Positions 1-64,000 of a stretch of DNA of 64,000 nucleotides are shown here, one piece after another; positions within the stretch are counted from its first letter, which is position 1; each line of letters opens with the position of its first letter. The stretch is from Candidatus Eiseniibacteriota bacterium (lineage in GTDB: Bacteria; Eisenbacteria; RBG-16-71-46; JABDJR01), in NCBI GenBank assembly GCA_963762255.1, contig CAVXKA010000001.1, forward strand, positions 416,001 through 480,000, in the 5' to 3' direction. The notes under the pieces were generated by a model. That model ran no database searches and was not told the DNA's origin. It saw only the letters and a program-made list of their open reading frames with translations. A program made the translations under genes and the position numbers.

Positions 1-1
1 C

Positions 2-1999
2 ATCGATCTCGCCCATCCCGACTTTCGCAACGCCGACGGCACCTCCCGCGTGGAGTGGGTGTGGGATCAGAACGATCCCATCGGGCCCAATCTGGGCGGG
101 GTCTACGATTACGGAACGGTGTGGGCCTCCGCCGCCATCAACGCAGGCACCACGCGGCAGCAGGACACCTACGGCCACGGCACGCACGTGGCGGGGATCG
201 CCGCGGGCAGCGGCCGCGCCAGCGGCGGGACGGTCGCTCCGTACACCTACGTGGGGGTCGCCCCGGAGGCCGACCTCGTCATCGTCAACACCGACTTCTC
301 GACCGGCGGCGTCATCGACGCGGTGCAGTGGATCCAGGGAGTCGCGGAGGCGATGGGACGTCCGTCGGTGGTGAACCTCTCCCTCGGCTCGCAGTTCGGC
401 TCGCACGACGGCACCGATCAGCTCGACGTCGCGTTTCGGGCGCTCAGCGGTCCCGGCAAGATCATCGTGGCTTCCGCGGGCAACGAAGGGAATGCGGGGA
501 TCCACGCCGAGGCCTTGGTGCCCGCCGGCGGCTCTCTCAACTTGCAGTTCACCATCGGCCCCTACGCCGCCAAGCCGGGCAACACCGGATCCGCGCAGCA
601 GGATGCGCTCATCATCGAGAGCTGGTATCCCGGGGCGCAGACGCTCACCTTCCAGGTCACCTCGCCGCGCAGCTTCAGCTCGAACACGATCGGCCTCAAC
701 CAGGAGGTCACCAAACAGACCAACGACGGGACGATCTACGTCGGTGTGGTCCGGGCGGTCCAGAACAACGACAACACCTGCGAGATCGATCTGTGGGACT
801 CCAACGCCACGTATCCTCCGTACGCGGGAACATGGACGGTGCGGGTGAACAACCCGGGGGCGACGGCGGTGCCGATCGACTTCTGGATCCCCTACGACGC
901 GCTCGGCGGCGGCGAGGCGCTGACCCACTGGGCGACCTACGAGGCCGCCCGGGAGACGGTCGGAAGCCCCGCTACGTCGGACTCGGTGATCGCAGTCGCC
1001 GCCTACGTCAGCAAGTCGAGTTGGCCCTACGGACAGAGCTCGATCTGCAGCTACGATCCGCCGCCCCCCTTGGGCAGCCTCGCCTCGTTCTCGAGCCGCG
1101 GACCTCGCCGCGACGGCGCGCTCAAGCCCGATATTGCCGCACCGGGAATGGGCATCGCCTCGGCGTGGTCCTCGACCGGAGATCCCTACTTCTACGACAA
1201 CGTGGCCTGCGCCAAGACCAGCGACGGCTATCACGTGGTGAGCCAGGGCACGAGCCAATCCTCTCCGCACATCGCGGGAGTGGTGGCCTTGATCCTGGAG
1301 AAGCACCCCACCGACGCAAACCGCCAGGTGCTCGCGCGCCTCAGGAACTCCGCGCGCAACGACGCGTGGACGGGGACGGTGCCCAATTGGAACTACGGCT
1401 ACGGCAAGGTCGACGCGCAGGACGCGATCGACGCTTCGACCCCGGTGCGGCTCCTCGCGATGGGCGCGGCCTGGACCGACGGCGCGGCGACGGTGAGCTG
1501 GACGGTGGCCGAAGCCCAGGTCGGCGCGCAGTACCAGGTCGAGCGAAGCGCGCGCGAGGACGCGGACTTTAGCCCCGCGAGCGAAATGCTCAGCGGCGGG
1601 CCTTCGTTCGCGTGGATCGACGAGAGCCCCGATCTCGACGAACCCTGGTATCGCGTCATCGCGTTCGCACCGGACGGCGGGCGCGAGGTGCTGGGGACGG
1701 TGCGCCTAGAAGGGTTGCCCACCGTCCTGCGGCTCGGGCAGAACGCGCCCAACCCGTTCACCGCGAGCACGCGCCTCTCGTTCTCGCTCGATCGCGCGCG
1801 GGACGTGCGGGTCGATGTGGTCGATGTGAGCGGGCGGCGAGTGACCACGCTGGCGACAGGACTCTTCGCGGCGGGACCGCATGTCCTCGACTGGGACGGC
1901 CGCGACGCCCAGGGGCGGCCGGCGGCGGCCGGCGTCTACTTCTGCCGCCTTCGCGCGGACGACACCACGCTCACGCGACGCATGGTGCTGAAGCAATGA
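2..1999 (+). CDS. S8 (subtilisin-like) serine peptidase with C-terminal FlgD-Ig-like sorting domain, 5'-truncated by window edge
   Basis: Frame open from base 2 (IDLAHPDF...); HGTHVAGIAAG, SAGNEG, KPDIAAPG and GTSQSSPHIAG motifs; C-terminal NAPNPF...WDGRD...GVYFCRL. Confidence 0.92.
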   Translation: MDLAHPDFRNADGTSRVEWVWDQNDPIGPNLGGVYDYGTVWASAAINAGTTRQQDTYGHGTHVAGIAAGSGRASGGTVAPYTYVGVAPEADLVIVNTDFSTGGVIDAVQWIQGVAEAMGRPSVVNLSLGSQFGSHDGTDQLDVAFRALSGPGKIIVASAGNEGNAGIHAEALVPAGGSLNLQFTIGPYAAKPGNTGSAQQDALIIESWYPGAQTLTFQVTSPRSFSSNTIGLNQEVTKQTNDGTIYVGVVRAVQNNDNTCEIDLWDSNATYPPYAGTWTVRVNNPGATAVPIDFWIPYDALGGGEALTHWATYEAARETVGSPATSDSVIAVAAYVSKSSWPYGQSSICSYDPPPPLGSLASFSSRGPRRDGALKPDIAAPGMGIASAWSSTGDPYFYDNVACAKTSDGYHVVSQGTSQSSPHIAGVVALILEKHPTDANRQVLARLRNSARNDAWTGTVPNWNYGYGKVDAQDAIDASTPVRLLAMGAAWTDGAATVSWTVAEAQVGAQYQVERSAREDADFSPASEMLSGGPSFAWIDESPDLDEPWYRVIAFAPDGGREVLGTVRLEGLPTVLRLGQNAPNPFTASTRLSFSLDRARDVRVDVVDVSGRRVTTLATGLFAAGPHVLDWDGRDAQGRPAAAGVYFCRLRADDTTLTRRMVLKQ

Positions 2000-2027
2000 G
2001 CCTCGCGAACGATTGGAGGCTGAGACG

Positions 2028-2516
2028 ATGAACGGACAAGAGCTTCACCTTCTCGTCAACCACGTCCCCGTCATCGGATCGATGGGCGCGTTCCTGCTTC
2101 TGGCCATAGCATCGGTCACGCAGTCGAAGGCGCTGACGAGGACCGCGCTGGCGTTCACCGTGCTGGTCGGGGTGAGTTCCGCCGTCGCGTTCCTCACGGG
2201 GGAGCCCGCCGAGGAGGTCGTCGAGCACCTCCCGGGCATCGTGACCGGCGCGATCGAGCACCACGAGGAGATGGCCGACCGCGCGTTGTGGCTGGGGATC
2301 GTGACCGGCGTTGTGGGGTTGGCGAGCCTGTACTTGGGCCGGCGTCACCCCGGAAAGCGATCGGCGGTGCTGCCAAGCCTCGTCCTCATGATGGCGCTCG
2401 TGGCGCTCATGGCTTGGACCGCGCACCTGGGAGGCAAAATCCATCGCCCGGAGCTCACGGGCGCCGGCGCGGTGATCGCCCCCGGTGGCGAAGAAGCGCG
2501 CGGCGACGATGACTGA
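2028..2516 (+). CDS. Membrane protein (DUF2231-like)
   Basis: HLLVNHVP start, about 4 hydrophobic helices, HHEEMA and TAHLGGKIHRPE motifs; GGAGG RBS. Confidence 0.7.
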   Translation: MNGQELHLLVNHVPVIGSMGAFLLLAIASVTQSKALTRTALAFTVLVGVSSAVAFLTGEPAEEVVEHLPGIVTGAIEHHEEMADRALWLGIVTGVVGLASLYLGRRHPGKRSAVLPSLVLMMALVALMAWTAHLGGKIHRPELTGAGAVIAPGGEEARGDDD

Positions 2517-2901
2517 ATCGACGCGCCCCGTCATCGTCTTCCACGCCAAGAACGAGTTCGAGGCGCAGATGGCGCGCGATGCGTTGGCGGCGGGCGAGGT
2601 TCCGGTGCTCCACCTGCCGAGCCTCACCACCGGGCTCTTCGGCATGATGCAGACGACACGCGTGGCGGTACCGGAGGATTGCGTCGAGGAGGCGCTCGAA
2701 GTGCTGAACGAGGCGGGCTTCACCGGCGCGGTGGAAGAGGCCCCGCGGGGGCTGAACGCCTTCGGGGACGCGGTGCGGGAGGTGTTTCCGGTGACCGGCA
2801 AACCCGGATTGGGCTGGCAGAGCCGCCTCTTCCGGGTGTGGGCACTGGTCGGGTTGATCGCGCTCGTCCTGGTCGTGTACGCCGTTCTCAAGGGACGCTG
2901 A
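2509..2901 (+). CDS. DUF2007-like (putative signal-transducing) protein with C-terminal TM helix
   Basis: NEFEAQMARDALAAGEV...RVAVPEDCVEEALEVL pattern; overlaps upstream stop. Confidence 0.6.
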   Translation: MTESTRPVIVFHAKNEFEAQMARDALAAGEVPVLHLPSLTTGLFGMMQTTRVAVPEDCVEEALEVLNEAGFTGAVEEAPRGLNAFGDAVREVFPVTGKPGLGWQSRLFRVWALVGLIALVLVVYAVLKGR

Positions 2902-3039
2902 GCCCCGGGGGGGCCGGCGCGCTCTCGGCAGGGTCCGAAATAATTCTTGCGCGGGGCGGCACCTGTCTCTAGTAGACTGATCGGTAGTTCCCACCCCCCC
3001 TCGTCCACCCGGTTCGACATGTCTAACCAGGAGGACACC

Positions 3040-4248
3040 ATGTTTCCCCTTCGTTTCTCCCCCGTTGTCGCGGCATGCGTGCTCATCGTGGGGCTCGGCG
3101 CCGCGGCGCTTCTTTCTTCCCCTGCCCCCGCCGGGCCGACCGGCGCGTGGATCGGCGTCCGTCTGCAGAACCTCGACGACAACCTGCGCGAGGCGATGAA
3201 CATCGACCGCCATGTGCAAGGCGCGCTGGTGAGCAACGTCATGGACGACAGCCCGGCCGAGAAGGCGGGCCTCGAGGACGGCGACGTCATCGTCGAGGTC
3301 GCCGGCCATCGCACCACGACCCTGGAGGAGGTCACGAGCGCGGTGCGTGAGCTGGAGCCCGGCGAGAAGGCGTTGATCGTCGTCTCTCGCGGCGGACAGA
3401 CCCGCGGTCTCGACATCGTGCCCTCATCCCGTTCGGAGTCCTTCGCGTGGACGGACCAGGGGGATAAGGGCGACCGCAAGGTGCGCAAGCTCGTGATCGA
3501 GTCGGACGAGGACAAGGAGGAGTTCGAAAAGGAGCTGCAGGAGCTTGCGGAGCACGGCCAGCTCACCGAGGAGCAGGCGCGCAAGATCGAACGGAAGGCG
3601 AAAGAGATCGAGAAGCACTTCCAGCACGATGCGCAGGGCGACCATGACCGCCAGATCCGCATCATTCATGCGGATGGCAACAAGGGCGGGTATCTGGGCG
3701 TGCAGTCGATGGAAGTGGGACAGCTCGCCGACTACTTCGGAGCGGCGAAAGACGAGGGCGTGCTGGTCACCGAGGTCGTCGAGGAGAGTCCGGCGGCGGA
3801 GGCCGGCCTCAAGGCGGGAGACGTGATCCTCGCGGTGGGTGACGAAGAGGTGAGCGACCCCGAGGAGCTGCGCGAAGCGGTGCGCGGCCAGAAGCCCGGG
3901 GAGAGCGTGAAGATCGAGATCCTTCGCCGCGGGACACGCTCCACGGTGACGGCCAAGCTCGGCGATGCCTCCGACATGGGCGACGCGGAGATGTTCTTCA
4001 TGAGCCCGGAGGACGGAAACGTCATGATCCCGGAGATCCCGCGGATTCCGCGGGCCCCGCGGATCGACATCCAGGCTCCGAACTTCCAGTGGCGGGGCGA
4101 CGGCGACGCGCACGTCCTGCGCCTGGACGACGAGGAGCTCCAGAAGTTCAAGGAGGAGCTGCACAAGAGCCTGGATGAGATGCGCAAGCAGCTCGACGAG
4201 ATGAAGCGCGAGTTGAAGCGCGCCCACGAAGACACGGACACGGACTAA
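3040..4248 (+). CDS. Secreted double-PDZ-domain protein
   Basis: Signal peptide; two PDZ repeats (WIGV...SPAEKAGLEDGDVI and YLGV...SPAAEAGLKAGDVI); coiled-coil tail; GGAGG RBS. Confidence 0.85.
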   Translation: MFPLRFSPVVAACVLIVGLGAAALLSSPAPAGPTGAWIGVRLQNLDDNLREAMNIDRHVQGALVSNVMDDSPAEKAGLEDGDVIVEVAGHRTTTLEEVTSAVRELEPGEKALIVVSRGGQTRGLDIVPSSRSESFAWTDQGDKGDRKVRKLVIESDEDKEEFEKELQELAEHGQLTEEQARKIERKAKEIEKHFQHDAQGDHDRQIRIIHADGNKGGYLGVQSMEVGQLADYFGAAKDEGVLVTEVVEESPAAEAGLKAGDVILAVGDEEVSDPEELREAVRGQKPGESVKIEILRRGTRSTVTAKLGDASDMGDAEMFFMSPEDGNVMIPEIPRIPRAPRIDIQAPNFQWRGDGDAHVLRLDDEELQKFKEELHKSLDEMRKQLDEMKRELKRAHEDTDTD

Positions 4249-5402
4249 CTCACGGGTCGGGACCCGGGAGGATGGGGCGGAGGCGATCCCGCATCGGTCG
4301 CCTCCGCCACCGAGTCCCAGAACCGCGCACTCTCTTCGAGGTACCCCGCGCCGCTCGACGCGGTCTCGACCGCCCTCGCTCCCGCCTTCTGCGCGAAGGA
4401 CGTCACCTTTTCGAAGAGGCTCGATCCCCAACCGGCCACTCCGCGCGCCATGCCTTTGGTTCCGCGCATCGCGCCCTCGCTGACCGCACGCCGCGTGAGC
4501 GATGCCACGCGCTTCGCTCCGTCCCCCACCACGGAGCCCAAGAGTCCCGCGGCCTCCAGCGACGCGCTCCGCGTGACCTCGCGGCGGTCCCCCTCCAGCC
4601 GCAGCGCGCAGTAGCGGCGCGCGAGCGCGCCCACTCGCAGGGTGAGGAACGCGTTCGCCGAGCCGTCGAGGAGGCTTGTCACGAGAAGCGACACCAACGG
4701 ATCGGTGCCGTGCACCGGCAGTAGCCCGGTCAACCCCGCGGTGACCGGGGCGCCCAGTACGGCCAGGAGCTCGCTGTCCTGGATCTCGCCGGCCACGAAG
4801 ACCGACGCGCCTACGTTCACATACACCGCCCACAACTCGCGGGGCCGCGGCCGCTGGTAGTAGAGCTCGGCGATCTCCTTCACCAGGCGGATCTGCGCCG
4901 AGAGCACGATCGCCGCATCCAGCCGCCCGCTCTGCGAAATCGCGGTTGCGGTGAACACGGCGGCGGCGTGGCGCGCCACGATCTTGCGCGCCTGCTCGTC
5001 CAGATAGCCGACCGCCTTCGTCGCTTCCGCCTCAACCACCGCCATGTCGCGCTTCTCGCGCAGCGCCGCATCGAGAGCGCCGACGTCCGCGTGGCCCGCG
5101 CGCACGACCGGGTTGCGAGCGAGGCGCTTCGCGTAGCGCCGGACGAACTTCTCCCACGCGGCGCCGCGCTGCTCTTTCGGGCGAGTCAACGCGCCGGGAA
5201 GGCGCAGCACCTGGGCGATCGGGACCAGCACGAGCAGCACGATCCCCGCCGCCACCGCGATCAGCACCACGGCGCCCAGAAGCGGGTGGACCGCCCGCGC
5301 TTCCCGGTAGAGGACGAGCCCCGAGCCCAGGAGCCCGACCACGGCGAGGATGGCGAATCCGATCAGGATGGGAAGCACGATGGCGCGCAGGGTCTTCAAC
5401 AT
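4245..5402 (-). CDS. YcjF/DUF697 family membrane protein
   Basis: Two N-terminal TM helices; TAISQSGRLD, IAELYYQRP, DGSANAFLTLRVG motifs; start re-set to ATG at 5402. Confidence 0.75.
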   Translation of the reverse strand: MLKTLRAIVLPILIGFAILAVVGLLGSGLVLYREARAVHPLLGAVVLIAVAAGIVLLVLVPIAQVLRLPGALTRPKEQRGAAWEKFVRRYAKRLARNPVVRAGHADVGALDAALREKRDMAVVEAEATKAVGYLDEQARKIVARHAAAVFTATAISQSGRLDAAIVLSAQIRLVKEIAELYYQRPRPRELWAVYVNVGASVFVAGEIQDSELLAVLGAPVTAGLTGLLPVHGTDPLVSLLVTSLLDGSANAFLTLRVGALARRYCALRLEGDRREVTRSASLEAAGLLGSVVGDGAKRVASLTRRAVSEGAMRGTKGMARGVAGWGSSLFEKVTSFAQKAGARAVETASSGAGYLEESARFWDSVAEATDAGSPPPHPPGSRPVS

Positions 5403-5528
5403 GGAGCCAGCATACGCGAAGCCGTGGGCGCCGGGCGAGAAGGACAGCGCTACTCCCCAAGCCGCACGGGTCGGGAGCCTCTTCGTCGGCACTCCCCAAA
5501 CCCGGCGCGTTGGGCGAGAATGGAGCCC

Positions 5529-6980
5529 ATGAAGGAACCCGCGCGCCGCGCCAAGATCGTCGCCACCATCGGGCCCGCTTCGCGAAGCGAGGCGATGCTG
5601 CTTCGCCTCATCCGCGCCGGCCTCGACGTGGCCCGCCTCAACTTCTCGCACGGCACCGCGGAGGAGCACGCCAGGACCGCCACGCTCGTCCGCCGCTTGG
5701 CCAAGGCGGAGGGGCGCACGGTGGCGATCCTCCAGGATCTTCAGGGCCCGAAGATCCGCGTGGGAGAGATCGATGGCACGCTCACACTCAAGCGCGGCGC
5801 GCAGGTCACACTCACGACGCGCTCGCTCGCGCCCACCCCGGAGTCTCGCAGGGCCGCGCTGCGCGCCGGCATCATCCCGGTCACCTACCGCCGGCTCCTC
5901 CGCGACGTGAAGAAGGGCGACACGATCCTTCTCGACGACGGGCTCATCCAGCTTCGTGTTCTGAGCACGACAACGACCGAAGTCGTCTGCCGCGTGATCG
6001 AAGGCGGACCTCTCACCTCGCACAAGGGGATCAACATCCCCGGCCGAAAGCTCAGCACCCCGGCGCTCACTCCCAAGGACCGCCGCGATCTCGCCGCGGG
6101 GGTGAAGATGGGCGTCGACTACGTGGCGCTCTCCTTCGTGCGCGAGGCCGCGGACATCGAAGTGCTGAAGCGCGCGCTACGCCGCCTCAAGGCCGACATC
6201 CCGATCATCGCCAAGATCGAGAAGCCGCAGGCGGTAGAGAACCTCGACGCGATCCTCGAACACGCGGACGGCATCATGGTGGCGCGCGGCGATCTCGGCG
6301 TGGAACTGCCGCCGGAAGATGTTCCGATCCTGCAGAAGCGCATGATCCGCGCCGCGCGCTGCGTGGGGAAGCCGGTCATCACCGCCACTCAGATGCTCGA
6401 GTCGATGATCCACCATCCGCGCCCCACGCGCGCCGAGGCCTCGGACGTGGCCAACGCAATCTTCGACGGGACCGACGCGGTGATGCTCTCCGCGGAGACC
6501 GCGATCGGCGCCTATCCGGAGGAAGCGGTGCGGATGATGTCGCGCATCATCGAGCGCGCGGAGCGGAGCCCGGCCTACCAGTCGCTTCCCTCGCCGGTGG
6601 CCGCGGGCGAGTCGCAGTCCGTGCCGGAGGCGGTGGCGGAGGCGGCGGGCAGCGCGGCGCGCGAGCTCGGCGCCGCCGCCATCGCGGTGTTCACGCAAAG
6701 CGGTGGCACGGCGCGTGTGGTGGCCAAGTTCCGCCCGATCACCCCGGTCTACGCGTTCACTCCCATGGAGAGCGTCCGGCGCAGGCTGGCGCTGGTGTGG
6801 GGCATCCGCCCGCGAGACGTCGCGATGCTCCCCGGCACCGACGACATGATCGACGCGGTCGTGCGCGGGCTCGTCCGCGAGGGCGCGGTCAAGCGCGGCG
6901 ATCTCATCGTGATCACGGCCGGCACGCCGGTGCAGCGGCCCGGGAGCACGAACTTCCTGAAGGTGCACCGAATCGGGTAA
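5529..6980 (+). CDS. pyk: Pyruvate kinase
   Basis: KIVATIGPAS, RLNFSHG, DLQGPKIR, IIAKIEK, GIMVARGDLGVE, TATQMLESM motifs. Confidence 0.97.
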   Translation: MKEPARRAKIVATIGPASRSEAMLLRLIRAGLDVARLNFSHGTAEEHARTATLVRRLAKAEGRTVAILQDLQGPKIRVGEIDGTLTLKRGAQVTLTTRSLAPTPESRRAALRAGIIPVTYRRLLRDVKKGDTILLDDGLIQLRVLSTTTTEVVCRVIEGGPLTSHKGINIPGRKLSTPALTPKDRRDLAAGVKMGVDYVALSFVREAADIEVLKRALRRLKADIPIIAKIEKPQAVENLDAILEHADGIMVARGDLGVELPPEDVPILQKRMIRAARCVGKPVITATQMLESMIHHPRPTRAEASDVANAIFDGTDAVMLSAETAIGAYPEEAVRMMSRIIERAERSPAYQSLPSPVAAGESQSVPEAVAEAAGSAARELGAAAIAVFTQSGGTARVVAKFRPITPVYAFTPMESVRRRLALVWGIRPRDVAMLPGTDDMIDAVVRGLVREGAVKRGDLIVITAGTPVQRPGSTNFLKVHRIG

Positions 6981-7124
6981 CCGGGGCGGGCAAAGGCGCC
7001 CAGGCCGAACGCGCGCGGCCCCGCCGCGAAGCGCCGTCGGCGGGGTTGCCCGATAGGGCCCGTTCCCGCTATCCTTTTCTGTCCCGTCGTCGGCCCGCCC
7101 ACGCCACTGAATCGCTCGGACCGT

Positions 7125-8600
7125 ATGAAACTCGTCATAGTTCCCCGCGCCGAACATTCGATCTCACGCAAGCTCATCGATGAAGATGCGCTCCGGGTGA
7201 TGTACCGCCTCCTCAAGGCGGGGCATCACGCGTATATGGTCGGCGGCGGGGTGCGCGATCTTCTCCTCGGGCGCACCCCCAAAGACTTCGACATCGGAAC
7301 CGACGCCCACCCCAACCAGATGAAGAAGCTCTTCCGCAATTGCCGGCTGGTGGGCCGCCGCTTTCGCCTCGCCCATGTTCATTTCGGCGACAAGATCATC
7401 GAGGTCTCGACCTTCCGCCGCCGCGCGGAGTTCGAGGAGCAGAACGGCGGCGATCTCCTCATCCGCTCCGACAACACGTTCGGAACCCCGGAAGAGGACG
7501 CGCTGCGGCGCGATTTCACCATCAACGGGCTCTTCTACGATCTCGAGACCTTCTCGGTGATCGATTACGTGGGCGGCATCGAAGATCTCCACCGCCGCAC
7601 GATCCGCAGCATCGGGGATCCCGACGAGCGCATCCAGGAAGATCCGGTGCGCATCCTGCGCGCGGTCAAGTTCGCGGCGCGCCTCGGCTTCGACATCGAT
7701 CCTCCGCTCTGGGCGGCGATGGTTCGCAACGCGGCCGACATCCACAAGTGCGCCAAGGCCCGCGTGCTCGAGGAGATCTACCGCCTCCTGCGCGGGGGCA
7801 CCGCCGCCGCCTCGTTCCAACTTCTCGCGGACTGCCGACTCCTCAAGGAGCTACTCCCCGAGGTGACCGAGTTCCTCGACGACTCGCGCTCCGAGCGCGA
7901 CGGCGACCGCCGATTCTGGCAGTACCTGAACGCGATGGACGAGCTGCGTCGCGAGGGTCAGGACATCTCCAACTCGCTCCTCCTGGGGGCGCTGGCCGTT
8001 CACCTGGTGGGATGCGAGGTCGGGGTGGATCGCGAGCGGGAGCCGAATCCGCCGGAGCTGGGCGGCATGATCGACGATCTGACCGCCGAGTGGGTGGACC
8101 GGCTCGGCGTGGCGCGGCGCGATCGCGAGCGCATGGCCCAGATGCTCCGCTCCCAACCGCGTTTCACGCACACTGGTGGGCGCCGTTTCCGCCCGCGCAG
8201 CTTCGTCGCCAAGCACTACTTTCCGGACGCCTTGCAGCTTTTCGCGCTGGGGTGCCAAGCCACCGGACTCGAGTTGGACGCGCTCTCTCGCTGGCAGGAG
8301 TTGAACGAGCAGATGCGCGGGGAAGAGACCCGAGGCGGCGCGGGGGGCGGAACGAAGGCGGCCCTCGGCGAGCGCGACGCAGCGGGAGATCACGCAGCGG
8401 GAGGTAACGCGGGTCGAAGCAACGCGGCGCGAGACAATGCGGAGCCGCTCCCCCGAAGCCGGCGTCGCCGCCGTCGGAAGGATCCCGCCCAGGCCGTCAC
8501 CGCTGTCGCGGTCGAGGCCTTGCCGGTGAAGGTGGAGTCGGAAGAGGATGGCCAGGGCCGGCGGCGACGCCCTCGCCGCCGGCGCCGGCACCGGCGCTAG
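7125..8600 (+). CDS. pcnB: Poly(A) polymerase I
   Basis: [22 protein letters not shown]-specific [11 protein letters not shown] signature, [18 protein letters not shown]; Arg-rich tail. Confidence 0.92.
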
Positions 8601-8896
8601 TAGCGGTTCCGGGGACGGAAGCCGCCGCGATCTCCGCCGCCGCCGCGCTCATCGCGCGGACGGGCTTCGTTCACGTTCAGGGCGCGGCCGCCGAAGTCCT
8701 GCTTGTCGAGTGCCGCGATCGCGGCATCCGCACCTTCGGCCGCCATCTCCACGAAACCGAAGCCGCGAGGCCGACCCGTTTCGCGATCCGTGATCAGGTT
8801 CACCGAGTCCACGGTGCCATAGTGGGAGAAGAGCTCACGAACCGATTCCTCGGTCGCGTTGAAGGGAAGGTTACCGACGTAGATCCGCTTGGACAT
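8597..8896 (-). CDS. RRM RNA-binding protein
   Basis: RNP2 IYVGNL, RNP1 RGFGFVEM, Gly/Arg-rich tail. Confidence 0.95.
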
Positions 8897-9024
8897 GTTT
8901 CCTCACTGACTTTCCCGTTAGAAGACGTACGCACCAGTCGCCCACGAGCACCGCACCCCGCACCGGGGCCGACTCTACCACACCCCCCGATCCGGCCCAA
9001 AGCCCCTTCGGCCACCCGAGAAGG

Positions 9025-10023
9025 CTACATATCGCGCCAATTCTCGAGCGGGGCGGGCCGATTCTGGAGGATGCCTTCGATGCGCTCCATCACTTCCGGG
9101 GTCATCCGAACCGCAACCTCGAGCGCCTTCATGTTCTCGGCCACTTGCTCGCGCCGCGAGGCGCCGGTGATGACCGTGCTCACCTGCGGGTTCTTGAGAC
9201 ACCAGGCAATGGCAAGCTGAGCGAGTGTCGCGTCCAACTCCCGTGCTATGGGCTCCAGCTTCCGCACCTTCTCCGCGTTGGCGCGCGCCGCGTCGTTCTC
9301 GAACCCGGCCCGCAGCCACTGCATGTTGGGCAGGCTCAACCGCGAGCCCTCGGGGATCCCCTTCAGGTACTTGCCGGTGAGGAAGCCGCTGGCCAGCGGG
9401 CTCCAGATCGTGAGCCCGAGCCCGACGGTGTCGTAGAGCGGCGCGAACTCGCGTTCCACCTTGTCGCGCTCGAGCATGTGGTACTGCGGCTGCTCCATGA
9501 CGGGAGGCATGAGATGCTCGCGCCGCGCGATCACGTGCGCTTCCATGATCTCGGCTGCGGTCCACTCGCTCGTGCCCCAATAGAAGGCCTTCCCCTGCCG
9601 GATGACGTGATCCATCGCCCACACGGTCTCCTCGATCGGGGTGAGCCGGTCGGGGCGGTGACAGAAGAGAAGATCGACGTAGTCCATCTGCAGACGCTTG
9701 AGCGCGGCGTCGGTCCCTTCGAGGATGTGCTTGCGCGAGAGGCCGCGGTCGTTGGGGCCCTTGCCGCCCCAGAACATCTTGGTGGAGATGACGAGGTCGG
9801 AGCGCTTCCACCCCGCGCGCTTCACGACGTTGCCCATCACGGTTTCGGCCTGACCGCTCGCGTAGGCCTCGGCGTTGTCGAAGAAGTTCACGCCGGCGTC
9901 GTAGGCCTCGACCATGCAGTCGTAGCTGCCGTCGTCCCCGACCTGGCTTCCGTACGTGACCCACGCGCCGAGCGACAGTGCGGAGACCTTGAGACCCGAG
10001 TGGCCGAGACGACGGTATTCCAT
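9025..10023 (-). CDS. Aldo/keto reductase (Kv-beta-like subfamily)
   Basis: [38 protein letters not shown] motifs. Confidence 0.93.
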
Positions 10024-10136
10024 GGGCGATCCTCCTCTTCACGTGCGAATTTCGATATCCGGCGACAGCGCCGGGACGGAGATCGTACCATCACTCGACG
10101 GCCGGGAACGGACCCACCCGGCATGGAGGATCTTGC

Positions 10137-10649
10137 ATGTCACCCGCCGGCGCCGTTCCCGAGTTCCGCATCGTCCCCGCCCGCCGCGAGGACATCCCAC
10201 TCGTCCTCTCCTTCATCCGCGAGCTGGCCGAGTACGAGAGGATGGCCGACCAAGTGGTGGCCACCGAGGCGACGCTGGCGGAAGAGCTTTTCGGCGTGCA
10301 CCCGGTCGCCGAGGTGCTCCTGGGCTACGAAGGCGCCGCGCCGGTCGGCTTCGCCGTCTTCTTCCACAACTTCTCGACCTTCGTGGGACGGCGGGGGCTC
10401 TACCTGGAGGATCTCTTCGTGCGCCCCGAACATCGCGGCAAGGGCTACGGCCGCGCGTTCCTGGTCGAGTTGGCCCGCATCGCCGTCTCGCGCGGGTGCG
10501 GCCGGTTCGAGTGGGCGGTGCTGGACTGGAACGAGCCCGCGATCCAGTTCTACAAGAAGCTCGGGGCTGTGGCGAAAGACGAGTGGACGGTGTTTCGGGT
10601 GGACGGCGCCGCGCTCACGGCGCTGGCATCGGGCAAGCCTGCGGACTGA
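10137..10649 (+). CDS. GNAT N-acetyltransferase (diamine acetyltransferase-like)
   Basis: LYLEDLFVRPEHRGKGYG, VLDWNEPAIQFYKKLGA. Confidence 0.92.
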   Translation: MSPAGAVPEFRIVPARREDIPLVLSFIRELAEYERMADQVVATEATLAEELFGVHPVAEVLLGYEGAAPVGFAVFFHNFSTFVGRRGLYLEDLFVRPEHRGKGYGRAFLVELARIAVSRGCGRFEWAVLDWNEPAIQFYKKLGAVAKDEWTVFRVDGAALTALASGKPAD

Positions 10650-10670
10650 TCGCCGGCGTCGCGCGCGGTC

Positions 10671-11291
10671 CTATCGACCGTTCGCGGCGCGCTCCTCCAC
10701 CGGCGCGAGCCCGAGCGTCTCCACCGCCGCGGCCAGCCGCGACTGCCTGTCGGGATCGGGCGCGAGCGCCTTTCCGACGGCCTCGGAGAGCGGGAGCGGT
10801 TCCTCCGTGGCGAAAAACGCCAGCCGCGCGAACACGTCGCGGAACCGGCGCTCGTTCCAACTGCCCGACCGCACATCCAACTCGCCCAGATGATCGAGGA
10901 ACACTTCCACGCCTTCGTTCCGCGAGTGGACGGCCACGTCGAGGGCGCCGCGTCCCAGAAGATCGCGCACGCTCACCATCGCGGCCAGCAGCGCGGCCGG
11001 CGACACTTCGGAAGCCACCCACTCGGTCGGCCGCTCGCCGTACTCCACGAGGACGACGCCGGGCCGCCCGGAGAGGGATCGCACGACATCGAGAAACGCC
11101 TGCGTGATCCGCGGGTGATCGCCGCGCGCGGCGAAATGGATGACCCCGCCCGGTTCGGTGCGCACACGGTAGCGGGGAACCGCCGGGGCCTCGGGGCGTT
11201 CCACGCGGCGACGCCCGAAGAGCCCGCGCCACCCGGAGAAGCCGCACCACTTCGGCAGGGCGCGGAGCTTCGCGATCCGGCCGATCCTCAC
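10671..11291 (-). CDS. Hypothetical protein
   Basis: GTG start overlaps amylase stop (GTGA); globular-looking sequence in the last 206 codons of the long 10671..12938 ORF. Confidence 0.6.
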   Translation of the reverse strand: MRIGRIAKLRALPKWCGFSGWRGLFGRRRVERPEAPAVPRYRVRTEPGGVIHFAARGDHPRITQAFLDVVRSLSGRPGVVLVEYGERPTEWVASEVSPAALLAAMVSVRDLLGRGALDVAVHSRNEGVEVFLDHLGELDVRSGSWNERRFRDVFARLAFFATEEPLPLSEAVGKALAPDPDRQSRLAAAVETLGLAPVEERAANGR

Positions 11292-14200
11292 CGCAGCACG
11301 ACCCGCGTGGAGGAGATCGAAACGCCGTTCGCGGCAACGCGCGCGAAGTAGACACCGCGCGCGAGCGAGCCCGCGCCAAAATCCAGGCGCACTTCGGCCG
11401 GACCCGCGGGGAGCATTCCCGCGAACGGCGTCGCCACCCGACGGCCGCGGATGTCGAACAGATCGAGTGTGACCATGGCCTCGCGCTCCAACCGGAACCG
11501 CGCGGTTCCGGCGCCGGACAGTGGATTCGGAAACACCGAGAGAAACGGCGGAGGCGGCTCGCCGCCCCCTCCGGGCGTCCCGGTAGAGGTATCGGCGGCC
11601 ACGCGCACGATTCGAGCGACGGCGGTCCCGCCGCTGGAGTCGGTGAAGGGTTCGCCCGATCCGGTGTCCACCACGTAGAGGGCGCCGTCGGGGCCGATGG
11701 TCAGGCAGTCGCTGGCGAAGAGGTTGCCGAACCCGCTGGCCAGCACGCTGATCGCGCCGGCGGGCGTGATGCGCAGCACGGTCTCCGTGGCGATGTTGGC
11801 CACGAGCAGGTCGCCCTCGAACTGCCCTCTCGTGTCCACCACCATTGCGCACACGCCGTTCAAGAGGGTCGGATTCTGCACGAAGGTGCTCAAGGCACCG
11901 GTGGAGTCGGCGAAGAGGATCGACGAGGTGCCGTCGATGCTCGATGCGTACGCGGCCAAATCGGGATCGGCGACCAGGAGCCGCCGGCCGAAACCGAACA
12001 TTCCCAGCGCGGGGGCCACTCCCTCGGCGCCGTTGACCGGCGACGCGAACGGCACGTAGCCGGTGCCCGCTTCGTAGCGCTCCACCCGGTTGGATGTGTT
12101 GCTGACCAGGTAGGGAAACCCGCCGAGCGGCCCGGCGGGCAGACAGGCCAGGGCGCCGGTGTTGGTGGCGTTCGTGCCGGCGGCGATCTGGCTCACCACA
12201 CCCGCCGAGGTCACGCGAAGAAGTCCGTTGGGATCGGCGATCACGAGGTCCCCCGCGAAGGCGCCCGCATGATCGAAGTCGAGCCCTTCGGGCTTGCTCA
12301 GGAACGAACCCGACGCCAGCACGCTCACGGTGCCGGCGGTCGTGATGCGCAGCACGCGATTGTTCAGCGCGTCGCCCACATAGATGTTGTCGCTCCACGC
12401 ACCGCTCTCGCCGGCCGCGATCCCCATCGGCACGCCGATCCCGCTTCCCGACGCGAACTCGGTGGCGTGGAAACCGGAGGCCACGGTGAGACCCGGGATC
12501 CCACCCGCGATCGTGAAGAACGTCTCGAAGGCGACCCGCATCGGCGTGGCGTCGGAGGCGGTCGCCGAGGCGTCCAGGTGCAACGCGATCACGCTCCCCT
12601 CGGACCAGTCCTGCGACGGCGTGAACACCACCGCGCTGTCGGCCTCCCAGGTGAAGGCGCCGGGCACCGCAGGAATCACCGAGAACGCGGCCTCGACCGA
12701 CGCGTGGTTCATCGCCCGGTTGAAGCCGAGTCGCAGCGCGGGCCGCGGCGAGGCCGTCGTGGCCGCATGCGCCGGCGACTGCGTGTCCACCGCCGGCGTG
12801 GCACCGGTAACCGCCGACGACCGAACGAGGATGCGTGCATGCCGCGCGGGCACAGTCAGGCTGATGGATCCGCCGGAACCCACGCTCAAGCTGAACGACG
12901 GATCGCGCAGATCGGCGAGCGCTGTCCCGAAGGTCCATCCCGTCGAAAGGGATCCGCTCGAGCGCGCGGCCGAGGAGGAGTTCAACACCACCACGACGTC
13001 CTCGGTGGCGCCCGCGCGGCGGTACGCGTAGATGCCGGCGCCGGCTTCGCTCTTCAACTCCGTGAAGGCCCCGGTGCGCAGCGCGTCGTAGCGCGAGCGG
13101 ATGTCGTTCAAGTCACGCGTCCGCTTGTAGAGCGGGTGGGTCATGTTGAAGTTGTCGCCCAGGCTCGGGCCGTACTCCCACGCCCCGTCCCACATGTCTT
13201 CGCGATCGTAGGGATCGCCCCCACCGTCGAACGCCTGCTCGGTCCCCTGGTAGACGCAGGGCACGCCTCGCGTGGTGAGCATGAAGTCGAGGGCCGCGTT
13301 GAGCTTGGTAGCGTCCTGGGCTGCCCCGCCGGAAGAGAGGAATCGCGCCACATCGTGGTTGTCGAGAAAGGTGACCAGCCTCTCCTGCGCGGCGGGGTCA
13401 TAGTTGCCGAGCGCGGCGTAACGATCGGTGAGAAGCGACGTGCGCTGGCCGAAGGCGAAGACATTGTCCATCGTCCACTTCATCGGGAAGTAGAGCACCG
13501 AATCGAGCGTGAAGGCTCCTCCCGCCTTGGTCCCGGTGTAGGAACCGCACTTGGCGTCGCTCCCGTCGAACACCTCGCCGTAGAAGAAGATGTTGTTCTT
13601 GCCGAGCGACGCGGCGTGGGCGCGCACGGCCGGCGTCCACGTCTGCCAGAACGGCATGTCCACGTGCTTGACGGTGTCGATGCGAAAACCGTCGCAGTCC
13701 GACACGTCGATGAGCCAGTTCATGGCATCCACGAGTCCCGCGACCACGGACGGATCCTCGGTCTTGAGGTCGTCCAGGCTGGAGAGCTCCCCCAACACCT
13801 GGTCGGGGTCCACCCAGTTCTGGATCCCCCCGTTGTTGTGGAACCAAGCCAGGTTATTGAAGAGCCCTCCCGGCCGCTTGCTGGTCCGCCACCGCAGCAC
13901 GTAGGGGCTCGGGTCATCGTGGAACGCGGGGTATCCGGAAGTGCCGGAGTCGATCATGTCCCCCATGTGGTTGCAGACGATGTCGACCACAAGGTACATG
14001 CCGCGAGCGTGCAGCGCGTCGGCGAGCGCGCGCAATTCCGCCTGGGTGCCGAAGTGGGGGGCGATCGCCTTGAAGTCCCGCGCGGCGTAGCCGTGGTGCT
14101 CCCCCCAGACGTTGACCACCACCGGGCTGATCCAGATCGCCTTGAAGCCCAGCCCCTGGATGTAGTCGAGTTTCTCCATGACCCCCGCGAAGTCCCCGCC

Positions 14201-14473
14201 GTGCACGTTGCCCGAGTACCACGAGCCGTCGCCGGCGAACCCGGGGTCGTAAGAGCCCTCCGCGTTGTTGTTGGCCGGATTGCCGTCGAAGAACCGGTCG
14301 GTGAAAATCTGGTAGATCGGCACGTCGCGCCAATCGGCCGGCGACGGTGTATACACGGCGGGTGCAGCGACTGCGGCGGGCGCGCCGAGCGGCACCCGCG
14401 GCGCGAGCGGCAAAGCAAGCGCGAGCGTGAACGCCAACGTGAGCGCAGATGCGATGACAATCCGCCGCATCAT
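11288..14473 (-). CDS. Secreted GH13 alpha-amylase-family protein with Ig-like, beta-propeller and FlgD-Ig-like C-terminal domains
   Basis: Signal peptide; IYQIFTDRF, GGDFAG, DIVCNH, DGFRIDTVKH, FYGEVF, FLDNHD (GH13 regions I-IV); ATGA coupling with upstream gene. Confidence 0.93.
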   Translation of the reverse strand: MMRRIVIASALTLAFTLALALPLAPRVPLGAPAAVAAPAVYTPSPADWRDVPIYQIFTDRFFDGNPANNNAEGSYDPGFAGDGSWYSGNVHGGDFAGVMEKLDYIQGLGFKAIWISPVVVNVWGEHHGYAARDFKAIAPHFGTQAELRALADALHARGMYLVVDIVCNHMGDMIDSGTSGYPAFHDDPSPYVLRWRTSKRPGGLFNNLAWFHNNGGIQNWVDPDQVLGELSSLDDLKTEDPSVVAGLVDAMNWLIDVSDCDGFRIDTVKHVDMPFWQTWTPAVRAHAASLGKNNIFFYGEVFDGSDAKCGSYTGTKAGGAFTLDSVLYFPMKWTMDNVFAFGQRTSLLTDRYAALGNYDPAAQERLVTFLDNHDVARFLSSGGAAQDATKLNAALDFMLTTRGVPCVYQGTEQAFDGGGDPYDREDMWDGAWEYGPSLGDNFNMTHPLYKRTRDLNDIRSRYDALRTGAFTELKSEAGAGIYAYRRAGATEDVVVVLNSSSAARSSGSLSTGWTFGTALADLRDPSFSLSVGSGGSISLTVPARHARILVRSSAVTGATPAVDTQSPAHAATTASPRPALRLGFNRAMNHASVEAAFSVIPAVPGAFTWEADSAVVFTPSQDWSEGSVIALHLDASATASDATPMRVAFETFFTIAGGIPGLTVASGFHATEFASGSGIGVPMGIAAGESGAWSDNIYVGDALNNRVLRITTAGTVSVLASGSFLSKPEGLDFDHAGAFAGDLVIADPNGLLRVTSAGVVSQIAAGTNATNTGALACLPAGPLGGFPYLVSNTSNRVERYEAGTGYVPFASPVNGAEGVAPALGMFGFGRRLLVADPDLAAYASSIDGTSSILFADSTGALSTFVQNPTLLNGVCAMVVDTRGQFEGDLLVANIATETVLRITPAGAISVLASGFGNLFASDCLTIGPDGALYVVDTGSGEPFTDSSGGTAVARIVRVAADTSTGTPGGGGEPPPPFLSVFPNPLSGAGTARFRLEREAMVTLDLFDIRGRRVATPFAGMLPAGPAEVRLDFGAGSLARGVYFARVAANGVSISSTRVVLR

Positions 14474-15711
14474 CGCGCCCTCACCGCACGCACGGTGCGC
14501 ACGCTTCCTCGGCGGTCTTCCGCGCGAATCCAGTAGATCCCGGGACCGACGTCGAGCCCCGCGGCATCGCGCCCGTCCCATCGCCAGGGTTGTCCCCCCA
14601 CCGCTTCATGCCGCACCACTCGTCCCTCCGCGTTAAGCACCCACATGCGATCCGCCTTCCATGCATCCGTGGACCCCACCGCCACCGAACCCAGAAACGG
14701 GCTCGGCCAGGCGACCAGCCCCGCCATCGTCGCAGGCCCGAGCTCGCCCACTGCAAGCTGCGACGTGTCCACCAACAGCTCACCCATCACGAACCCGGTC
14801 ATCGTCGCCCGGCTCACCCCCAGGAGGTGCGCGATCGTCGCGCCGACATCCTCCTGACGGCGGGGTTGAGAACTGATCACCCCGGGCAGGAAGTCCGGGC
14901 CTCGCGCGATCAGGAAGAGCGTGCGGCAACCCGGGCAGCCGTCGCCGTGCGCTGTGAACCCACCATGCGCGTCGTCGTGACGGCCGTGATCGGCGGTCAC
15001 GATCAGGTCGGTGTCCCCGGCCAGAATCGGGTCGGCCTGGATGAAGTCCCAGAGCGCGCCGGCCAGGGAGTCGGCGCGGCTCAGCGCGCTCAGGTAACCG
15101 GTCCAGCTTCCGGTGTGCGCGGCCAGATCCACCGAGGCAAAGTTGAGGCACATGAAAGTCGGGTGATCGGCCGCCAGCACCGCGGTCGCGGCGCCGAAGG
15201 TCGTGGGGTCATTGCGCAGGGCGACGTTCAACGAGGCACCGTAGGCGGCCCCAAACCCCGGGTAGGTGCTGTACGTGAGGGCCGAGAACTTGTCCTTCCC
15301 TCCGATCATCCAGACCGAGGACTGAGGGAGCCCCTTTTCCTTGCGGAGCAATTCGAAGAGCGTGGGTCGGGTCGGCCGCTGCGTCGCGTCGTTGGCGATG
15401 AGCTGCGTCGTGCCGGTGATGAGGGTGGAGTGCCCGGGGAGGGTCTCCGTCTTCCCCATGTTCGAGAAGGCCGTGATCCACCCGCCGGAGGGGGCGAGCA
15501 TGCCGCTCAGGACCGGCGCGCGCGGGTATCCGGGCTCGGCAAGGAACTCCGTCTGGCGCGGCCCATCGATGACCAGAAGCACGACATGGCCTGCGGCGGC
15601 CCACGCCGAGGCTGCGGCGCCAAAAATCAGGCCGCAGGTGACCGCGACCACCAGGGCGAAGCGTCGTCTCAGCCCCCCGTCAGGGGGCCTGCGCCAGGAA
15701 AAGCGGGTCAT
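14470..15711 (-). CDS. Secreted alkaline-phosphatase-superfamily metalloenzyme with FlgD-Ig-like C-terminal domain
   Basis: VVLLVIDG, TLPGHSTLITG, DLAAH, TADHGRH motifs; WDGRD...GIYW tail. Confidence 0.8.
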   Translation of the reverse strand: MTRFSWRRPPDGGLRRRFALVVAVTCGLIFGAAASAWAAAGHVVLLVIDGPRQTEFLAEPGYPRAPVLSGMLAPSGGWITAFSNMGKTETLPGHSTLITGTTQLIANDATQRPTRPTLFELLRKEKGLPQSSVWMIGGKDKFSALTYSTYPGFGAAYGASLNVALRNDPTTFGAATAVLAADHPTFMCLNFASVDLAAHTGSWTGYLSALSRADSLAGALWDFIQADPILAGDTDLIVTADHGRHDDAHGGFTAHGDGCPGCRTLFLIARGPDFLPGVISSQPRRQEDVGATIAHLLGVSRATMTGFVMGELLVDTSQLAVGELGPATMAGLVAWPSPFLGSVAVGSTDAWKADRMWVLNAEGRVVRHEAVGGQPWRWDGRDAAGLDVGPGIYWIRAEDRRGSVRTVRAVRAR

Positions 15712-15725
15712 CTAACCCCCTGCCG

Positions 15726-15754
15726 TTGCAAAACCCGATGCCTCCCCCTATAGT
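15726..15754 (+). promoter_or_regulatory. Sigma70-type promoter for peptidase M15 gene
   Basis: TTGCAA-17 nt-TATAGT. Confidence 0.5.
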
Positions 15755-15889
15755 CCGGTCGACCTCATGCCGATCGGGACGGTACAGAGGGCACCCACCC
15801 GTCCCCGCTCGGAAGGCAGTGGATCACGGCAACCCCTCCTGAGCCGCTCCGCCGCCAACAGCCCGCGACAACCTTTCGAACAGGACGAC

Positions 15890-16888
15890 ATGAAGTCTAC
15901 CAGGAAGCAGAGCGTTTCTTACGTGCGCTCCGGGGCCCTCACCCGGATATTGCTCGTGCTCACCTGGGTCCTCCTCGCCGTCGCCACCCCTCGGGGGCTC
16001 CACGCCGACTTCTCCGTCTTTCGCGCGCCCTCTCACATCGTGAGCCTCTTCGCCCTCCCGGGTGAGGACGTGCCCTTCGATCTGGCCACCTACGCGGGCA
16101 CGGTGCCGAAGCTTCTCGATCGCTACCAGATCGAATCCTCGGATGGGATCCAGGTGGTGCTCGAAGACAAGTGCCGATTCGTTCTGACCGCGCCAGGGGA
16201 GGTCGGAATCTACCCGGTCAGCTTCCAGGAGCTCACGGAACCCGGCATCCCCAAGCCTCTCCCCTACCGGGTCCAACTCGTCGTCATGCGCCCCGCCACC
16301 GAGGCGGTCAACGGGGTTCTCAACGGGTACCCCATCGGGGTCTATCCGACCGGTGACTCGAACCAACCTTGGCAATTCGAGTTCCCGCGAGGTTTCGTGG
16401 AGATCACGGAGACGAACCGGAGCACCCTGCTCAGCGACCACATCAGCCTCTCCGACATCGAGTGCAAGCTCGACGCCCCGTTCCCGCGGTACGCTGCTGT
16501 TCGGACCTCCCTGCTGATGAAGCTCGAAGGTCTGGCCGACCAGCTCTTGCAGCGCGGCTTGCCCGGCGACGCGATCAAGGTGCTGAGCGGATTCCGCACC
16601 CCCGGTTACAACTCCGAAGTCGGTAACCGCACGACCTTCAGCCGACACGTCGTGGGGGACGCCGCCGACATCTACATCGACCATGACGGGAACGAAGCCA
16701 TGGACGATCTCAACGGCGATGGGCGGGTGAACCGCCGCGATGCCATGCTCCTGCTCGAAATCGTGGACGAGATGGATCACTCCGAGGACTACTCGGCCCT
16801 CGTGGGCGGCGCGTCCGCCTACCGCACCACGGGCTCCCACGGCCCCTTCGTCCACGTCGATACCCGAGGCTACCCGGCCCGCTGGTAG
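15890..16888 (+). CDS. Peptidase M15 (D-Ala-D-Ala carboxypeptidase/YcbK-like)
   Basis: Signal/TM segment; SGFRTPGYN, SRH-x6-D (SRHVVGDAADI), FVHVDTRG motifs. Confidence 0.88.
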   Translation: MKSTRKQSVSYVRSGALTRILLVLTWVLLAVATPRGLHADFSVFRAPSHIVSLFALPGEDVPFDLATYAGTVPKLLDRYQIESSDGIQVVLEDKCRFVLTAPGEVGIYPVSFQELTEPGIPKPLPYRVQLVVMRPATEAVNGVLNGYPIGVYPTGDSNQPWQFEFPRGFVEITETNRSTLLSDHISLSDIECKLDAPFPRYAAVRTSLLMKLEGLADQLLQRGLPGDAIKVLSGFRTPGYNSEVGNRTTFSRHVVGDAADIYIDHDGNEAMDDLNGDGRVNRRDAMLLLEIVDEMDHSEDYSALVGGASAYRTTGSHGPFVHVDTRGYPARW

Positions 16889-16902
16889 GCCCCGGCCCCC
16901 CC

Positions 16903-16930
16903 TAAAGTCCGGCATCCCTTAATCCGATAA
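16903..16930 (+). promoter_or_regulatory. Possible sigma28 (FliA/SigD)-like promoter for the sensor kinase
   Basis: TAAA-16 nt-TCCGATAA versus consensus TAAA-N15/16-GCCGATAA. Confidence 0.35.
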
Positions 16931-16969
16931 CTGGTTGTCACAGTTTCCCCTCGATGGCAAAGGGATCTC

Positions 16970-18400
16970 GTGAAACCCAGAGTCAAGCTTATAGTCGGCC
17001 TCGTCATCGCCGCGGCGTCGGTGCTCGTGCTCATTTCCCTGGTGCGCCAGGGCAAGTGGGATCTCGAGCACGTGCTGCTGTGGACCGTGGTGTGCCTGGT
17101 AAGCGAGCTCTTCTGGGTGAAGACGCCGAGCGGGGACTCGGTTCAGAGTCTCGCCGCCACCGCCAAGCTCTCGGCTATCCTCATTCTCGACGTCTGGGCG
17201 GCCCTGCTCACCATCTTCGTGAGCACGGTGGTGGGGAACTTCATCTTCCGCCGCTCGAAATGGTATCGCGCGGTCTACAACGGCTCACAGCTCCTGCTGG
17301 CCGGCGCCGCGGCGGCCCTCGTGTATCAGGCCCTCGGTGGGACCCCCTTCCTGAACACGTTCAGTCTTCCCGGCGGACAACGCATGGAAGCGGTCGCCGG
17401 AAGCCTGGCCGATCGTCGGTTCCTCTCCGCGTTCCTCCTCGCCAGCATCAGCTACATCATGGTCAACAACACGCTCATGGCCTGGCTCATGAGCGCGATG
17501 ACCGGCCGGCGCATGACCACGCTGTGGAAAGAGAACTGCCTCTATGCGGAGGAAGTCCAGAGCAGCCTGGCTCTCGTGCTCCTGAGCCCGCTTCTCGTGC
17601 TGCTCTACGGGACGCTCGGCGTGCCCGGACTGCTCATCCTCTTCGCGTGCCTGGCGCTCGTGCACGCCGCCAATCGCCGCTACCTCGCGGTGATCCGAGC
17701 TCAGGAAGACCTACTCCGCTCGGAACGCATGGCAGCGATGGGCGAGATGGCCGAGGAGATCGGCCGCAGCCTCGGCCACTACCTGAACGATCTCAAGGTC
17801 AGCGCGAACAGGGTGTTCCAGCGCGCCCGTCATGCGGGCGGGGAGAAGGTCCTGCACAGCGCGGAGGTCATCCACATCAACGTGGGGAACATGTCGGCTC
17901 TGGTCGACGGCCTCGCCGCCTTCTCCCATCAGGAGACCCACAAGGTCCCCACCGACCTCAACGAGCTGGTCCGCCGCACCGTGGACTTCGTCCGGCCGCA
18001 GAATCGATTCGACGGGATCCATTTCAAGATCACTCCCGACCCGATCCTGCCCATGGTGAGCATCGACCCCGCGCAGTTGCAGCAGGTCTTCATCAACCTC
18101 CTGACCAACGCCGCCGATGCCCTCGCCGAGGTAGACCGCCCGGTAAAGAAGATCTTCGTCGAGACCCACTACGATCCGGGCGCTCAGCGCGTGCGGGTCG
18201 CGTTCTCCGACAACGGACCCGGCGTCCCCGACGCCAACCTGAACCGCATCTTTGAACCGCACTTCACCACGAAGATCACCGGGCACGGCTTCGGGCTCTC
18301 CACCGCCTTCCGTATCGCCGCCAACCATCGTGGGCTAATCCGGGCGAGCAACATCCCCGGCGGCGGCGCCAACTTCCTCATCGACCTGCCGAACTCCTAG
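16970..18400 (+). CDS. Membrane sensor histidine kinase (MASE9-like multi-TM input, HATPase_c) with degenerate H-box
   Basis: About 8 TM helices with RAVYNGSQ...YQALGG and YIMVNN motifs; N box QVFINLLTNAADA, G1 DNGPG, F IFEPHFTTK, G2 GHGFGL; H-box reads MGEMAEEIGRSLGHYL. Confidence 0.85.
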   Translation: MKPRVKLIVGLVIAAASVLVLISLVRQGKWDLEHVLLWTVVCLVSELFWVKTPSGDSVQSLAATAKLSAILILDVWAALLTIFVSTVVGNFIFRRSKWYRAVYNGSQLLLAGAAAALVYQALGGTPFLNTFSLPGGQRMEAVAGSLADRRFLSAFLLASISYIMVNNTLMAWLMSAMTGRRMTTLWKENCLYAEEVQSSLALVLLSPLLVLLYGTLGVPGLLILFACLALVHAANRRYLAVIRAQEDLLRSERMAAMGEMAEEIGRSLGHYLNDLKVSANRVFQRARHAGGEKVLHSAEVIHINVGNMSALVDGLAAFSHQETHKVPTDLNELVRRTVDFVRPQNRFDGIHFKITPDPILPMVSIDPAQLQQVFINLLTNAADALAEVDRPVKKIFVETHYDPGAQRVRVAFSDNGPGVPDANLNRIFEPHFTTKITGHGFGLSTAFRIAANHRGLIRASNIPGGGANFLIDLPNS

Positions 18401-18407
18401 CCCCTTG

Positions 18408-18451
18408 TGTCGTCAAGCGGCGACACCATCTGTCGTCAAAAATTGACGACA
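18408..18451. promoter_or_regulatory. Tandem palindromic sites (candidate enhancer-binding-protein UAS)
   Basis: Perfect 9-3-9 palindrome TGTCGTCAA-AAA-TTGACGACA (18431-18451) plus related TGTCGTCAAGCGGCGACA (18408-18425), 160-210 bp upstream of a sigma54 promoter. Confidence 0.55.
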
Positions 18452-18562
18452 CCCTAACGCTTTGCCGGTTCGTAGTTTAAGCTGATGGTCGCGCACGGTG
18501 TCACCTGTTGTTGACGGCGCGCACCGAGACACCCCCTCCACCCGCCGCGCACAACTGCCAGC

Positions 18563-18587
18563 TAACTTGTTGTATTAATTAGTGTTG
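18563..18587. promoter_or_regulatory. AT-rich IHF-like site
   Basis: TAACTTGTTGTATTAATTAGTGTTG; minus strand ATACAACAAGTTA resembles WATCAANNNNTTR; lies between palindromes and -24/-12 promoter. Confidence 0.45.
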
Positions 18588-18614
18588 AGGCATTTGCCCC
18601 AGGGACATTGCAAA

Positions 18615-18630
18615 TGGCACGGCCGTTGCG
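18615..18630 (+). promoter_or_regulatory. Sigma54 (-24/-12) promoter
   Basis: TGGCAC-GGCCG-TTGCG matches TGGCAC-N5-TTGCW with exact GG-N10-GC spacing. Confidence 0.8.
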
Positions 18631-18696
18631 TATATGGGTCAGCGTGGTTGGCAAGAGGCCCTGAAGACCTGAACCCGAAGAAGGGGGGAGACAACA

Positions 18697-18789
18697 ATGC
18701 TAGGCATCATCACGAAGATGCTCGCTCTCGCCGGTGAGTGGCAGTGGTACGGCGAGTGGCAGTGGTTTGGCGAATGGCAGTGGTTCTAG
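18697..18789 (+). CDS. 30-aa Trp-rich tandem-repeat peptide MLGIITKMLALAGEWQWYGEWQWFGEWQWF (candidate signalling peptide/RiPP precursor)
   Basis: GGGGAG RBS 6 nt before ATG; three GEWQW[Y/F] repeats with synonymous codon variation (GGT/GGC, GAG/GAA, TTT/TTC); own promoter and terminator. Confidence 0.85.
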   Translation: MLGIITKMLALAGEWQWYGEWQWFGEWQWF

Positions 18790-18800
18790 TCGCCTGACCG

Positions 18801-18829
18801 GCGGGGGCACAGGCCCCCGCTTCTCTTTT
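18801..18829 (+). terminator. Rho-independent terminator after the peptide gene
   Basis: GCGGGGGC-ACAG-GCCCCCGC stem-loop followed by TTCTCTTTT. Confidence 0.85.
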
Positions 18830-19099
18830 GAGCCCGGTCTTCGCGCCTGCGGAGGCCGGCTCCAGCAGACGACTCGACATCGATCGGCTTGAAGTTCCGC
18901 GACCCAGCGGTGCCGGCTTCCGGCAGAGCATCGTGAGGTCTGTCTGCGGAGCCATTCCCCAATGGCTCCGCAGGCGCGTTTTCGCCCCCTCCATCTCGCC
19001 CCACGGCTTTCCCCACCCCGGGGTCCAGACAGTCGGTCATCCTGCCGAAAACCAAAGGGAGAATTGCTCACTCCAGGCACTCACCCGGTGAAACACCAC

Positions 19100-20707
19100 A
19101 TGCCCGTCTCCACCGATTCCATCCTTCAAACCACGGTGGACCTCACTGCGCCTGCCCCGCTCGCGCGGCAGGCGGACATCCTGAACCGTTTCACCGGAAC
19201 CCCAGCCGTACTTGCCACGGTCGAGGCGGCGACCCGGGATGAGGATCCTCGCACTCGGTTTCGCAAGCTCGCCGAACTGTTCCGCAAGGCGGACCCCGAA
19301 TCCGCGGTGGAGATCCTGAAGATCGCCGGCAAGCTCTGCGTGCGGGAGGAGGCAAGCGGCCTTCGCCTGCTGTGCAGCTTCCTCGAGGTGAAGCGGCCGG
19401 GCGTGGAGGTGCTGCACCAGTTGGCCGCACTCTCCAGCCTGGAACGCGTCTCCCTGCGCATCGTGCAGGGAACCTGGCGCGAGCCGGACGGTTCGGATCA
19501 TGCGAGCTCCGCCCTTCCGATTGCGGAAGTGCTGCGCGAGGCCGCCGAGGTGGGAGCGATATCTCTCGAAGGGCAGGAGCTCCCCCGAGACGCCGCGACG
19601 ATTCGCGGGGCCCTGCAAGATCTGCGCGAGTGGTTTCGCGGCGTCGAGACCCGTGTCAGCGACGGCCAGAAGCCCGACATCCGCGCGCTTCAGTTTGTGG
19701 CCCAGATCGGCATGCTCGAGATCAATCTCATGGAAAAACGGGTCTCGGAGATTGCCGGGTCCATCGACCCCTACGACGTGCGCGGTATGGGCCGCCTCAT
19801 GCCGATCGTGAGCCGCTACGACCAGGACATCGAGCACATGAAGAGCGTGGTGTCCCGCCTCACCACCTATGAGCCCTTCTACGAACGGCTGATCTCGATG
19901 GAGCATGCGGTCTCCTCCAGCGAGATGGAAAAGATTCAGCGGCGGTTGCTCGCCGATCCCTTGGCGCAGCCGCTCGGACTGATCGTCCGAGGCATGCGGG
20001 AGAACCCCATTCTCGACCGGGAGTTCATCTTCCTGGTCTCTCTCGTCCACCAGATCTGGACGCTCCGCTCGCTCACGGTCGAGAACGCGGGACCACGCCC
20101 CGACGCGCTCTCCGTCTTTCTCGAGGTGGTGCGGCACGGCCGCGGCGGGAGCGGCGTGCGGTTGACGCTGGAACAGGATGTCGCGGATTCGATCTGGCCG
20201 ACCGTCCAGACGTGGGGGGTGCTGCGGAGGGCGCCGGACGCGTTCGAGGTCCGCTATCGGGAGGACCGGGCCCTCGACTTCATTCACCCCGATGGCACGC
20301 CGCGCCTCCCGGCACGCCCTGACGAGCGCCAGCCGGCCGAACTCTCCCTCAAGGAACTCGTTCGGGTTCAGATCAACAACGAGCCGTTCGTGCTGGGGAT
20401 TCTGGACAACCCCAAGGCCACCCAACTCCCCGGGCTCATGGCGATGGTCGTGAACCAGACGCGCAGCCTTCGGGTGCTCGACCGGATCATGCGGGAACGT
20501 TCGCTCTACACCGGTCCGGCCAACAAGGACGTGCCGAGGCTCCTGCTCATGAGCCCGGCGCGGATCTCGATGAACAGCCTCAAGCGGTTCATCCACGTTC
20601 GGTTCGTGAGCAAGGTGGACCTGGAGAGGCTGTCACGGCGAGGTACGGAGGTCCGGGAAGAAGTCCGGCGGGAGATCCTGGCCTACTTGGGCACGTTGCG
20701 GAAGTGA
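19100..20707 (+). CDS. Hypothetical protein (largely alpha-helical)
   Basis: Long ORF with protein-like composition; start uncertain (ATG 19100 chosen). Confidence 0.75.
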   Translation: MPVSTDSILQTTVDLTAPAPLARQADILNRFTGTPAVLATVEAATRDEDPRTRFRKLAELFRKADPESAVEILKIAGKLCVREEASGLRLLCSFLEVKRPGVEVLHQLAALSSLERVSLRIVQGTWREPDGSDHASSALPIAEVLREAAEVGAISLEGQELPRDAATIRGALQDLREWFRGVETRVSDGQKPDIRALQFVAQIGMLEINLMEKRVSEIAGSIDPYDVRGMGRLMPIVSRYDQDIEHMKSVVSRLTTYEPFYERLISMEHAVSSSEMEKIQRRLLADPLAQPLGLIVRGMRENPILDREFIFLVSLVHQIWTLRSLTVENAGPRPDALSVFLEVVRHGRGGSGVRLTLEQDVADSIWPTVQTWGVLRRAPDAFEVRYREDRALDFIHPDGTPRLPARPDERQPAELSLKELVRVQINNEPFVLGILDNPKATQLPGLMAMVVNQTRSLRVLDRIMRERSLYTGPANKDVPRLLLMSPARISMNSLKRFIHVRFVSKVDLERLSRRGTEVREEVRREILAYLGTLRK

Positions 20708-20895
20708 AACGGGTCGCGCGCCTCTGATCGGTCTTCGCGGGGATCTCCGTCGTACATCACGACGCCGGAATCGCCGCACTCCGGGCACTCGAACTCGTCT
20801 AACGCCGCCGAGGTCTGCACGCACAGCTCACAGACCTCATGTCCGCAAGTCGGGCACGCGCCTACCGCGATCTCGTCATGGTCCGTGCACCTCAG
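20683..20895 (-). CDS. Small B-box-type zinc-finger protein with probable CTG start
   Basis: (M)RCTDHDEIAVGACPTCGHEVCELC...ECPECG, 70 aa; GGAGGTGA SD 6 nt upstream of CTG; in-frame TGA just upstream excludes an earlier ATG/GTG start. Confidence 0.7.
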   Translation of the reverse strand: MRCTDHDEIAVGACPTCGHEVCELCVQTSAALDEFECPECGDSGVVMYDGDPREDRSEARDPFHFRNVPK

Positions 20896-20935
20896 CGCCG
20901 CTCACCTCCCCTGCCGTCGGGGATTCCTCCCGCCG

Positions 20936-22297
20936 CTACCAGGTGTACTCCCCGACCTTGAGGCCCAGCTTGAACGCGATCGCGGTCTTCTTGGCGTACC
21001 AGAGCCACGTGTTGATCTGGTTCCCGCTCTCCGTCTCCTGGTAGGTGTAGACCGCGTCGGGGGCTCCCATCTTCTGGAACGCCTCGAGCTCTTCCTTGAT
21101 CGCGAGCCCCTGCGCCTCGGCGACGGGAAGCTCCTTGCCGGCGATTGACTTGGAGACCACGAGCGCCATGACGGTGTGTTCCTGATCGCCCTGCTTGGCC
21201 AGCACCTGGGCCAGGAACTGCCAGATCGCCGGATCCGCGGGGGCGAGGTTCAAGTATTGCCCCACGACCCGCTTCGCATCCTCGAGGTCCTGCGCGCTGA
21301 GATGAGCCTGGATCTCGTTGAAGAGGGAGTTGAGATGCGTCTCGCGGGTGTCCCCCTCGGGGGGGGCCAACTCGGCCGCCTTGGCGAAGGCCGCCGCCGC
21401 CTTGCGGAAGCACTCCTGGGCCTGAGGGGAGATCGTCTCGCCACTATCCCCGCGCGCGAGTGCCCCGCCTTCGGTGAGGTAGGCAAGACCCATGTCGAAG
21501 TAAAGGACCGGATCGTCGGGGCGGGTGTCGAGGACCTTCTGCAGAAGCTCGCGCGCGGCGCGGGCCGAGTCTGCAGCCGCCTGCGCGACGGTACCGATCG
21601 GAGCCTCCCGGACAAGGCGATCTGCAGTGTCGATGAGCCCGTTGGCGGCATCCACGTAGATGCTCTCAAGGAGCTTCCTCAAACCGGCGTTCTCGGGATC
21701 GACGGCGAGGCCCTGCCGGACCAGCTCCGCGGCCGCGCTCTTGTGATCCGAGTTGATGAGCGCCACAGCCCCCTGCTGATAGGCCCGGCTCTCATGAGGG
21801 TCGAGCAGCCGCGCGACTTGGAATTCCACGCTCGCCGCGTCGAACTTCCCTTCCTTGGCGAACTTGAGGCCTCGGTTGTAGTGATCGACCCAGAAGTGCT
21901 GGCGATTCTCGTTGGTGAATTTCTTGTTCGACTTGTCCTTGGGGTCCACCGCGAGCGCGCTGTCGAACTCCGCTCCGGAGGTGGCGAAGAGGCCCAGAAT
22001 CTCGGTCAGGAGCGCTTCCTGACCCACCGCGCCGGCGTACTCGTTCAGCATGCGCTCGCTGCCATACTGGGCCAACGCGATCGCGTAGCGGGCGCGGTAC
22101 TCCGCCTTCTCCGGACAGAGCTTGACCGAGCTCTCGAAGTACGACACGGACTTGTCGTACACCTTCTGGGCGAAGTAGAGCTTGCCGCTTCGGAAATCGT
22201 TGGCGCAGTTCTCCTCACCCGCCGCGGGCAGGGTGAGGACCGCCAAAGCTACGAATGCCGCCAGCGCACCACCCAGGGTTCTCCGTCTCACGTGCAC
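20936..22297 (-). CDS. Secreted TPR-repeat protein
   Basis: Signal peptide; multiple TPR-like helical repeats (e.g. ALAVDP, ARLLDP, LNLAPAD). Confidence 0.85.
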   Translation of the reverse strand: MHVRRRTLGGALAAFVALAVLTLPAAGEENCANDFRSGKLYFAQKVYDKSVSYFESSVKLCPEKAEYRARYAIALAQYGSERMLNEYAGAVGQEALLTEILGLFATSGAEFDSALAVDPKDKSNKKFTNENRQHFWVDHYNRGLKFAKEGKFDAASVEFQVARLLDPHESRAYQQGAVALINSDHKSAAAELVRQGLAVDPENAGLRKLLESIYVDAANGLIDTADRLVREAPIGTVAQAAADSARAARELLQKVLDTRPDDPVLYFDMGLAYLTEGGALARGDSGETISPQAQECFRKAAAAFAKAAELAPPEGDTRETHLNSLFNEIQAHLSAQDLEDAKRVVGQYLNLAPADPAIWQFLAQVLAKQGDQEHTVMALVVSKSIAGKELPVAEAQGLAIKEELEAFQKMGAPDAVYTYQETESGNQINTWLWYAKKTAIAFKLGLKVGEYTW

Positions 22298-22506
22298 CTT
22301 CGTTCCTCCTGTGTCCGTAGCCCGGTCCGGACGATCTCAGCGCCCCCCAAAAAAACCGGGGGCAGTGTAGCCCACGACATGGTCGACTACAATGCGCCTC
22401 CCCGGTTTGGCAGGTCATACTGCTCTCCCGCCCGAGTCCTTCCCGCGGACGGAACCGCCCGCCCCGTCGCGCCGTGGCATTCTGGCGCCATCTCAATACG
22501 CACCAA

Positions 22507-23517
22507 TCAATTAACGAAAGTGGCGTCGCGCCCGTTCTGGATGAGGCGATCGACCTCATCCTGGTTCAACTCGAAGGTGTCGATGGCGAGGAGATACTCC
22601 TCGCTGAGCGACGTCGCCGACACGGTGGGGTTGTCGGTGGCCAGGGTCACCGGAACCCCCGCATCCATGAACCGCCGCAGGGGATGTTGGCCGATCGTCT
22701 CGACCGCGCCGGTGTGAAGGTTGGAGGAGATGCACACCTCGAGAGTGACCCGGTCCTTGGCGAGCCGTCGCACCAGCTCCTTGTCCTGGATTGCAGTCAC
22801 CCCGTGGCCGATGCGCTCCACCCCCAGGTCGTCGAGTGCGGACCAGACGTTTTGGGGACCCGTGTCCTCACCCGCATGAGCGGTGAGGCGGAACCCCATT
22901 CGACGGGCCAGCGCGTAGGCTTCCTTGAAGAGGATCGGCGGAAACGACCGCTCGGCGCCGGCGATGTCGAACCCCACCACTCCAGGGCTCTCGTGGTACC
23001 CGGCAAGCTCTCCCACGACTTCTCGCAGGAGAATCTTGGCCATGTTGCCGCCGTGGCCGCGGATGGCGATCACGGTGATCCCGAGCTTGAGGTCGGAGTA
23101 CTTCTTGAGCGCGTCCTTCATGCCCGCCCGAACCGAGTTCAGCACCTGACGGCTGGTGAGCCCGGCCCGGCGATGGATGACCGGGTTGATGCGCAACTCC
23201 ATGGTGCGCACGCCATCCAGGTAGGCGTCCTCGCAGATCTCGAACGCAATCGTGCGGAGGTTGTCGTAGAACTGGGTGTACTGGAGCGGCACGTGGAACT
23301 TGTCGAGGTAGTCGAGAAGGGAGCGGTCATGCTCCTTGTCCCAGCAGAGCATTCGAGAGAAGCCCTCGAAGTCCATCCCGGGGATGGCCGAGTAGTACTT
23401 CTGCGAGAGGTGCCACAGGGTGGCGGGCCGGATGGCTCCGTCGAAGTGGCGGTGGATCTCGGTGAGACCCTTCTCCCTGAGGTAGGCAAGCTTTTCGTCG
23501 CGGGTCCAGTCACGCAC
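22507..23517 (-). CDS. add: Adenosine deaminase family protein
   Basis: EIHRHFDGA, GFDIAGAE, TAHAGE, ERIGHG, EVCISSN, ATDNP motifs. Confidence 0.9.
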   Translation of the reverse strand: MRDWTRDEKLAYLREKGLTEIHRHFDGAIRPATLWHLSQKYYSAIPGMDFEGFSRMLCWDKEHDRSLLDYLDKFHVPLQYTQFYDNLRTIAFEICEDAYLDGVRTMELRINPVIHRRAGLTSRQVLNSVRAGMKDALKKYSDLKLGITVIAIRGHGGNMAKILLREVVGELAGYHESPGVVGFDIAGAERSFPPILFKEAYALARRMGFRLTAHAGEDTGPQNVWSALDDLGVERIGHGVTAIQDKELVRRLAKDRVTLEVCISSNLHTGAVETIGQHPLRRFMDAGVPVTLATDNPTVSATSLSEEYLLAIDTFELNQDEVDRLIQNGRDATFVN

Positions 23518-23611
23518 TCGGGGAACCCCCTCAAGCGCCCGGGCGCGCGGCCGGCGGAAGGCCCGCCGCGGGGGAGCTTCGGGGGATTATACGCGGTCCG
23601 CGGAGCGCGGC

Positions 23612-25127
23612 TCAGTGATAGAGCGTCTTGATCTTCCCCCACGTCACCGAGCGGACGGAGACCGGCGCGGTGCAGGACTCCACGAGCGGGTTGCACCCCG
23701 CTGTGCCGATCTTGCCAGAGTACGTCGCGCCGCCGATGGAGATCCAACCCTGCCGGTCCACGCTCACGACGCGTTCGGCCCCGTCGCAGTTGGCGATCTT
23801 CACCAGGCCGGTCGAGGAGTAGCCCGTCACCCCCATCGCGGCAGGCGAGTACGCGCCGATGTAGAGATACCCCACGGGCACCAGGAGCTTCTGTTGGCAA
23901 GTGCTCTTGAACCATGTGATGGTGTTGCCGACACCGGATTGCGGCCAGCCGTCCTGGGGAAACTCAATTTCGGCGCAGTGATTCCAGGACCACACCGCGA
24001 TGCCCGTGGCGGGCGACTCACCGTGGTCGTACACGAGAGTGGCCTGAATGCCCGTGATCCCGGTGCTGCCCTCGTCCAGGGTGCGGGGGCTGGCCAGGAA
24101 GTACACGTAGTAGGGTGTGCCTTTCGCAGACACCGCGTCGGCGTGCGTGACGATGTCGTCGTATTCAGTCGGGGTGTTGCCGCACCCCATTCCGGGTTCG
24201 GCGGGCACGATGTGGAGGAGGACGGCGGGCTCGGCGGGAGGAATGTCCGGAGGCACCGGGGTGTCGATCCGTTCGAACTTCTGCACGCGGTCCGGTCCCA
24301 GGACGTAGACGTTGCAGTTCTCATCCACGGTCACCTTGACGGGCTCGACCGTGCCCCACTTGCCCAGTTCGACTCCGCCGAGGTCGAAAACGTGAACTTC
24401 CTTCTTGCGCCTGTCTCCCACATAAACGTGCCCGTCGCGGTCAATTGCCATACAGCTTCCAGACCAGGAGATCCCCCACATCTGAACGAAGCTTCCGTCC
24501 ACACCAAACTCCTGCACACGGCGGTTTCCGGAGTCGAGGATGTAGACGTGGTCATACATATCCATCGCAATGCCCATGATGGGGCCGCTGGTCTGCCCGG
24601 GACCCGAACCAGAACGTCCCCCAGTACCCCGTGAGCGTCCCGTTCGGCGAAAACCTCCGGACCGAGGGAATCCCACCCGCGGCGAAGAAGTCGCCTCGTT
24701 GGCTAATCGCGAATTCTCCGCCGAACGCGAAGCCGCTCGTTCCCGCATAGTCGCAGAATGAGAAGACCAGGGTACCCGCGGTGGTGAGCCTGTGAAGCAA
24801 CTTGGAGTCGCATTGACCCGATATCCAGTTATCGGTGCCGTAGAGAAAGCCGCTCCGATCCATGGCGAGTCCGCGGAAGTCGCACACGTTGGCGGGCAAC
24901 GGCAGCACCTCTGCCTGCGCCAGGTCTGCCGTCATCCGGTTGAAGTCATAATGCTGGTCCGACCAGAAGAGATAGCCCGCACCCACAGTTGCCGTCAGAG
25001 GCTCACTTGAGATCGGCGCGGAGGCCAGGAGTTTCGGGGGAATGGCCGCTTCGGCAAGCGCCGCCGACGCGAGGACGGAGATCGCGGAAAGAACGAGGGC
25101 GCGACTGAGGACTGAGCGGGTACTCAT
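23612..25127 (-). pseudogene. Secreted NHL-repeat protein with Cys-rich C-terminal domain and TWGKIK tail, split by a 1-nt frameshift at ~24620
   Basis: Signal peptide and propeller repeats in 25127-24620 frame continue as GSGPGQ...GIAMD...VYILDSGNRRVQEF in another frame; removing one base of the C5 run at 24618-24622 fuses them. Confidence 0.75.
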
Positions 25128-25228
25128 GGACCACCTCCTTGAGGGGTTACCCGGATGATAGACCACAAACGGGGGAAAGGCGGCCATCAAGTACATCGAA
25201 AACTGTGCTGGAAAACCGACTAAACAAG

Positions 25229-26056
25229 TCAGAATAGCGAGAGATCGCCTTGCAGCCCCAGCAGCCGCTGCAGGATCCGGGCGCTCTTGACCGCCCGCCC
25301 CATGTAGCAGTTGTTGAAGAAGACATAGGTGCGGTTCGTTTCAGCGGCGAGCCTGCGGATGCGATCGAGCCACTCGCTGAGTTCCTCCGCGCTGTAGTCC
25401 CAGTCGTAGCGCTCGTGCCCTCCTTGCCACCATGTCGCCTGGTTGCGACCGTGGAAGCGCACGTAGCCGGTGTCGATGGTGGCGGTGGCGACCGGCGGCA
25501 TGAGCCCGGGCAGTGCCGGCTCGTCCACCGCGCAGAAGCCGAGGCTCAATCGCTTGAGGTAGTCGTAGACAGGCTCCTGGTTCCAGCTCTCGTGGCGGAA
25601 CTCGGCCCACAGACGCATGTCGGGGAGCGCCTCGCGCAGAAAGGCAAGGTGCGCGCGGTGACGCGGCTCATTGCGGAAGCCGAACGGGAACTGGAGGAGC
25701 ACGCCGTCGAACTTGCCGGCCGCGCGCAGGGGGTCGATGGCGTCAAGGAACGTCCGATAGAGCGCGGTTTCCCGGCTCTGGGCGTGTGTCATCTCCTGAT
25801 GCGCCTTCACCACGAAGAGAAAGTCGCGGGGAGACTTCTTGGCCATCGTCTCGAAGCTGCGCGCGGGCGGGATGCGGTAATAGGTGGCGTTGACCTCCAC
25901 CACCTGGAACATTCGCGCATAGTGCGTGAGGAATTCCGACTTGGGAGTGCCCTTGGGGTAGACGGGCCCGACCCAGTCGTCGAACGAGTACCCGGAAGCT
26001 CCGATGAGGAGCTTCGACTCCAACTCCTCTTGGGTGAGAAGGTTGCTCTCGCTCAT
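25229..26056 (-). CDS. DUF72 domain protein
   Basis: IGASGYSF, VEVNATYY, LLQFP, EFRHESW, YVRFHGRN, YVFFNN motifs; ATGA-coupled to dinB. Confidence 0.92.
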   Translation of the reverse strand: MSESNLLTQEELESKLLIGASGYSFDDWVGPVYPKGTPKSEFLTHYARMFQVVEVNATYYRIPPARSFETMAKKSPRDFLFVVKAHQEMTHAQSRETALYRTFLDAIDPLRAAGKFDGVLLQFPFGFRNEPRHRAHLAFLREALPDMRLWAEFRHESWNQEPVYDYLKRLSLGFCAVDEPALPGLMPPVATATIDTGYVRFHGRNQATWWQGGHERYDWDYSAEELSEWLDRIRRLAAETNRTYVFFNNCYMGRAVKSARILQRLLGLQGDLSLF

Positions 26057-27249
26057 GGTTCGCGTTCCTCCCGCAAGAATACTCCGGCCGGAAGGAGGAG
26101 GCCCTCGCCGAAGCGGTTGCGTATCCGGTCCCCGGCCCGGATGAGATCGCGGCGACGGCGATCCTCGATCAAGAACCCCGGGGCGGCTTCCCCCGACGTG
26201 AGCTCCATTCCCGCCACGCCCAATAGCCTCAAGGCGCGGCCTCGGCGGGCCGCTTCCAGAAGATCCCACGACGTCAACGCCAGGATGCGCGCGTCGTCGG
26301 TGGGCTCATCGAGCGCTCGCTGACGGCTGAACCGCTGCTGCTTCACCTTGAACCGAACCGCCACCGTGCGCGCCAGAAACCGATGCCGGCGCAACCGGCG
26401 CGCCACGCGATCTGCAAGAAGCCAGGTCGTGGCGCGGAGGAACGGAGCGGAGACGACGTCTTCCGCAAAGGTCGTCTCGTGCCCGGCGCTCTTGGCGAGC
26501 GGCTCCTCTCCGGCGGCCAATACCTCTCGGGTATCTTCGCCGCGAGCGCTCGCGCTCAACTGGGTGGCCCAGCGCCCGAACCCCTCGCGAAGCTGACGGG
26601 GATCGGCTTCGGCCAGATCGCGAACGGTAACGACCCCGCGCCGCGCGAGAAACTCGCCGGTCTTGGGTCCGACACCCGGGATCCTGGAGACGAGTTTTTC
26701 GCCGAACACGTTCAGGAAGCGGTCGGGAGGAACCGCACTCACCCCACCCGGCTTGGCCAGCGAGGACGCCATCTTTGCTTGAAGCTTGTTGGCGGCCGCT
26801 CCCACCGTGCAGGAAAGCCCGCGCTCGGCCAGGATGACGCGCCGGATTGCCGCACCGATCTCCGCCGCCTCCGCTTCCCACGTGTTTTCGCTTGCCGGAG
26901 GGAAGGAGAGGTAGGCCTCGTCGATGCTCGCCGGCTCCACCAGCGGTGAGAATCGGTCGAGAACGGCCAGGACCTCGAGCGATTCATGCACGTACTTGGG
27001 AGGATCCACCGGGAGCACGAAGAGGTGAGGGCACAGGCGGAGCGCCTCGGCCATGGACATCCCCGAATGCACCCCGAAGCTCCGCGCCGAATAGGAGGCG
27101 GTCGTGACCACCCCGCGCTTCCCCGGCCCGCCCCCCACCGCAAGCGGCATCCCTGCCAGCCGGGGATCGGAGCGGATCTCCACCGAGGCGAAGAACGCGT
27201 CCATGTCGACATGGAGAACAAGAGGCCGGAGCACGGGTTTTTCCTTCAC
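26053..27249 (-). CDS. dinB: DNA polymerase IV (Y family)
   Basis: LHVDMDAFFASVE, SYSARSFGVHSGM, SIDEAYL, AKMAS...KPGG, IPGVGPKT; start uncertain. Confidence 0.93.
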   Translation of the reverse strand: MKEKPVLRPLVLHVDMDAFFASVEIRSDPRLAGMPLAVGGGPGKRGVVTTASYSARSFGVHSGMSMAEALRLCPHLFVLPVDPPKYVHESLEVLAVLDRFSPLVEPASIDEAYLSFPPASENTWEAEAAEIGAAIRRVILAERGLSCTVGAAANKLQAKMASSLAKPGGVSAVPPDRFLNVFGEKLVSRIPGVGPKTGEFLARRGVVTVRDLAEADPRQLREGFGRWATQLSASARGEDTREVLAAGEEPLAKSAGHETTFAEDVVSAPFLRATTWLLADRVARRLRRHRFLARTVAVRFKVKQQRFSRQRALDEPTDDARILALTSWDLLEAARRGRALRLLGVAGMELTSGEAAPGFLIEDRRRRDLIRAGDRIRNRFGEGLLLPAGVFLREEREP

Positions 27250-27311
27250 ATCGTCCGGGACAGTCGCTAGGCTGCGGGGGGAGTTTCCGGGGAAGCGGAT
27301 GTCATCATAAC

Positions 27312-27333
27312 ATACCAGACATATGTTTGGTAT
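27312..27333. promoter_or_regulatory. Palindromic operator upstream of dinB (candidate LexA box)
   Basis: ATACCAGACAT-ATGTTTGGTAT, 22-bp palindrome with one mismatch; similar site at 40471. Confidence 0.55.
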
Positions 27334-27423
27334 CCCCACTCCTCTCGATCCTCTATTCTTATGAGCTGCTAGTACTTAGTGCGTAACATGGCGAGGCTTT
27401 CCGCCGCGCCGCAAAGGGAACCC

Positions 27424-28938
27424 ATGAACCTCGACTCCCAACCCACCGTGCTCACCCGCGGGATCGACTTCGATCTCACCCCGGAAGCCGTGTTCCTCAA
27501 CATGAATCGCATCCCGGGGTTCTTCTTCCTGGACAGCGGCATGGCCGACCACGAACTGTCGCGCTACTCCTACATCGGGGTCGCCCCCTTCCTCACGCTG
27601 CACAGTCGCGGCGACGGGATCGACATCGTGGAGGGCAAGAGGGTCCGCCACCTGACCGGGAACCCGCTGGCGATCCTGCAGTCGCAGTTGCAGCAGATGC
27701 GCCTCATGGGTGGAAGTCCCCTGGTGCCGTTCTCGGGGGGCGGGGTCGGGTACTTCGGCTACGAGCTCGGCCGTACGACGGCGGGCATTCCGCTCCACGC
27801 CACCGATGATCTCGGTCTCCCCGAGATGCATGTCTCGTTCTACAAGACCATTCTCGCGTACGAGCACAAGACCCGGCGTTGGATCGGGGCGGCGGTAGAC
27901 CTGAGCGGTGGACGCGGCACCACGATCCGCAAGCGGCTCGGGAACGATATCGAAAAGCTCCGCGAGCTGGCCTCGAAACCCCACCGAGGAATCGTGACCG
28001 CGGCGACCACGACCGTCGAGGCTTCGCCCACGGAAGAGGAGGAGATCGCCGCGTCGCCCGAGGTACACCCGGATCGCCGCTATCAGGTGGATGGCGTCGA
28101 CGTTGTCTCGACGATGAGCCGGGAGGAGTACCTGGCCGGTGTGCGCAAGATCAAGGAGCACATCGCCGCCGGAGACATCTACCAGGCCAACCTGACCCAG
28201 CGCTGGAGTGTTCCCTACGCCGACGAGCCCGGCAAACTCTACTCCGCACTCCGCCAGGTGAGCCCTGCCCCGTTCGGGTTCTTCATGAACACCGGCGAGT
28301 GCATCATCGCCGGATCCTCGCCCGAGTGCTTCCTCTCCTTGCAGGGACGCGCGGTGGAAACGCGCCCGATCAAGGGCACGCGGCCTCGGGGGGCCAGCCC
28401 GGAAGAGGACGCGCGGATGAGGCGTGAACTCGAGGAGAGCGCGAAGGACAAAGCCGAACTCACCATGATCGCCGACCTGGAGCGCAACGATCTCGGCCGC
28501 GTCTGCACGGCGGGAACAGTGGAGGTGTCGGAACTCCACCGGCTCGAGTCCTTCGCCAACGTGCATCACCTGGTCTCGGTGGTGCGCGGCGAACTGCGCC
28601 CCGACGCCGGCTTGCAGGATCTCTTCGAGGCCACGTTCCCGAGCGGATCGGTGACGGGCACGCCGAAGAAGCGGGCCATGGAAATCCTGGATCAGGTGGA
28701 AGGCACCGCGCGCGGCCCCTATACCGGCGCGATGGGCTACATGGGCCTCGACGGCTCGCTGGCATTGAACGTCGCGATCCGCACGCTGGTGTTGTCGCAG
28801 GGCGTCTGCCACCTCGGCGTGGGGGGAGGCATCGTGGCCGACTCGAATCCCGAGGCCGAGTACGAGGAGTGCGTGGCGAAGGCGCGCGGCATGCTGGCCG
28901 CGCTCCGCGAGACGCTGGCGACGCCGGTGAGTTCGTGA
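27424..28938 (+). CDS. pabB: Aminodeoxychorismate synthase component I (anthranilate-synthase-like)
   Basis: GDIYQANL, SSPECF, TRPIKGTRPR, DLERNDLGRV, FPSGSVTGTPK motifs; adjacent class IV aminotransferase. Confidence 0.85.
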   Translation: MNLDSQPTVLTRGIDFDLTPEAVFLNMNRIPGFFFLDSGMADHELSRYSYIGVAPFLTLHSRGDGIDIVEGKRVRHLTGNPLAILQSQLQQMRLMGGSPLVPFSGGGVGYFGYELGRTTAGIPLHATDDLGLPEMHVSFYKTILAYEHKTRRWIGAAVDLSGGRGTTIRKRLGNDIEKLRELASKPHRGIVTAATTTVEASPTEEEEIAASPEVHPDRRYQVDGVDVVSTMSREEYLAGVRKIKEHIAAGDIYQANLTQRWSVPYADEPGKLYSALRQVSPAPFGFFMNTGECIIAGSSPECFLSLQGRAVETRPIKGTRPRGASPEEDARMRRELEESAKDKAELTMIADLERNDLGRVCTAGTVEVSELHRLESFANVHHLVSVVRGELRPDAGLQDLFEATFPSGSVTGTPKKRAMEILDQVEGTARGPYTGAMGYMGLDGSLALNVAIRTLVLSQGVCHLGVGGGIVADSNPEAEYEECVAKARGMLAALRETLATPVSS

Positions 28939-28945
28939 GACCGCA

Positions 28946-29833
28946 ATGGCCTTCGTCTTCCTGAACGGCGTATTGGTCCCCGCCGAAGACGCGATGGTCC
29001 CGGCCGACGATCGGGCCGTCCTTTTCGGAGACGGCGCCTACGAGACCATGCGCACCTATACCGGGCGCTTCTTTCGTTTTCCGGAGCATCTGCGCCGGCT
29101 GCGGCATACGCTCGAGGGCATGCGTCTGCCGTTGGCGACGAGCGACGACGCGATCGCGCAGGCCGCATTGGATCTCATCCGGGCCAACGATCTGCCCGAG
29201 GCCCGGCTGCGACTCACCGTGACCGGCGGGCGTCACGATGGAGCTATCCGGTTGCGGCGCTCCGGCGCGCCAAACCTCATCCTGACCGCCTCGCTCCTGG
29301 TCCCCCCGCCCTCGGAGCACTACCGCGACGGCGTGGACGTGGTGCTCTCCCCCTGGTCCGTGCACAGCGACTCGCCGCTTCCGCGCATCAAGACCGTCAA
29401 CCGGCTCATGCACCTCATGGCCAAGGAGGCGGCCCTGGAGCAGGGCGCGTACGAGTCGCTCTTCCTCGACGAGACGGGTGGCATCCTCGAGGGCACCGCC
29501 ACCAACGTGTTCTTCGTGGTGGACGGCGTGTTGCGCACCGCCTCGCTGGAGAGTCCGCTGCTCGAGGGGGTCACGCGGGAGGCCGTACTGCAGACGGCGC
29601 AGGAGGCGGGTGTGCGCATTCAGGAAGGGCGGGTCGGCGCCGAGGAACTGCTGAGAGCGAGCGAAGCGTTCCTCACCAGCACGACGATCGAACTCCTGCC
29701 GATACGCACGGTGAACGCGAGGCCTGTGGGCACGGGCCGCCCCGGCCCGATGTGGCGCGCGCTGTTCGAGCAGTTCCGCGCCAAGGTGAGCGCGGAGATC
29801 GGCGTCGCGCTCGCGCCGCTGCCGGTGGGGTGA
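28946..29833 (+). CDS. Class IV PLP aminotransferase (4-amino-4-deoxychorismate lyase/IlvE-like)
   Basis: FGDGAYET, IKTVN, EGTATNVF, LEGVTR, EAFLTST motifs. Confidence 0.88.
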   Translation: MAFVFLNGVLVPAEDAMVPADDRAVLFGDGAYETMRTYTGRFFRFPEHLRRLRHTLEGMRLPLATSDDAIAQAALDLIRANDLPEARLRLTVTGGRHDGAIRLRRSGAPNLILTASLLVPPPSEHYRDGVDVVLSPWSVHSDSPLPRIKTVNRLMHLMAKEAALEQGAYESLFLDETGGILEGTATNVFFVVDGVLRTASLESPLLEGVTREAVLQTAQEAGVRIQEGRVGAEELLRASEAFLTSTTIELLPIRTVNARPVGTGRPGPMWRALFEQFRAKVSAEIGVALAPLPVG

Positions 29834-29873
29834 TCGCCCATGACCCCGGCATTGCCGCAGTCCGAGTGAACCC

Positions 29874-32252
29874 ATGAGACGAACCCCCGTCATTCTCGCG
29901 TCGATCGCCGTGGTGCTGATCGCGGCCGTGGTCGTCTCCGGCCGGCACCGCGTTCCCGAGGGCGAGATCTGGGTCCGTCTTGACCGCGGGAGACATCCCG
30001 TGGCGGAGGTCGCTCCCGGTTCCCACTGGTGGCCGCCGCTCTCAGGCGGGATCGCGCGTTTCCCCGCCGCACCCGACACCATCTTCTTTCCCGACCCCGC
30101 GCAGGCGGAGACCTACCGCCTCTTCGACGCTGAGGGGAACAGCATCCCGACGCGCTTCGCGGTGACCTACCGCGCGGAGCCCGGCCGAGGAGTCGCGCTC
30201 GCCCGAGCGCTCCTCTCCAGTGCGACATCCGTCCGGACCGGCGCGACCTCCGCGCAAACCGGCGCGCGGCGCGCGCGCGACGCCGGACTCGCCGACACCT
30301 TGCGCGCCCGGCTCGCCCTCGACGGCCGCGCGCTCGCCGCCCGCTTCTCGGGCGATGCGCTCCGCGCCGACGGAGGCCGCGGCCTTGCCGAGGCCCTCGC
30401 ACAAGCCGTGCGCCTCGACGGGCTCACGGTCACGGCCGCGCCGGTGAGCGGCGCCGCCCCCGGCGGCGGGGTGAAGGTGCTGATCGTGGGCGTGGACGCC
30501 GCCGACTGGCTCGTGGCCGATCCGCTCCTGCGCGCCGGGCGCATGCCGAACCTCGCGGCGCTCATCCGGCGCGGCGTGCGCGCGGATTTCCACACGCTCA
30601 CACCCATGCTCTCGCCGCTCCTCTGGACGTCGATCGCCACCGGAGTCACGCCGGACCGCCACGGCATCCTCGACTTCCTCACCCCCGATCCGCGCACCGG
30701 CGAGATGGTGCCGGTCTCGAGCGCGCTTCGCCGCGCCCCAGCATTCTGGAACATCCTCAGCCACTTCGGCGTGAGCCAGGGCATCGTGGCGTGGCTCGCT
30801 ACCTGGCCGGCGGAACCGGTGAGCGGGCACCTGGTGGCGGATCGCTTCGGCTTCCTCGCATTCGCGGGGAAGGTAGCCGAAGGGGACCAAGGCATGACCT
30901 GGCCGCCGGAGTACGAGGAGCATGCGCGGACGCTGGAAGTGCCGGCGACCTCGCTCCCCGTGACCTTCTGGAAGCGCTTCTTCGACGTCCCCGACAGCGA
31001 ACTCGAGAACCTGGGACGAGGGGGTTACCAGAAGGGGAACTTCCTCGAGAACTTCGCTCTCACGGTGAGCACCGCGCTGACCTATACCGCGATCGGCGAG
31101 GACGTGCAGCGCACGGCCGATCCCCGCGTACTCGCCGTGTATTACGAGATGATCGACGCCGCAGGGCACCTCGCCATGCCCTACGCACCGCCCCGACGTC
31201 CGTACATCCCGGAGCGCGATTATGATCGCTACCACCGCGCGATGGACGGCGCCTACGAGCTTCAGGACGAACTCCTCGGCCGGCTTCTCGCCGGGGCCGA
31301 CACCGCCAACACCGTGGTCGTCGTGCTGAGCGATCACGGGATGAAGAGCGGCGACGCGCGCCCGGCCGGGAGCGCCGAGATCGAGGGAGGCGAAGCAGGA
31401 CGTTGGCACCGGGATCCCGGCATCCTGGTGCTGGCCGGTCCCGGCATTCGCCGAGGCGCGGTGCTGGCCGGTGACGCGAACCTGCTCGACATCGCACCCA
31501 CGCTGCTCGCGATGCTCGGCCTTCCCGTGCCGCGGGCGATGATGGGAAAGGTGCTCACCGAGGCATTCGACGTCGCGGGACAGTCGCGGTTCGCGCCGTC
31601 CTTCGTGGATTCGTTGGACCTACGCCCCGAGGTGTGGACGCCGCCCGCATCCACCGGCGCCGCCCTTCTGGGACCGGCCCAGGCGGCCATGCACAATAAC
31701 CTCGGGCTCGTTCTGGAGTCGGAGGGGATGCTCGCCGAGGCGGAGACGGAGTACCGCCGGGCGCTGGAGGCGCTCCCCGCCGATGCCAACGCGCGCAACA
31801 ACCTGGGAAGCATTCTCTTGAGGCAAGGCCGCACCGCTGAGGCGCGCGACATCCTGGAGCGATTGCACCGCGAGCGCCCCGACTACGTGCCGGTTCTCTT
31901 CAACCTGGCCATGCTCTATCGGGAGTCGGAGCGCTTCCCCGAGGCGGAGACGCTCTATCGATCCATCCTCCAGCGCGAGCCCGGCAACGTGAAGGCGGAG
32001 GTCGATCTCGGCCACACGTTGGTGCGATTGAACCGGCTCGACGAGGCGGAGACGCTCTTCCGAAGCGCCCTGGCGATGAACCCCAACGAGGTCAACGCGC
32101 ACTTCGGGTTGGGTCTGGCGGCGGCGACGCGCGGCGATCTCGCAACGGCGGCGGCGGAATTCCGTCGCACCCTGGACCTCGATCCCGGGCACGTTTCGGC
32201 GGCCCAGAACCTGCAAGCGGTGGAGCGAGCCCTGGGCGCCTCGCCGCGTTGA
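29874..32252 (+). CDS. Alkaline-phosphatase/phosphodiesterase-family protein with C-terminal TPRs
   Basis: N-terminal TM; GVDAADW, SPLLWTSIATG, LSDHG motifs; several TPR repeats (HNNLG, RNNLG, LFNLA, HFGLG). Confidence 0.85.
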   Translation: MRRTPVILASIAVVLIAAVVVSGRHRVPEGEIWVRLDRGRHPVAEVAPGSHWWPPLSGGIARFPAAPDTIFFPDPAQAETYRLFDAEGNSIPTRFAVTYRAEPGRGVALARALLSSATSVRTGATSAQTGARRARDAGLADTLRARLALDGRALAARFSGDALRADGGRGLAEALAQAVRLDGLTVTAAPVSGAAPGGGVKVLIVGVDAADWLVADPLLRAGRMPNLAALIRRGVRADFHTLTPMLSPLLWTSIATGVTPDRHGILDFLTPDPRTGEMVPVSSALRRAPAFWNILSHFGVSQGIVAWLATWPAEPVSGHLVADRFGFLAFAGKVAEGDQGMTWPPEYEEHARTLEVPATSLPVTFWKRFFDVPDSELENLGRGGYQKGNFLENFALTVSTALTYTAIGEDVQRTADPRVLAVYYEMIDAAGHLAMPYAPPRRPYIPERDYDRYHRAMDGAYELQDELLGRLLAGADTANTVVVVLSDHGMKSGDARPAGSAEIEGGEAGRWHRDPGILVLAGPGIRRGAVLAGDANLLDIAPTLLAMLGLPVPRAMMGKVLTEAFDVAGQSRFAPSFVDSLDLRPEVWTPPASTGAALLGPAQAAMHNNLGLVLESEGMLAEAETEYRRALEALPADANARNNLGSILLRQGRTAEARDILERLHRERPDYVPVLFNLAMLYRESERFPEAETLYRSILQREPGNVKAEVDLGHTLVRLNRLDEAETLFRSALAMNPNEVNAHFGLGLAAATRGDLATAAAEFRRTLDLDPGHVSAAQNLQAVERALGASPR

Positions 32253-32286
32253 CCACCGAGCCGACCGCCGCCAGCTGAGGATCGGA

Positions 32287-32958
32287 TCAGTTCACGTTCC
32301 GGTGCCGCACGTCCCGCCCTTCGATGGCGAAGATCACTTCCTCGGCCACGTTGGTGGCGTGGTCGGCCAGTCGCTCCAGATACTTGGAGATGAAGATCAA
32401 TCGCGTGGCGCGGCTGATCGTCTTGGCGTCCTCCAGCATGTAGGTCAACAGCTCGCGGAAGACCTGCACGTTCAGCGCGTCCACTTCGTTGTCCGCGACC
32501 AGCACGCGCCTGGCCTGCTCGACATCCCCGGTCACGAACGAATCCAGGGCATCCCGGATCATCGTTCGCACCTTCTCCACCATGACGGGCAGGTCGATGT
32601 AAGGCTTGAGCTGGGGCTCGGTGTTCAACTCCACCACGCGCTCGGCGATGTTGACCGAGAGATCTCCCATGCGTTCGAGATCGGTGGTCACCTTCAGGGC
32701 GGCAACGATGAGGCGCAGATCCCCCGCCGCCGGCTGGCGGAGCGCGATGATCCTGACCGAGAGATCGTCGGACTCCATCTCCATCAGGTCTACATCGTGG
32801 TCCCGCCTCTGCACGTCTTCGGCAAGCTGCGAGTCGCGGGTGGTGAGCGCGGTCAGGCTGTCCGCGATCATGGCCTCCACGAACCCGCCCATCGTGAGAA
32901 TCTTCTTCTTGAGTTCCAGAAGTTCGGCATCGAACTCCTGGCGCACGACTCGCGTCAC
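32287..32958 (-). CDS. phoU: Phosphate signalling protein PhoU
   Basis: RQPAAGDLR, DLERMGD, LERLADHATNVAE; GTG start overlaps pstB stop. Confidence 0.95.
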   Translation of the reverse strand: MTRVVRQEFDAELLELKKKILTMGGFVEAMIADSLTALTTRDSQLAEDVQRRDHDVDLMEMESDDLSVRIIALRQPAAGDLRLIVAALKVTTDLERMGDLSVNIAERVVELNTEPQLKPYIDLPVMVEKVRTMIRDALDSFVTGDVEQARRVLVADNEVDALNVQVFRELLTYMLEDAKTISRATRLIFISKYLERLADHATNVAEEVIFAIEGRDVRHRNVN

Positions 32959-33713
32959 TAGCCGAACCTCCCTGTGATGTAGTCCTCGGTGCTCTTCTGC
33001 TGCGGGTTGGTGAAGAGCTGCTTGGTGGGGGCAAACTCGATGAGTTCCCCCATGTAGAAGTAGCCGGTCATGTCGGAGACCCGCGCCGCCTGCTGCATGT
33101 TGTGGGTCACGATGACCACGGTGTAGTGCTGCTTCAGGCGTTGGATGGTCTCTTCGACCTCCGCGGTGGAGATGGGGTCGAGCGCCGAGGCCGGTTCGTC
33201 CATGAGAAGGACGTCCGGGTTCACGGCCAGCGCGCGCGCGATGCACACCCGCTGTTGCTGGCCGCCCGACAACGAGAGCGCGGACTCGTTCAATCGGTCC
33301 TTCACCTCGTCCCACATGGCCGCCCGCCGCGCGGACTCTTCGACGATCTCGGCCAGCTTGGCCCTGTTCCTGGTTCCGTTCACCCGCGGCCCGTAGGCGA
33401 TGTTCTCGAAGATCGACTTGGGGAAGGGGTTCGACTTCTGAAACACCATCCCCACCCGCCGCCGCAGGTTCACCACGTCGACCCCGCGGGCGTAGATATC
33501 TTCGCCGTCGATGCGGACCTCGCCCTCGATCCGCACGCCGTCGATGAGATCGTTCATGCGGTTGAAGCAACGGAGAAAGGTGGACTTGCCGCAGCCGGAA
33601 GGGCCGATCAGAGCGGTCACGCGGTTGCGGGGCACCTCCATGGAGACGCGCTTCAAGGCCTGCTTCGTCCCGTACCAGAGATCGAGGTTGCGCGTAGTGA
33701 TCTGGATATCCAT
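32958..33713 (-). CDS. pstB: Phosphate ABC transporter ATP-binding protein
   Basis: [43 protein letters not shown]. Confidence 0.97.
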
Positions 33714-33715
33714 TG

Positions 33716-34573
33716 CTAGTGCGCCGTCATCTTGCGGAAACGGTTGCGCAGAAATACCGCGGCGAGGTTGAGCACCGTCACGAGCATGAGCAGCACGACC
33801 GCGGTGCCATAGGCCATGGGTCGCGACTTCTCGATCTGCGTCCCCGAGGTCGCGATGACGTAGAGATGATAGGGAAGCGCCATCACCTGGTCGAGGAGCG
33901 AATGGGGCAGACGCGGCAGGAAATAGGCGGCGGCGGTGAAGAGGATGGGCGCGGTCTCGCCCGCTACGCGGCCCACCGAGAGAATGGATCCGGTGAGGAT
34001 TCCCGAGGCCGCGGCCGGAAGCACCACGCGCCGCACCGTCTGCCACTGCGTCGCGCCCAGCGCCAGCGACGCCTCGCGGTAGGACTTCGGCACCGTCTTC
34101 AGCGCCTCTTCGGTGGTGCGGATGATGACGGGCAGCGCCACCAGGGCCAGCGTGAGCCCGCCGGCGAGGATCGACGTTCCGAACCCGAGCCCCTTCACGA
34201 AGAGAGCCATGCCGAAAAGCCCGAACACCACCGAGGGCACGCCGGCCAGGTTGTTGGTTGCGAGCCGGATGGCGCGCTTCAGCAATCCTTCCTTGGCGTA
34301 CTCGTTGAGGTAGATCGCGGAGAGCACGCCGAGCGGGAGCGAAACCGCTACCGCCACCGCGGTGAGAAGAAGCGTGCCTACGATCGCGGGGAGGATACCC
34401 CCTTCCGTCATCCCCTCGCGCGGCATCTGGGAGAGGAACGGCCAGGAGAATGCGGTTGCCGCGCCGCGACTCAGCAGGAACCAGAGAATGATCGCGAGAA
34501 GCCCGACAATGACCAGGCTGTTGAGCCGGAGCAGGTTGAAGAAGACTTGCTCCTGGCGGAGCCGGCTGTCCAT
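33716..34573 (-). CDS. pstA: Phosphate ABC transporter permease
   Basis: [31 protein letters not shown]. Confidence 0.95.
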
Positions 34574-34574
34574 G

Positions 34575-35753
34575 TCACTCCGCCTGCCGGTAGCGCGCGC
34601 TTACCAGATCCGCCACGAGGTTGATGAGAAACGTGATGACGAAGAGCACGATCCCGATGGCGAAGAGCGTCATGTAATGATCGCCCCCCTGCGGAGCCTC
34701 GCCGAGTTCGGCGGCGATCGTGGCGGTGAGCGTGCGCACCGGCACCAGGAGGCTCTTGGGAATCTGCGCCGCGTTTCCGGTGACCATGAGTACGGTCATC
34801 GTCTCCCCGACCGCGCGCCCCACGCCGAGCATCGCCGCCGCGGTGACGCCGGAGAGCGCGGCCGGCACGACCACGCGGACGATCGTCTGCCAGCGGGTCG
34901 CACCCAGGGCGAGCGAGGCCTCGCGATAGGAGCGAGGCACGGCGCCGAGCGCGTCCTCGGAGACGGTGACGATGGTGGGCAGCGACATGATCGCGAGCAT
35001 GATGATGCCGGCGAGCGCGGTCTCTCCGACGTTGAGATCGAAGAGTCGCTGAATGAACGGCACGACCACCACAAGGCCGAAGAAGCCGAACACCACGGAG
35101 GGGATGCCGGCGAGCACTTCGATGGTGGGTTTGAGGATCGCGCGCACGGTGGGGTGCGCGACCTCGGAGAGATAGACCGCTCCCGCCAGCCCCACCGGAA
35201 GCGCCACCACGATCGCGCCCAGGGTCACGAGCAGGCTTCCCAGGATCAGGGCGAGGATGCCGAACTGCGGGGCGGGCTCGGCGGTCGGATACCACGCCGA
35301 CCCGGTGAGGAAGCTCCACAGCGTGATGGGGGGAACCCGAACGCGTTCGACCGCGGCGGCAGCGGCCGGAGCCTCTTCGAGCTCGTCCTCGAACACCGAC
35401 GCCACGCTTCCCTCGGTGCGCGCCACCAGCTCGACGAGCGTCTTCACGTCCTCCTGCGCGTCGAGGTCGTCGTAGTTGAGATAGGCGATGGGAAGCGGAG
35501 CGCCCCCCAACTCCGACCAGTCCGTGATCTTCCGCTCGGAGACGCTGCGCAATTGCGGGCCTGTGATCGTACTCACACCGACGCCCGAATGCGCGACCAG
35601 CACGTGCCCGTACTCGAGCGGCGTCCGGCCGATAATCCCCGCGCCTTCCTTGAACAGGAAGCCGATGATGAGGAGGATCGTTGCCGAGGAGACGAGGGCG
35701 GCTCCGAAGAGCACTCCCCGCATCCCCCGATCGGCGAGCTTACGAAAGGTCAC
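34575..35753 (-). CDS. pstC: Phosphate ABC transporter permease with PstS-like periplasmic insert
   Basis: LAGIPSVVFGFFG, GRAVGETM; insert resembles PstS segment. Confidence 0.93.
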   Translation of the reverse strand: MTFRKLADRGMRGVLFGAALVSSATILLIIGFLFKEGAGIIGRTPLEYGHVLVAHSGVGVSTITGPQLRSVSERKITDWSELGGAPLPIAYLNYDDLDAQEDVKTLVELVARTEGSVASVFEDELEEAPAAAAAVERVRVPPITLWSFLTGSAWYPTAEPAPQFGILALILGSLLVTLGAIVVALPVGLAGAVYLSEVAHPTVRAILKPTIEVLAGIPSVVFGFFGLVVVVPFIQRLFDLNVGETALAGIIMLAIMSLPTIVTVSEDALGAVPRSYREASLALGATRWQTIVRVVVPAALSGVTAAAMLGVGRAVGETMTVLMVTGNAAQIPKSLLVPVRTLTATIAAELGEAPQGGDHYMTLFAIGIVLFVITFLINLVADLVSARYRQAE

Positions 35754-35760
35754 TGCACTC

Positions 35761-36843
35761 TCAGAGCTTGACCGTCCACTGGGTCACGAGCTCGTCGTCG
35801 GCCTCTTTCCCCTCGGCCTCGTACTCGGTGTGCACGAGGTTGACCTGCCAGCGGAAATTGGGGCTGAACACCTTGGCGATCTGTCCGGTGACGAGGAGCC
35901 GTCCGTCGTCGTCGAGATCGGTGTTCGGATCGAACTGCTCCACGCGAGCCCCGGGCTGCCACCCGCTCGCGGTGAGGTAGACCGCTTCGCCGAAGACACC
36001 CAGGAAGGTGGGCGCCTCGAAGTTGACGTGGTGCTTCGCCACGGTCGGCGTTGCCACGGCCTCGTAGTTGTCGCCCCCGAGGACCTCGCCGACGAACTGC
36101 AGCTTGCCGCGCTGGAACAGGACATCCCCGCCCCAGACCGCGAAACTCTTGCCGCTCTCGGTGGTGTCCCCCGCCGAGGCCTCGAGCACATCCAACCGAT
36201 TCATGGCCACGTTGGCGCCCAGCGTGAGTCCGGTCACCGGAGTGACCTCACCGCGGCCGACGATCTGCTTCCCCTGGTTCGTGTCCGCCTTGTACCCTGC
36301 ACCGGTCCCGTTGACCACGGCGAGGTTGAGGAGGACCGGAACGTCGAACTCCCAGAGGTCGGCGGTGGCCATGACCCCCAGATCGTAGGAGGAGGCGAAG
36401 AGCTTCTTCTCCAGTACCCCGTTCACGTAGGCCCGCTCGATCAAGTTGAGATCGGACGAGGGCATCACGAACTCCGAGGTGCTGAACGGCTTCTTGAAGC
36501 TCCCCATCATGACCGAGAAGGCCGGGTAATCGGCCTTCCACGGCGTCCACTCGAGATAGGCGTCCAGGAGTTCGACTTTGTCCGGCACCGCGTTCACCTG
36601 GAGGCGACCCTTGACGTTCGGCGCGATCGCGGATGTGAGGTAGAACCTCGCCCGCCGGACGCTGAAGCCGTTCTCGTCGGCGCGGTCACCCGACAGCACG
36701 TAGTCATAGCGCGGCTGAAGATAAAACTTGATCTCGAACGATTCCGGGCTGTAGCCATACTTCTGCTCGGTAGGCGCCGCGCCCGCCACTTGCGCCGCGA
36801 TGACGCCGACGGCCAAGACGGCCAGCAGCACTCTGCTTCTCAC
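35761..36843 (-). CDS. Phosphate-selective porin (OprO/OprP-like)
   Basis: Signal peptide, FSVRRARF, LLDAY, GSFKKPFS..E motifs, beta-strand pattern; inside pst operon. Confidence 0.85.
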   Translation of the reverse strand: MRSRVLLAVLAVGVIAAQVAGAAPTEQKYGYSPESFEIKFYLQPRYDYVLSGDRADENGFSVRRARFYLTSAIAPNVKGRLQVNAVPDKVELLDAYLEWTPWKADYPAFSVMMGSFKKPFSTSEFVMPSSDLNLIERAYVNGVLEKKLFASSYDLGVMATADLWEFDVPVLLNLAVVNGTGAGYKADTNQGKQIVGRGEVTPVTGLTLGANVAMNRLDVLEASAGDTTESGKSFAVWGGDVLFQRGKLQFVGEVLGGDNYEAVATPTVAKHHVNFEAPTFLGVFGEAVYLTASGWQPGARVEQFDPNTDLDDDGRLLVTGQIAKVFSPNFRWQVNLVHTEYEAEGKEADDELVTQWTVKL

Positions 36844-36904
36844 GAATGGTTCCTCCCCTGAAGGTGGTCACTCGATGCAACGGAAACAAGCCGCTAGCCT
36901 ACCA

Positions 36905-37732
36905 CTAGGACACGGGCTTGATCGGTACATAGCCCACGTCTTGCACGAGCTTCTGACCTTCAGGGGACAGAATGAAATCGATGAACGCCTTGGTCTCGCC
37001 CTTGGGCGCGCCGTTGGTGTAGTAGTACAGATCGCGGGCGATCGGGTAACTGCCGTCGAGGGCCGCCTGCGTCGAGGCCTGCACGTAGGGGGCCTTGGCA
37101 TCCTTGGCCACCGCCAGGGGGCGCACGCCGTCGGTCAGGTAGGCCATCCCGATGTACCCTATTGCGCCCTTCGTCTGACTGATCGACTGCACGATAGCGC
37201 CGGTGGCGGGGGCGAGAAGGGCGGCGGCGGTGTACTCGTTGTTGCCCATCACGTGCTCCCGGAAGAACGCGTAGGTTCCGCTCGATGACTCTCGCGAGTA
37301 CACCACGATGGGCATGTTCGAGCCGCCCACGTCCTTCCAGTTGCTGATAACTCCGGTGAAGATGTCGCTGAGTTGCTGCATGGTCAGCTTCTGGACCGGG
37401 TTCTCCGGGTGCACCACGACGGTGAGCGCGTCCCTCGCGATGACGACATCGGTGACCGCCACGCCCTTCTGCTTGGCCTGACGCTCCTCTTTCGTCTTGA
37501 TCTCCCGCGACGACTGCGCGATATCGCAGGTGCCGTCGATGAGGCCGGCGATCCCGACGCCCGACCCCCCGCCGATTACGGAGATCGAGGCCTTCGCGTT
37601 CTTCTGCAGGAACACTTCCGCTTCCTTCTGGGAGAGCGGCAAAAGGGTATCCGAGCCCTTCACCACCACACCGGCCCACACCGGCGCGGCGGCAAGAACC
37701 GCGGCAAGAATGAATCCAGCAAGTATGCGCAT
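36905..37732 (-). CDS. pstS: Phosphate ABC transporter substrate-binding protein
   Basis: GSDT, GGGSGVG, DIAQSSR, RESSSGT, YPIARDL. Confidence 0.95.
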   Translation of the reverse strand: MRILAGFILAAVLAAAPVWAGVVVKGSDTLLPLSQKEAEVFLQKNAKASISVIGGGSGVGIAGLIDGTCDIAQSSREIKTKEERQAKQKGVAVTDVVIARDALTVVVHPENPVQKLTMQQLSDIFTGVISNWKDVGGSNMPIVVYSRESSSGTYAFFREHVMGNNEYTAAALLAPATGAIVQSISQTKGAIGYIGMAYLTDGVRPLAVAKDAKAPYVQASTQAALDGSYPIARDLYYYTNGAPKGETKAFIDFILSPEGQKLVQDVGYVPIKPVS

Positions 37733-37789
37733 CGTGTCGAGCCTCCTCTAGCGTTGGAGAACTGTGATTGCGCAAGACCGTACGCCCCG

Positions 37790-37820
37790 TTTGTGACAAC
37801 TCGGCGACGGGGATATGAGG
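37790..37820 (-). promoter_or_regulatory. Candidate Pho box upstream of pstS
   Basis: Minus strand CTCAT / GTCGC / GTCAC half-sites at exact 11-bp spacing. Confidence 0.5.
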
Positions 37821-37868
37821 ATTCAGGGACGATCCGTGCGCAAAGTTAATTTGTTGCGTAGTAATTGG

Positions 37869-39647
37869 TTACGCGCCAGGAACCGCCGCCGGCAGGGTGA
37901 AATAGAACAGCGCGCCTCCCTCGGGAGCGTCCTCCACCCCCACGTCTCCGCCGTGGAGCAGGACCGTGTGCTTGACGATGGCCAGCCCCAGCCCCGAGCC
38001 GCCCTCTTCGGAGGAGCGCCCGGTGTCGATCCGGTAGAACCTCTCGAAGACGCGCTCGCGCAGATCGCGCGGCACGCCGGGACCGTGATCGAGCACCTCG
38101 AACCGCACGAACCCGTTTCGCCGGACGGCGCGCACGCGCACGATGGAGCCCGGCGGGCTCACCCGGACCGCGTTATCGAGAAGGTTGAGCAGAACCGTCT
38201 CCAGTCCGTGGCGATCCGCCATCACCGCCGGCAGCGAGTCCGCTTGCTCCTTCTCCAGGCGAATGCCGCGCTCTTCGGCGCGAGGTCCGAGGGTTTCGAC
38301 CACCTGATTCAGCATCGCGTCCACGACCAGCGGCTCCAGAACGAGCTTCGCCTGCGCGGACTCGAGTTCGGCGAGCCGGGACAGATCCCGCACCAGCCGC
38401 TCGAGACGCCGCCCGTTGCGGGCGATCACGGCGAGGAACCGGGCGCGCTCCTCGGCGGATAGATCCTCCGCATGCTCCAACGTCTCCAGGTAGCCGAGGA
38501 TCGCCGATAGCGGCGTGCGCAGCTCGTGCCCGATGTTGGCCACCATCTCGCGTCGCGCGGACTCCAGCCGCCGCAGGCGAGAAACGTCATGCAGCACGAT
38601 CACGATCCCGCTTTCGAGCGGCACCAGCGTCACGTTGAGCGTGTGTCGCTCCGGCTCCAGGACCCGAAGCTCGACGGTCTCCGCGCGGTCCTGCGCCAGC
38701 ACGCGATCCACCGCCTGCTGCAGCTCGGCGCTGCGCACCGCCTCGACCGGCGTCCTCCCCACCAGATCGTCCCCGCTGCCGAGCAGGTTTCGCGCGGCGG
38801 CGTTGGCCAGCGTGATCCGTCCGGCGGCATCCAGGGCGAGGATGCCGTCGGGCATCCCCTGCAAGAGGCGCTCGAGCCGCAGCCGCTCGATCTCGACGGC
38901 AAGAATCTCGTGCCGCAACGAGTCGGCCAGGTGGTTCACCGCCGACGCGAGTTCCTGCACCTCCGCGGCGCCGCGCGGCTCTACGCGTCGATCCAGCGCC
39001 CCGTCGGCGATCAGGCGCGTCTCCGCGCTGAGCTGGGCCACCGGACGCGTGATGCGCCGCGCCGCCACGGTGCCGAGCAGTGCGGAGAATCCGAGCGCTC
39101 CCAGCACCACCGCGATCAATCGCCCAAGACCGCGGTTTTGCTCGGCGATCACCCGCGTCATGGGAAGCGCCGCGCGGGCCGCGCCGAGGGGCCGCACCGC
39201 CGGCCCCCAACGCACCGCGACATAAGCCATCGGCGTCTTGAGCGTCGGGCTCTGGCGGGACGAGCGCCCCACACCGCGCTCCAGCGCCGCCATGACTTCC
39301 GGGCGCTCCCGATGGTTCTCCATCGCCTGCACGTCCGCGGCGGCCACTCCGGATTCCGCAAGCACGGCTCCGCCCGCGTCGATCACGGTGAGACGCATGC
39401 CGGTCTCGCGGTGGAGAAGTCGCACGAGCCTGTCGCACTCCCCGCGTAGCCGCGCGGGATCGGCGAGCACGCTGTCACCCGCGGCGGGCAGGAGCGCGGC
39501 CAGCACGCGCGCCTGATCGAGCAGGCGGTCGTCCAGCTCCTGGCGACGCTCGCGATGCAACTCGACGTTCCACAAGAGCGTGACCGCCCCCAGCGCCACG
39601 AGGCTCACCGCAAACGAGAGCAGGGCCAGGCGCGCGTGGATTCGCAT
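37869..39647 (-). CDS. phoR: Phosphate regulon sensor histidine kinase
   Basis: TM-Cache-HAMP-PAS-HisKA (HELRTPL)-HATPase; adjacent to pst operon. Confidence 0.9.
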   Translation of the reverse strand: MRIHARLALLSFAVSLVALGAVTLLWNVELHRERRQELDDRLLDQARVLAALLPAAGDSVLADPARLRGECDRLVRLLHRETGMRLTVIDAGGAVLAESGVAAADVQAMENHRERPEVMAALERGVGRSSRQSPTLKTPMAYVAVRWGPAVRPLGAARAALPMTRVIAEQNRGLGRLIAVVLGALGFSALLGTVAARRITRPVAQLSAETRLIADGALDRRVEPRGAAEVQELASAVNHLADSLRHEILAVEIERLRLERLLQGMPDGILALDAAGRITLANAAARNLLGSGDDLVGRTPVEAVRSAELQQAVDRVLAQDRAETVELRVLEPERHTLNVTLVPLESGIVIVLHDVSRLRRLESARREMVANIGHELRTPLSAILGYLETLEHAEDLSAEERARFLAVIARNGRRLERLVRDLSRLAELESAQAKLVLEPLVVDAMLNQVVETLGPRAEERGIRLEKEQADSLPAVMADRHGLETVLLNLLDNAVRVSPPGSIVRVRAVRRNGFVRFEVLDHGPGVPRDLRERVFERFYRIDTGRSSEEGGSGLGLAIVKHTVLLHGGDVGVEDAPEGGALFYFTLPAAVPGA

Positions 39648-40330
39648 CAGGCGCGGAACCGATAGCCCACGCCGCGCACGGTTTCGATGGCGTCCGCGCC
39701 GGCGCCGAGTTTGGATCGCAGCCGTTTCACGTGGGTGTCGACGGTGCGGTCGGTCACGAACACGTCGGCCCCCCAGACGTTGTCGAGCAGTGCCTCGCGG
39801 TTCAAGACCCGGCCGGGGCGATCCATGAAGAACGCCAGTAGATTGAACTCCGTCGGCGTGAGGACCAGCGCTTCGCCGCCCACCGTGACCTCGTGCCGGC
39901 CCCGATCCAATTGGATGCCGCCTCGCTGGACGACCTTCTCTTCGCTGTGCCCGTCCGGTGTCGCACGCCGAAGCAGCGCTTTCACCCGAAGCGTGAGTTC
40001 GCGCGGGCTGAAGGGCTTCACCACGTAGTCCTCGGCGCCCAACTCGAAACCGACGACGCGATCCACTTCCTCGCCGCGAGCGGTCAGGAAGATCACCGGG
40101 ATCGAAGCGGTGGCCGCGTCCTGGCGGAGCTTGCGCAGGATGTCGGTGCCCTGGACGTCGGGGAGCATGATGTCGAGGAGGATGAGATCGGGGCGCTTCT
40201 CCGCGGCCAGTCGCGCCCCCTCGGAGCCGCGCGCCGCGGTCAACACGTCGAAGCCCGCCGCCTTCAGGTGGTGGGCGATCAGATCGAGCAGGTCGCGTTC
40301 ATCGTCGATCACGAGCACGGTCTGCGGCAT
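39647..40330 (-). CDS. phoB: OmpR-family response regulator of phosphate regulon
   Basis: DLILLDIMLP, KPFSPREL, RTVDTHVKRLR, TVRGVGY. Confidence 0.9.
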   Translation of the reverse strand: MPQTVLVIDDERDLLDLIAHHLKAAGFDVLTAARGSEGARLAAEKRPDLILLDIMLPDVQGTDILRKLRQDAATASIPVIFLTARGEEVDRVVGFELGAEDYVVKPFSPRELTLRVKALLRRATPDGHSEEKVVQRGGIQLDRGRHEVTVGGEALVLTPTEFNLLAFFMDRPGRVLNREALLDNVWGADVFVTDRTVDTHVKRLRSKLGAGADAIETVRGVGYRFRA

Positions 40331-40382
40331 GACGTCCGCATTCTAGGGCAAGCCCGCGCGAGGCGACAGCGCGGGGAGCGAT

Positions 40383-40400
40383 CGTCACCAAGATGTCACC
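40383..40400. promoter_or_regulatory. Pho-box-like direct repeat upstream of phoB
   Basis: CGTCACC-AAGA-TGTCACC, GTCAC repeated at 11-bp spacing (on + strand, opposite to phoB). Confidence 0.45.
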
Positions 40401-40470
40401 GGCGGCCCGGCTTGGCCGGAGCCGAGCGCACGGTCCGTCACCCGGCTTGGCCGGCGCGGCCACTGCGGGT

Positions 40471-40492
40471 ATACTAAACATCCGTTTCCTAT
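40471..40492. promoter_or_regulatory. Palindromic operator upstream of helicase-exonuclease operon (candidate LexA box)
   Basis: ATACTAAAC-ATCC-GTTTCCTAT overlapping a TATACT -10 element; 16/22 identical to the dinB site. Confidence 0.5.
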
Positions 40493-40529
40493 CGCGCCGC
40501 CGAACCGAACGCCCCGGAGGGTTTGACGC

Positions 40530-42869
40530 ATGACCAGCACCGACCTCGGCCACGACTTCCCGCGCTGGCTCGCCGAGGTCCAGGCGGACCGCCACTACGC
40601 CGGACAAATCGCCCACGTGGAGCGCCTCCCGGAGCGCGAGGCGCGCTACGCCGAGCTCGATCCGCCGCTCTCCGCGCTCCTGCGCGAGGCGCTCGCCGCG
40701 CTCTCCATCGAGCGGCTCTACACGCACCAGGCCGAAGCCGTCTCCGCCGCGCGCCGCGGCGAAAACGTGGTCACGGTGACCGGGACCGCGAGCGGTAAGA
40801 CCCTCGCGTTCCTGCTGCCCATCCTCGAAGCGCTCGAGAGCGATCCGTCCACCACCGCGATCCTCCTCTATCCCACCAAGGCGCTCGCCCAGGACCAGCT
40901 CAAGGGGATTCTCCGGCTTGTCGAGACGCACCCCGGGCTGCGCGAACTCGTGCGCGCCGGCGTCTACGACGGCGACACCTCGCAGAGCGCACGCCGCAAG
41001 ATCCGCGATGAGGCGAACCTCGTGCTCACCAACCCCGACATGCTCCATCGCGGAATCCTCCCCTATCACACCAAGTGGCACCGGGTGCTGCGCCGGCTTG
41101 AATTCGTGGTGACGGACGAGGTCCACACCTACCGCGGCATCTTCGGCTCCAACGTCGGCAACGTGCTGCGCCGCTTGCGCCGCGTGGCCGCCCACTACGG
41201 CGCCTCGCCGGGTTTCCTCTGCTCCTCCGCCACCATCCGCAACCCCCGCGAACTGTGCGAGACCCTCGTCGGGCTCCCCTTCAGGCTGGTGGACGACGAC
41301 GGCTCGCCGCGCGGCCCCAAGACCTTCGTGCTCTGGAACCCGCCCTATCTCGACAACGCACAGATGGAGCGGCGCAGCGGCAATGTCGAAGCGAAGGAAC
41401 TTCTGGTGCGCCTGGTCGAGCGCGGCGTCCACACCATCGTCTTCACCAAGGCGCGCGTGGTGACCGAGCTCATCTACAAGTACGCGCGCGAGGAGTTGCT
41501 TCATCGCCGCGGCGGCCTCGCCGAGAAGCTCAAGCCCTATCGCGGCGGCTACCTCCCCGCCGAACGGCGCGAGATCGAGCGGCAGCTCTTCGGCGGCGAA
41601 CTTCTCGGAGTGGTCGCCACCAACGCGCTCGAACTCGGCATCGACATCGGCGGGCTGGATGCGGCGATCCTCGTCGGGTTCCCCGGCACGGTGGCGAGCA
41701 TCTGGCAGCAGGCGGGGCGCGCCGGGCGTTCGCGCGACGAGGCGCTCACGCTCTTCGTCGGCTACAACGATCCTATCGATCAGTACCTGCTCAAGCACCC
41801 GCGCTACTTCTTCGCGCAGAACCCCGAGGCCGCGGTGTGCGATCCCGCCAACCCCTACATCCTGGCCGGACATCTCGGCTGCGCCGCCTTCGAGCTGCCG
41901 CTCACCGCCGCCGACCGCGATCTCTTCGGCGCCGAGTCCACCCCGGTGCGCGAGATCCTGCGCGAGGAAGGCGAGCTGCATTCGGTGGAAGATGAAGACT
42001 ACTGGTCCACCGCGGAGTTCCCGGCCAAGCGCGTCAACCTGCGCACGATCTCCGACGACACCTACACGATCGTGGACACCGACAACGAAGACGCGGTGAT
42101 CGGCACGGTGGACGCGATCTCCGCTCCCGAGCTGGTTTACCCGGAGGCCATCTACCTGCACGAGGGAGAGACCTTTTTCGTGCACGAACTCGACCTGGAG
42201 AAGAAGATCGCGCGGGTGAAGCGCGTGTCGGCGGACTACTACACGCAGCCCGTGCTCGACACCTCGATCCGCGTGAACGGTTCCCGCGAAGAGCGCGCCG
42301 AGAACGCGGAGATGCTCACCCTGGTCGACGCCACCGTGACCTGGGCGACGACGATGTTCAAGAAGATCCAGTTCGGGAGCATGGATTCGATCGGATACAA
42401 GAACCTCGACCTGCCCGCGCAGCACCTGGAGACGGTCGCGCTCGGCTGGTCGCCCTCGCCCGGCGTCGCCGCTGCGCTCTCCCGCGAAGGACTGAACCCG
42501 GTGGAGGGTTTGATGGGCGTGCGCAACCTGGCCATCACCGTCTTTCCGGTGCTCGCGATGTGCGACCGCGCCGACGTGGGCGGCGTGATCGACTCGTCCA
42601 ACACCGGACGCCCCACGCTCTATCTCTACGACCGCTTTCCCGGCGGACTCGGCTTCGCCGAGCGCGCGTTCACCGACTTTTCGCATCTGGTGCGCGAGGC
42701 GTTCACGCTTCTGGCCGACTGTTCGTGCGCGGACGGTTGTCCCTCGTGCGTGGGCCTTCCCATTCTCCGACCGGCCATCCATCAGGATCCCGATGCCGGC
42801 CCCGGTTACCCCATCCCCGACAAGCGCGCGGCGCGACTTCTCTTGGAAGCCGTGCTGGGCGGGCGATGA
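40530..42869 (+). CDS. DEAD/DEAH-box helicase with C-terminal DUF1998/Zn-binding domain (YprA/MrfA/Hrq1-like)
   Basis: TGTASGKT, YPTKALAQDQ, DEVH, SSATI, TNALELGIDIG, QQAGRAGR, C-x-C-x3-C-x2-C. Confidence 0.93.
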   Translation: MTSTDLGHDFPRWLAEVQADRHYAGQIAHVERLPEREARYAELDPPLSALLREALAALSIERLYTHQAEAVSAARRGENVVTVTGTASGKTLAFLLPILEALESDPSTTAILLYPTKALAQDQLKGILRLVETHPGLRELVRAGVYDGDTSQSARRKIRDEANLVLTNPDMLHRGILPYHTKWHRVLRRLEFVVTDEVHTYRGIFGSNVGNVLRRLRRVAAHYGASPGFLCSSATIRNPRELCETLVGLPFRLVDDDGSPRGPKTFVLWNPPYLDNAQMERRSGNVEAKELLVRLVERGVHTIVFTKARVVTELIYKYAREELLHRRGGLAEKLKPYRGGYLPAERREIERQLFGGELLGVVATNALELGIDIGGLDAAILVGFPGTVASIWQQAGRAGRSRDEALTLFVGYNDPIDQYLLKHPRYFFAQNPEAAVCDPANPYILAGHLGCAAFELPLTAADRDLFGAESTPVREILREEGELHSVEDEDYWSTAEFPAKRVNLRTISDDTYTIVDTDNEDAVIGTVDAISAPELVYPEAIYLHEGETFFVHELDLEKKIARVKRVSADYYTQPVLDTSIRVNGSREERAENAEMLTLVDATVTWATTMFKKIQFGSMDSIGYKNLDLPAQHLETVALGWSPSPGVAAALSREGLNPVEGLMGVRNLAITVFPVLAMCDRADVGGVIDSSNTGRPTLYLYDRFPGGLGFAERAFTDFSHLVREAFTLLADCSCADGCPSCVGLPILRPAIHQDPDAGPGYPIPDKRAARLLLEAVLGGR

Positions 42870-42881
42870 GGCGATGACGCG

Positions 42882-43709
42882 ATGATGCGCGAGGAGCTGC
42901 GTCGCAAACTCTCGGACGTCTCTCGCGGGCGCCGCCCCGCCGAGGCCCCGGCGCCATCGAAGAAGTCGCGGCGATCCCTGGCCGCGCTCCCCATCGAAAC
43001 GCTCGTCCCCGGCATCGAGGTAGCCACGTCGCGCGGACGCCACTGGCGGCACGAGCGGCCTTTGGCCGAAGCACCCGGCCTCGCCGAGGCCGCGCGCGCA
43101 CTCGCCCCCGGCGCCCTCCCCGATCCGGAACAGACCGAGGTGTCCTGCCTGGGCGACAAGGGGCTCGAAGGCGCGCTATTCCTCGACCTCGAAACCTGCG
43201 GGTTTTCCGGAAACCCGCTCTTCCTCACCGGAGCCCTGCGCATCGAGAACGGGCGGCCCATCTTCATCCAACTCCTCGCGCGGCACTACGCGGAAGAGGC
43301 GTCGGTGGTGGAGGCAAGCCTGGAGCTCCTGCGGCGACACCCGCTTCTCGTCACCTTCAACGGCAAGTCCTACGACGTTCCGTTCCTGCGCGAGCGGGCC
43401 ATTCGCCACGGCCTCGACTGGACGCCCCCGGCCGGACATCTGGATCTGCTGCACTCGGCGCGGCGGCGCTGGAAAGACGTGCTCCCCGATTGCCGCCTTC
43501 CCACGCTGGAAGAGCGGCTGACCGGCCGGCGGCGGGCGGGGGACGTGCCCGGCAGCGAGGCTCCCGAGCGCTATCACGCGTTTGTGCGCGGCGGACCGGC
43601 GAGCGAGCTGGTGCCGGTGCTGCGGCACAATTTGCTCGACCTCGTGACGCTGGTGGCGCTCCTGGGGGCGCTACCCAGATCGGGGGTGGCCATCGCGCAT
43701 AAATCCTGA
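42882..43709 (+). CDS. RNase H-like exonuclease (YprB/MrfB-like)
   Basis: FLDLETCG, TFNGKSYDVP, HLDLL, HNLLD motifs; directly after YprA-like helicase. Confidence 0.88.
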   Translation: MMREELRRKLSDVSRGRRPAEAPAPSKKSRRSLAALPIETLVPGIEVATSRGRHWRHERPLAEAPGLAEAARALAPGALPDPEQTEVSCLGDKGLEGALFLDLETCGFSGNPLFLTGALRIENGRPIFIQLLARHYAEEASVVEASLELLRRHPLLVTFNGKSYDVPFLRERAIRHGLDWTPPAGHLDLLHSARRRWKDVLPDCRLPTLEERLTGRRRAGDVPGSEAPERYHAFVRGGPASELVPVLRHNLLDLVTLVALLGALPRSGVAIAHKS

Positions 43710-43729
43710 CGCGGCATAGACATTGAGAC

Positions 43730-43759
43730 TTGACAGCCTCCCGCGATCATGGCTAGCTT
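43730..43759 (+). promoter_or_regulatory. Sigma70-type promoter
   Basis: TTGACA-18 nt-TAGCTT upstream of 43855 gene. Confidence 0.45.
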
Positions 43760-43854
43760 GATTGCGTCGATCCGTGGACATCCCGGCTTGCCGGTCCGGC
43801 TCGCGACTATTTTTGTTTCGGATTGCGTCCGGCTAAAGAGGAGGAGGCTCTGTC

Positions 43855-44619
43855 ATGAAACGAGTTCTACTGATTGTCACCGCCGTGGCCGTGGTCATGG
43901 CGATGAACGTTCCGGCCTGGGCCGGGACCAACCCCAACTGCGTGTTCACCCTGCACGCCAAGGGTCACACGACGAAGGCCACGACGATCTGCACCACGTG
44001 GAGCCCTAACAGCGGCACCCCGCTTCCGTGCTCGAATTACAACACGAGCTGGCCGACCAAGCTGGTTACCGACGTGTACCTCGTGATCGCGCGCGGCGAC
44101 ACGGCCCTGGTGCCAGGGTGGGGGCTTGCCGGCGTCTCCTGCGGCGTCTACTACGACAACGCCGTGGGCTCCGGTGTGGACGTGTTCGGTTGGACCCTCT
44201 GCGCCGACCTGGAGTTCACCAACGGGAACTTGACCTGCCCGCCCGACATACCTCCCTGCGAGTGGCCGATCTCCGGCGGTGGCAACCGGATCACCTGGGT
44301 GATGACCACCAACTGCCAGCAGACGATCGCCGGCAGCGACGGCGTACACGCCGTGGCCGGCGCGTTCTACCTCTACGCGTATAACCCGGACATCTTCTAT
44401 CTCACGCACAACAGGAACCTGATGATCCCCGAACTGGCCGTGGCCAACTGCAAGGCCAACACCGACCTGCTGCCTTTCAATCGGGCCGGCCAGGTGGCGT
44501 TCTCGACGGACGGCTCGGCGCTCGGCTGCAACCCGTGCACTGAGCCCGATTGGGAGTGCGACCCGCCCACGCCGGTTGAAGAAACGACCTGGGGCAAGCT
44601 CAAGACCAACTATCGGTAG
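43855..44619 (+). CDS. Secreted Cys-rich protein with PVEETTWGKLK C-terminal motif
   Basis: AGGAGG RBS, signal peptide, many Cys, homologous to C-terminal half of the 23612 gene. Confidence 0.88.
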   Translation: MKRVLLIVTAVAVVMAMNVPAWAGTNPNCVFTLHAKGHTTKATTICTTWSPNSGTPLPCSNYNTSWPTKLVTDVYLVIARGDTALVPGWGLAGVSCGVYYDNAVGSGVDVFGWTLCADLEFTNGNLTCPPDIPPCEWPISGGGNRITWVMTTNCQQTIAGSDGVHAVAGAFYLYAYNPDIFYLTHNRNLMIPELAVANCKANTDLLPFNRAGQVAFSTDGSALGCNPCTEPDWECDPPTPVEETTWGKLKTNYR

Positions 44620-44647
44620 GACCAGGCGAGCGAGCCGGGGGACAGGG

Positions 44648-45826
44648 ATGCCCCGGAGTCCGAAGCCCGGATCCTCGACGCGATCCGTTCATGCGGGGCG
44701 AGGCCACCCGATCGAAGGGGGCCTCGCCCTTCCTCTTTTTCCCGCCGCGGTCTACGCGCTCCCGTCGCTCGATGACGCGGTGGCCGCGTTCACCGGCGAG
44801 CGCCCCGCGCTCGTGTATGCCCGCTACGGTCACCCCACGGGGCAGTTGGTGGAGGCTCGTCTGGCCGCGCTGGAGGGCGCCGAAGAAGCGGTTCTCTTCT
44901 CGAGCGGGATGGCCGCCATCGCACTCACCGCGATGTCGCTCTGCCGCAGCGGCGATCATTTGCTGGCCTCCGCGGAGATGTACGGCGGCACACTCGAACT
45001 CTTGCGCACCGTGCTCCCGGCGTGCGGGATCGACGTCGAGCTCGTGCCGCTGGAGGAGCTGGGCGCCCTGCGCCCGCGCTTGCGCGAGACGACGCGGCTC
45101 GTGCTCGTCGAATCGCCCACCAATCCGCTTCTGCGCGTGGTGGACTTCGCGGCGCTCTTCGCGGGGCTCGGCACGCCGCGACCGGTGGTCGCGCTGGACG
45201 CCACCTTCATGACCCCGCTCGGGCAGGACGCCTGGAGCGCGGGTTTCGACCTCGTGCTGCACTCCGCGACCAAGTACCTCGGCGGCCACGACGATCTCAC
45301 CGCCGGTGTGGTGACGGGTCGCCGCGAGCTCCTCGCGCCGATCCGCGACAAGCGCCGCGTGGTGGGTGCGATGTGCGATCCGCAGACGGCGTGGCTCCTG
45401 GAACGCGGGATGAAGACGCTGGCCGTTCGCTGGGAGCGGCAGTGCGCGAACGCCCTGGCTCTGGCGCAGCGGCTGGAGGCGCATCCGCGAATCGAGCGCG
45501 TGCACTACCCCGGTCTGTCGACGCATCCGCACCACGAGCGCGCCACGCGCCAGATGAACTCGTTCGGCGCGGTGCTGGCGTTCGACGTGGCGGGAGGATT
45601 CGATGCGGCGCGCCACGTGTTCGACCGGCTGCAATTGATCGCGCGCGCTCCGAGCCTGGGCGGGGTGGAGAGCATGGCCCTCCACCCCGCGACATCCTCC
45701 CATCGCGGGCTCTCCGTCGAGGAGCGCCGCGTGGCTGGGATCGGCGACGGCCTTCTGCGCTTGAGCGTGGGCGTCGAGGACGAAGCCGACCTCTGGGAAG
45801 ATCTGCGCCAGGCGCTGGAGAGCTAG
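44648..45826 (+). CDS. Cys/Met metabolism PLP enzyme (cystathionine gamma-synthase/methionine gamma-lyase family)
   Basis: YARYGHPT, FSSGMAAI, ESPTNP, HSATKYLGGH, SLGGVES, RLSVGVED. Confidence 0.92.
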   Translation: MPRSPKPGSSTRSVHAGRGHPIEGGLALPLFPAAVYALPSLDDAVAAFTGERPALVYARYGHPTGQLVEARLAALEGAEEAVLFSSGMAAIALTAMSLCRSGDHLLASAEMYGGTLELLRTVLPACGIDVELVPLEELGALRPRLRETTRLVLVESPTNPLLRVVDFAALFAGLGTPRPVVALDATFMTPLGQDAWSAGFDLVLHSATKYLGGHDDLTAGVVTGRRELLAPIRDKRRVVGAMCDPQTAWLLERGMKTLAVRWERQCANALALAQRLEAHPRIERVHYPGLSTHPHHERATRQMNSFGAVLAFDVAGGFDAARHVFDRLQLIARAPSLGGVESMALHPATSSHRGLSVEERRVAGIGDGLLRLSVGVEDEADLWEDLRQALES

Positions 45827-46392
45827 TTCGTCGAGGCCGGCGGCAGATCCCGCCACTCCACGATCAACCAGCGACTCTCGCCCCGCTCGACGACCTCGCG
45901 CAGGTAGAACTCCTGGCGGTCGCCGCTGACCTGGAGCGTCGGCTTCCCCACTCGCTCGATTCGTAGGAACGTGTGGGCCACCACGACCCTCATCGTATGC
46001 TCCAGTCCGCGCGCGGTCGCAGGCGCGACCGAGAGCTTGGCGAGCCGGATCACCACACGCTTCACCTCGGAGGACTCGAAGAGGCGCTGCGCCGAGCGGA
46101 GCTCGTCCTCGAGACCCCACGATGCGCGCCCTAACTCCCGCGCGTCCTGCGGCTGGAACCGGAACACGAACTCGGGCGCGAAGAGCTCCCGGTATGCGTC
46201 GATGTCGCGGTTGGCATAGGCCGCCTCGAGGTTGGCGATCACGTTCATCGGTTGGACCGGGGAGAGGTACCCACGGGGAGTGAGTTCCTCGTCGGCGATC
46301 GGGGTGGGTGCCACCGGATGTTGCCTGCGGGAACATCCACCGGCGGCGAGGACGACGGCCAGAACGAACAATAGGATTCGCCTGGTTCTCAT
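45823..46392 (-). CDS. Lipoprotein, NTF2/SnoaL-like fold
   Basis: Lipobox LAAGG-C; AYANRDIDAYRELFAPEFVF and WLIVEW motifs. Confidence 0.75.
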   Translation of the reverse strand: MRTRRILLFVLAVVLAAGGCSRRQHPVAPTPIADEELTPRGYLSPVQPMNVIANLEAAYANRDIDAYRELFAPEFVFRFQPQDARELGRASWGLEDELRSAQRLFESSEVKRVVIRLAKLSVAPATARGLEHTMRVVVAHTFLRIERVGKPTLQVSGDRQEFYLREVVERGESRWLIVEWRDLPPASTN

Positions 46393-46934
46393 GGCTGGTC
46401 TCCTGACCCAAGCCCGGGTTGGCGATGTCCTCGCCCCGCTGTTTCTGCAGGAGACGTGCCACGACGTGTGCGCTCTGCTGCGATCCCCGATCGCGCTCAT
46501 CGCGCACTTGAGACGGAGCGGACCCGATCTCGGGCGCTCGTGGTCCACGTGCGCGTCCTCCCGGGCTGGTTCCGCGCTTCGCAGTGGGAAGGGGCTATCC
46601 GGTTCGGCGGTGACGAACTTGCGTCGCGGATCGCCGAGGTCGCGTCGGTTCCATGTGCGCCGATCGCGGAGCGTTTCGGCCCCCGCCGAGTCTCCGCCGG
46701 CGCAAGTGCTACGCAGAGGCGATGTTTCGGGTGAATTACTCGCGGCGGAGATCCCCGACGTTCACGCGAGACGATCGGCACGACCCCTGCATATAGGAAT
46801 GTCGTTCGCGCGACCAGGGACGGGCCGCGCGGGCAAAGCGAACCAACGCTGTCGAAGTTACCCTCTCGTTGGAGCGCATTCGGGGGACGAATCTCCGTGG
46901 TCGAGAAGGCCCTTATCGGACGGGGGGGGCTTTC

Positions 46935-47097
46935 TCGAGTGGGCACAAACGTTGCCGGTGGGAGGTACGAGGCTGCACCCCAGTCCGGGTGCCCGTATAT
47001 GTGTTTGAAATCAATGGGTTTCGGGGATCGGCGTTTTGGCGAGAATCGTCCCCACGCAGCGATGGTGCCCACTCGAAGGGTGGTTTTCGAGTGGGCA
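46935..47097. repeat. Three copies of TCGAGTGGGCA incl. a perfect 12-bp inverted repeat
   Basis: TCGAGTGGGCAC at 46935; TGCCCACTCGAA (47066-47077) and TTCGAGTGGGCA (47086-47097). Confidence 0.7.
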
Positions 47098-47178
47098 GGA
47101 AACACGCGTTGCCCCCCCCCGGGGGAACACACCGCTACTGAGCCTCTCGGTCACGCCGCCGAGATGGACAGCAGTGCA

Positions 47179-48147
47179 CTAGAATGGCAAGTCGTCATCA
47201 TCCACCTCCGCCGGCAACTCCGTCAAAGAGACAAATTCATCCTTCCAGTCAGTCGCCTTCATGATCTTAAGGCTGCCATTCTCCCCGAACAGATCCGCGC
47301 GGACCTTTACCAGGTACTTTTCCTTCGGCCAGTCAGCCAAGTAGACACGATAATCAGGTTCCTTCCAATCGTCACGATCCACCACCTTGACCCGCCGTGC
47401 GTCAAGGAGGGCATCCATCTCGCCCACCGTCTCGAAGTAGACTCTATAGGGCACTTTCACAGTGCTCCTAATGGCTTCAAACACCGGATGGTTGCTCAGC
47501 AGAATGTCCCGGATGGTCGCATCACCTTCCTTTCTCTCTTTCGTCAGAAAGTCCACCAACTGATTCAACGTCCCAGCGGTTGCCTCGATCTTCTCAAGAA
47601 TCCGAACCTCCTTCTGACGTGCATGCTCCTGCAATAGCATCTGCAGCAACCCCGCCCATTGTTCTCGAAGGAAGAAGATGATGTCGCTCGTGACCTCAAA
47701 CGGCTGAATCGGGTTTCTGCCGGAGAGGGCAAAGAGCTCTTCTAGAAAGCCGTACACCCGAAGATCGTTCACCGCGCTGGGGGTGAACCCCTTGACGGTC
47801 TTATTGGCCAAATAGGTGCCATGCTCAGCATAGACCGCTCGCTCAACGAAAATGTAGATTTGCTTTCCCAGTTTCGCCGCCGTCCTGAGTTCATTCTGGG
47901 AGATAGAGTAGCGCGCGTCTCTGGAGTCGGTGCCGAACTTGCCCCCGACTATGTTGATCAAGATGTCGCAACTCGCAATCTCGCGGTAGCAGTCTTCCTC
48001 CAAACTTTCGGTGACTCCGTATGGAACCTGACCGCGTTCGAATAATACGGGGTCATAACCCTGCTCCCGGATGAAGCGCTCGAGATCCGCCCGTACGTTT
48101 CTTAGGTCATAGTATGTGGAGCTTATGAAGATCCGAGGACGAGCCAC
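47179..48147 (-). CDS. DUF4062 domain protein (TIR/nucleoside-deoxyribosyltransferase-like fold)
   Basis: RIFISSTYYDL...R, CYREIASCDILINIVGGKFG, SISQNE; GGAGG RBS before GTG 48147. Confidence 0.88.
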   Translation of the reverse strand: MARPRIFISSTYYDLRNVRADLERFIREQGYDPVLFERGQVPYGVTESLEEDCYREIASCDILINIVGGKFGTDSRDARYSISQNELRTAAKLGKQIYIFVERAVYAEHGTYLANKTVKGFTPSAVNDLRVYGFLEELFALSGRNPIQPFEVTSDIIFFLREQWAGLLQMLLQEHARQKEVRILEKIEATAGTLNQLVDFLTKERKEGDATIRDILLSNHPVFEAIRSTVKVPYRVYFETVGEMDALLDARRVKVVDRDDWKEPDYRVYLADWPKEKYLVKVRADLFGENGSLKIMKATDWKDEFVSLTELPAEVDDDDLPF

Positions 48148-48488
48148 GGTTAACCTCCCTTTGCATCGGCCAGAGCACATTCCTCTGATGATTGGGGGCT
48201 GCCAGTGCATGGTCCCAGGGCGGGAACGCGATTCACCTTTCTTACAGTCGCTTGCCCGACTCTGGCATGACGGCTGCCCGCCCCCCGGCGCACTGTTGAC
48301 AGAGACAATCGCGCTCTAGACAGGAACGACACGCGCCTTGACCATGCGCTCGCCCAGATGTGCGTACAGATGGAACTCACTGCCACCTTGAATAGGAACC
48401 TCCACCCCGGCTTTGCTCGACGGCTGTTAGCAATGAGGATGTTGTCTGTGATGCATTGGAGGCGATCACCTCTTCATCTGGCGACTGT

Positions 48489-49778
48489 CTACTTGAGCAT
48501 CTTCACGAGGCCTTCCAAAGTCAATTCCCACCGATCAAGTACGCGGCGCCATGCAGCACCCCAGTCACTTACCGGGTAGGAGATCCCAAAGGCACGGCAT
48601 GCGTTGACGACCTTGGCGTTTTCGACATGGGCTGGATGGAGATTATTCCGCAAGTCCCGAATCATCCTCAATCCGGCAATCACCCTGCCTACGTCTTCGT
48701 TCTCTACATCCCTATCCGGTTTCAAGAGTATCTCCAGGGCATCAATGGACCTCGGCTGAGGCCCGGCGCCACCGTGACTCTTCTTGCCCGGTATGGCAAT
48801 CGCTTCAACGTAGGTCGCTAACGTCTGTATGCTGTGGGCAAACTCCATCTTGTTCGTCGGAACCCTGGCAAAGACCAGTGCCGCTTCGTGCGGGACACGG
48901 CCGAAGAGAGGGCTGCCGAACTTCTTCTCGAAGAGTCTATCCACTGAATCGAGAAGCTCCACAGAGCGAGTGCCGCTGGGGTTCCCATCCGGTAGCCTGC
49001 CCTCTAAGCTGGGCTCGTGCGAGACTCTTCGGGCAGGTGTTTCGGAGAACACGCCGGGAAACCTCAGGACAACTCTGTACCTATGGCCGCGAGTGGGCTC
49101 TGCCCTCTCCCATCGAACCCGGCGATCGGCCTCGATACTATCGACGGGGTCGCTCAGCTGCCGCCGCTGGGAAGAATACGGGTGAACCGTTTCTTCAAAG
49201 ACCATCACATCCGGGAAGGGTAAAGCGTCACCGATCACGATGTCGAATGACAGTCGCTCTGTGGCGACGTGCACGTCGTGATAGATATTGAGCTCCCAAC
49301 TGGCCTTCTCGCCAGTTGTGACGTATGCTGGGGACAATGACATATAGTCAGTGATTGTGGTTCGACGAAACAGCTCATTGCTGGTCAATTCGTGACTTGT
49401 CTGGCCGACCCTTAGGTGGTCAGCGAAGCGCGAAACGTGGAAATCGATCGACTCTTCCCTGCCTAGTCCAGCGAATGCACCTCGCGAGATTACCGTGTGC
49501 GCATCGTAGATCACGCGCTCATCCAGGATTTCGACTGCGACTGATGCGCTGCCTTGTGGCACGTCTGGCTGCACGGTCGTTGATCGACGTACTTCGGCCT
49601 TCGCGGTCCCGTGCAACTGGATCTCAAACCGATCACTGAGGAGAGTGCACCCAGGGCGAGTCTGCGAGCTTGTCCCTGATTCCGCTTGAGACCCAATGAA
49701 GATCTTCCGAATGAGCGTGGCGGCGGCTTGTCCCAGGGCCAGGAAGAAGCCCGCAGCGTCCCAGCTGATACCGCTCAC
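48489..49778 (-). CDS. Hypothetical protein: beta-rich domain plus C-terminal helical domain with HEPN-like R-x6-H motif
   Basis: GTGA coupling to upstream gene; WERAEPTRGHRY motif; LRMIRDLRNNLHPAH. Confidence 0.7.
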   Translation of the reverse strand: MSGISWDAAGFFLALGQAAATLIRKIFIGSQAESGTSSQTRPGCTLLSDRFEIQLHGTAKAEVRRSTTVQPDVPQGSASVAVEILDERVIYDAHTVISRGAFAGLGREESIDFHVSRFADHLRVGQTSHELTSNELFRRTTITDYMSLSPAYVTTGEKASWELNIYHDVHVATERLSFDIVIGDALPFPDVMVFEETVHPYSSQRRQLSDPVDSIEADRRVRWERAEPTRGHRYRVVLRFPGVFSETPARRVSHEPSLEGRLPDGNPSGTRSVELLDSVDRLFEKKFGSPLFGRVPHEAALVFARVPTNKMEFAHSIQTLATYVEAIAIPGKKSHGGAGPQPRSIDALEILLKPDRDVENEDVGRVIAGLRMIRDLRNNLHPAHVENAKVVNACRAFGISYPVSDWGAAWRRVLDRWELTLEGLVKMLK

Positions 49779-50707
49779 GAGTGAGTGGCGGGAGACTGCT
49801 TCGTGATGCCCACCTCAGGTGCCCTCGCAATTACTTGGCGCTGCTCCGCTGCCCACGTCCAACGGAGAACGTAGAGGTTACCCACGACAGGCTTGTGAAT
49901 GCGCCATTCAATCTCCTCATAGAAGGGGCTGGTTGCGGCGCGAAGACCCGAAATGCTGCCATCCGCCGGCTGAAGCAGTACTGGTGGATCCCCGCTCCCG
50001 AATGTTGGCGGAGAAGGCAGGGGCTGAGGCTTGCCGTCTGGCTCCCGGATCTCGCCCCATGCACCGACGATTCGACATGCTGGTGAGACGACTCTAATGA
50101 TCTGCGTTTCGGTGGGTATGACTACGCGGACTCCGAGAAACTCCGAGATGTCGGGGAAGTAACCGGTGAAATCGGTGAGCACCCATACATCAACCACTTC
50201 CCCACGCTTCGGGGTATGCTTGAATACCGCGTCGATTATAACGCCGCCTTCCGGATGAGCGTGTTCGAAGACGTTTAGGTTTTCGCTCTTGTCGACGATT
50301 GTCGCGGAGGTGTCATGCAACACCTCCCCGTTGGGTGACTTTCGTGGGGTCGCCCCGCGGAAGCTGAACCCCTGCACATTGTCGGCGTTTATGCGACGGA
50401 CTTGGTGGCGTCGGTATGTGGCGCGGAAGCAACTGGAGTCTTCGAAGGAGAGGATGTTCTCTGCCTCCAAGATGGTGGTGGGCAGAATCGTTGAAAGCTC
50501 CCGAGCCCGCGCTCGCTCCCGAGCTAGGAAGCGGGTGACCAGGGGCAGGAAGATAATTAGGGCGGCTAGCTGCAGGGCTAAGCCAATCGCCCCCAGCAAG
50601 TCGAGTCGGAAGCGATGCGCCAGAAGCGAGTAGCTAAGTAGTAGAATCGCCGCCCATATGGCAAGGAGGATACGATCGGTACGGGTCGGCTGGGTACTTC
50701 TCTGCAT
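49775..50707 (-). CDS. Hypothetical 2TM protein with beta-rich C-terminal domain
   Basis: GGAGG RBS; two N-terminal hydrophobic helices; WRIHKPVVGNLYVLRW motif. Confidence 0.75.
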   Translation of the reverse strand: MQRSTQPTRTDRILLAIWAAILLLSYSLLAHRFRLDLLGAIGLALQLAALIIFLPLVTRFLARERARARELSTILPTTILEAENILSFEDSSCFRATYRRHQVRRINADNVQGFSFRGATPRKSPNGEVLHDTSATIVDKSENLNVFEHAHPEGGVIIDAVFKHTPKRGEVVDVWVLTDFTGYFPDISEFLGVRVVIPTETQIIRVVSPACRIVGAWGEIREPDGKPQPLPSPPTFGSGDPPVLLQPADGSISGLRAATSPFYEEIEWRIHKPVVGNLYVLRWTWAAEQRQVIARAPEVGITKQSPATHS

Positions 50708-50803
50708 CCCCACCTCCCTGGCTCAGCGCCATGGCTCGCAGGTCGAGCTCACCCCTGTAGAGCAATTTCGTCCGACAGACCCGCGGGGAATTTCCCCCTC
50801 CGG

Positions 50804-50845
50804 CTACCAGCCGTTGTCAATCACGCCGTCGTTTCGGAATAGCAT
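50804..50845 (-). CDS. Possible 13-aa micropeptide MLFRNDGVIDNGW
   Basis: AAGGGGAG RBS immediately upstream; between an extended -10 promoter and the 2TM gene. Confidence 0.35.
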   Translation of the reverse strand: MLFRNDGVIDNGW

Positions 50846-50923
50846 GGCTCCCCTTCTCAATCAGCAATGGTCTCTCGGTGCATAAGCAGGAAGGGCGCAG
50901 TACCCACCACCCATGCTGATAGT

Positions 50924-50932
50924 ATTCTAACA
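50924..50932 (-). promoter_or_regulatory. Extended -10 promoter
   Basis: TG-T-TAGAAT on minus strand in an AT-rich patch upstream of the 50845/50707 genes. Confidence 0.45.
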
Positions 50933-51340
50933 TAAACACGTGCGGCCTTTGTCGATCACCTTTCAGAGCGCTCAACTCCAGCCCGCAATTCACGCTTCAA
51001 GACGGCGGGTAGGATGCAACCCACTCGCGTGTTCGTCAAGCAAGAATGTAACGCAGAAGTCCTTCCTGACGCTTTAGGTATCGGAAGCGGACAGCCGGCT
51101 TGTTACCCCGTCGAAGCTGCGCACATTCCCAGCAATGGTCCAACAGCCGGTTCGTTGGAGCGGTCCAATGCGAACATCCTCCTGGCTATGAGCCACTGCG
51201 GCTAACTTCCAGTCGGGGCGGACAAGGCGCTACCGGTCCGCTGATCAATGACCATTTGTCGGCGGACCCAAGCCCGGATGGCAACTTCCCCTTGACCCCG
51301 TCGCGTCTCGGCTCCCCAATGGGGTCTGGAGGTTGACGTT

Positions 51341-51925
51341 ATGCCGTATTTGTCACCACCTACGCTCACTCGCTCCGAACAGGCCGCCCTGCTCCAAGCA
51401 AGCTCGGTTCACCCCCGCGATCACCTCGCCTTCTCCCTCGCCCTCGGCACCGGACTGAGGCTCGCGGAGATCGTCGGCCTCAACGTCGGCGATGTGTTCA
51501 GCGCCGACGGCAAGCCACGAAGCCGCATCCGTCTTCGCCGCGAGATCGCCAAGGGCGGCCGCGCCGGCGACGTGTTCCTGCCGGACGCGCTGGGGCCGAA
51601 GCTCGTGCGGTTCTGGGGGTACAAGGTGCGGTCGGGTGAATCCCTGTCGCCATCGTCACCCCTCCTCTGCAACCAGTCCGGTCTAAGGATTTCCAAACGC
51701 CGCGTCCAAATGACATTCAAGACCTGGCAGGTGCGCGCGGGGTTCGATCGGATCTATGGCTTCCATGCGATGAGACATTCGGCGATAACTTCTGTCTACC
51801 GCATGTCCCGCGATCTCTTCCTCGCGCAACGGTTCGCAAGGCACGCGAGCCCGATGACCACCACCGTCTACACCCACATCGGTGATGAAGAACTCATGCA
51901 GGGCATCCGAACTTTGAACTGCTAG
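51341..51925 (+). CDS. Short tyrosine recombinase/integrase (catalytic domain only)
   Basis: GLRLAEI (R), AKGG (K), HAMRH (HxxR), RHAS (H), VYTH (Y); GGAGG RBS. Confidence 0.92.
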   Translation: MPYLSPPTLTRSEQAALLQASSVHPRDHLAFSLALGTGLRLAEIVGLNVGDVFSADGKPRSRIRLRREIAKGGRAGDVFLPDALGPKLVRFWGYKVRSGESLSPSSPLLCNQSGLRISKRRVQMTFKTWQVRAGFDRIYGFHAMRHSAITSVYRMSRDLFLAQRFARHASPMTTTVYTHIGDEELMQGIRTLNC

Positions 51926-52383
51926 CCGCCCACGGCCAGTGGTAGAATTCATGGTCCTGAGTGGTGACGAGCTTCATTGCTGCCCACCGATTCCCCCAGG
52001 TTGGGGCATCACTCGGGAACGCCGGGCCTAGCTCACGCTGGGCCCGTTCGTTATGGCGGCCACCAGTTACATGTCCACTGGATGCCGAGGGATGCGTAGC
52101 GGCACTGCGCCAAGGTCCCTATGCTGGCGAGTGTGGTTGCGGGCAGCGATGCCTTCACAAACCGACTTGCCAGGCTCTCCGGAGGATTGACAGGTTCGCC
52201 TGCAGTCCAGATGCCCAGTCAGGGCCATGTCTGTACGTGGTACGCGTACGGCGGCAGCGGGAACCAACAACTCACTGCTATCGGATCAGACCAGTGGACG
52301 GCCACGTTCTGGGTTCTCGCCCCCCGTGCTGCCTGATAGGATGGCGTCCTTAGGTTCCGTGACTGGACTAGTTGGGGGTAACA

Positions 52384-55300
52384 ATGGCCGACGGTACTCA
52401 CGAGCAAACAATCAATGCGGCGCTAGGGGAAGTGCTCGCCGGCCTCATCCATGGATGGAGGGTCAGCGCAGAGAGAATCGGTGGGGTCGTTGAGCGCGGG
52501 GGCCGTCCTGACATTCTGGTCGAGGATCAGAGCGGTTGGCCCGTGGTGATAGAGGCAGAGGTAGGAAATCATCGTCAGGCCGAACGGGATGCGCTGGCAA
52601 GGCTTGGCGGTCGTCTGAGCCGCGCCCCCAGGACTATCGAGACTGCGGTGGCCTTGGTGTACCCGGAGGCCCTTCGTCACAAGGACGCCGGAGCACTTCG
52701 GAACGCCATCCTGTCAGCGCGCTTCGAGTATGCCGTGTTTACCTCGACCACCGACCACAGCGCACAACGATTCCCCCTCTCTGGTTGGCTAAGTGGCGGC
52801 GTTGGCGACCTCGCAATGCTCACCCACCGAGTCAGCGTGCCACCTTCGCGAGTCGAAGCCCTTGCAGTAGCGCTCGAGGGAGGTGTGAACCGGGCCGAGG
52901 GTTACTTGTCGGCACAACATCCGCACGGATCCCCGATCGGGAGCCGCGTCGCTGGAGCCCTTGGGCAAGTGGACGACGAAGCCGGTCAGAGCCGCAAGAT
53001 GGCGTTGACAGTAGTCACCAACGCCCTTGTCTTTCACGCGGCTCTTGCCGAAGCAAGCATGCTCGTTCCGGATGTCAGGACCAGGAGAGACCGTCCGGTA
53101 AAGTCGCCAATAGCATTCCGGGTGAATGCGGCATTCCGCCCGACCCCCTTGCTTGACGAGTGGGCCGCGATACTCATCGTGAACTACTGGCCCATATTCC
53201 ACACGGCCAGCACGGTCCTTCGCGAACTGCCCACGCGATCGGCTGCCGCGATTCTGGATACTCTCTGGCAGACTTCCGAAGATCTGATTGCCGGAGGAGT
53301 GACCAAGTCTCATGACTTGACCGGGGTCATTTTTCAGCGCTTGATTGCCGATCGCAAATTTCTGGCCACTTTCTATACAAGACCGGCCGCAGCCGCTCTA
53401 CTTGCCGGCTTAGCCTTGCCGGTCCATCGCCCACTGGCGGGCGCGACTTGGGAGAGTACGAAGGATCTTTCCGCAGTCCGGATTGGCGATTTTGCCTGCG
53501 GTACAGGCACTCTGCTGTCGACAGCATACCAGCGACTCAGTCTTCTGCATGAGATTCACGGCGGCGATCCGCAGGCCCTGCACAAGGAAATGATGATGCA
53601 CGGCCTTGTGGGGCTGGATGTACTGAATGTTGCAGTACACCTAACCGCAGCGATGCTGGCTGGCACGCATCCCGATACTCCGTTTGCTGGAGAGTGTCTG
53701 TTGACCATGCCGTATGGAACCCACGAGTGGGGGTGTTCCCTCGGCTCATTGGACTTGCTGGCCGCCCAGATTCCCATCGACTTCATGCAGGCAGCAGCCA
53801 AGACTGCAGGGGGGAAGGGCGAAGAGGATGTACGGGACCTGATGCGCCGGGTCGGACACGGACAGTTTCAGCTTGTAATCATGAATCCACCGTTCACGCG
53901 ACACGGTGCACACGAAGGGGAGAGGATCCGCGTCCATAATCCAGCGTTTGCCGCCTTTGAAGCGGATGAGACGGAGCAAGATGCGCTTGCGCGACATCTC
54001 AAGCGGCTCGCAAAGGGAAGTTGTGCGCACGGACATGCCGGGATGGCCTCCTACTTCGTGGAGCTTGCCCATCGGAAACTCGCTCCCTCCGGTGTCGTAG
54101 CCCTCGTGCTGCCGATGAGTGCCATGAGTGGCCAAGCCTGGGAAGGTGTCCGCGTGCTTCTACGGGATAAGTACGACAGCATCCTCGTCGTGTCTATCGC
54201 GGAGCGAAAGAGCTTCTCACGGTCATTCTCAGCAGACACTGGCATGGCAGAGTGCTTGGTACTGGCCGTACGTTCCAAGCCGAGGGGGCGCATCAAACGT
54301 GCGCATTTTGCCGTACTCGATGGGCAGCCGCAGACGACCCTTGAGGGCGATTTGATCGCAGCGGCGATCACTGCGGCGATTTCATCCGACGACGTGAGGA
54401 AGCTGGAGGATGGTCCCTTTGGCGGGACTCGTGTTTCGCTAGGAAGTACAGAGGTCGGCGAGGTCATCGACTGCCCCCTTCCACATGAGGGGGGGTGGCC
54501 AATGGTCGGGGTCAACGGGGTGAGCCTCGGACAGACAGCATACCAAGTGAGCCAGGGGCGGCTCTGGATTGAAGGCACAGCATTCGAGCAGGCGCCGGAT
54601 CTTCCGGTAGCAGCGATCGCGGACATCGGCGCCCGAATGGGTCCACACCACTTGGACATATCAGGCGCCATGCTCAAGGGGGACGGACTGCCCCAGGGCC
54701 CCTTCTCCGTGCACCCGGGCATGCCTCCCGGCGCCGGTTATCCCGCCCTCTGGAATCATGACGCGGACAGAGAGCGCACGCTCGTAGTTACTCCCGATTC
54801 TCATTGCCAAGTCCGTGACATTGGCGGGCAAATACCTCAACGACTTCAAGAACGTGCCGCGATGAGGTGGGCCACGGCCACGCGAGCACACTACAACCAG
54901 GATCTACAATTCAATTCACAGTCGTTGATAGTCGCGATGACCGAGCGTCCGTGCATTGGTGGGCGGGCATGGCCTTCAGTCATCTTTGACGCACCCGATC
55001 ACGAATTCGCATTTGCTCTCTGGTGCAATTCAACACTCGGGCTACTGTGCCACTGGTGGCAATCAAACAAGTCACAATCTGGCCGAGGAACGACGACGGT
55101 CACCAGCGTCCCGCTTTTCGCGACTCTGGATGTTCGAGCCCTGAGTAAGAAGCAGCATGCGGCCGCCAAGGCAGCCTACAATGCCATGTCACATCTTCGC
55201 TTCCTGCCCTTTGATCAGGTAGACGAAGACCCCGCACGAGCCGAACTCGATCGCCATCTCTTGGTGGATGTACTGGGCTTGAGCGGGCGGTTCTGTCACT

Positions 55301-55425
55301 CGCACGGACCTCTGGCATTGCTCCGCCAGAAGCTTGCGGCGGAGCCACAGATTCAGGGGGGAAAACGAACGCGAGTCGTCTTCACGAGGAATGGGGAGAC
55401 TAGTGAACCAAGGTCCGACCGTTGA
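52384..55425 (+). CDS. Type IIG-like fused restriction endonuclease/N6-adenine methyltransferase
   Basis: N-terminal PD-x-E-x-E nuclease-like motif (RPDILV...VIEAE), FYT, motif I DFACGTG, motif IV MNPPF, C-terminal TRD-like region. Confidence 0.85.
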   Translation: MADGTHEQTINAALGEVLAGLIHGWRVSAERIGGVVERGGRPDILVEDQSGWPVVIEAEVGNHRQAERDALARLGGRLSRAPRTIETAVALVYPEALRHKDAGALRNAILSARFEYAVFTSTTDHSAQRFPLSGWLSGGVGDLAMLTHRVSVPPSRVEALAVALEGGVNRAEGYLSAQHPHGSPIGSRVAGALGQVDDEAGQSRKMALTVVTNALVFHAALAEASMLVPDVRTRRDRPVKSPIAFRVNAAFRPTPLLDEWAAILIVNYWPIFHTASTVLRELPTRSAAAILDTLWQTSEDLIAGGVTKSHDLTGVIFQRLIADRKFLATFYTRPAAAALLAGLALPVHRPLAGATWESTKDLSAVRIGDFACGTGTLLSTAYQRLSLLHEIHGGDPQALHKEMMMHGLVGLDVLNVAVHLTAAMLAGTHPDTPFAGECLLTMPYGTHEWGCSLGSLDLLAAQIPIDFMQAAAKTAGGKGEEDVRDLMRRVGHGQFQLVIMNPPFTRHGAHEGERIRVHNPAFAAFEADETEQDALARHLKRLAKGSCAHGHAGMASYFVELAHRKLAPSGVVALVLPMSAMSGQAWEGVRVLLRDKYDSILVVSIAERKSFSRSFSADTGMAECLVLAVRSKPRGRIKRAHFAVLDGQPQTTLEGDLIAAAITAAISSDDVRKLEDGPFGGTRVSLGSTEVGEVIDCPLPHEGGWPMVGVNGVSLGQTAYQVSQGRLWIEGTAFEQAPDLPVAAIADIGARMGPHHLDISGAMLKGDGLPQGPFSVHPGMPPGAGYPALWNHDADRERTLVVTPDSHCQVRDIGGQIPQRLQERAAMRWATATRAHYNQDLQFNSQSLIVAMTERPCIGGRAWPSVIFDAPDHEFAFALWCNSTLGLLCHWWQSNKSQSGRGTTTVTSVPLFATLDVRALSKKQHAAAKAAYNAMSHLRFLPFDQVDEDPARAELDRHLLVDVLGLSGRFCHSHGPLALLRQKLAAEPQIQGGKRTRVVFTRNGETSEPRSDR

Positions 55426-55544
55426 CCTCGCACGCCGCGCGTATCGTTGGGAGGGTCATCCGAGTGCAAGACGGGGCATCTTCCCGGAATCGCGACCCAT
55501 CGCTTGCTTACTGACCCAGGCCAAGGAGGAGCGCCGGCAGAGAT

Positions 55545-55712
55545 CTATCGCTTCTCTTTTCTCTTGGACTTCTCTTCGGACCGTCCACTGATCGTCCAGA
55601 CTTTCTTGTCGACCGCCCGCTTCGCCCAGTCAGGTGCCCGGTCAGCAACCCGGTCAATACCATCCCAAAAGTCCTTGCTGTCCTGCCGTTGCGACTTCGT
55701 GTTCTGCTTCAT
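55545..55712 (-). CDS. Small basic protein (55 aa) translationally coupled to the dCTP deaminase
   Basis: ATGA overlap with deaminase stop; MKQNTKSQRQDSKDFWDGIDRVADRAPDWAKRAVDKKVW... Confidence 0.55.
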   Translation of the reverse strand: MKQNTKSQRQDSKDFWDGIDRVADRAPDWAKRAVDKKVWTISGRSEEKSKRKEKR

Positions 55713-57199
55713 CGTGATTCAGCTCTCAATTTCCTAAGAATACGCGCAGCAGCAGTTTCACGTTCAGAATAGGCTGTTGCCGCCTCATGCATCCTTACCT
55801 GCCACTTACTCTTGACGAGTTTACCATCTCTAGCTTTGCGCTTCAACGGCCCATCTGGCCCAGTCTTCATGGAGAAGAGGGTTGCGTACCTGCTCGGTGC
55901 CACCCCGATGAAAGGTTCCAAGACCACAAGGGGCCTCTGATGGGCGTCTGCCACAGTAGGTCGTCCCTCCAATGTGACTGCATCCGCATGGAGCTCGGCT
56001 GCGAGGCTCTTTGGGTACGGCTCGATGTAGACGACGTGCTCGATCCCAGCAGCAACGATGTGCTTTGCACAGTTGTGACAAGGAAACGTCGTGCAGTAGA
56101 GAGACGTTCCTTTGACGGGTATTCCTACTCGACTGGCCGCCAGTACAGCCGCCACCTCAGCATGAACAGCCCGCCCGAATTCGGTCAGGCTGACCAGCCT
56201 ACTGCCGGACAGCGCCACTTCAAGCTCCGCGATGTTACCTGTTGGGCGCCTCTTCCGGTTTGATTTGGCACTCTTGGGCCATTTCTGATGTAGCTCGGCG
56301 AGAAGCCCAAGAATCTGGACTCTGTTCGAATCATGGCCCAGCTCAACATCTCGCTTCCGGTACTCGTCAGTACACCAGTACTGTCCCCCTCCGGCCTTGG
56401 GAACTTCATTGCAGCCGACACTTATGACATCGCCGTCTCCATTGAGAATCGCGGCCCCCACCTGTCGCGACAGGTCTGCGGATCGTAACCCTGCGGCTTG
56501 GGCCAAGAACATGCCGTACTCGTCGATGTTGGGAGATAGGACAGCCGCCCCGCCAAGCAGGGACATGAAGCGGTCTAGCGAGCTTTTCACAGATTCCACA
56601 TTGGCGCTGCTAACGAAAACATCGGAAAGATGAAAGGTGTCTCGTACTTGCTGCCCCCACTTAATATCCTCTGCCTGATCGCGCTTGATGAGTGTGTCTA
56701 CCTCTCCTCCCGATATGCCGGAACTGCCCAAGGCAGCGCGGCGCTCCTTCTCGCTCGCGTGCACGCCAATGAGCCAAAAAGAGTCTCCGTATATGTCCCG
56801 CAACGTCTGTACTTCCGCGTGGTGCTTCAGTTGCCGGACAATGTACGCCCGTTTGCGGCGCTTAAATGGATCAGCCGTCCTCGCGCGCTCAGCGATAACT
56901 CCAGCCGCGAGAAGGGCCAATACATCTTCGCGGCCGGTGATCTTGCGGAGTTCATTGCCTTGATCCATCAATCCCATGATTCTCTGATACTCCCGCGTCC
57001 CTTTGTGCTTTCTCTGTCTGGAGGGCCAGCGCGAGTGAGCCAGGGATTCACTCAATCGAATGTACTCAACTGGGTACTTCACGGTGCCCAGAAACGCAGC
57101 CAGGGCCTGCACCGCCAAGTCGACACGCGCCCCAACTGCGGATGTTAGACCAATGATCAGTTCCGGTTCCTTGGCATCCAGTGACGCGATTGTTCGCAT
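55709..57199 (-). CDS. Anti-phage dCTP deaminase (AvcD-like, P-loop kinase plus deoxycytidylate deaminase)
   Basis: ELIIGLTSAVGA, QLKHHAEV..LR.IYG, RSADLSRQVGA, GCNEVPKAGGG, VHAE, TTFPCHNC, YIEPYPKS. Confidence 0.92.
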   Translation of the reverse strand: MRTIASLDAKEPELIIGLTSAVGARVDLAVQALAAFLGTVKYPVEYIRLSESLAHSRWPSRQRKHKGTREYQRIMGLMDQGNELRKITGREDVLALLAAGVIAERARTADPFKRRKRAYIVRQLKHHAEVQTLRDIYGDSFWLIGVHASEKERRAALGSSGISGGEVDTLIKRDQAEDIKWGQQVRDTFHLSDVFVSSANVESVKSSLDRFMSLLGGAAVLSPNIDEYGMFLAQAAGLRSADLSRQVGAAILNGDGDVISVGCNEVPKAGGGQYWCTDEYRKRDVELGHDSNRVQILGLLAELHQKWPKSAKSNRKRRPTGNIAELEVALSGSRLVSLTEFGRAVHAEVAAVLAASRVGIPVKGTSLYCTTFPCHNCAKHIVAAGIEHVVYIEPYPKSLAAELHADAVTLEGRPTVADAHQRPLVVLEPFIGVAPSRYATLFSMKTGPDGPLKRKARDGKLVKSKWQVRMHEAATAYSERETAAARILRKLRAESR

Positions 57200-57556
57200 G
57201 GTGTCTCCTGTGGGCGCTCACTTTGCGTCGTGGACTTCAGGACTCGTCGAGACGCGCTACGCCAGGACGATGCGCGGAGTCAGGCGGCTCCTCGGCCGAC
57301 GCCGGGGCGTCTGGAGAATACCAATAGATCGCATACTCTCATCGGCCGTTGCGCTTCAAGAGGACGGTTCCTCAGGGGCGCTGCTTCCCCGCCCTTACAG
57401 ACCAGTACACCACTCACCTGTGTAGTCCACAGCGCCTCCAGTTTGCGGTAGCCGGTCAGCAGTCACGTCCGCCCCTCGGGACTCACTTTCATCGACTAGA
57501 CTGGTCCTGGCAATCGACAGTTCTTCTTTGTGTCAGAAGACGACATGTCGCAACGG

Positions 57557-57895
57557 GGGCATTTCGGGGTCAGTTCTGGGCCGTCCGGGACGCGGCAGGG
57601 GCCGCTAATGGGCATTTCAGGGGCAGTTTTTGGCCTGTTTTTTCGCCTCTGGCGAGGCCGCAGGTGAAGCCGAACACGCCTTAGTCTATATATTTCAAAT
57701 AGTTACGCGATCCAGTCCTCGGCCGCCTAATGGGCATTTCGGGGTCCGACCCCGAAAACGATGCCCATTACGGGGGGTCTACGCCAGGGTCCATGCCGCG
57801 AAATCGCCATCAGCGGAAAGGCCGATGCCGTTTTTCGGGCTCTTTCTCCTGGGGCCACGCCCATTACAGGCCCCTTTCGGGGGTCCGGATGCCCC
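57557..57895. repeat. Cluster of (TAAT)GGGCATTTC(G/A)GGG direct and inverted repeats
   Basis: Copies at 57557, 57606, 57728; inverted ATGCCCATTA 57761 and GCCCATTA 57859; long hairpin 57728-57770. Confidence 0.75.
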
Positions 57896-58237
57896 TGTTT
57901 GGATCTCCTTAGAGGGCCGACGGGAACGCGTCACCGAGCGACGAGATCGCGTCGACACTGTCACCCGAGGCATGACTGCACCGCCGCAGGACCGACAAAG
58001 CACCATTCTCCGTAGCCCAGCGTGGTGGGCACGTAAGCGATTGTGGAATAATCGTTTATAGGCGTGACGGAGCCAGCGCGAACCCCTTAGGCGCATGCGC
58101 TGACACTCGACACTCCCCCAGATAGGCAACCTTCCCACCGTCAGGTGCCTGTTCGACAAAACACGCGTTGTGACATTGTGGGTACTGGATGTGAAAATAG
58201 GGTTGTGCATGCGCCCAGTCTCTGGTACCGTCTCTGC

Positions 58238-59125
58238 GTGGTCATTTCTAAGAGCAGTTACCCCACGAGTGTTCTGACCCCGGAGGAGTGCGAGAGGCTC
58301 GTCCTCGCGTTCTCTGAGAAGTCGACCTCGGGTGCTCGCAACCGCGCCATCGTGTCGTTGGCTTGGCGTGGCGGACTCCGTCATAGCGAGTTGGTGGCTC
58401 TCAAACCGGGTGACTACAACGCCGTGATGAATGAACTCACCGTTTGGAGCACATCGCAAAACGCCGGGCGCAGGATCTCGCTCGACCCGGAGACGAACTT
58501 CTTCTTCGCGCTTTGGATGGGTGAACGCACGGCCCGGCGCAAGCGGTTGAACATCAAGCATGAGCACCCCGTGTTCTGCACGATTGAACGCGGACGCTTC
58601 GGTGAGCCGCTCAGCGAGAACTACATCCGCAACATGATCGATCGGGGTCGGAAGAAGGCGGGCATCTCGAAGAAGGTCTATGCCGAGTCCCTCCGTGACG
58701 CGCGGGCGGTTGAGCTGCGCTACGCAGGATTCAGCCCCATGGCAGCCCTGCACTTCCTTGGCGACCGCAGCTTTCTCGACAACCCGCGTTATGGCCCACT
58801 GCCGGCCGGTGACTTCAGCGGGACTCATCTGGAGAAGACTGCATGGCTGGTGGATCGCCCCAGATTGAAATTCTTGGTACAGGGGATGACCTTGACCCCG
58901 CGAGATCACGAAGACCAGGAACTCACATCGCACGTGCAGTGGACGCAGGTCGTCGCCGATCGAAGCGGCGCAGTCGAACAGTCGTTTAGTCACGAAGAGG
59001 TGCTTTCCAAGTCGCGGTCGGGCGGCACGGTTGAAGAGAAGGTTGATCGTCTAGAGCGTCGAATCGAAGAACTCACCCACGCCATCGAGACGCTCACGCG
59101 CCTCGCGAAGGGAGGCGACTCCTAG
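58238..59125 (+). CDS. Tyrosine-recombinase-like protein with degenerate active site and coiled-coil tail
   Basis: LTPEE, RNRAIVSLAWRGGLRHSE; ESLRD instead of HxLRH, LGD instead of LGH; start uncertain. Confidence 0.75.
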   Translation: MVISKSSYPTSVLTPEECERLVLAFSEKSTSGARNRAIVSLAWRGGLRHSELVALKPGDYNAVMNELTVWSTSQNAGRRISLDPETNFFFALWMGERTARRKRLNIKHEHPVFCTIERGRFGEPLSENYIRNMIDRGRKKAGISKKVYAESLRDARAVELRYAGFSPMAALHFLGDRSFLDNPRYGPLPAGDFSGTHLEKTAWLVDRPRLKFLVQGMTLTPRDHEDQELTSHVQWTQVVADRSGAVEQSFSHEEVLSKSRSGGTVEEKVDRLERRIEELTHAIETLTRLAKGGDS

Positions 59126-59304
59126 ATTCATAGGATTGCGAGTAGTGCCCGTTCGTACCCCCGGGCCAGGATCGGATCCACAGCAATCGTACAGAGTGGT
59201 CGCCTCATCGGACTTTCTCTCAGGCCCCACTACGCCCGGCCTTGGGCGTCCCGTTCCACATTCCGCCGACTGCTTCTCCTCGGCGTCGGCGTGGAGGATT
59301 CCTG

Positions 59305-60855
59305 ATGCTTGAATCCGCCCGTGTCACTCCCATGTACCGTGACAAGTACGAACGCGCCCAGGCAGAGGCTAAGCGGTTCGAGGATTGGTGTAAGACGGCG
59401 TGGCGAGAAGACCCATTGCCGTTCTCGTCACGGCCCCGTCCCGGCTTTCCGGTGGGCCTCCTGCCCGATGTTGTACGCGACTTCGTCACCGCGGTGGCAC
59501 AGGCAATAGCTACACCCGTCGACTTACCCGCGGTGGTCGCCTTGGCCGTGTTGTCAACGGCCGCAGCCAAGCGAGTCCGTGTGCGAGTGAGGGCGGGCTG
59601 GACTGAACCCGTCAACCTATACGAAGTACTCGCCATGGAGTCGGGCTCTGGAAAGAGCACGGCCTTCTCTCCCCTCACCGACCCCATCTTTCGCTTTCAG
59701 AAAGAGGCGCGGCGGGAGCAGGCAGCTGAGCTTCCCCGCGTCCGCGCACGACGGCAAGCCGTCGAGGATCAGATTCAGGGGGTGAGGCGCCAGATTGGCA
59801 GGATGGGGTCGAAACCGGCCGAGCTGACCGAGCTCAACGCACGACTTGAGGAGCTCAACGTCAGCTTGGATGCCCTCCCCATGCCGGTCTCGCCTTTGTT
59901 CATAACGGAGGACGCGACACCCGAAGCCCTCGCAACAGCCATCTATGAGCACGGTGAACGCATGGCGGTATTGAGCGCAGAGGGCGGCGAGGTCGTGGAG
60001 ATCATGGATGGCCGGTATGCCAAGAACCCCAACATCGGGATCTACCTCAAGGCCTACACGGGGGACCGGACGACCATCCTGCGACGAGGACGGGAAGAGT
60101 GCCTCGAGCAGCCGATTCTGACCCTCTTGCTGACCGTCCAGCCCGCAGTCATTCCCCAGATGATCAAGAACGAACACTTCAAAGAGCGTGGACTCCTGGG
60201 ACGGGTCCTGTACTCCATACCACAGAGCACGCTGGGCCACCGGGAATTCAGCCGACCGCCCGTTCCCCCAGAGGCCCGAGAACGCTACAGCACCGTCGTC
60301 ACGCAACTCATGAGCATGAGCGAGACGATCGAACTCGACGTATCCAATGCGGCCCTCGCCGAGTTGTGCGCCTTTCATGACTCTGTTGAACCGCGCCTCG
60401 ATCGGCACACGGGCGACTTGGCCTACATGCAGGAATGGGCGGCCCGCATGCCGGGTTTCGCGGTTCGCATCGCGGGTCTTCTCCACGTCGCCGACTGCGG
60501 CGGCACGGAGATCCAGGGCACGACGATGCACCGCGCCGTGCGGCTTGTGCAGGAGTACTTCCTTCCCCACGCGCAGCTTGCCCACGAAGTTGTGTTTCTG
60601 GATGAGCGACTGGCCGGAGCGAAGGACCTGCTGGAAGTGATCCGGTCCAAGGGCTGGTCCTTGTTCACGGGACGGATGCTGCATCAGGCGGTGAGGGGCC
60701 AGACCCGGTTTCACAAGCGGGAACCGGTAACCCAAGCGCTCGAAGTCATGGAGCAGCGCAACTACGTGAAGGTGATCCCCGGGAAGAAGGACGAATGGAT
60801 GGTGCATCCCCGATGGTTGGCCGGGGAGTGCGCAGAAGAAAGTGAGGATCTCTGA
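59305..60855 (+). CDS. DUF3987/YfjI family protein (primase-helicase-associated)
   Basis: FPVGLLP, WTEPVNLY, ESGSGKS, DATPEAL, SAEGG, RGLLGR motifs; GGAGG RBS. Confidence 0.88.
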   Translation: MLESARVTPMYRDKYERAQAEAKRFEDWCKTAWREDPLPFSSRPRPGFPVGLLPDVVRDFVTAVAQAIATPVDLPAVVALAVLSTAAAKRVRVRVRAGWTEPVNLYEVLAMESGSGKSTAFSPLTDPIFRFQKEARREQAAELPRVRARRQAVEDQIQGVRRQIGRMGSKPAELTELNARLEELNVSLDALPMPVSPLFITEDATPEALATAIYEHGERMAVLSAEGGEVVEIMDGRYAKNPNIGIYLKAYTGDRTTILRRGREECLEQPILTLLLTVQPAVIPQMIKNEHFKERGLLGRVLYSIPQSTLGHREFSRPPVPPEARERYSTVVTQLMSMSETIELDVSNAALAELCAFHDSVEPRLDRHTGDLAYMQEWAARMPGFAVRIAGLLHVADCGGTEIQGTTMHRAVRLVQEYFLPHAQLAHEVVFLDERLAGAKDLLEVIRSKGWSLFTGRMLHQAVRGQTRFHKREPVTQALEVMEQRNYVKVIPGKKDEWMVHPRWLAGECAEESEDL

Positions 60856-61107
60856 GCATGACTGAGACGGTTGGACATTCTCACGGAAGTCATGGGTCCG
60901 TAGGCAGTTGGCTCTCGTTGAGCATGTTGAGCATGCTGAGCCGCTTCGGGGAACAGGAGAGTGAAGTACTTACTCTTACTCTCTCTGAATCTACCGGTCC
61001 CCGCGCGGGGGATGGCATTCTCAACATCCTCAATTCCGGCAATCTCAATCGCGGATTGACGTTGGGTGAGTACCGCCACCCACTCAGGACATCTCACCCC
61101 ATTCTCA
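60842..61107. repeat. Iteron-like 9-mer array YTGAG(C/G/A)ATG in direct and inverted orientation
   Basis: CTGAGCATG 60852; TTGAGCATG x2 plus CTGAGC 60918-60941; inverted CATTCTCAA-CATCCTCAA 61016-61033. Confidence 0.65.
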
Positions 61108-61952
61108 TGCCGGGTGCGCATCCTGTCGCAAGGACACGCAGTCCCCGTGCGGGCCCTCCTCCTGCTCCCCACCGGACGCCGGGCCTGAAGCACATCCTCC
61201 TGGCCCTTGTCGTTCTCCTCCTCGCGGCCATCCTCATCCCCAGGGCGGCGGGAGCCATCGTCATCCCGGCCCCGGTCAGGACGCGGGTGACTTGGTCCAC
61301 GAGCCGCGCGGACACAACCAAGGTCAAGGCGACGTTCCTCGCCGAAGCCGAGCCGACCACCGGCAAGAACGGCGACCCCAACGGCATCTACATCGCGGAC
61401 CCCGCATCGAGCGCCTACCAGTGTGTGGGGCTTGTCTCGTGGGCCGAGTCCATCCCGGACTCCGTGCCGGCCACGTTCACGCGGGCCACGTTGACGCTGT
61501 ACAGGCTCAACGCCACCGATGCTCCCGCCGTCTACGACACCCTCGAGATCGCGCCGGTGACCATCACCTGGAACGAGGCCAAGGCGACCTGGCTCAGCCG
61601 CGCGGCGGGGAAGACTTGGTCGGCGTCGGGCGGAGACGTGGACACCTCCCTTGCAGTGGTCATCCGGGCCGAGGACATCCCCAACCTCTGCAGCGGTGCG
61701 GCGGACTCCGCCGTGACCTTCGACATCACTCCGACAGTCGTGGCGTGGCGGGACCACGCGGTGGGCTCGTTCGGGGTCCGGTTGGCGTGGAAGAACGGGG
61801 TCGCACCGGCGATCCGGTTCCACGACAACGCCGCCCCTGAAGCCCTGCGACCGGTGCTCACGATCGAGACCGTCACGATCCGAAGGCCGAGAGTCATCGG
61901 TCTGATCCGGCGGGCGTTCGGGCCCACGGGAGGGTGGGTGCGCCGTGGATAG
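61107..61952 (+). CDS. Secreted DNRLRE-domain-like protein
   Basis: Hydrophobic signal; ATLTLY, WNEAKATW...W...GGD, FDITPTVVAW, RPVLTI motifs; start uncertain. Confidence 0.65.
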   Translation: MPGAHPVARTRSPRAGPPPAPHRTPGLKHILLALVVLLLAAILIPRAAGAIVIPAPVRTRVTWSTSRADTTKVKATFLAEAEPTTGKNGDPNGIYIADPASSAYQCVGLVSWAESIPDSVPATFTRATLTLYRLNATDAPAVYDTLEIAPVTITWNEAKATWLSRAAGKTWSASGGDVDTSLAVVIRAEDIPNLCSGAADSAVTFDITPTVVAWRDHAVGSFGVRLAWKNGVAPAIRFHDNAAPEALRPVLTIETVTIRRPRVIGLIRRAFGPTGGWVRRG

Positions 61953-62018
61953 CGCACGCCAACAACGCCGAACGACCCGCGACCGCAGTCACGAGTCGTC
62001 GGCGGGGACCGGTGGCGG

Positions 62019-62471
62019 CTACTTCACCCGCGCGTCAATGAGGCGCTGGACCGCGTCCACGTCCCCGCGAGCGGCGGCGATGGCGACCTGCCGGACGAAC
62101 TTGGACGCCTTGCCCGGACCGGCGGCGGCGTGGATCGCATCGCGTTCGGCGGTCGTCAACCTCATCGCGAAGACCACCAGGTCTTCCTTCGCCTCCGTGG
62201 GCGCGACAGGCGCGGCGTCGGGCACGACCGCCAGGCCACGCGTCTTCATGTCCGGGGTCCCGGATTCGGTCGCGGCGTCGGCGTCCGTGTGCGCGGTCTC
62301 TTCCGCAGCCATCGCTGCGGCGATCGCCGCCTTCTCGTCACCCTGCGCTGCCATCCACTCGGCGACGGTGGGCTTCTGGTCAGTCGCCTCGGCGTCCGCC
62401 TTCTCGCGAGCCTTCTTCTCCCGGGCCTGCCGGGCCTTGGTCACCGTCTCGTCGATCTTCTTCTTGCTCAT
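62019..62471 (-). CDS. Small protein with C-terminal ribbon-helix-helix-like region
   Basis: AGGAGG RBS; VVFAMRLTTAERDAIHAAAG...SKFVR pattern. Confidence 0.65.
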   Translation of the reverse strand: MSKKKIDETVTKARQAREKKAREKADAEATDQKPTVAEWMAAQGDEKAAIAAAMAAEETAHTDADAATESGTPDMKTRGLAVVPDAAPVAPTEAKEDLVVFAMRLTTAERDAIHAAAGPGKASKFVRQVAIAAARGDVDAVQRLIDARVK

Positions 62472-62555
62472 GGTTTCTGCCTCCTGGTGTCGGCCGGGCT
62501 TCATGTCCGGCACAGCACAAGGAGTGCGCTCAAACGAGAAGGACTCCACTCAATA

Positions 62556-63759
62556 ATGCGATCCACCAGAACAACGCCCCACCACCGCAAGCTCCACCTG
62601 TGGTCCGCGCTTCCGCCGTATCTCGGCGGAAAGCGACGCCTTTGTCCGACGATCTTCCGGGAAGTGGATCGCATCCTGCCAAGGCGGCACTGGTCTGGGC
62701 TGACGTTCCTGGACGGGTTCCTCGGCGGCGGCTCGGTGTCCCTCTATGCCAAGGCGCAGGGCTTTCGCGTGGTGTCGACCGACATCGCGGCAAGGTCGCT
62801 TGCCATCGGGCAGGCACTCATCGAGAACAGCAGGGTCCGGCTCACGCGTGAGGACGTGTTGCGGCTCGCCAAGGATGACGGTGCAGCACCGGGCCGGGTC
62901 GAGACCGACTACTCACCCTCCACGTTCACGCACGTTCAAGCCCGGTTCATCGACCGAGCGTTGCGCATCGCGGATGCCACCGAGGACACGGCGAAGGCGG
63001 CGCTCATCCGACTCCTAGCTATCCGCATCGCGTTGCTCGCGCACCCGATGAGTCAGATTCGCAAGGGCACCATTCATCGGATGGAGACGGGCGAGTACGA
63101 GGCCATCACCGAGAGTTGCATCTACAGCTATGTGGATGGGCTGCGGCTGACCCGGCCCGACAAGCTCTGGCAACTGGCGCAGGCGATCAACGCAGGCGTC
63201 TTCCAGGGCGAGGGGCGCGTGATCCAAGAGAGCGTGTTCGACAGCACTCCCCACGATCAACGCTGCCGTCGCTTACTACGACCCGCCGTATCCCGGCGTA
63301 ATGAGCTATGAGAAGCAGTATCAGGTTCTCGACGAGATCCTTGAGGGCAGTGGCCGCCCGACCAGCCCGTTCACCGCGAAGGACGGGGCCGGGATGCTGG
63401 ACTCGCTCTTCGAGGCGTCCGCCCACATCCCGATCTGGGTGCTCTCCCTCGGGAACGCCGTCGTTGGCATCGAGGAGTTGGAGCAGAAGATGACCCGCCT
63501 CGGCCGGCAGACCCGCGCCATCGAGATCGCCTACCAGCATCTTCCCGCCGTCGCGACCGCGGAGAAGAAGGCGACGAACAAGGAGTTCCTGGTCGTCGGC
63601 TGGGACGAGAGCGCTGTGGAGCGCATTGCCGCTTCCAGCGCAACTGTTCTCGTGACCTCCCCAGTCCGCAAACAAGCGGCGAAGCGGCAGAAAGCGCTGC
63701 CCAAGCGCTCCCGCAGCGCTGTTACCCCCCACTCCGAAGAGGTGATGACCCGTGGCTAG
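62556..63759 (+). pseudogene. DNA adenine methyltransferase (Dam/D12-like) split by a 1-nt frameshift at ~63243
   Basis: PYLGGKRRL and DGFLGGGSV in first frame; ALPTINAAVAYYDPPY in the second frame, continuing into ORF 63301..63759. Confidence 0.8.
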
Positions 63760-64000
63760 CCCTGTCTCCGACAAGCGCCTCGGCGCGCGCATGATCCCGA
63801 TCGACGACCTCGTCGCCCACCCCCTGAACTCGAATGTGATGCCCGAGGATCTCAAGGAGAAGTTGAAGGTCCAAATCGGGCGGACGAAGCGTTACCCCTA
63901 CCTCGTGGTGCGTCCCCATCCGGACGATGCCGGCAAGTTCCAAGTGCTCGACGGCCATCACCGGGTCGCCATCCTGCGCGAACTCGGCCACACCGAGGCC
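63752..64000 (+). CDS. ParB/Srx N-terminal domain protein, 3'-truncated by window edge
   Basis: IPIDDLVAHPLNSN...LVVRP...QVLDGHHR; overlaps methylase stop. Confidence 0.85.
   Translation, partial: MASPVSDKRLGARMIPIDDLVAHPLNSNVMPEDLKEKLKVQIGRTKRYPYLVVRPHPDDAGKFQVLDGHHRVAILRELGHTEA

What the first reader, a model, noticed from the sequence alone, without database searches (positions are those of the whole stretch)
16970..18829. Candidate peptide signalling system: sigma54-driven (GEWQW[YF])x3 micropeptide beside a MASE9-like sensor kinase
Seen: a 30-aa ORF (18697-18789, MLGIITKMLALA-GEWQWY-GEWQWF-GEWQWF) that is below the ORF-track cutoff. It has a strong RBS, a consensus -24/-12 promoter, an AT-rich IHF-like site, upstream palindromes and its own terminator, so it is a complete monocistronic unit. 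The repeats vary at synonymous codon positions, which argues for selection on the peptide. It directly follows a multi-TM sensor kinase. Established: sigma54 promoters require an enhancer-binding protein, typically phosphorylated by a sensor kinase. Inference: the 12-aa leader is removed, Trp-rich hexapeptides are released, and the MASE9-like domain senses them, giving an autoinduction (quorum-sensing-like) loop in a diderm lineage.
Basis: partly seen in the sequence, partly recalled or inferred. Interest (0 to 1): 0.9.

Follow-up and report, generated by a model that had tools for sequence, protein, structure and literature searches.

The report
Trp-repeat micropeptide beside histidine-less kinase

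Summary
ORF 18697-18789 (12-residue hydrophobic head plus three GEWQW[YF] units) has a TGGCAC-N5-TTGC promoter, three upstream inverted repeats, a strong Shine-Dalgarno site and a hairpin terminator.

The gene lies about 300 nt downstream of the kinase orthologue in 8 of 8 genomes of one family and in 7 of 7 assessable metagenome loci. It was not found beside 22 homologous kinase loci of other families. Repeats within a gene differ almost only at synonymous sites (pS 0.75, pN 0.07). Metatranscriptome contigs from 4 studies cover only 18676-18949.

The main new finding concerns the neighbour. Every peptide-linked "kinase" has lost the H-box histidine and its HisKA match, but keeps the MASE9 membrane domain and an intact ATP-binding domain. 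All 20 aligned non-family homologues keep the histidine. These proteins form one clade.

Phosphorylation of an activator by this protein at the canonical histidine is therefore ruled out. A NifL-like, binding-based control of an unidentified sigma-54 activator is my inference. Whether the peptide acts inside the membrane (my preference) or is cut into exported hexapeptides is open. No exporter, protease or partner was identified.

A conserved, locus-specific 3' RNA hairpin pair extends the unit to about 18973.

The parts
15767..16888 (+). M15-type (cell-wall peptidase-like) gene, conserved directly upstream of the kinase-like gene in this lineage
   Evidence: Pfam Peptidase_M15_3 25 bits (cut-off 23.2). 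It lies upstream of the kinase-like gene in 5/5 fetched family regions and in 10 metagenome loci. It is not upstream in G002/L012.
16970..18400 (+). MASE9 membrane domain, degenerate DHp (no H-box His) and intact HATPase_c: a histidine-less kinase-like protein
   Evidence: Pfam HATPase_c 1.4e-19, MASE9 26.4 bits, no HisKA. H-box reads EEIGRSLG instead of (A/E)EI(G/A)HEL. N, G1, F and G2 boxes are kept. Closest NCBIfam models are AtoS and ZraS, and NifL is also listed, all below their cut-offs. One clade, SH-aLRT 100.
18408..18425 (.). Inverted repeat 1 (candidate activator site)
   Evidence: Read. Conserved in position in the family alignment.
18431..18451 (.). Inverted repeat 2, a 9-N3-9 near-perfect palindrome (candidate activator site)
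   Evidence: It is the only copy in the genome by the stricter pattern.
18500..18515 (.). Inverted repeat 3 (GTCA-N8-TGAC type), about 115 nt upstream of the -24 element
   Evidence: GTC...GTTGAC columns are conserved.
18563..18595 (.). AT-rich stretch between the repeats and the promoter (possible bending site)
   Evidence: Read. Partly conserved. The IHF consensus was not tested.
18615..18629 (+). Sigma-54 type -24/-12 promoter (TGGCAC-N5-TTGC). The predicted start is near 18641.
   Evidence: GG-N10-GC is kept in all 8 genomes and in 7 metagenome loci. rpoN is present. There are 21 strict sites genome-wide.
18641..18696 (+). Purine-rich 5' UTR with no predicted structure; SD at 18681-18689
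   Evidence: RNAalifold predicts 0 pairs on 13 sequences.
18697..18789 (+). Micro-ORF of 30 codons: a hydrophobic 12-residue head plus three G-E-W-Q-W-[YF] units
   Evidence: A profile search finds 16 relatives among 1.84 billion representatives, all with the same build. RNA-library contigs identical to the window cover 18704-18824 and 18713-18832.
18800..18829 (+). Hairpin 1 plus T-run (terminator or processing/stability hairpin)
   Evidence: A hairpin stands at this place in all loci, but 3 metagenome loci have no T-run there.
18908..18933 (+). Conserved 6-bp hairpin presenting the loop GCUUCCGG(G/C)A
   Evidence: 5 of 6 pairs show changes on both sides; 69.7% of cells are paired.
18944..18973 (+). 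Hairpin 2, the likely true 3' end (followed by a T-run of 6-8 in 6 of the 12 loci printed, 5 of the 11 rows of alignment A6)
   Evidence: 100% of cells are paired and 3 pairs are compensatory. A covariance model of the two 3' hairpins gives one hit per genome in 7/8 family genomes and none at E<0.005 outside the family. RNA contigs reach 18949.
19097..20707 (+). Conserved downstream gene for a 536-aa all-helical protein of no known family (context; a link to the peptide is unproven)
   Evidence: No Pfam, NCBIfam or PDB match. AF2 pLDDT 78.8; best Foldseek E 0.08. It is adjacent in 5 family genomes and 6 metagenome loci, but unlinked homologues exist in families without the peptide.

Best explanation
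This is a lineage-specific regulatory module with two co-inherited parts.

(1) A tightly controlled sigma-54 transcription unit. It has three activator-type inverted repeats, an AT-rich spacer, a -24/-12 promoter, an unstructured leader with a strong SD, a 24-36 codon ORF and two 3' hairpins. It makes a small acidic peptide. The peptide has a hydrophobic N-terminal dodecamer followed by 2-4 units of the form [G]-[E/D/Q/A/T]-[W/T/I]-[Q/E/V]-W-[hydrophobic or aromatic].

(2) The gene directly upstream encodes a polytopic MASE9 membrane sensor fused to a kinase core. The core keeps its ATP-binding domain but has lost the phospho-acceptor histidine.

Shown:
- The gene is real, under strong purifying selection on the peptide, and present in RNA libraries.
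- Peptide and histidine loss coincide on one branch of the kinase tree.

Inferred:
- An unidentified sigma-54 activator encoded elsewhere binds the repeats.
- The histidine-less protein cannot phosphorylate it. It controls it, if at all, by direct nucleotide-dependent binding, as NifL controls NifA.
- The peptide has no recognisable export signal. It partitions into the cytoplasmic membrane (hydrophobic head, interfacial Trp units) and acts there as ligand or modulator of the MASE9 domain. This gives a cell-autonomous feedback loop, as small membrane proteins such as MgrB give on PhoQ (recalled).
For: Conservation and linkage:
- The peptide gene lies about 300 nt after the kinase orthologue in 8/8 genomes of family f1. 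One search found 7; the G002 copy was found by ORF scan.
- It is present in 7/7 metagenome loci of the His-less type with more than 400 nt downstream (6 distinct).
- It is absent from the 22 non-f1 homologue loci scanned.

Selection:
- Within-gene repeats have pS 0.754 and pN 0.068.
- The ORF ends at a unit boundary in all 14 genes and in all 16 library hits.

Histidine loss:
- 8/8 f1 proteins against 0/20 homologues of other families lack the H-box His, with the N, G1, F and G2 boxes intact.
- The same holds in 11 metagenome proteins.
- HisKA matches 0/5 against 4/4.
- The 14 proteins form a single clade, SH-aLRT 100, stem length 1.03.
- The DHp and CA domains are still conserved (mean pairwise identity 0.66 and 0.72), so the protein is functional.

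Sigma-54 context:
- One rpoN.
- 23 strong activator genes, none in the window.
- The closest named kinase families, AtoS and ZraS, partner with sigma-54 activators (recalled). NifL is among the hits.

Precedents from papers:
- NifL is homologous to sensor kinases, is neither kinase nor phosphatase, and acts by binding NifA under nucleotide control (PMC10372690, passages read).
- The authors who defined MASE9 suggest that it binds its ligand within the membrane (bioRxiv 10.1101/2021.11.05.467447, passages read).

Transcription:
- 20 of 24 listed runs hold a small part of the stretch, and 17 of those 20 are on record as RNA.
- In the 4 runs laid, the 11 contig pieces cover 18676-18949 only.
Against: - No partner activator was identified. 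The palindrome occurs nowhere else in the genome, so there is no regulon or autoregulation clue.
- The peptide and histidine-loss coincidence is one evolutionary event. It is a single observation, not a replicated correlation.
- General synteny is conserved across this family, so adjacency alone is weak evidence.
- Membrane residence of the peptide is inferred only from composition. The hydrophobic head is too short to span a bilayer, and each unit carries an acidic residue.
- AF2 gives only a moderate-confidence single helix (pLDDT 70, pTM 0.27).
- Variable unit number (2-4) and units kept alike within a gene fit released identical units at least as well as an intact peptide.
- The RNA evidence comes from assembled contigs. 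These cannot show strand, ends or level, and DNA carry-over is possible.
Confidence: 0.4

Rival explanations
1. The 12-residue head targets the precursor to the membrane. A protease cuts before each Gly and identical hexapeptides are released and exported. They act as an autoinducer sensed by the MASE9 domain. Transduction must then be binding-based, since the sensor has no phospho-acceptor His.
For: - The units are modular: 2, 3 or 4 per gene.
- Units stay nearly identical in protein within a gene while differing between lineages (GEWQW, GQWEW, GAWEW, GTWEW, GETQW, DWVW). Synonymous sites are saturated, so likeness is kept by selection and not by DNA homogenisation.
- Every ORF stops exactly after a unit.
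- The MASE9 domain is the most variable part of the partner (mean identity 0.58 against 0.72 for CA).
- Short unannotated precursors whose C-terminal Trp-containing heptapeptide is the pheromone exist in streptococci (the 'WW' motif XIPs; PMC5131902, passages read).
Against: - No signal peptide or double-glycine leader by reading.
- No exporter or processing enzyme among the conserved neighbours. The M15 hit is to cell-wall peptidase families.
- The organism has Omp85-family genes and is therefore diderm, so two membranes must be crossed.
- The sensor lacks the His that peptide-sensing kinases use.
- The variability of the MASE9 domain is ordinary for a membrane domain, not hypervariable.
Confidence: 0.2
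2. A stand-alone membrane-active effector, such as an envelope-stress peptide, a toxin-like small protein or an antimicrobial peptide. It is switched on by a sigma-54 activator. The neighbouring kinase-like gene is linked only by descent, or only as an upstream regulator, and is not a target of the peptide.
For: - The tight off/on sigma-54 control and the strong SD suit a dose-sensitive membrane peptide.
- The composition is Trp-rich and amphipathic.
- A cell-wall peptidase-like gene is conserved two genes upstream.
- It is a single-copy chromosomal gene.
Against: - The peptide is acidic, whereas Trp-rich antimicrobial peptides and most small toxins are cationic or purely hydrophobic (recalled).
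- No immunity, antisense or transporter partner was seen.
- The exact coincidence with remodelling of the adjacent sensor is left unexplained.
Confidence: 0.2
3. The main product is a regulatory RNA. It would be a sigma-54-driven small transcript comparable to Qrr sRNAs or to dual-function RNAs such as RNAIII (both recalled). Its conserved 3' hairpin loop pairs with targets or titrates a protein, and the peptide is a second function.
For: - The two 3' hairpins are conserved, with 8 of 15 pairs changed on both sides and 0/500 shuffles reaching the observed score.
- The loop sequence is nearly invariant.
- The element is single-copy and confined to peptide-bearing genomes.
- RNA-library contigs cover it.
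Against: - The ORF itself is under strong protein-level selection, so the peptide cannot be incidental.
- No Rfam family matches.
- No target was sought.
- The element was not detected in G002, where only 229 nt follow the ORF before the contig ends.
Confidence: 0.1
4. A RiPP precursor whose Trp units are cross-linked or otherwise modified by an enzyme encoded elsewhere.
For: - Repeated aromatic core motifs in a short ORF resemble multi-core RiPP precursors (recalled).
- Trp and Gly positions are conserved.
Against: - No radical-SAM, P450, YcaO or similar gene lies among the conserved neighbours.
- The 12-residue head is very short for a recognition leader.
Confidence: 0.05
5. A tryptophan-sensing leader peptide that controls read-through into the downstream gene by attenuation.
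For: - Six Trp codons in 30, with a hairpin starting 10 nt after the stop.
Against: - Gly, Glu/Gln and the N-terminal residues are conserved too.
- Some relatives replace the first Trp of each unit by Thr or Ile.
- No alternative pairing was predicted in the leader.
- The downstream gene has no link to Trp metabolism and is preceded by a second, stronger terminator.
Confidence: 0.03

Closest known systems
NifL-NifA (histidine-kinase-like anti-activator of a sigma-54 activator)
   Same: - Homologous to sensor kinases and keeps a nucleotide-binding GHKL domain.
- Does not act by phosphotransfer.
- Its output is a sigma-54 promoter (PMC10372690, passages).
- NifL is among the NCBIfam hits of this protein (7.7e-22, far below its cut-off).
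   Different: - NifL is soluble, with PAS/FAD sensing, and is encoded next to nifA.
- Here the sensor is a polytopic MASE9 domain.
- No activator gene is adjacent.
- Binding to any activator is untested.
Peptide-pheromone two-component loci of Gram-positive bacteria (agr, comCDE types; recalled)
   Same: - A small precursor gene lies next to a polytopic membrane sensor of the kinase superfamily.
- The precursor has no Sec signal and has an N-terminal hydrophobic or amphipathic head.
- The peptide varies between lineages.
   Different: - No AgrB-like or C39/ABC processing-export gene in the conserved block.
- A sigma-54 promoter instead of a LytTR or OmpR-type regulator.
- The sensor lacks the phospho-acceptor His.
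- The organism is diderm.
- The peptide consists of tandem units.
ComS/XIP 'double-tryptophan' pheromones of streptococci
   Same: - Very short, often unannotated ORFs.
- The active part is a C-terminal Trp-containing heptapeptide such as GLDWWSL (PMC5131902, passages).
   Different: - XIP is re-imported and bound by a cytoplasmic Rgg/ComR regulator, not by a membrane sensor.
- It is a single unit, not repeats.
- There is no demonstrated homology, only a resemblance of kind.
Small membrane proteins that feed back on sensor kinases (MgrB-PhoQ, SafA-PhoQ; recalled)
   Same: - A peptide of under 50 residues is induced by a signalling pathway and acts within the membrane on a sensor.
   Different: - Those are single-pass proteins with a full transmembrane helix, and they are not encoded beside the kinase.
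- Here the hydrophobic head is only 12 residues and the rest is Trp/acid repeats.
Qrr sRNAs and dual-function RNAs (RNAIII/hld; recalled)
   Same: - A short, strongly regulated transcript with its own terminator.
- The Qrr promoters are sigma-54 and activator dependent.
- RNAIII carries a 26-codon peptide gene plus regulatory hairpins.
   Different: - No sequence or Rfam similarity.
- A regulatory role for the 3' hairpins here is only suggested by conservation.

Membership tests
Two-component sensor histidine kinase (HisKA type) | Catalytic ATP-binding domain with N, G1, F and G2 boxes | tested here: met
   HATPase_c 1.4e-19. The boxes are conserved in all 28 aligned proteins.
Two-component sensor histidine kinase (HisKA type) | DHp domain with the phospho-acceptor His of the H-box | tested here: not met
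   R/Q/V stand at that column in 8/8 family proteins, against His in 20/20 homologues of other families. No HisKA match in 5/5, against 4/4 for His-bearing homologues. The one nearby His of the window protein is not conserved.
Two-component sensor histidine kinase (HisKA type) | Cognate response regulator encoded alongside | tested here: not met
   None of the 23 strong Sigma54_activat matches lies in the window. The flanking genes are an M15-like peptidase and an unknown 536-aa protein. Stand-alone receiver genes were not searched for.
MASE9 membrane sensor domain (PF20972) | Profile match above the curated cut-off over the polytopic N-terminal region | tested here: met
   26.4 bits against 24.3, residues 54-231. 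The match is borderline. Relatives score 16.3-28.9 bits.
Sigma-54 dependent promoter | GG at -24 and GC at -12 with consensus spacing, rpoN in the genome, and upstream activator-type inverted repeats | tested here: met
   Actual dependence on sigma-54 and an activator cannot be tested with these tools.
Peptide-pheromone locus (agr/com type) | Dedicated processing/export gene and a phosphorylating receptor kinase with its regulator | tested here: not met
   No such gene in the conserved M15 / kinase-like / peptide / 536-aa block. The His is absent. The rest of the genome was not screened for exporters.
NifL-like anti-activator | Kinase homologue without kinase function that binds a sigma-54 activator | tested here: inconclusive
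   Kinase homology and loss of the His are shown. Binding to an activator cannot be tested. No adjacent activator.
Transcription-attenuation leader peptide (trpL type) | Alternative antiterminator/terminator pairing and a downstream gene of the sensed pathway | tested here: not met
   No pairs are predicted in the leader. The downstream gene belongs to no known family and sits behind a second terminator.
RiPP precursor | Co-located maturation enzyme | tested here: not met
   No candidate among the conserved neighbours. Genes elsewhere were not examined.

The most novel reading that the evidence does not exclude
A linear-peptide autoinduction circuit in a diderm bacterium. Tandem identical hexapeptides are cut from a leaderless 24-36 residue precursor. 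They are sensed inside the membrane by a MASE9 pseudokinase. The pseudokinase passes the signal to a sigma-54 activator by binding instead of phosphorylation. The same transcript carries a regulatory 3' RNA domain. If so, this is a signalling architecture with no described counterpart.
Probability: 0.15. Interest if true: 0.9.

Novelty: new variant of a known kind. Interest (0 to 1): 0.66.

Why it matters
- Genes this small are missed by annotation. This one has unusually complete evidence that it is real: promoter, SD, terminators, protein-level selection, fixed synteny and presence in RNA libraries.
- Its partner is a rare, cleanly dated case of a membrane sensor kinase turning into a histidine-less protein while keeping its ATP-binding domain.
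- If the two act together, they offer a tractable model for phosphorylation-independent control of sigma-54 activators by a membrane sensor.
- They would also offer a first candidate ligand for a MASE9 domain. The authors who defined MASE9 list only one experimentally characterised MASE9 protein, and that work gave no ligand.
- If the peptide is exported, it would extend linear peptide signalling to a little-known diderm lineage.
- The family is small: 16 cluster representatives among 1.84 billion proteins.
- The motif strings GEWQW, EWQWF, AWEWL and QWEWL gave no relevant paper in the full-text library.

Tried and rejected
Reading the frames showed repeat DNA and wrong-frame matches only. The one hit titled Candidatus Eisenbacteria (L056) is the opposite strand of an Ala/Lys-repeat ORF.
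- Complex prediction with MASE9 residues 1-245 plus the peptide gave no verdict (score 0.09, mark 0.32). This counts neither for nor against binding.
- Protein atlas. The peptide is held letter for letter, but the best clusters score 0.75-0.77 and are unnamed. The 536-aa protein has only weak leucine-rich-repeat leads below 0.9.
- PDB sequence search, PADLOC and Foldseek on the 536-aa protein gave nothing usable.
- Rfam on 18350-19150 gave only sub-threshold noise.
- The 5' UTR has no consensus structure.
- Search for the partner activator.
  - Three activators have no N-terminal regulatory domain: AAA domains at C1:339082-339585, C3:129051-129551 and C3:413352-413849.
  - A fourth, at C2:402082-403437, has a receiver lacking the phospho-Asp.
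  - That fourth one also lacks the Asp in the sister family, whose kinases keep His. It therefore does not track the histidine loss and is only a candidate.
- RNA runs. No contig lay on 18400-18675 or 18950-19100 in the 4 runs laid. With contigs this is not evidence of absence. Hairpins can also break assemblies, so contig ends at hairpins 1 and 2 are not mapped RNA ends.
- The careful tree search did not finish in 300 s. The tree cited is the quick IQ-TREE one. G002 sits on a long branch (1.59), so its exact place is less sure.
- Supplementary files of papers were not consulted. The MASE9 domain figure (S5) of the preprint was therefore not seen.

Full report
**What is there**

- An ATG at 18697 opens a 30-codon frame that ends with TAG at 18787-18789. 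It encodes MLGIITKMLALA followed by GEWQWY, GEWQWF and GEWQWF.
- Upstream lie TGGCAC (18615-18620) and TTGC (18626-18629) at the consensus sigma-54 spacing.
- A purine-rich Shine-Dalgarno site is at 18681-18689.
- Three inverted repeats are at 18408-18425, 18431-18451 and 18500-18515.
- An AT-rich stretch is at 18563-18595.
- Downstream is a 9-bp GC hairpin with a T-run (18800-18829).
- No sigma-70-like promoter was found in 18300-19200.
- The genome has one rpoN, 23 strong sigma-54 activator genes and 21 strict -24/-12 sites. Sigma-54 transcription is therefore in use.
- Omp85-family genes show a diderm envelope.

**Is it more than chance?**

Yes.
- A search with the peptide found it in 7 of the 8 genomes of the window's family. 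Each copy lies about 300 nt after the kinase orthologue.
- The eighth genome, G002, whose kinase is only 37% identical, has a diverged copy: three DWVW units behind TGGCACG-N4-TTGC. It was found by ORF scan.
- None of the 33 genomes of other families gave a credible match. The two hits at E 0.35 and 0.77 lie inside long ORFs.
- None of the 22 non-family kinase-homologue loci scanned has such an ORF.
- The order holds only 10 species genomes, so I turned to metagenomes. 16 of the 79 loci returned were examined. The other 63 match only the catalytic half at 38% identity or less and were not examined.
- Eleven of the 16 are of the same type. The 7 with more than 400 nt downstream (6 distinct) all carry promoter, SD, peptide and hairpin. 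The other 4 end too early to tell.
- A profile of 13 peptides against 1.84 billion representatives found 16 proteins at E<=0.001. All have the same build.
- The family consensus is a head M-[LFI]-x-[IL]-[IV]-x5-L-x followed by 2-4 units. Each unit has an invariant second Trp, a usually present first Trp (Thr or Ile in some), one acidic residue and mostly a leading Gly.

**Selection**

- Units within one gene differ at synonymous sites as much as they can (pS 0.754) and hardly at all in protein (pN 0.068). This is over 32 unit pairs in 12 genes. G002 and L165 were left out because their units are irregular.
- Between lineages all units of a gene change together: GEWQW, GQWEW, GAWEW, GTWEW, GETQW.
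- The likeness of units is therefore maintained by selection on the peptide, not by recent DNA homogenisation.
- Every gene stops exactly after a unit.

**Transcription**

- 20 of 24 listed public runs hold a small share (0.10-0.23) of the 701-nt stretch. 17 of them are on record as RNA, and the 20 runs span 14 studies.
- In four RNA runs from four studies, the 11 contig pieces lie on 18676-18949 only. Two are identical to the window over 18704-18824 and 18713-18832.
- Contigs cannot give strand, ends or level, so this is a hint of expression, not proof.
- One run also holds relatives whose sequence upstream of the units differs (loose ends).

**The neighbour is not a working histidine kinase**

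- Pfam finds MASE9 (26.4 bits, cut-off 24.3) and HATPase_c, but no HisKA.
- I aligned 28 loci. L018 and L029 were dropped because they are cut by contig ends.
- All 8 family proteins have R, Q or V where all 20 homologues of other families have the H-box histidine. The residues after it are changed too. The N, G1, F and G2 boxes are intact.
- The 11 metagenome proteins of this type show the same change (R, Q, E or L).
- HisKA matches 4 of 4 His-bearing homologues and 0 of 5 of this type.
- The 14 histidine-less, peptide-linked proteins form one clade on a long stem (SH-aLRT 100, length 1.03; quick tree).
- Their DHp and ATP-binding parts remain well conserved.
- One genome, G003, also keeps a canonical His-bearing MASE9 kinase elsewhere (L161). 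This is compatible with an origin by duplication.
- Peptide gain and histidine loss therefore coincide, but as one evolutionary event.

**How it most likely works**

- The closest named kinase families are AtoS and ZraS, which serve sigma-54 activators (recalled). NifL also appears among the hits.
- NifL is the known case of a kinase homologue that is neither kinase nor phosphatase. It controls a sigma-54 activator by nucleotide-dependent binding (PMC10372690, passages).
- The authors who defined MASE9 suggest that it binds its ligand within the membrane (preprint 10.1101/2021.11.05.467447, passages).
- By reading, the peptide has no signal peptide or double-glycine leader. AF2 gives a single helix at moderate confidence.
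- My preferred reading (0.4) has three steps. An activator encoded elsewhere binds the three repeats. The histidine-less MASE9 protein modulates it by binding. The peptide stays in or on the cytoplasmic membrane and feeds back on the MASE9 domain.
- The amended autoinducer model (0.2) is kept alive by the modular, self-similar units.
- A stand-alone membrane effector (0.2), a mainly RNA-based function (0.1), a RiPP precursor (0.05) and a Trp attenuator (0.03) follow.
- No activator could be assigned.

**The unit is longer than reported**

- After hairpin 1 come a 6-bp hairpin that presents a nearly invariant loop (18908-18933) and a second strong hairpin (18944-18973).
- In 6 of the 12 loci printed (5 of the 11 rows of alignment A6), the second hairpin is followed by a run of 6-8 T.
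- Eight of the 15 pairs show changes on both sides, and no shuffle of 500 reaches the observed score.
- A covariance model finds the element once per genome, in 7 of 8 family genomes. It finds nothing better than E 0.005 elsewhere.
- In three metagenome loci hairpin 1 has no T-run. The transcript probably runs to hairpin 2 there.
- No Rfam family matches.

**Context**

- The order M15-like peptidase, kinase-like gene, peptide gene, 536-aa protein is kept in the family and in metagenome loci.
- The 536-aa protein is all-helical, has no family and no structural match. It also occurs unlinked in families without the peptide.

**Verdict**

- It is wrong on the phosphorelay.
- Processing, export and quorum sensing remain untested.
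- The pair is undescribed as far as my searches reach.

Noticed in passing
window 19097-20707: Conserved 536-aa all-helical protein directly downstream. It has no Pfam, NCBIfam or PDB sequence match. AF2 pLDDT is 78.8 and the best Foldseek E-value is 0.08 (ARM/HEAT-like noise). Homologues also occur unlinked in two other families.
   Followed up: partly
L011 (G008:C3, sister family), downstream of the His-bearing kinase homologue: A sigma-54-like site (CGGCAC-N5-CTGC) is followed by a lipoprotein-type gene instead of the micropeptide. This may be the older arrangement of kinase plus sigma-54-driven neighbour.
   Followed up: no
G000:C2:402082-403437 (-), locus L248 4083-5438: A sigma-54 activator whose receiver domain lacks the acidic pocket and the phospho-acceptor Asp. 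Orthologues in 8/8 family genomes and in the sister family also lack it. It lies next to a second, GAF-type activator.
   Followed up: partly
L161 (G003:C14:2056105-2057472): One family genome keeps an additional canonical MASE9 histidine kinase (H-box and HisKA intact). It lies 2.8 kb upstream of the orthologue of the receiver-degenerate activator.
   Followed up: partly
G000:C1:557423 (outside the window): A strict TGGCAT-N5-TTGC site lies about 170 nt upstream of a GroES-like ORF. Other strict sites precede lipoprotein genes and a type IV pilin-like gene (C3:124245).
   Followed up: no
window 11288-14581 (-) and 14470-15711 (-): A large amylase-like protein and a phosphodiesterase-like protein. 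The latter has a weak FlgD_ig match at its C-terminal end (E 3.2e-4, below cut-off). The former has a similar-looking C-terminal end by reading only, which may be a sorting domain.
   Followed up: no
L096 (Anaerolineaceae MAG contig), about 1840-2100 (+): The frame that holds the pattern matches at 1933-2031 contains an ORF. It starts with a hydrophobic signal-anchor-like segment, followed by many GGWLWS hexapeptide units. This may be an unrelated Trp-repeat small protein. It was seen among otherwise noisy pattern hits.
   Followed up: no
run X2 laid on window 18714-18789: The same RNA library holds three contigs of relatives. They have a different sequence upstream of the units and changes in the codon at 18748-18750. 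Several peptide variants therefore co-occur in one sample.
   Followed up: no

Follow-up and report, generated by a model that had tools for sequence, protein, structure and literature searches.

Genes and setting of the locus

The window (i.e., the whole stretch of 64,000 nucleotides that was analysed) contains, between 47 and 61 kb, a segment with a G+C content of 0.55-0.63, compared with about 0.64-0.73 elsewhere in the window. A reading made from the sequence alone had placed a defence-rich mobile island here, and searches of Pfam, NCBIfam and PADLOC (version 2.0.0 for the defence models) agree with it, as a dCTP deaminase, a DUF4062 gene, a tyrosine integrase (58145-59125, plus strand) and a DUF3987 helicase/primase-like gene (59242-60855, plus strand) are present. 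The island is regarded as an integrative element because it carries the latter two genes; no att-like direct repeats, tRNA or Rfam family marking its ends were found. The anti-phage dCTP deaminase (55709-57199, minus strand), also named in the earlier reading, scores above the cutoff of its NCBIfam equivalog (NF041025, 7.4e-132, 440.3 bits vs a cutoff of 400) and matches the PADLOC dCTPase model (2.2e-151). The proposed restriction-modification system was recovered in part: one 1017-aa protein (52372-55425, plus strand) has weak N6-adenine methylase or type IIG-like matches (Pfam Eco57I, 1.4e-4, under the gathering score; PADLOC MTase_II, 1.7e-10), but no separate restriction gene was identified.

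Three co-oriented genes of the minus strand are the subject of this work. Gene A (49775-50707) encodes a 310-aa protein; its likeliest start is the ATG at 50707, with GGGAGG 5 nt ahead, and its stop is the TGA at 49777-49775. Its G+C content by codon position (GC1/2/3 = 0.63/0.47/0.67) resembles that of verified island genes. The two N-terminal transmembrane (TM) helices noticed earlier in one of the genes belong to A, in which the Kyte-Doolittle profile predicts a hairpin (50537-50671, minus strand) followed by a soluble region of ~250 aa, the hydrophobic 19-mers at residues 13-31 and 39-57 having means of 2.12 and 2.35. The Arg-rich flanks of the helices suggest that the soluble region is cytoplasmic. 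A has no match in Pfam, PADLOC, NCBIfam or PHROGs, a word-index search returned only A itself among 6150 candidates, and in the ESM Atlas it meets unnamed clusters only, with a recognition score of 2098, below the 2300 mark.

Gene B (48489-49778, minus strand, 429 aa) starts with a GTG at 49778-49776 that overlaps the TGA of A by 4 nt (GTGA), in line with the translational coupling of A and B proposed before. Its GC1/2/3 values are 0.61/0.46/0.66. The protein opens with a helix that is amphipathic or hydrophobic (residues ~6-29); an orphan region extending to ~260 and a conserved C-terminal helical domain follow. The word-index search found only B itself and the ESM Atlas gave no usable match. 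In an exhaustive phmmer search of 1.84 billion representatives, residues 1-215 had no relatives, all 56 real matches falling inside residues 216-429. Searched with A and the N-terminal half of B, phmmer also returned nothing below E=1 among all proteins collected in the analysis. Neither A nor B has a match in plasmids or phages by tblastn, and sequence searches of the PDB gave chance-level matches only. A single-sequence AF2 model of full-length B reached a pLDDT of 36.8, too low to be of use, and the prediction of an A+B complex scored 0.00, which counts neither for nor against binding. A literature search for two-gene systems combining HEPN and transmembrane proteins brought up no work evidently on these proteins.

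The sequence-only reading further held that A and B have a beta-rich receptor domain in common, on the basis of two motifs. Both motif pairs are indeed present (V195-E200 and W268-Y279 in A, V169-E174 and W223-Y234 in B), but the similarity between the proteins is not above chance. The best BLASTP alignment of A with B has E=4.8 and leaves the motifs unpaired, and hhalign gives a probability of 0.05. Smith-Waterman alignment of A 61-310 with B 31-262 scores 31 against a shuffle mean of 32.2 (sd 4.7, z -0.26), and 297 of the 500 shuffles reach the observed score. The sole basis for the label "beta-rich" is the low-confidence single-sequence model of B. The argument from a shared domain should be dropped.

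The DUF4062 gene

As described previously, a DUF4062 gene follows A-B in the same orientation (47179-48147, minus strand). Its 322-aa product, referred to here as DUF4062-AUX, matches Pfam PF13271 above the cutoff and over profile positions 1-82 of 82 (5.2e-17, 62.3 bits vs 24.7). The gene is not translationally coupled to B: its GTG start at 48147, fixed because the homolog consensus begins MAxPR, lies 341 nt past the B stop. The spacer (48148-48488, minus strand, 341 nt) contains no recognised gene or structured RNA, with short ORFs only, an RNA fold z-score of -0.41 and no Rfam match. No promoter-like site was found within it, nor any minus-strand terminator-like site in 46500-52400.

The protein has 921 homologs; among the 119 of them listed, identity is 48-70%, length 280-368 aa and coverage of the query 88-100%. 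E86, S81 and A90 are invariant in 20 of 20 sequences and F7 is nearly so. Compared with the solved KpSwz, the protein gives a weak match (E=0.16) over residues 3-101, and the HMMER alignment pairs the KpSwz Glu with Q84, offset by 2 residues from E86, the Glu that is invariant in the family. A tblastn search of plasmids gave no match at 1e-10.

DUF4062 had been suggested to make a signal for A and B. Three preprints of 2026 instead report it as an NAD+-hydrolysing effector, which yields ADP-ribose and nicotinamide and acts mostly in single-gene systems (bioRxiv 10.64898/2026.05.01.722283, 2026.06.25.731849, 2026.09.04.749371). DUF4062-AUX is like Swarozyc, Evangelion and NIR in having DUF4062 as its N-terminal core, where a Phe is conserved and a Glu invariant, in the ~200-aa auxiliary region that completes one ~320-aa protein, and in being encoded on a mobile element among defence genes. 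The auxiliary region lies in the same polypeptide and the gene stands alone. It differs from KpSwz (Swarozyc) in that its auxiliary region has no sequence match to it, only residues 3-101 being alignable. The fit to the single-gene NADase systems argues for an independent effector rather than a signal maker, and, since 921 homologs exist while no relatives of A or of the N-terminal half of B were detected, the DUF4062 family works without A and B. This neighbour should therefore be annotated as a candidate defence gene encoding an independent NADase similar to Swarozyc, Evangelion and NIR, and not as a signal generator.

The C-terminal domain of B and HEPN-type RNases

Residues ~268-429 of B (48492-48977, minus strand) form an all-alpha domain of ~160 aa that defines an unnamed family with HEPN-like motifs. 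The 56 matches of the exhaustive phmmer search are remote homologs of this domain, and no family covering it exists in the copies of Pfam, NCBIfam or PADLOC searched. Together with B they make up an alignment of 57 sequences (A1). N-terminal extensions of at least 60 aa are present in 45 of the 56 relatives and fall into at least 13 unrelated clusters, including a Ras-like GTPase and TPR, as expected if one effector is combined with varying sensors. No family member begins with a TM segment, nor is there a recurring TM partner, which counts against the interpretation preferred below.

The LRNNLHPAH segment, singled out earlier as an R-x6-H motif, does lie inside the all-helical domain of B and corresponds to the near-invariant core of the family (R377-N-N-L-H-P-A-H384, 48627-48650, minus strand). 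R377 is conserved in 55 of the 57 sequences, P382 in 52, H384 in 54 and W410 in 53; R and H are separated by 6 residues in B and by 5-6 in the family as a whole. The residue that follows the conserved arginine is S, N or D, or K, N, Q or R, in 51 of 57 (N378 in B). Further upstream, position 312 is acidic in 46 of 57 (E312 in B) and an R or K stands four residues on in 45 of 57, where B itself has S316. AF2 modelling of the domain from this alignment gave a confident structure of seven helices (pLDDT 87.7, pTM 0.84). In the numbering of the model, R122 ends the helix 106-125 and H129 is in the loop 126-132; the E-x3-[RK] position of the family lies upstream, and the second and third long helices are separated by an insert.

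HEPN domains are described as carrying R-x4-6-H across the end of core helix-3 and the first part of the loop that leads to helix-4, the His being exposed, with a polar residue after the R and an upstream acidic E-x3-[KR] in helix-2 (PMC3710099). RNase effectors of this superfamily in conflict systems include Abi_2/AbiD-F, AbiV, RnlA/LsoA, ApeA and Csm6/Csx1 (Anantharaman et al. 2013, PMC3710099). The B domain is alike in being all-alpha, with R-x5/6-H at a predicted helix end and in the next loop, in the insert that separates core helices two and three of the model, in the polar residue and the acidic E-x3-[RK] of an earlier helix as far as most of its family goes (B itself departing at the R/K), and in a family fused to variable partners, some members of which adjoin R-M-like or other defence genes.

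The domain is unlike HEPN in that neither profiles nor Foldseek detect a link with any HEPN family or structure, in that the model contains seven helices instead of a simple four-helix bundle and, in B itself, in lacking the R/K of E-x3-[RK]. Foldseek searches with the model gave 0 PDB matches at E<=0.001 (best E 0.29) and a best E of 0.37 in BFVD. The HEPN chains 2hsb, 7bxo_D and 1ufb_A appeared at ranks 20, 25 and 32 with probabilities of 0.25-0.41 and TM scores of 0.28-0.43, in a comparison for which Foldseek is weak on small helical bundles. The profile of the 57 sequences had 0 matches in the PDB. In Pfam at E<=10 the domain of B itself has no family; among the 25 of 72 families listed for the members, none is hit by more than 2 of the 57, and no member matches a HEPN model. 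hhalign against one pEK499_p136 HEPN protein gave a probability of 0.14. Hence the earlier HEPN-like assignment holds for the motif and its position in the model, as compared with the published description, but not for a structural match by Foldseek. By its motifs and helix topology, the domain looks like a HEPN-type metal-independent RNase.

The gene neighbourhoods of relatives were sampled at 10 loci from 9 query sequences. All belong to one subfamily, whose relationship to B is confined to the C-terminal domain, and a contig end truncates three of the loci (L003, L007 and L008). At one of the 10 (L001), the gene overlaps the end of a DrmMI/type IIG methylase gene by 11 nt, within a DpdE/DrmD-Ppl-Schlafen cluster, and in another (L009) it directly follows SIR2-HerA, so that strong defence systems stand directly ahead of the relatives' genes in 2 of the 10. 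A third gene (L006) adjoins one encoding a HEPN pEK499_p136 protein. No strong defence neighbour was seen in 6-7 of the 10 loci, and several are placed among housekeeping genes.

Two proposed units on one island, and the alternatives

The interpretation that we prefer, though only tentatively, is that two independent units, DUF4062-AUX and the A-B operon, are carried on one integrative defence island of ~14 kb. DUF4062-AUX would act alone in abortive infection by depleting NAD+, in the manner of Swarozyc, Evangelion and NIR. The translationally coupled A-B operon would be a lineage-specific two-gene module, in which the orphan N-terminal region of B acts as a putative sensor joined to the C-terminal effector domain of the unnamed family, itself possibly a HEPN-type metal-independent RNase. 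A would be anchored by its two predicted TM helices with its soluble domain probably facing the cytoplasm. It may hold B at the membrane or regulate it there, or else be a second effector that damages membranes. The island would thus combine a known type of single-gene NAD-degrading defence gene with an adjacent, separate and unique two-gene operon, a plausible new defence module. A and the N-terminal half of B were found in one genome alone, so that comparison lends no support to their cooperation or to a function of either. In a bolder version, which is rather improbable, the B domain would be a previously unnamed effector family placed behind many sensors in prokaryotic immunity, whether as a HEPN-type RNase that has diverged very far or as an unrelated fold built on R and H, and A-B a new membrane-coupled two-protein abortive-infection system. 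If the domain is an RNase effector, the HEPN-like repertoire of bacterial immunity would gain a new branch of no assigned structural place, about 56 uncharacterised protein clusters, in which at least 13 different putative sensor modules occur, would become approachable, and the A-B pair would show the coupling of such an effector to a membrane protein.

Two-TM membrane effectors belong to CBASS, Pycsar and Thoeris-type systems, and A is like them in its N-terminal two-helix hairpin followed by a soluble domain and in its location in a defence island. It is unlike them in that known sensor domains such as SAVED, SLOG or cNMP-binding are absent from A, and a cyclase or signal-making enzyme from the island; Pfam and PADLOC detect no cyclase, CD-NTase, SAVED, SLOG, CARF or cNMP domain in A, B or the island genes. 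The idea of a single signalling system, in which DUF4062 makes a nucleotide signal that a common receptor of A and B converts into membrane damage and RNA cleavage, draws on this layout of A, on the adjacency and co-orientation of the three genes, on the TIR-like nature of DUF4062 (some TIR enzymes make signals) and on the existence of a two-gene NIR system, Vesta. We consider it very improbable in view of the chance-level similarity of A and B, the 341-nt gap ahead of DUF4062, the existence of 921 DUF4062 homologs when relatives of A or B cannot be detected, and the lack of a known ligand-sensing domain in A or B in Pfam, PADLOC and NCBIfam.

That A-B is real but not immune (i.e., addiction/toxin-type or other cargo, with the B domain a non-catalytic binding or regulatory module) is somewhat unlikely. 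In its favour, neither structure nor profile comparisons connect the domain with a nuclease, most of the sampled relatives have no strong defence neighbour, the TPR and Ras-like GTPase regions of some members suit regulators, some middle regions look winged-helix by eye, and B lacks the family R/K at 316. Active sites typically have residues like the near-invariant R, P-x-H and W and the acidic one, however, and the combinatorial fusion to 13 N-terminal types, the two relatives directly behind SIR2-HerA and a DrmMI-like methylase, and the richness of the island in defence genes also speak for immunity. Very improbable, too, is that A, and perhaps the N-terminal half of B, is a decaying or spurious frame with the domain remnant alone conserved. 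It would account for the failure of every search to find relatives of A or of B residues 1-215, the poor single-sequence model of B and the low Atlas recognition score of A. Against it, the two frames run uninterrupted for 310 and 429 codons in DNA of 58% G+C, they have a GGGAGG ribosome-binding site, a GTGA overlap and a codon-position G+C like that of verified neighbours, and the conserved domain of B is in frame with its N-terminal part.

The conserved domain of B

Gene B (48489-49778, minus strand) encodes, from a GTG start, a 429-aa protein whose C-terminal half belongs to a family of otherwise dissimilar proteins. When B was searched exhaustively with phmmer against 1.84 billion cluster representatives, 58 proteins came up at E<=1e-3, namely B, 56 relatives and P0044, a repeat protein aligned to residues 225-271 of B, which was dropped as unrelated. 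All 56 relatives align solely inside residues 216-429 of B. N-terminal extensions of at least 60 aa, present in 45 of them, fall into 13 clusters unrelated to one another, to the product of the adjacent gene A or to the N-terminal half of B, among them a Ras-like GTPase and TPR arrays; an N-terminal TM segment is present in no family member. None of the Pfam, NCBIfam and PADLOC copies searched contains the domain. In P0010 (587 aa), a Ras/Roc-like small GTPase is N-terminal to the family domain. In P0012 (584 aa), the domain precedes a long TPR array, hence it is also found N-terminally.

The R-x6-H motif singled out by the sequence-only reading proved to be the conserved core of this family. 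In the alignment of the 57 sequences, which spans about 160 residues, R377 is conserved in 55, H384 in 54, W410 in 53 and P382 in 52, while position 312 is acidic in 46, position 313 is Phe in 49 and position 316 is Arg or Lys in 45 (Ser in B). A confident AF2 model built with this alignment (pLDDT 87.7, pTM 0.84) predicts seven helices, with the Arg closing helix 106-125 and the His in the loop after it.

Anantharaman et al. (PMC3710099) characterise the HEPN superfamily by four descriptors, all of which the family as a whole appears to match, with B itself carrying the Ser at 316. However, the structural match to HEPN expected from the earlier reading did not appear: Foldseek of the model against the PDB gave nothing significant (best E 0.29), with three HEPN chains at ranks 20-32 and probabilities of at most 0.41. 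The search against BFVD was likewise without a significant match (best E 0.37), so that, as modeled, the domain is without a structural neighbour by Foldseek in these two collections. Furthermore, the profile of the alignment had 0 matches among PDB sequences, a Pfam search at E<=10 gave no recurrent family among the families listed, and hhalign against one HEPN protein from a neighbouring locus reached a probability of 0.14. Because Foldseek, the PDB profile search, Pfam and hhalign all speak against membership, we call the domain HEPN-like, from its sequence and predicted model, and do not assign it to HEPN.

A search with nine sequences of the largest subfamily yielded 10 loci in GTDB genomes, at which 48 flanking ORFs were annotated with Pfam and PADLOC. 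At locus L001 (5920-10885), the relative shares an 11-nt overlap with the end of a gene for a 1358-aa DrmMI/type IIG methylase, in a cluster whose DpdE/DrmD helicase is broken up by an IS1595 transposase and which also includes a Ppl-like ATPase, a Schlafen/AlbA_2 protein and DUF3800; this relative may be the partner of a methylase-based system within one operon. At L009 (6529-10534), it lies directly behind a SIR2-HerA system, and at L006 it is flanked by a HEPN pEK499_p136 gene, a GTPase and small multi-TM proteins. The other seven loci, of which L003, L007 and L008 end at a contig edge, show nothing clearly defensive. The association with defence is thus suggestive, not statistical, and these proteins have only the C-terminal domain in common with B. 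For such neighbourhood counts, the NIR preprint (10.64898/2026.09.04.749371) gives a chance level of 3.9%.

The HerA of L009 is divided between two ORFs, of which 7800-8741 matches the N-terminal and 9103-9942 the C-terminal part of HerA models, and downstream there is a weak match (1.6e-11) to the PADLOC DRT-associated RTasWYL-YodC model. At L010 (8925-10915), two co-oriented genes just upstream of the family member encode a 166-aa protein with a pair of TM-like segments and an unknown protein of 150 aa; it is the sole locus of the 10 to faintly echo the A-B layout with its 2TM partner.

Genes A and B as a pair

The ORF of gene A (49775-50713, minus strand) is best started at ATG 50707, 5 nt after GGGAGG, which gives 310 aa. 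The proposed translational coupling agrees with the gene structure, as the GTG start of B overlaps the TGA of A as GTGA, a classic coupling overlap. G+C at the three codon positions (0.63/0.47/0.67 in A and 0.61/0.46/0.66 in B) is similar to that of verified island genes. The two TM helices ascribed to A are clear (residues 13-31 and 39-57). Arg-rich segments precede TM1 and follow TM2, which suggests that the hairpin is in-in and that the C-terminal domain is cytoplasmic.

Neither protein matches Pfam, PADLOC, NCBIfam or PHROGs models, and word-index homologue searches with each returned the queries as the sole matches. No relatives were detected for A or for the N-terminal half of B (by word index for both and, for B, by the exhaustive phmmer search of 1.84 billion representatives). 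Judged from these comparisons, this genome is alone in carrying the A-B pair.

It had also been proposed that A and B share a beta-rich receptor domain, marked by two common motifs. Both motifs occur in the two proteins, in matching order (V195-E200 and W268-Y279 in A, V169-E174 and W223-Y234 in B), but they do not amount to evidence for homology. In BLASTP, the top alignment (E=4.8) leaves them unpaired; Smith-Waterman alignment of A 61-310 with B 31-262 scores 31, a value reached by 297 of 500 shuffles (mean 32.2, sd 4.7); and hhalign gives a probability of 0.05. A beta-rich B is plausible at low confidence, a single-sequence AF2 model (pLDDT 36.8) predicting strands over residues 50-244.

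The DUF4062 gene and the proposed functions

The DUF4062 ORF (47179-48210, minus strand) has its start fixed by homologues, with the consensus MAxPRVFISSTYYDL, at GTG 48147, 341 nt past the stop of B; this spacer showed neither a gene or Rfam family nor a significant fold or recognised signal. The protein has 921 homologues at E<=1e-3, and at least 119 of them, the query apart, share 48-70% identity with it over 88-100% of its length. E86, S81 and A90 do not vary across an alignment of 20 sequences. Because A and the N-terminal half of B are without detected relatives while the DUF4062 protein family is common, the gene appears, on sequence grounds, not to depend on A or B.

In three 2026 preprints on this domain, Swarozyc is a single-gene system combining a DUF4062 domain with an essential auxiliary domain (10.64898/2026.05.01.722283), Evangelion is a family of single-gene systems in which the core is conserved and the AUX region diversified (10.64898/2026.06.25.731849), and the NIR domain is an effector module that occurs in Avs, Vulcan and Vesta, the last with two genes (10.64898/2026.09.04.749371). 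The solved Swarozyc protein, KpSwz, is the sole PDB sequence match to the DUF4062 protein; since this match is weak (E=0.16) and confined to residues 3-101, the core is common to both but the AUX region is not. By its sequence, the gene is a further member of the kind described in 2026. The earlier idea that it might make a signal for A and B gives way to an independent, putatively NAD+-depleting defence gene, in which, by analogy with the preprints, the AUX region would sense a phage cue and the core would deplete NAD+.

For the A-B unit, whose whole function we infer, the variable N-terminal region of B would sense infection and the C-terminal domain would act as effector, most likely by cleaving RNA without a metal ion by means of R377 and H384. 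A, whose ratio to B would be fixed via translational coupling, may anchor or gate B at the membrane, or may itself damage the membrane. We hold this overall reading tentatively, at somewhat less than an even chance. The main rival, in which the A-B module is not immune and the C-terminal domain of B is non-catalytic, we consider somewhat less likely than this reading. Under the two-unit reading, the conserved domain would be a HEPN-like effector with a variable sensor.

The surrounding island

G+C is 0.55-0.63 at about 47-61 kb and about 0.64-0.73 in the rest of the window, and A, B and the DUF4062 gene are co-oriented on the minus strand of this low-G+C block. A tyrosine recombinase reduced to its catalytic domain (51341-51925, plus strand, 194 aa, Pfam 1.8e-19) lies just upstream of a gene for a 1017-aa protein (52372-55425, plus strand). 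The dCTP deaminase reported in the island is confirmed as the anti-phage type (55709-57199; NCBIfam equivalog 7.4e-132, above cutoff; PADLOC 2.2e-151). The R-M system is not established: weak adenine-methylase, type IIG, PglX or mad2 matches are the sole family signals of the 1017-aa protein, and a separate restriction gene was not seen. A second integrase (58145-59125) and a DUF3987 helicase/primase-like gene (59242-60855) are also part of the block. No tRNA, Rfam family or att-like direct repeat was found at the island ends. With its integrases, DUF3987 gene, dCTP deaminase, methylase-like gene, DUF4062 gene and A-B pair, the block of about 14 kb (47000-61000) therefore looks like an integrative element carrying defence genes.

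In the minus-strand reading, a C5G9 run occurs just past the DUF4062 stop (47100-47178 region). About 100 nt beyond it, a 21-nt inverted repeat (46935-46955/47056-47076, 86% complementary) is placed in a 630-nt gene-free stretch at the left island edge and may represent a terminator or the boundary of an element. The chromosome flank, which is higher in G+C, encodes (40530-43709, plus strand) a DEAD/Helicase_C/WHD_HRQ1 helicase with a MrfA Zn-binding domain and, after it, an RNase_H_2/PolB-exo-like exonuclease, which together look like a MrfA-MrfB-type repair pair.
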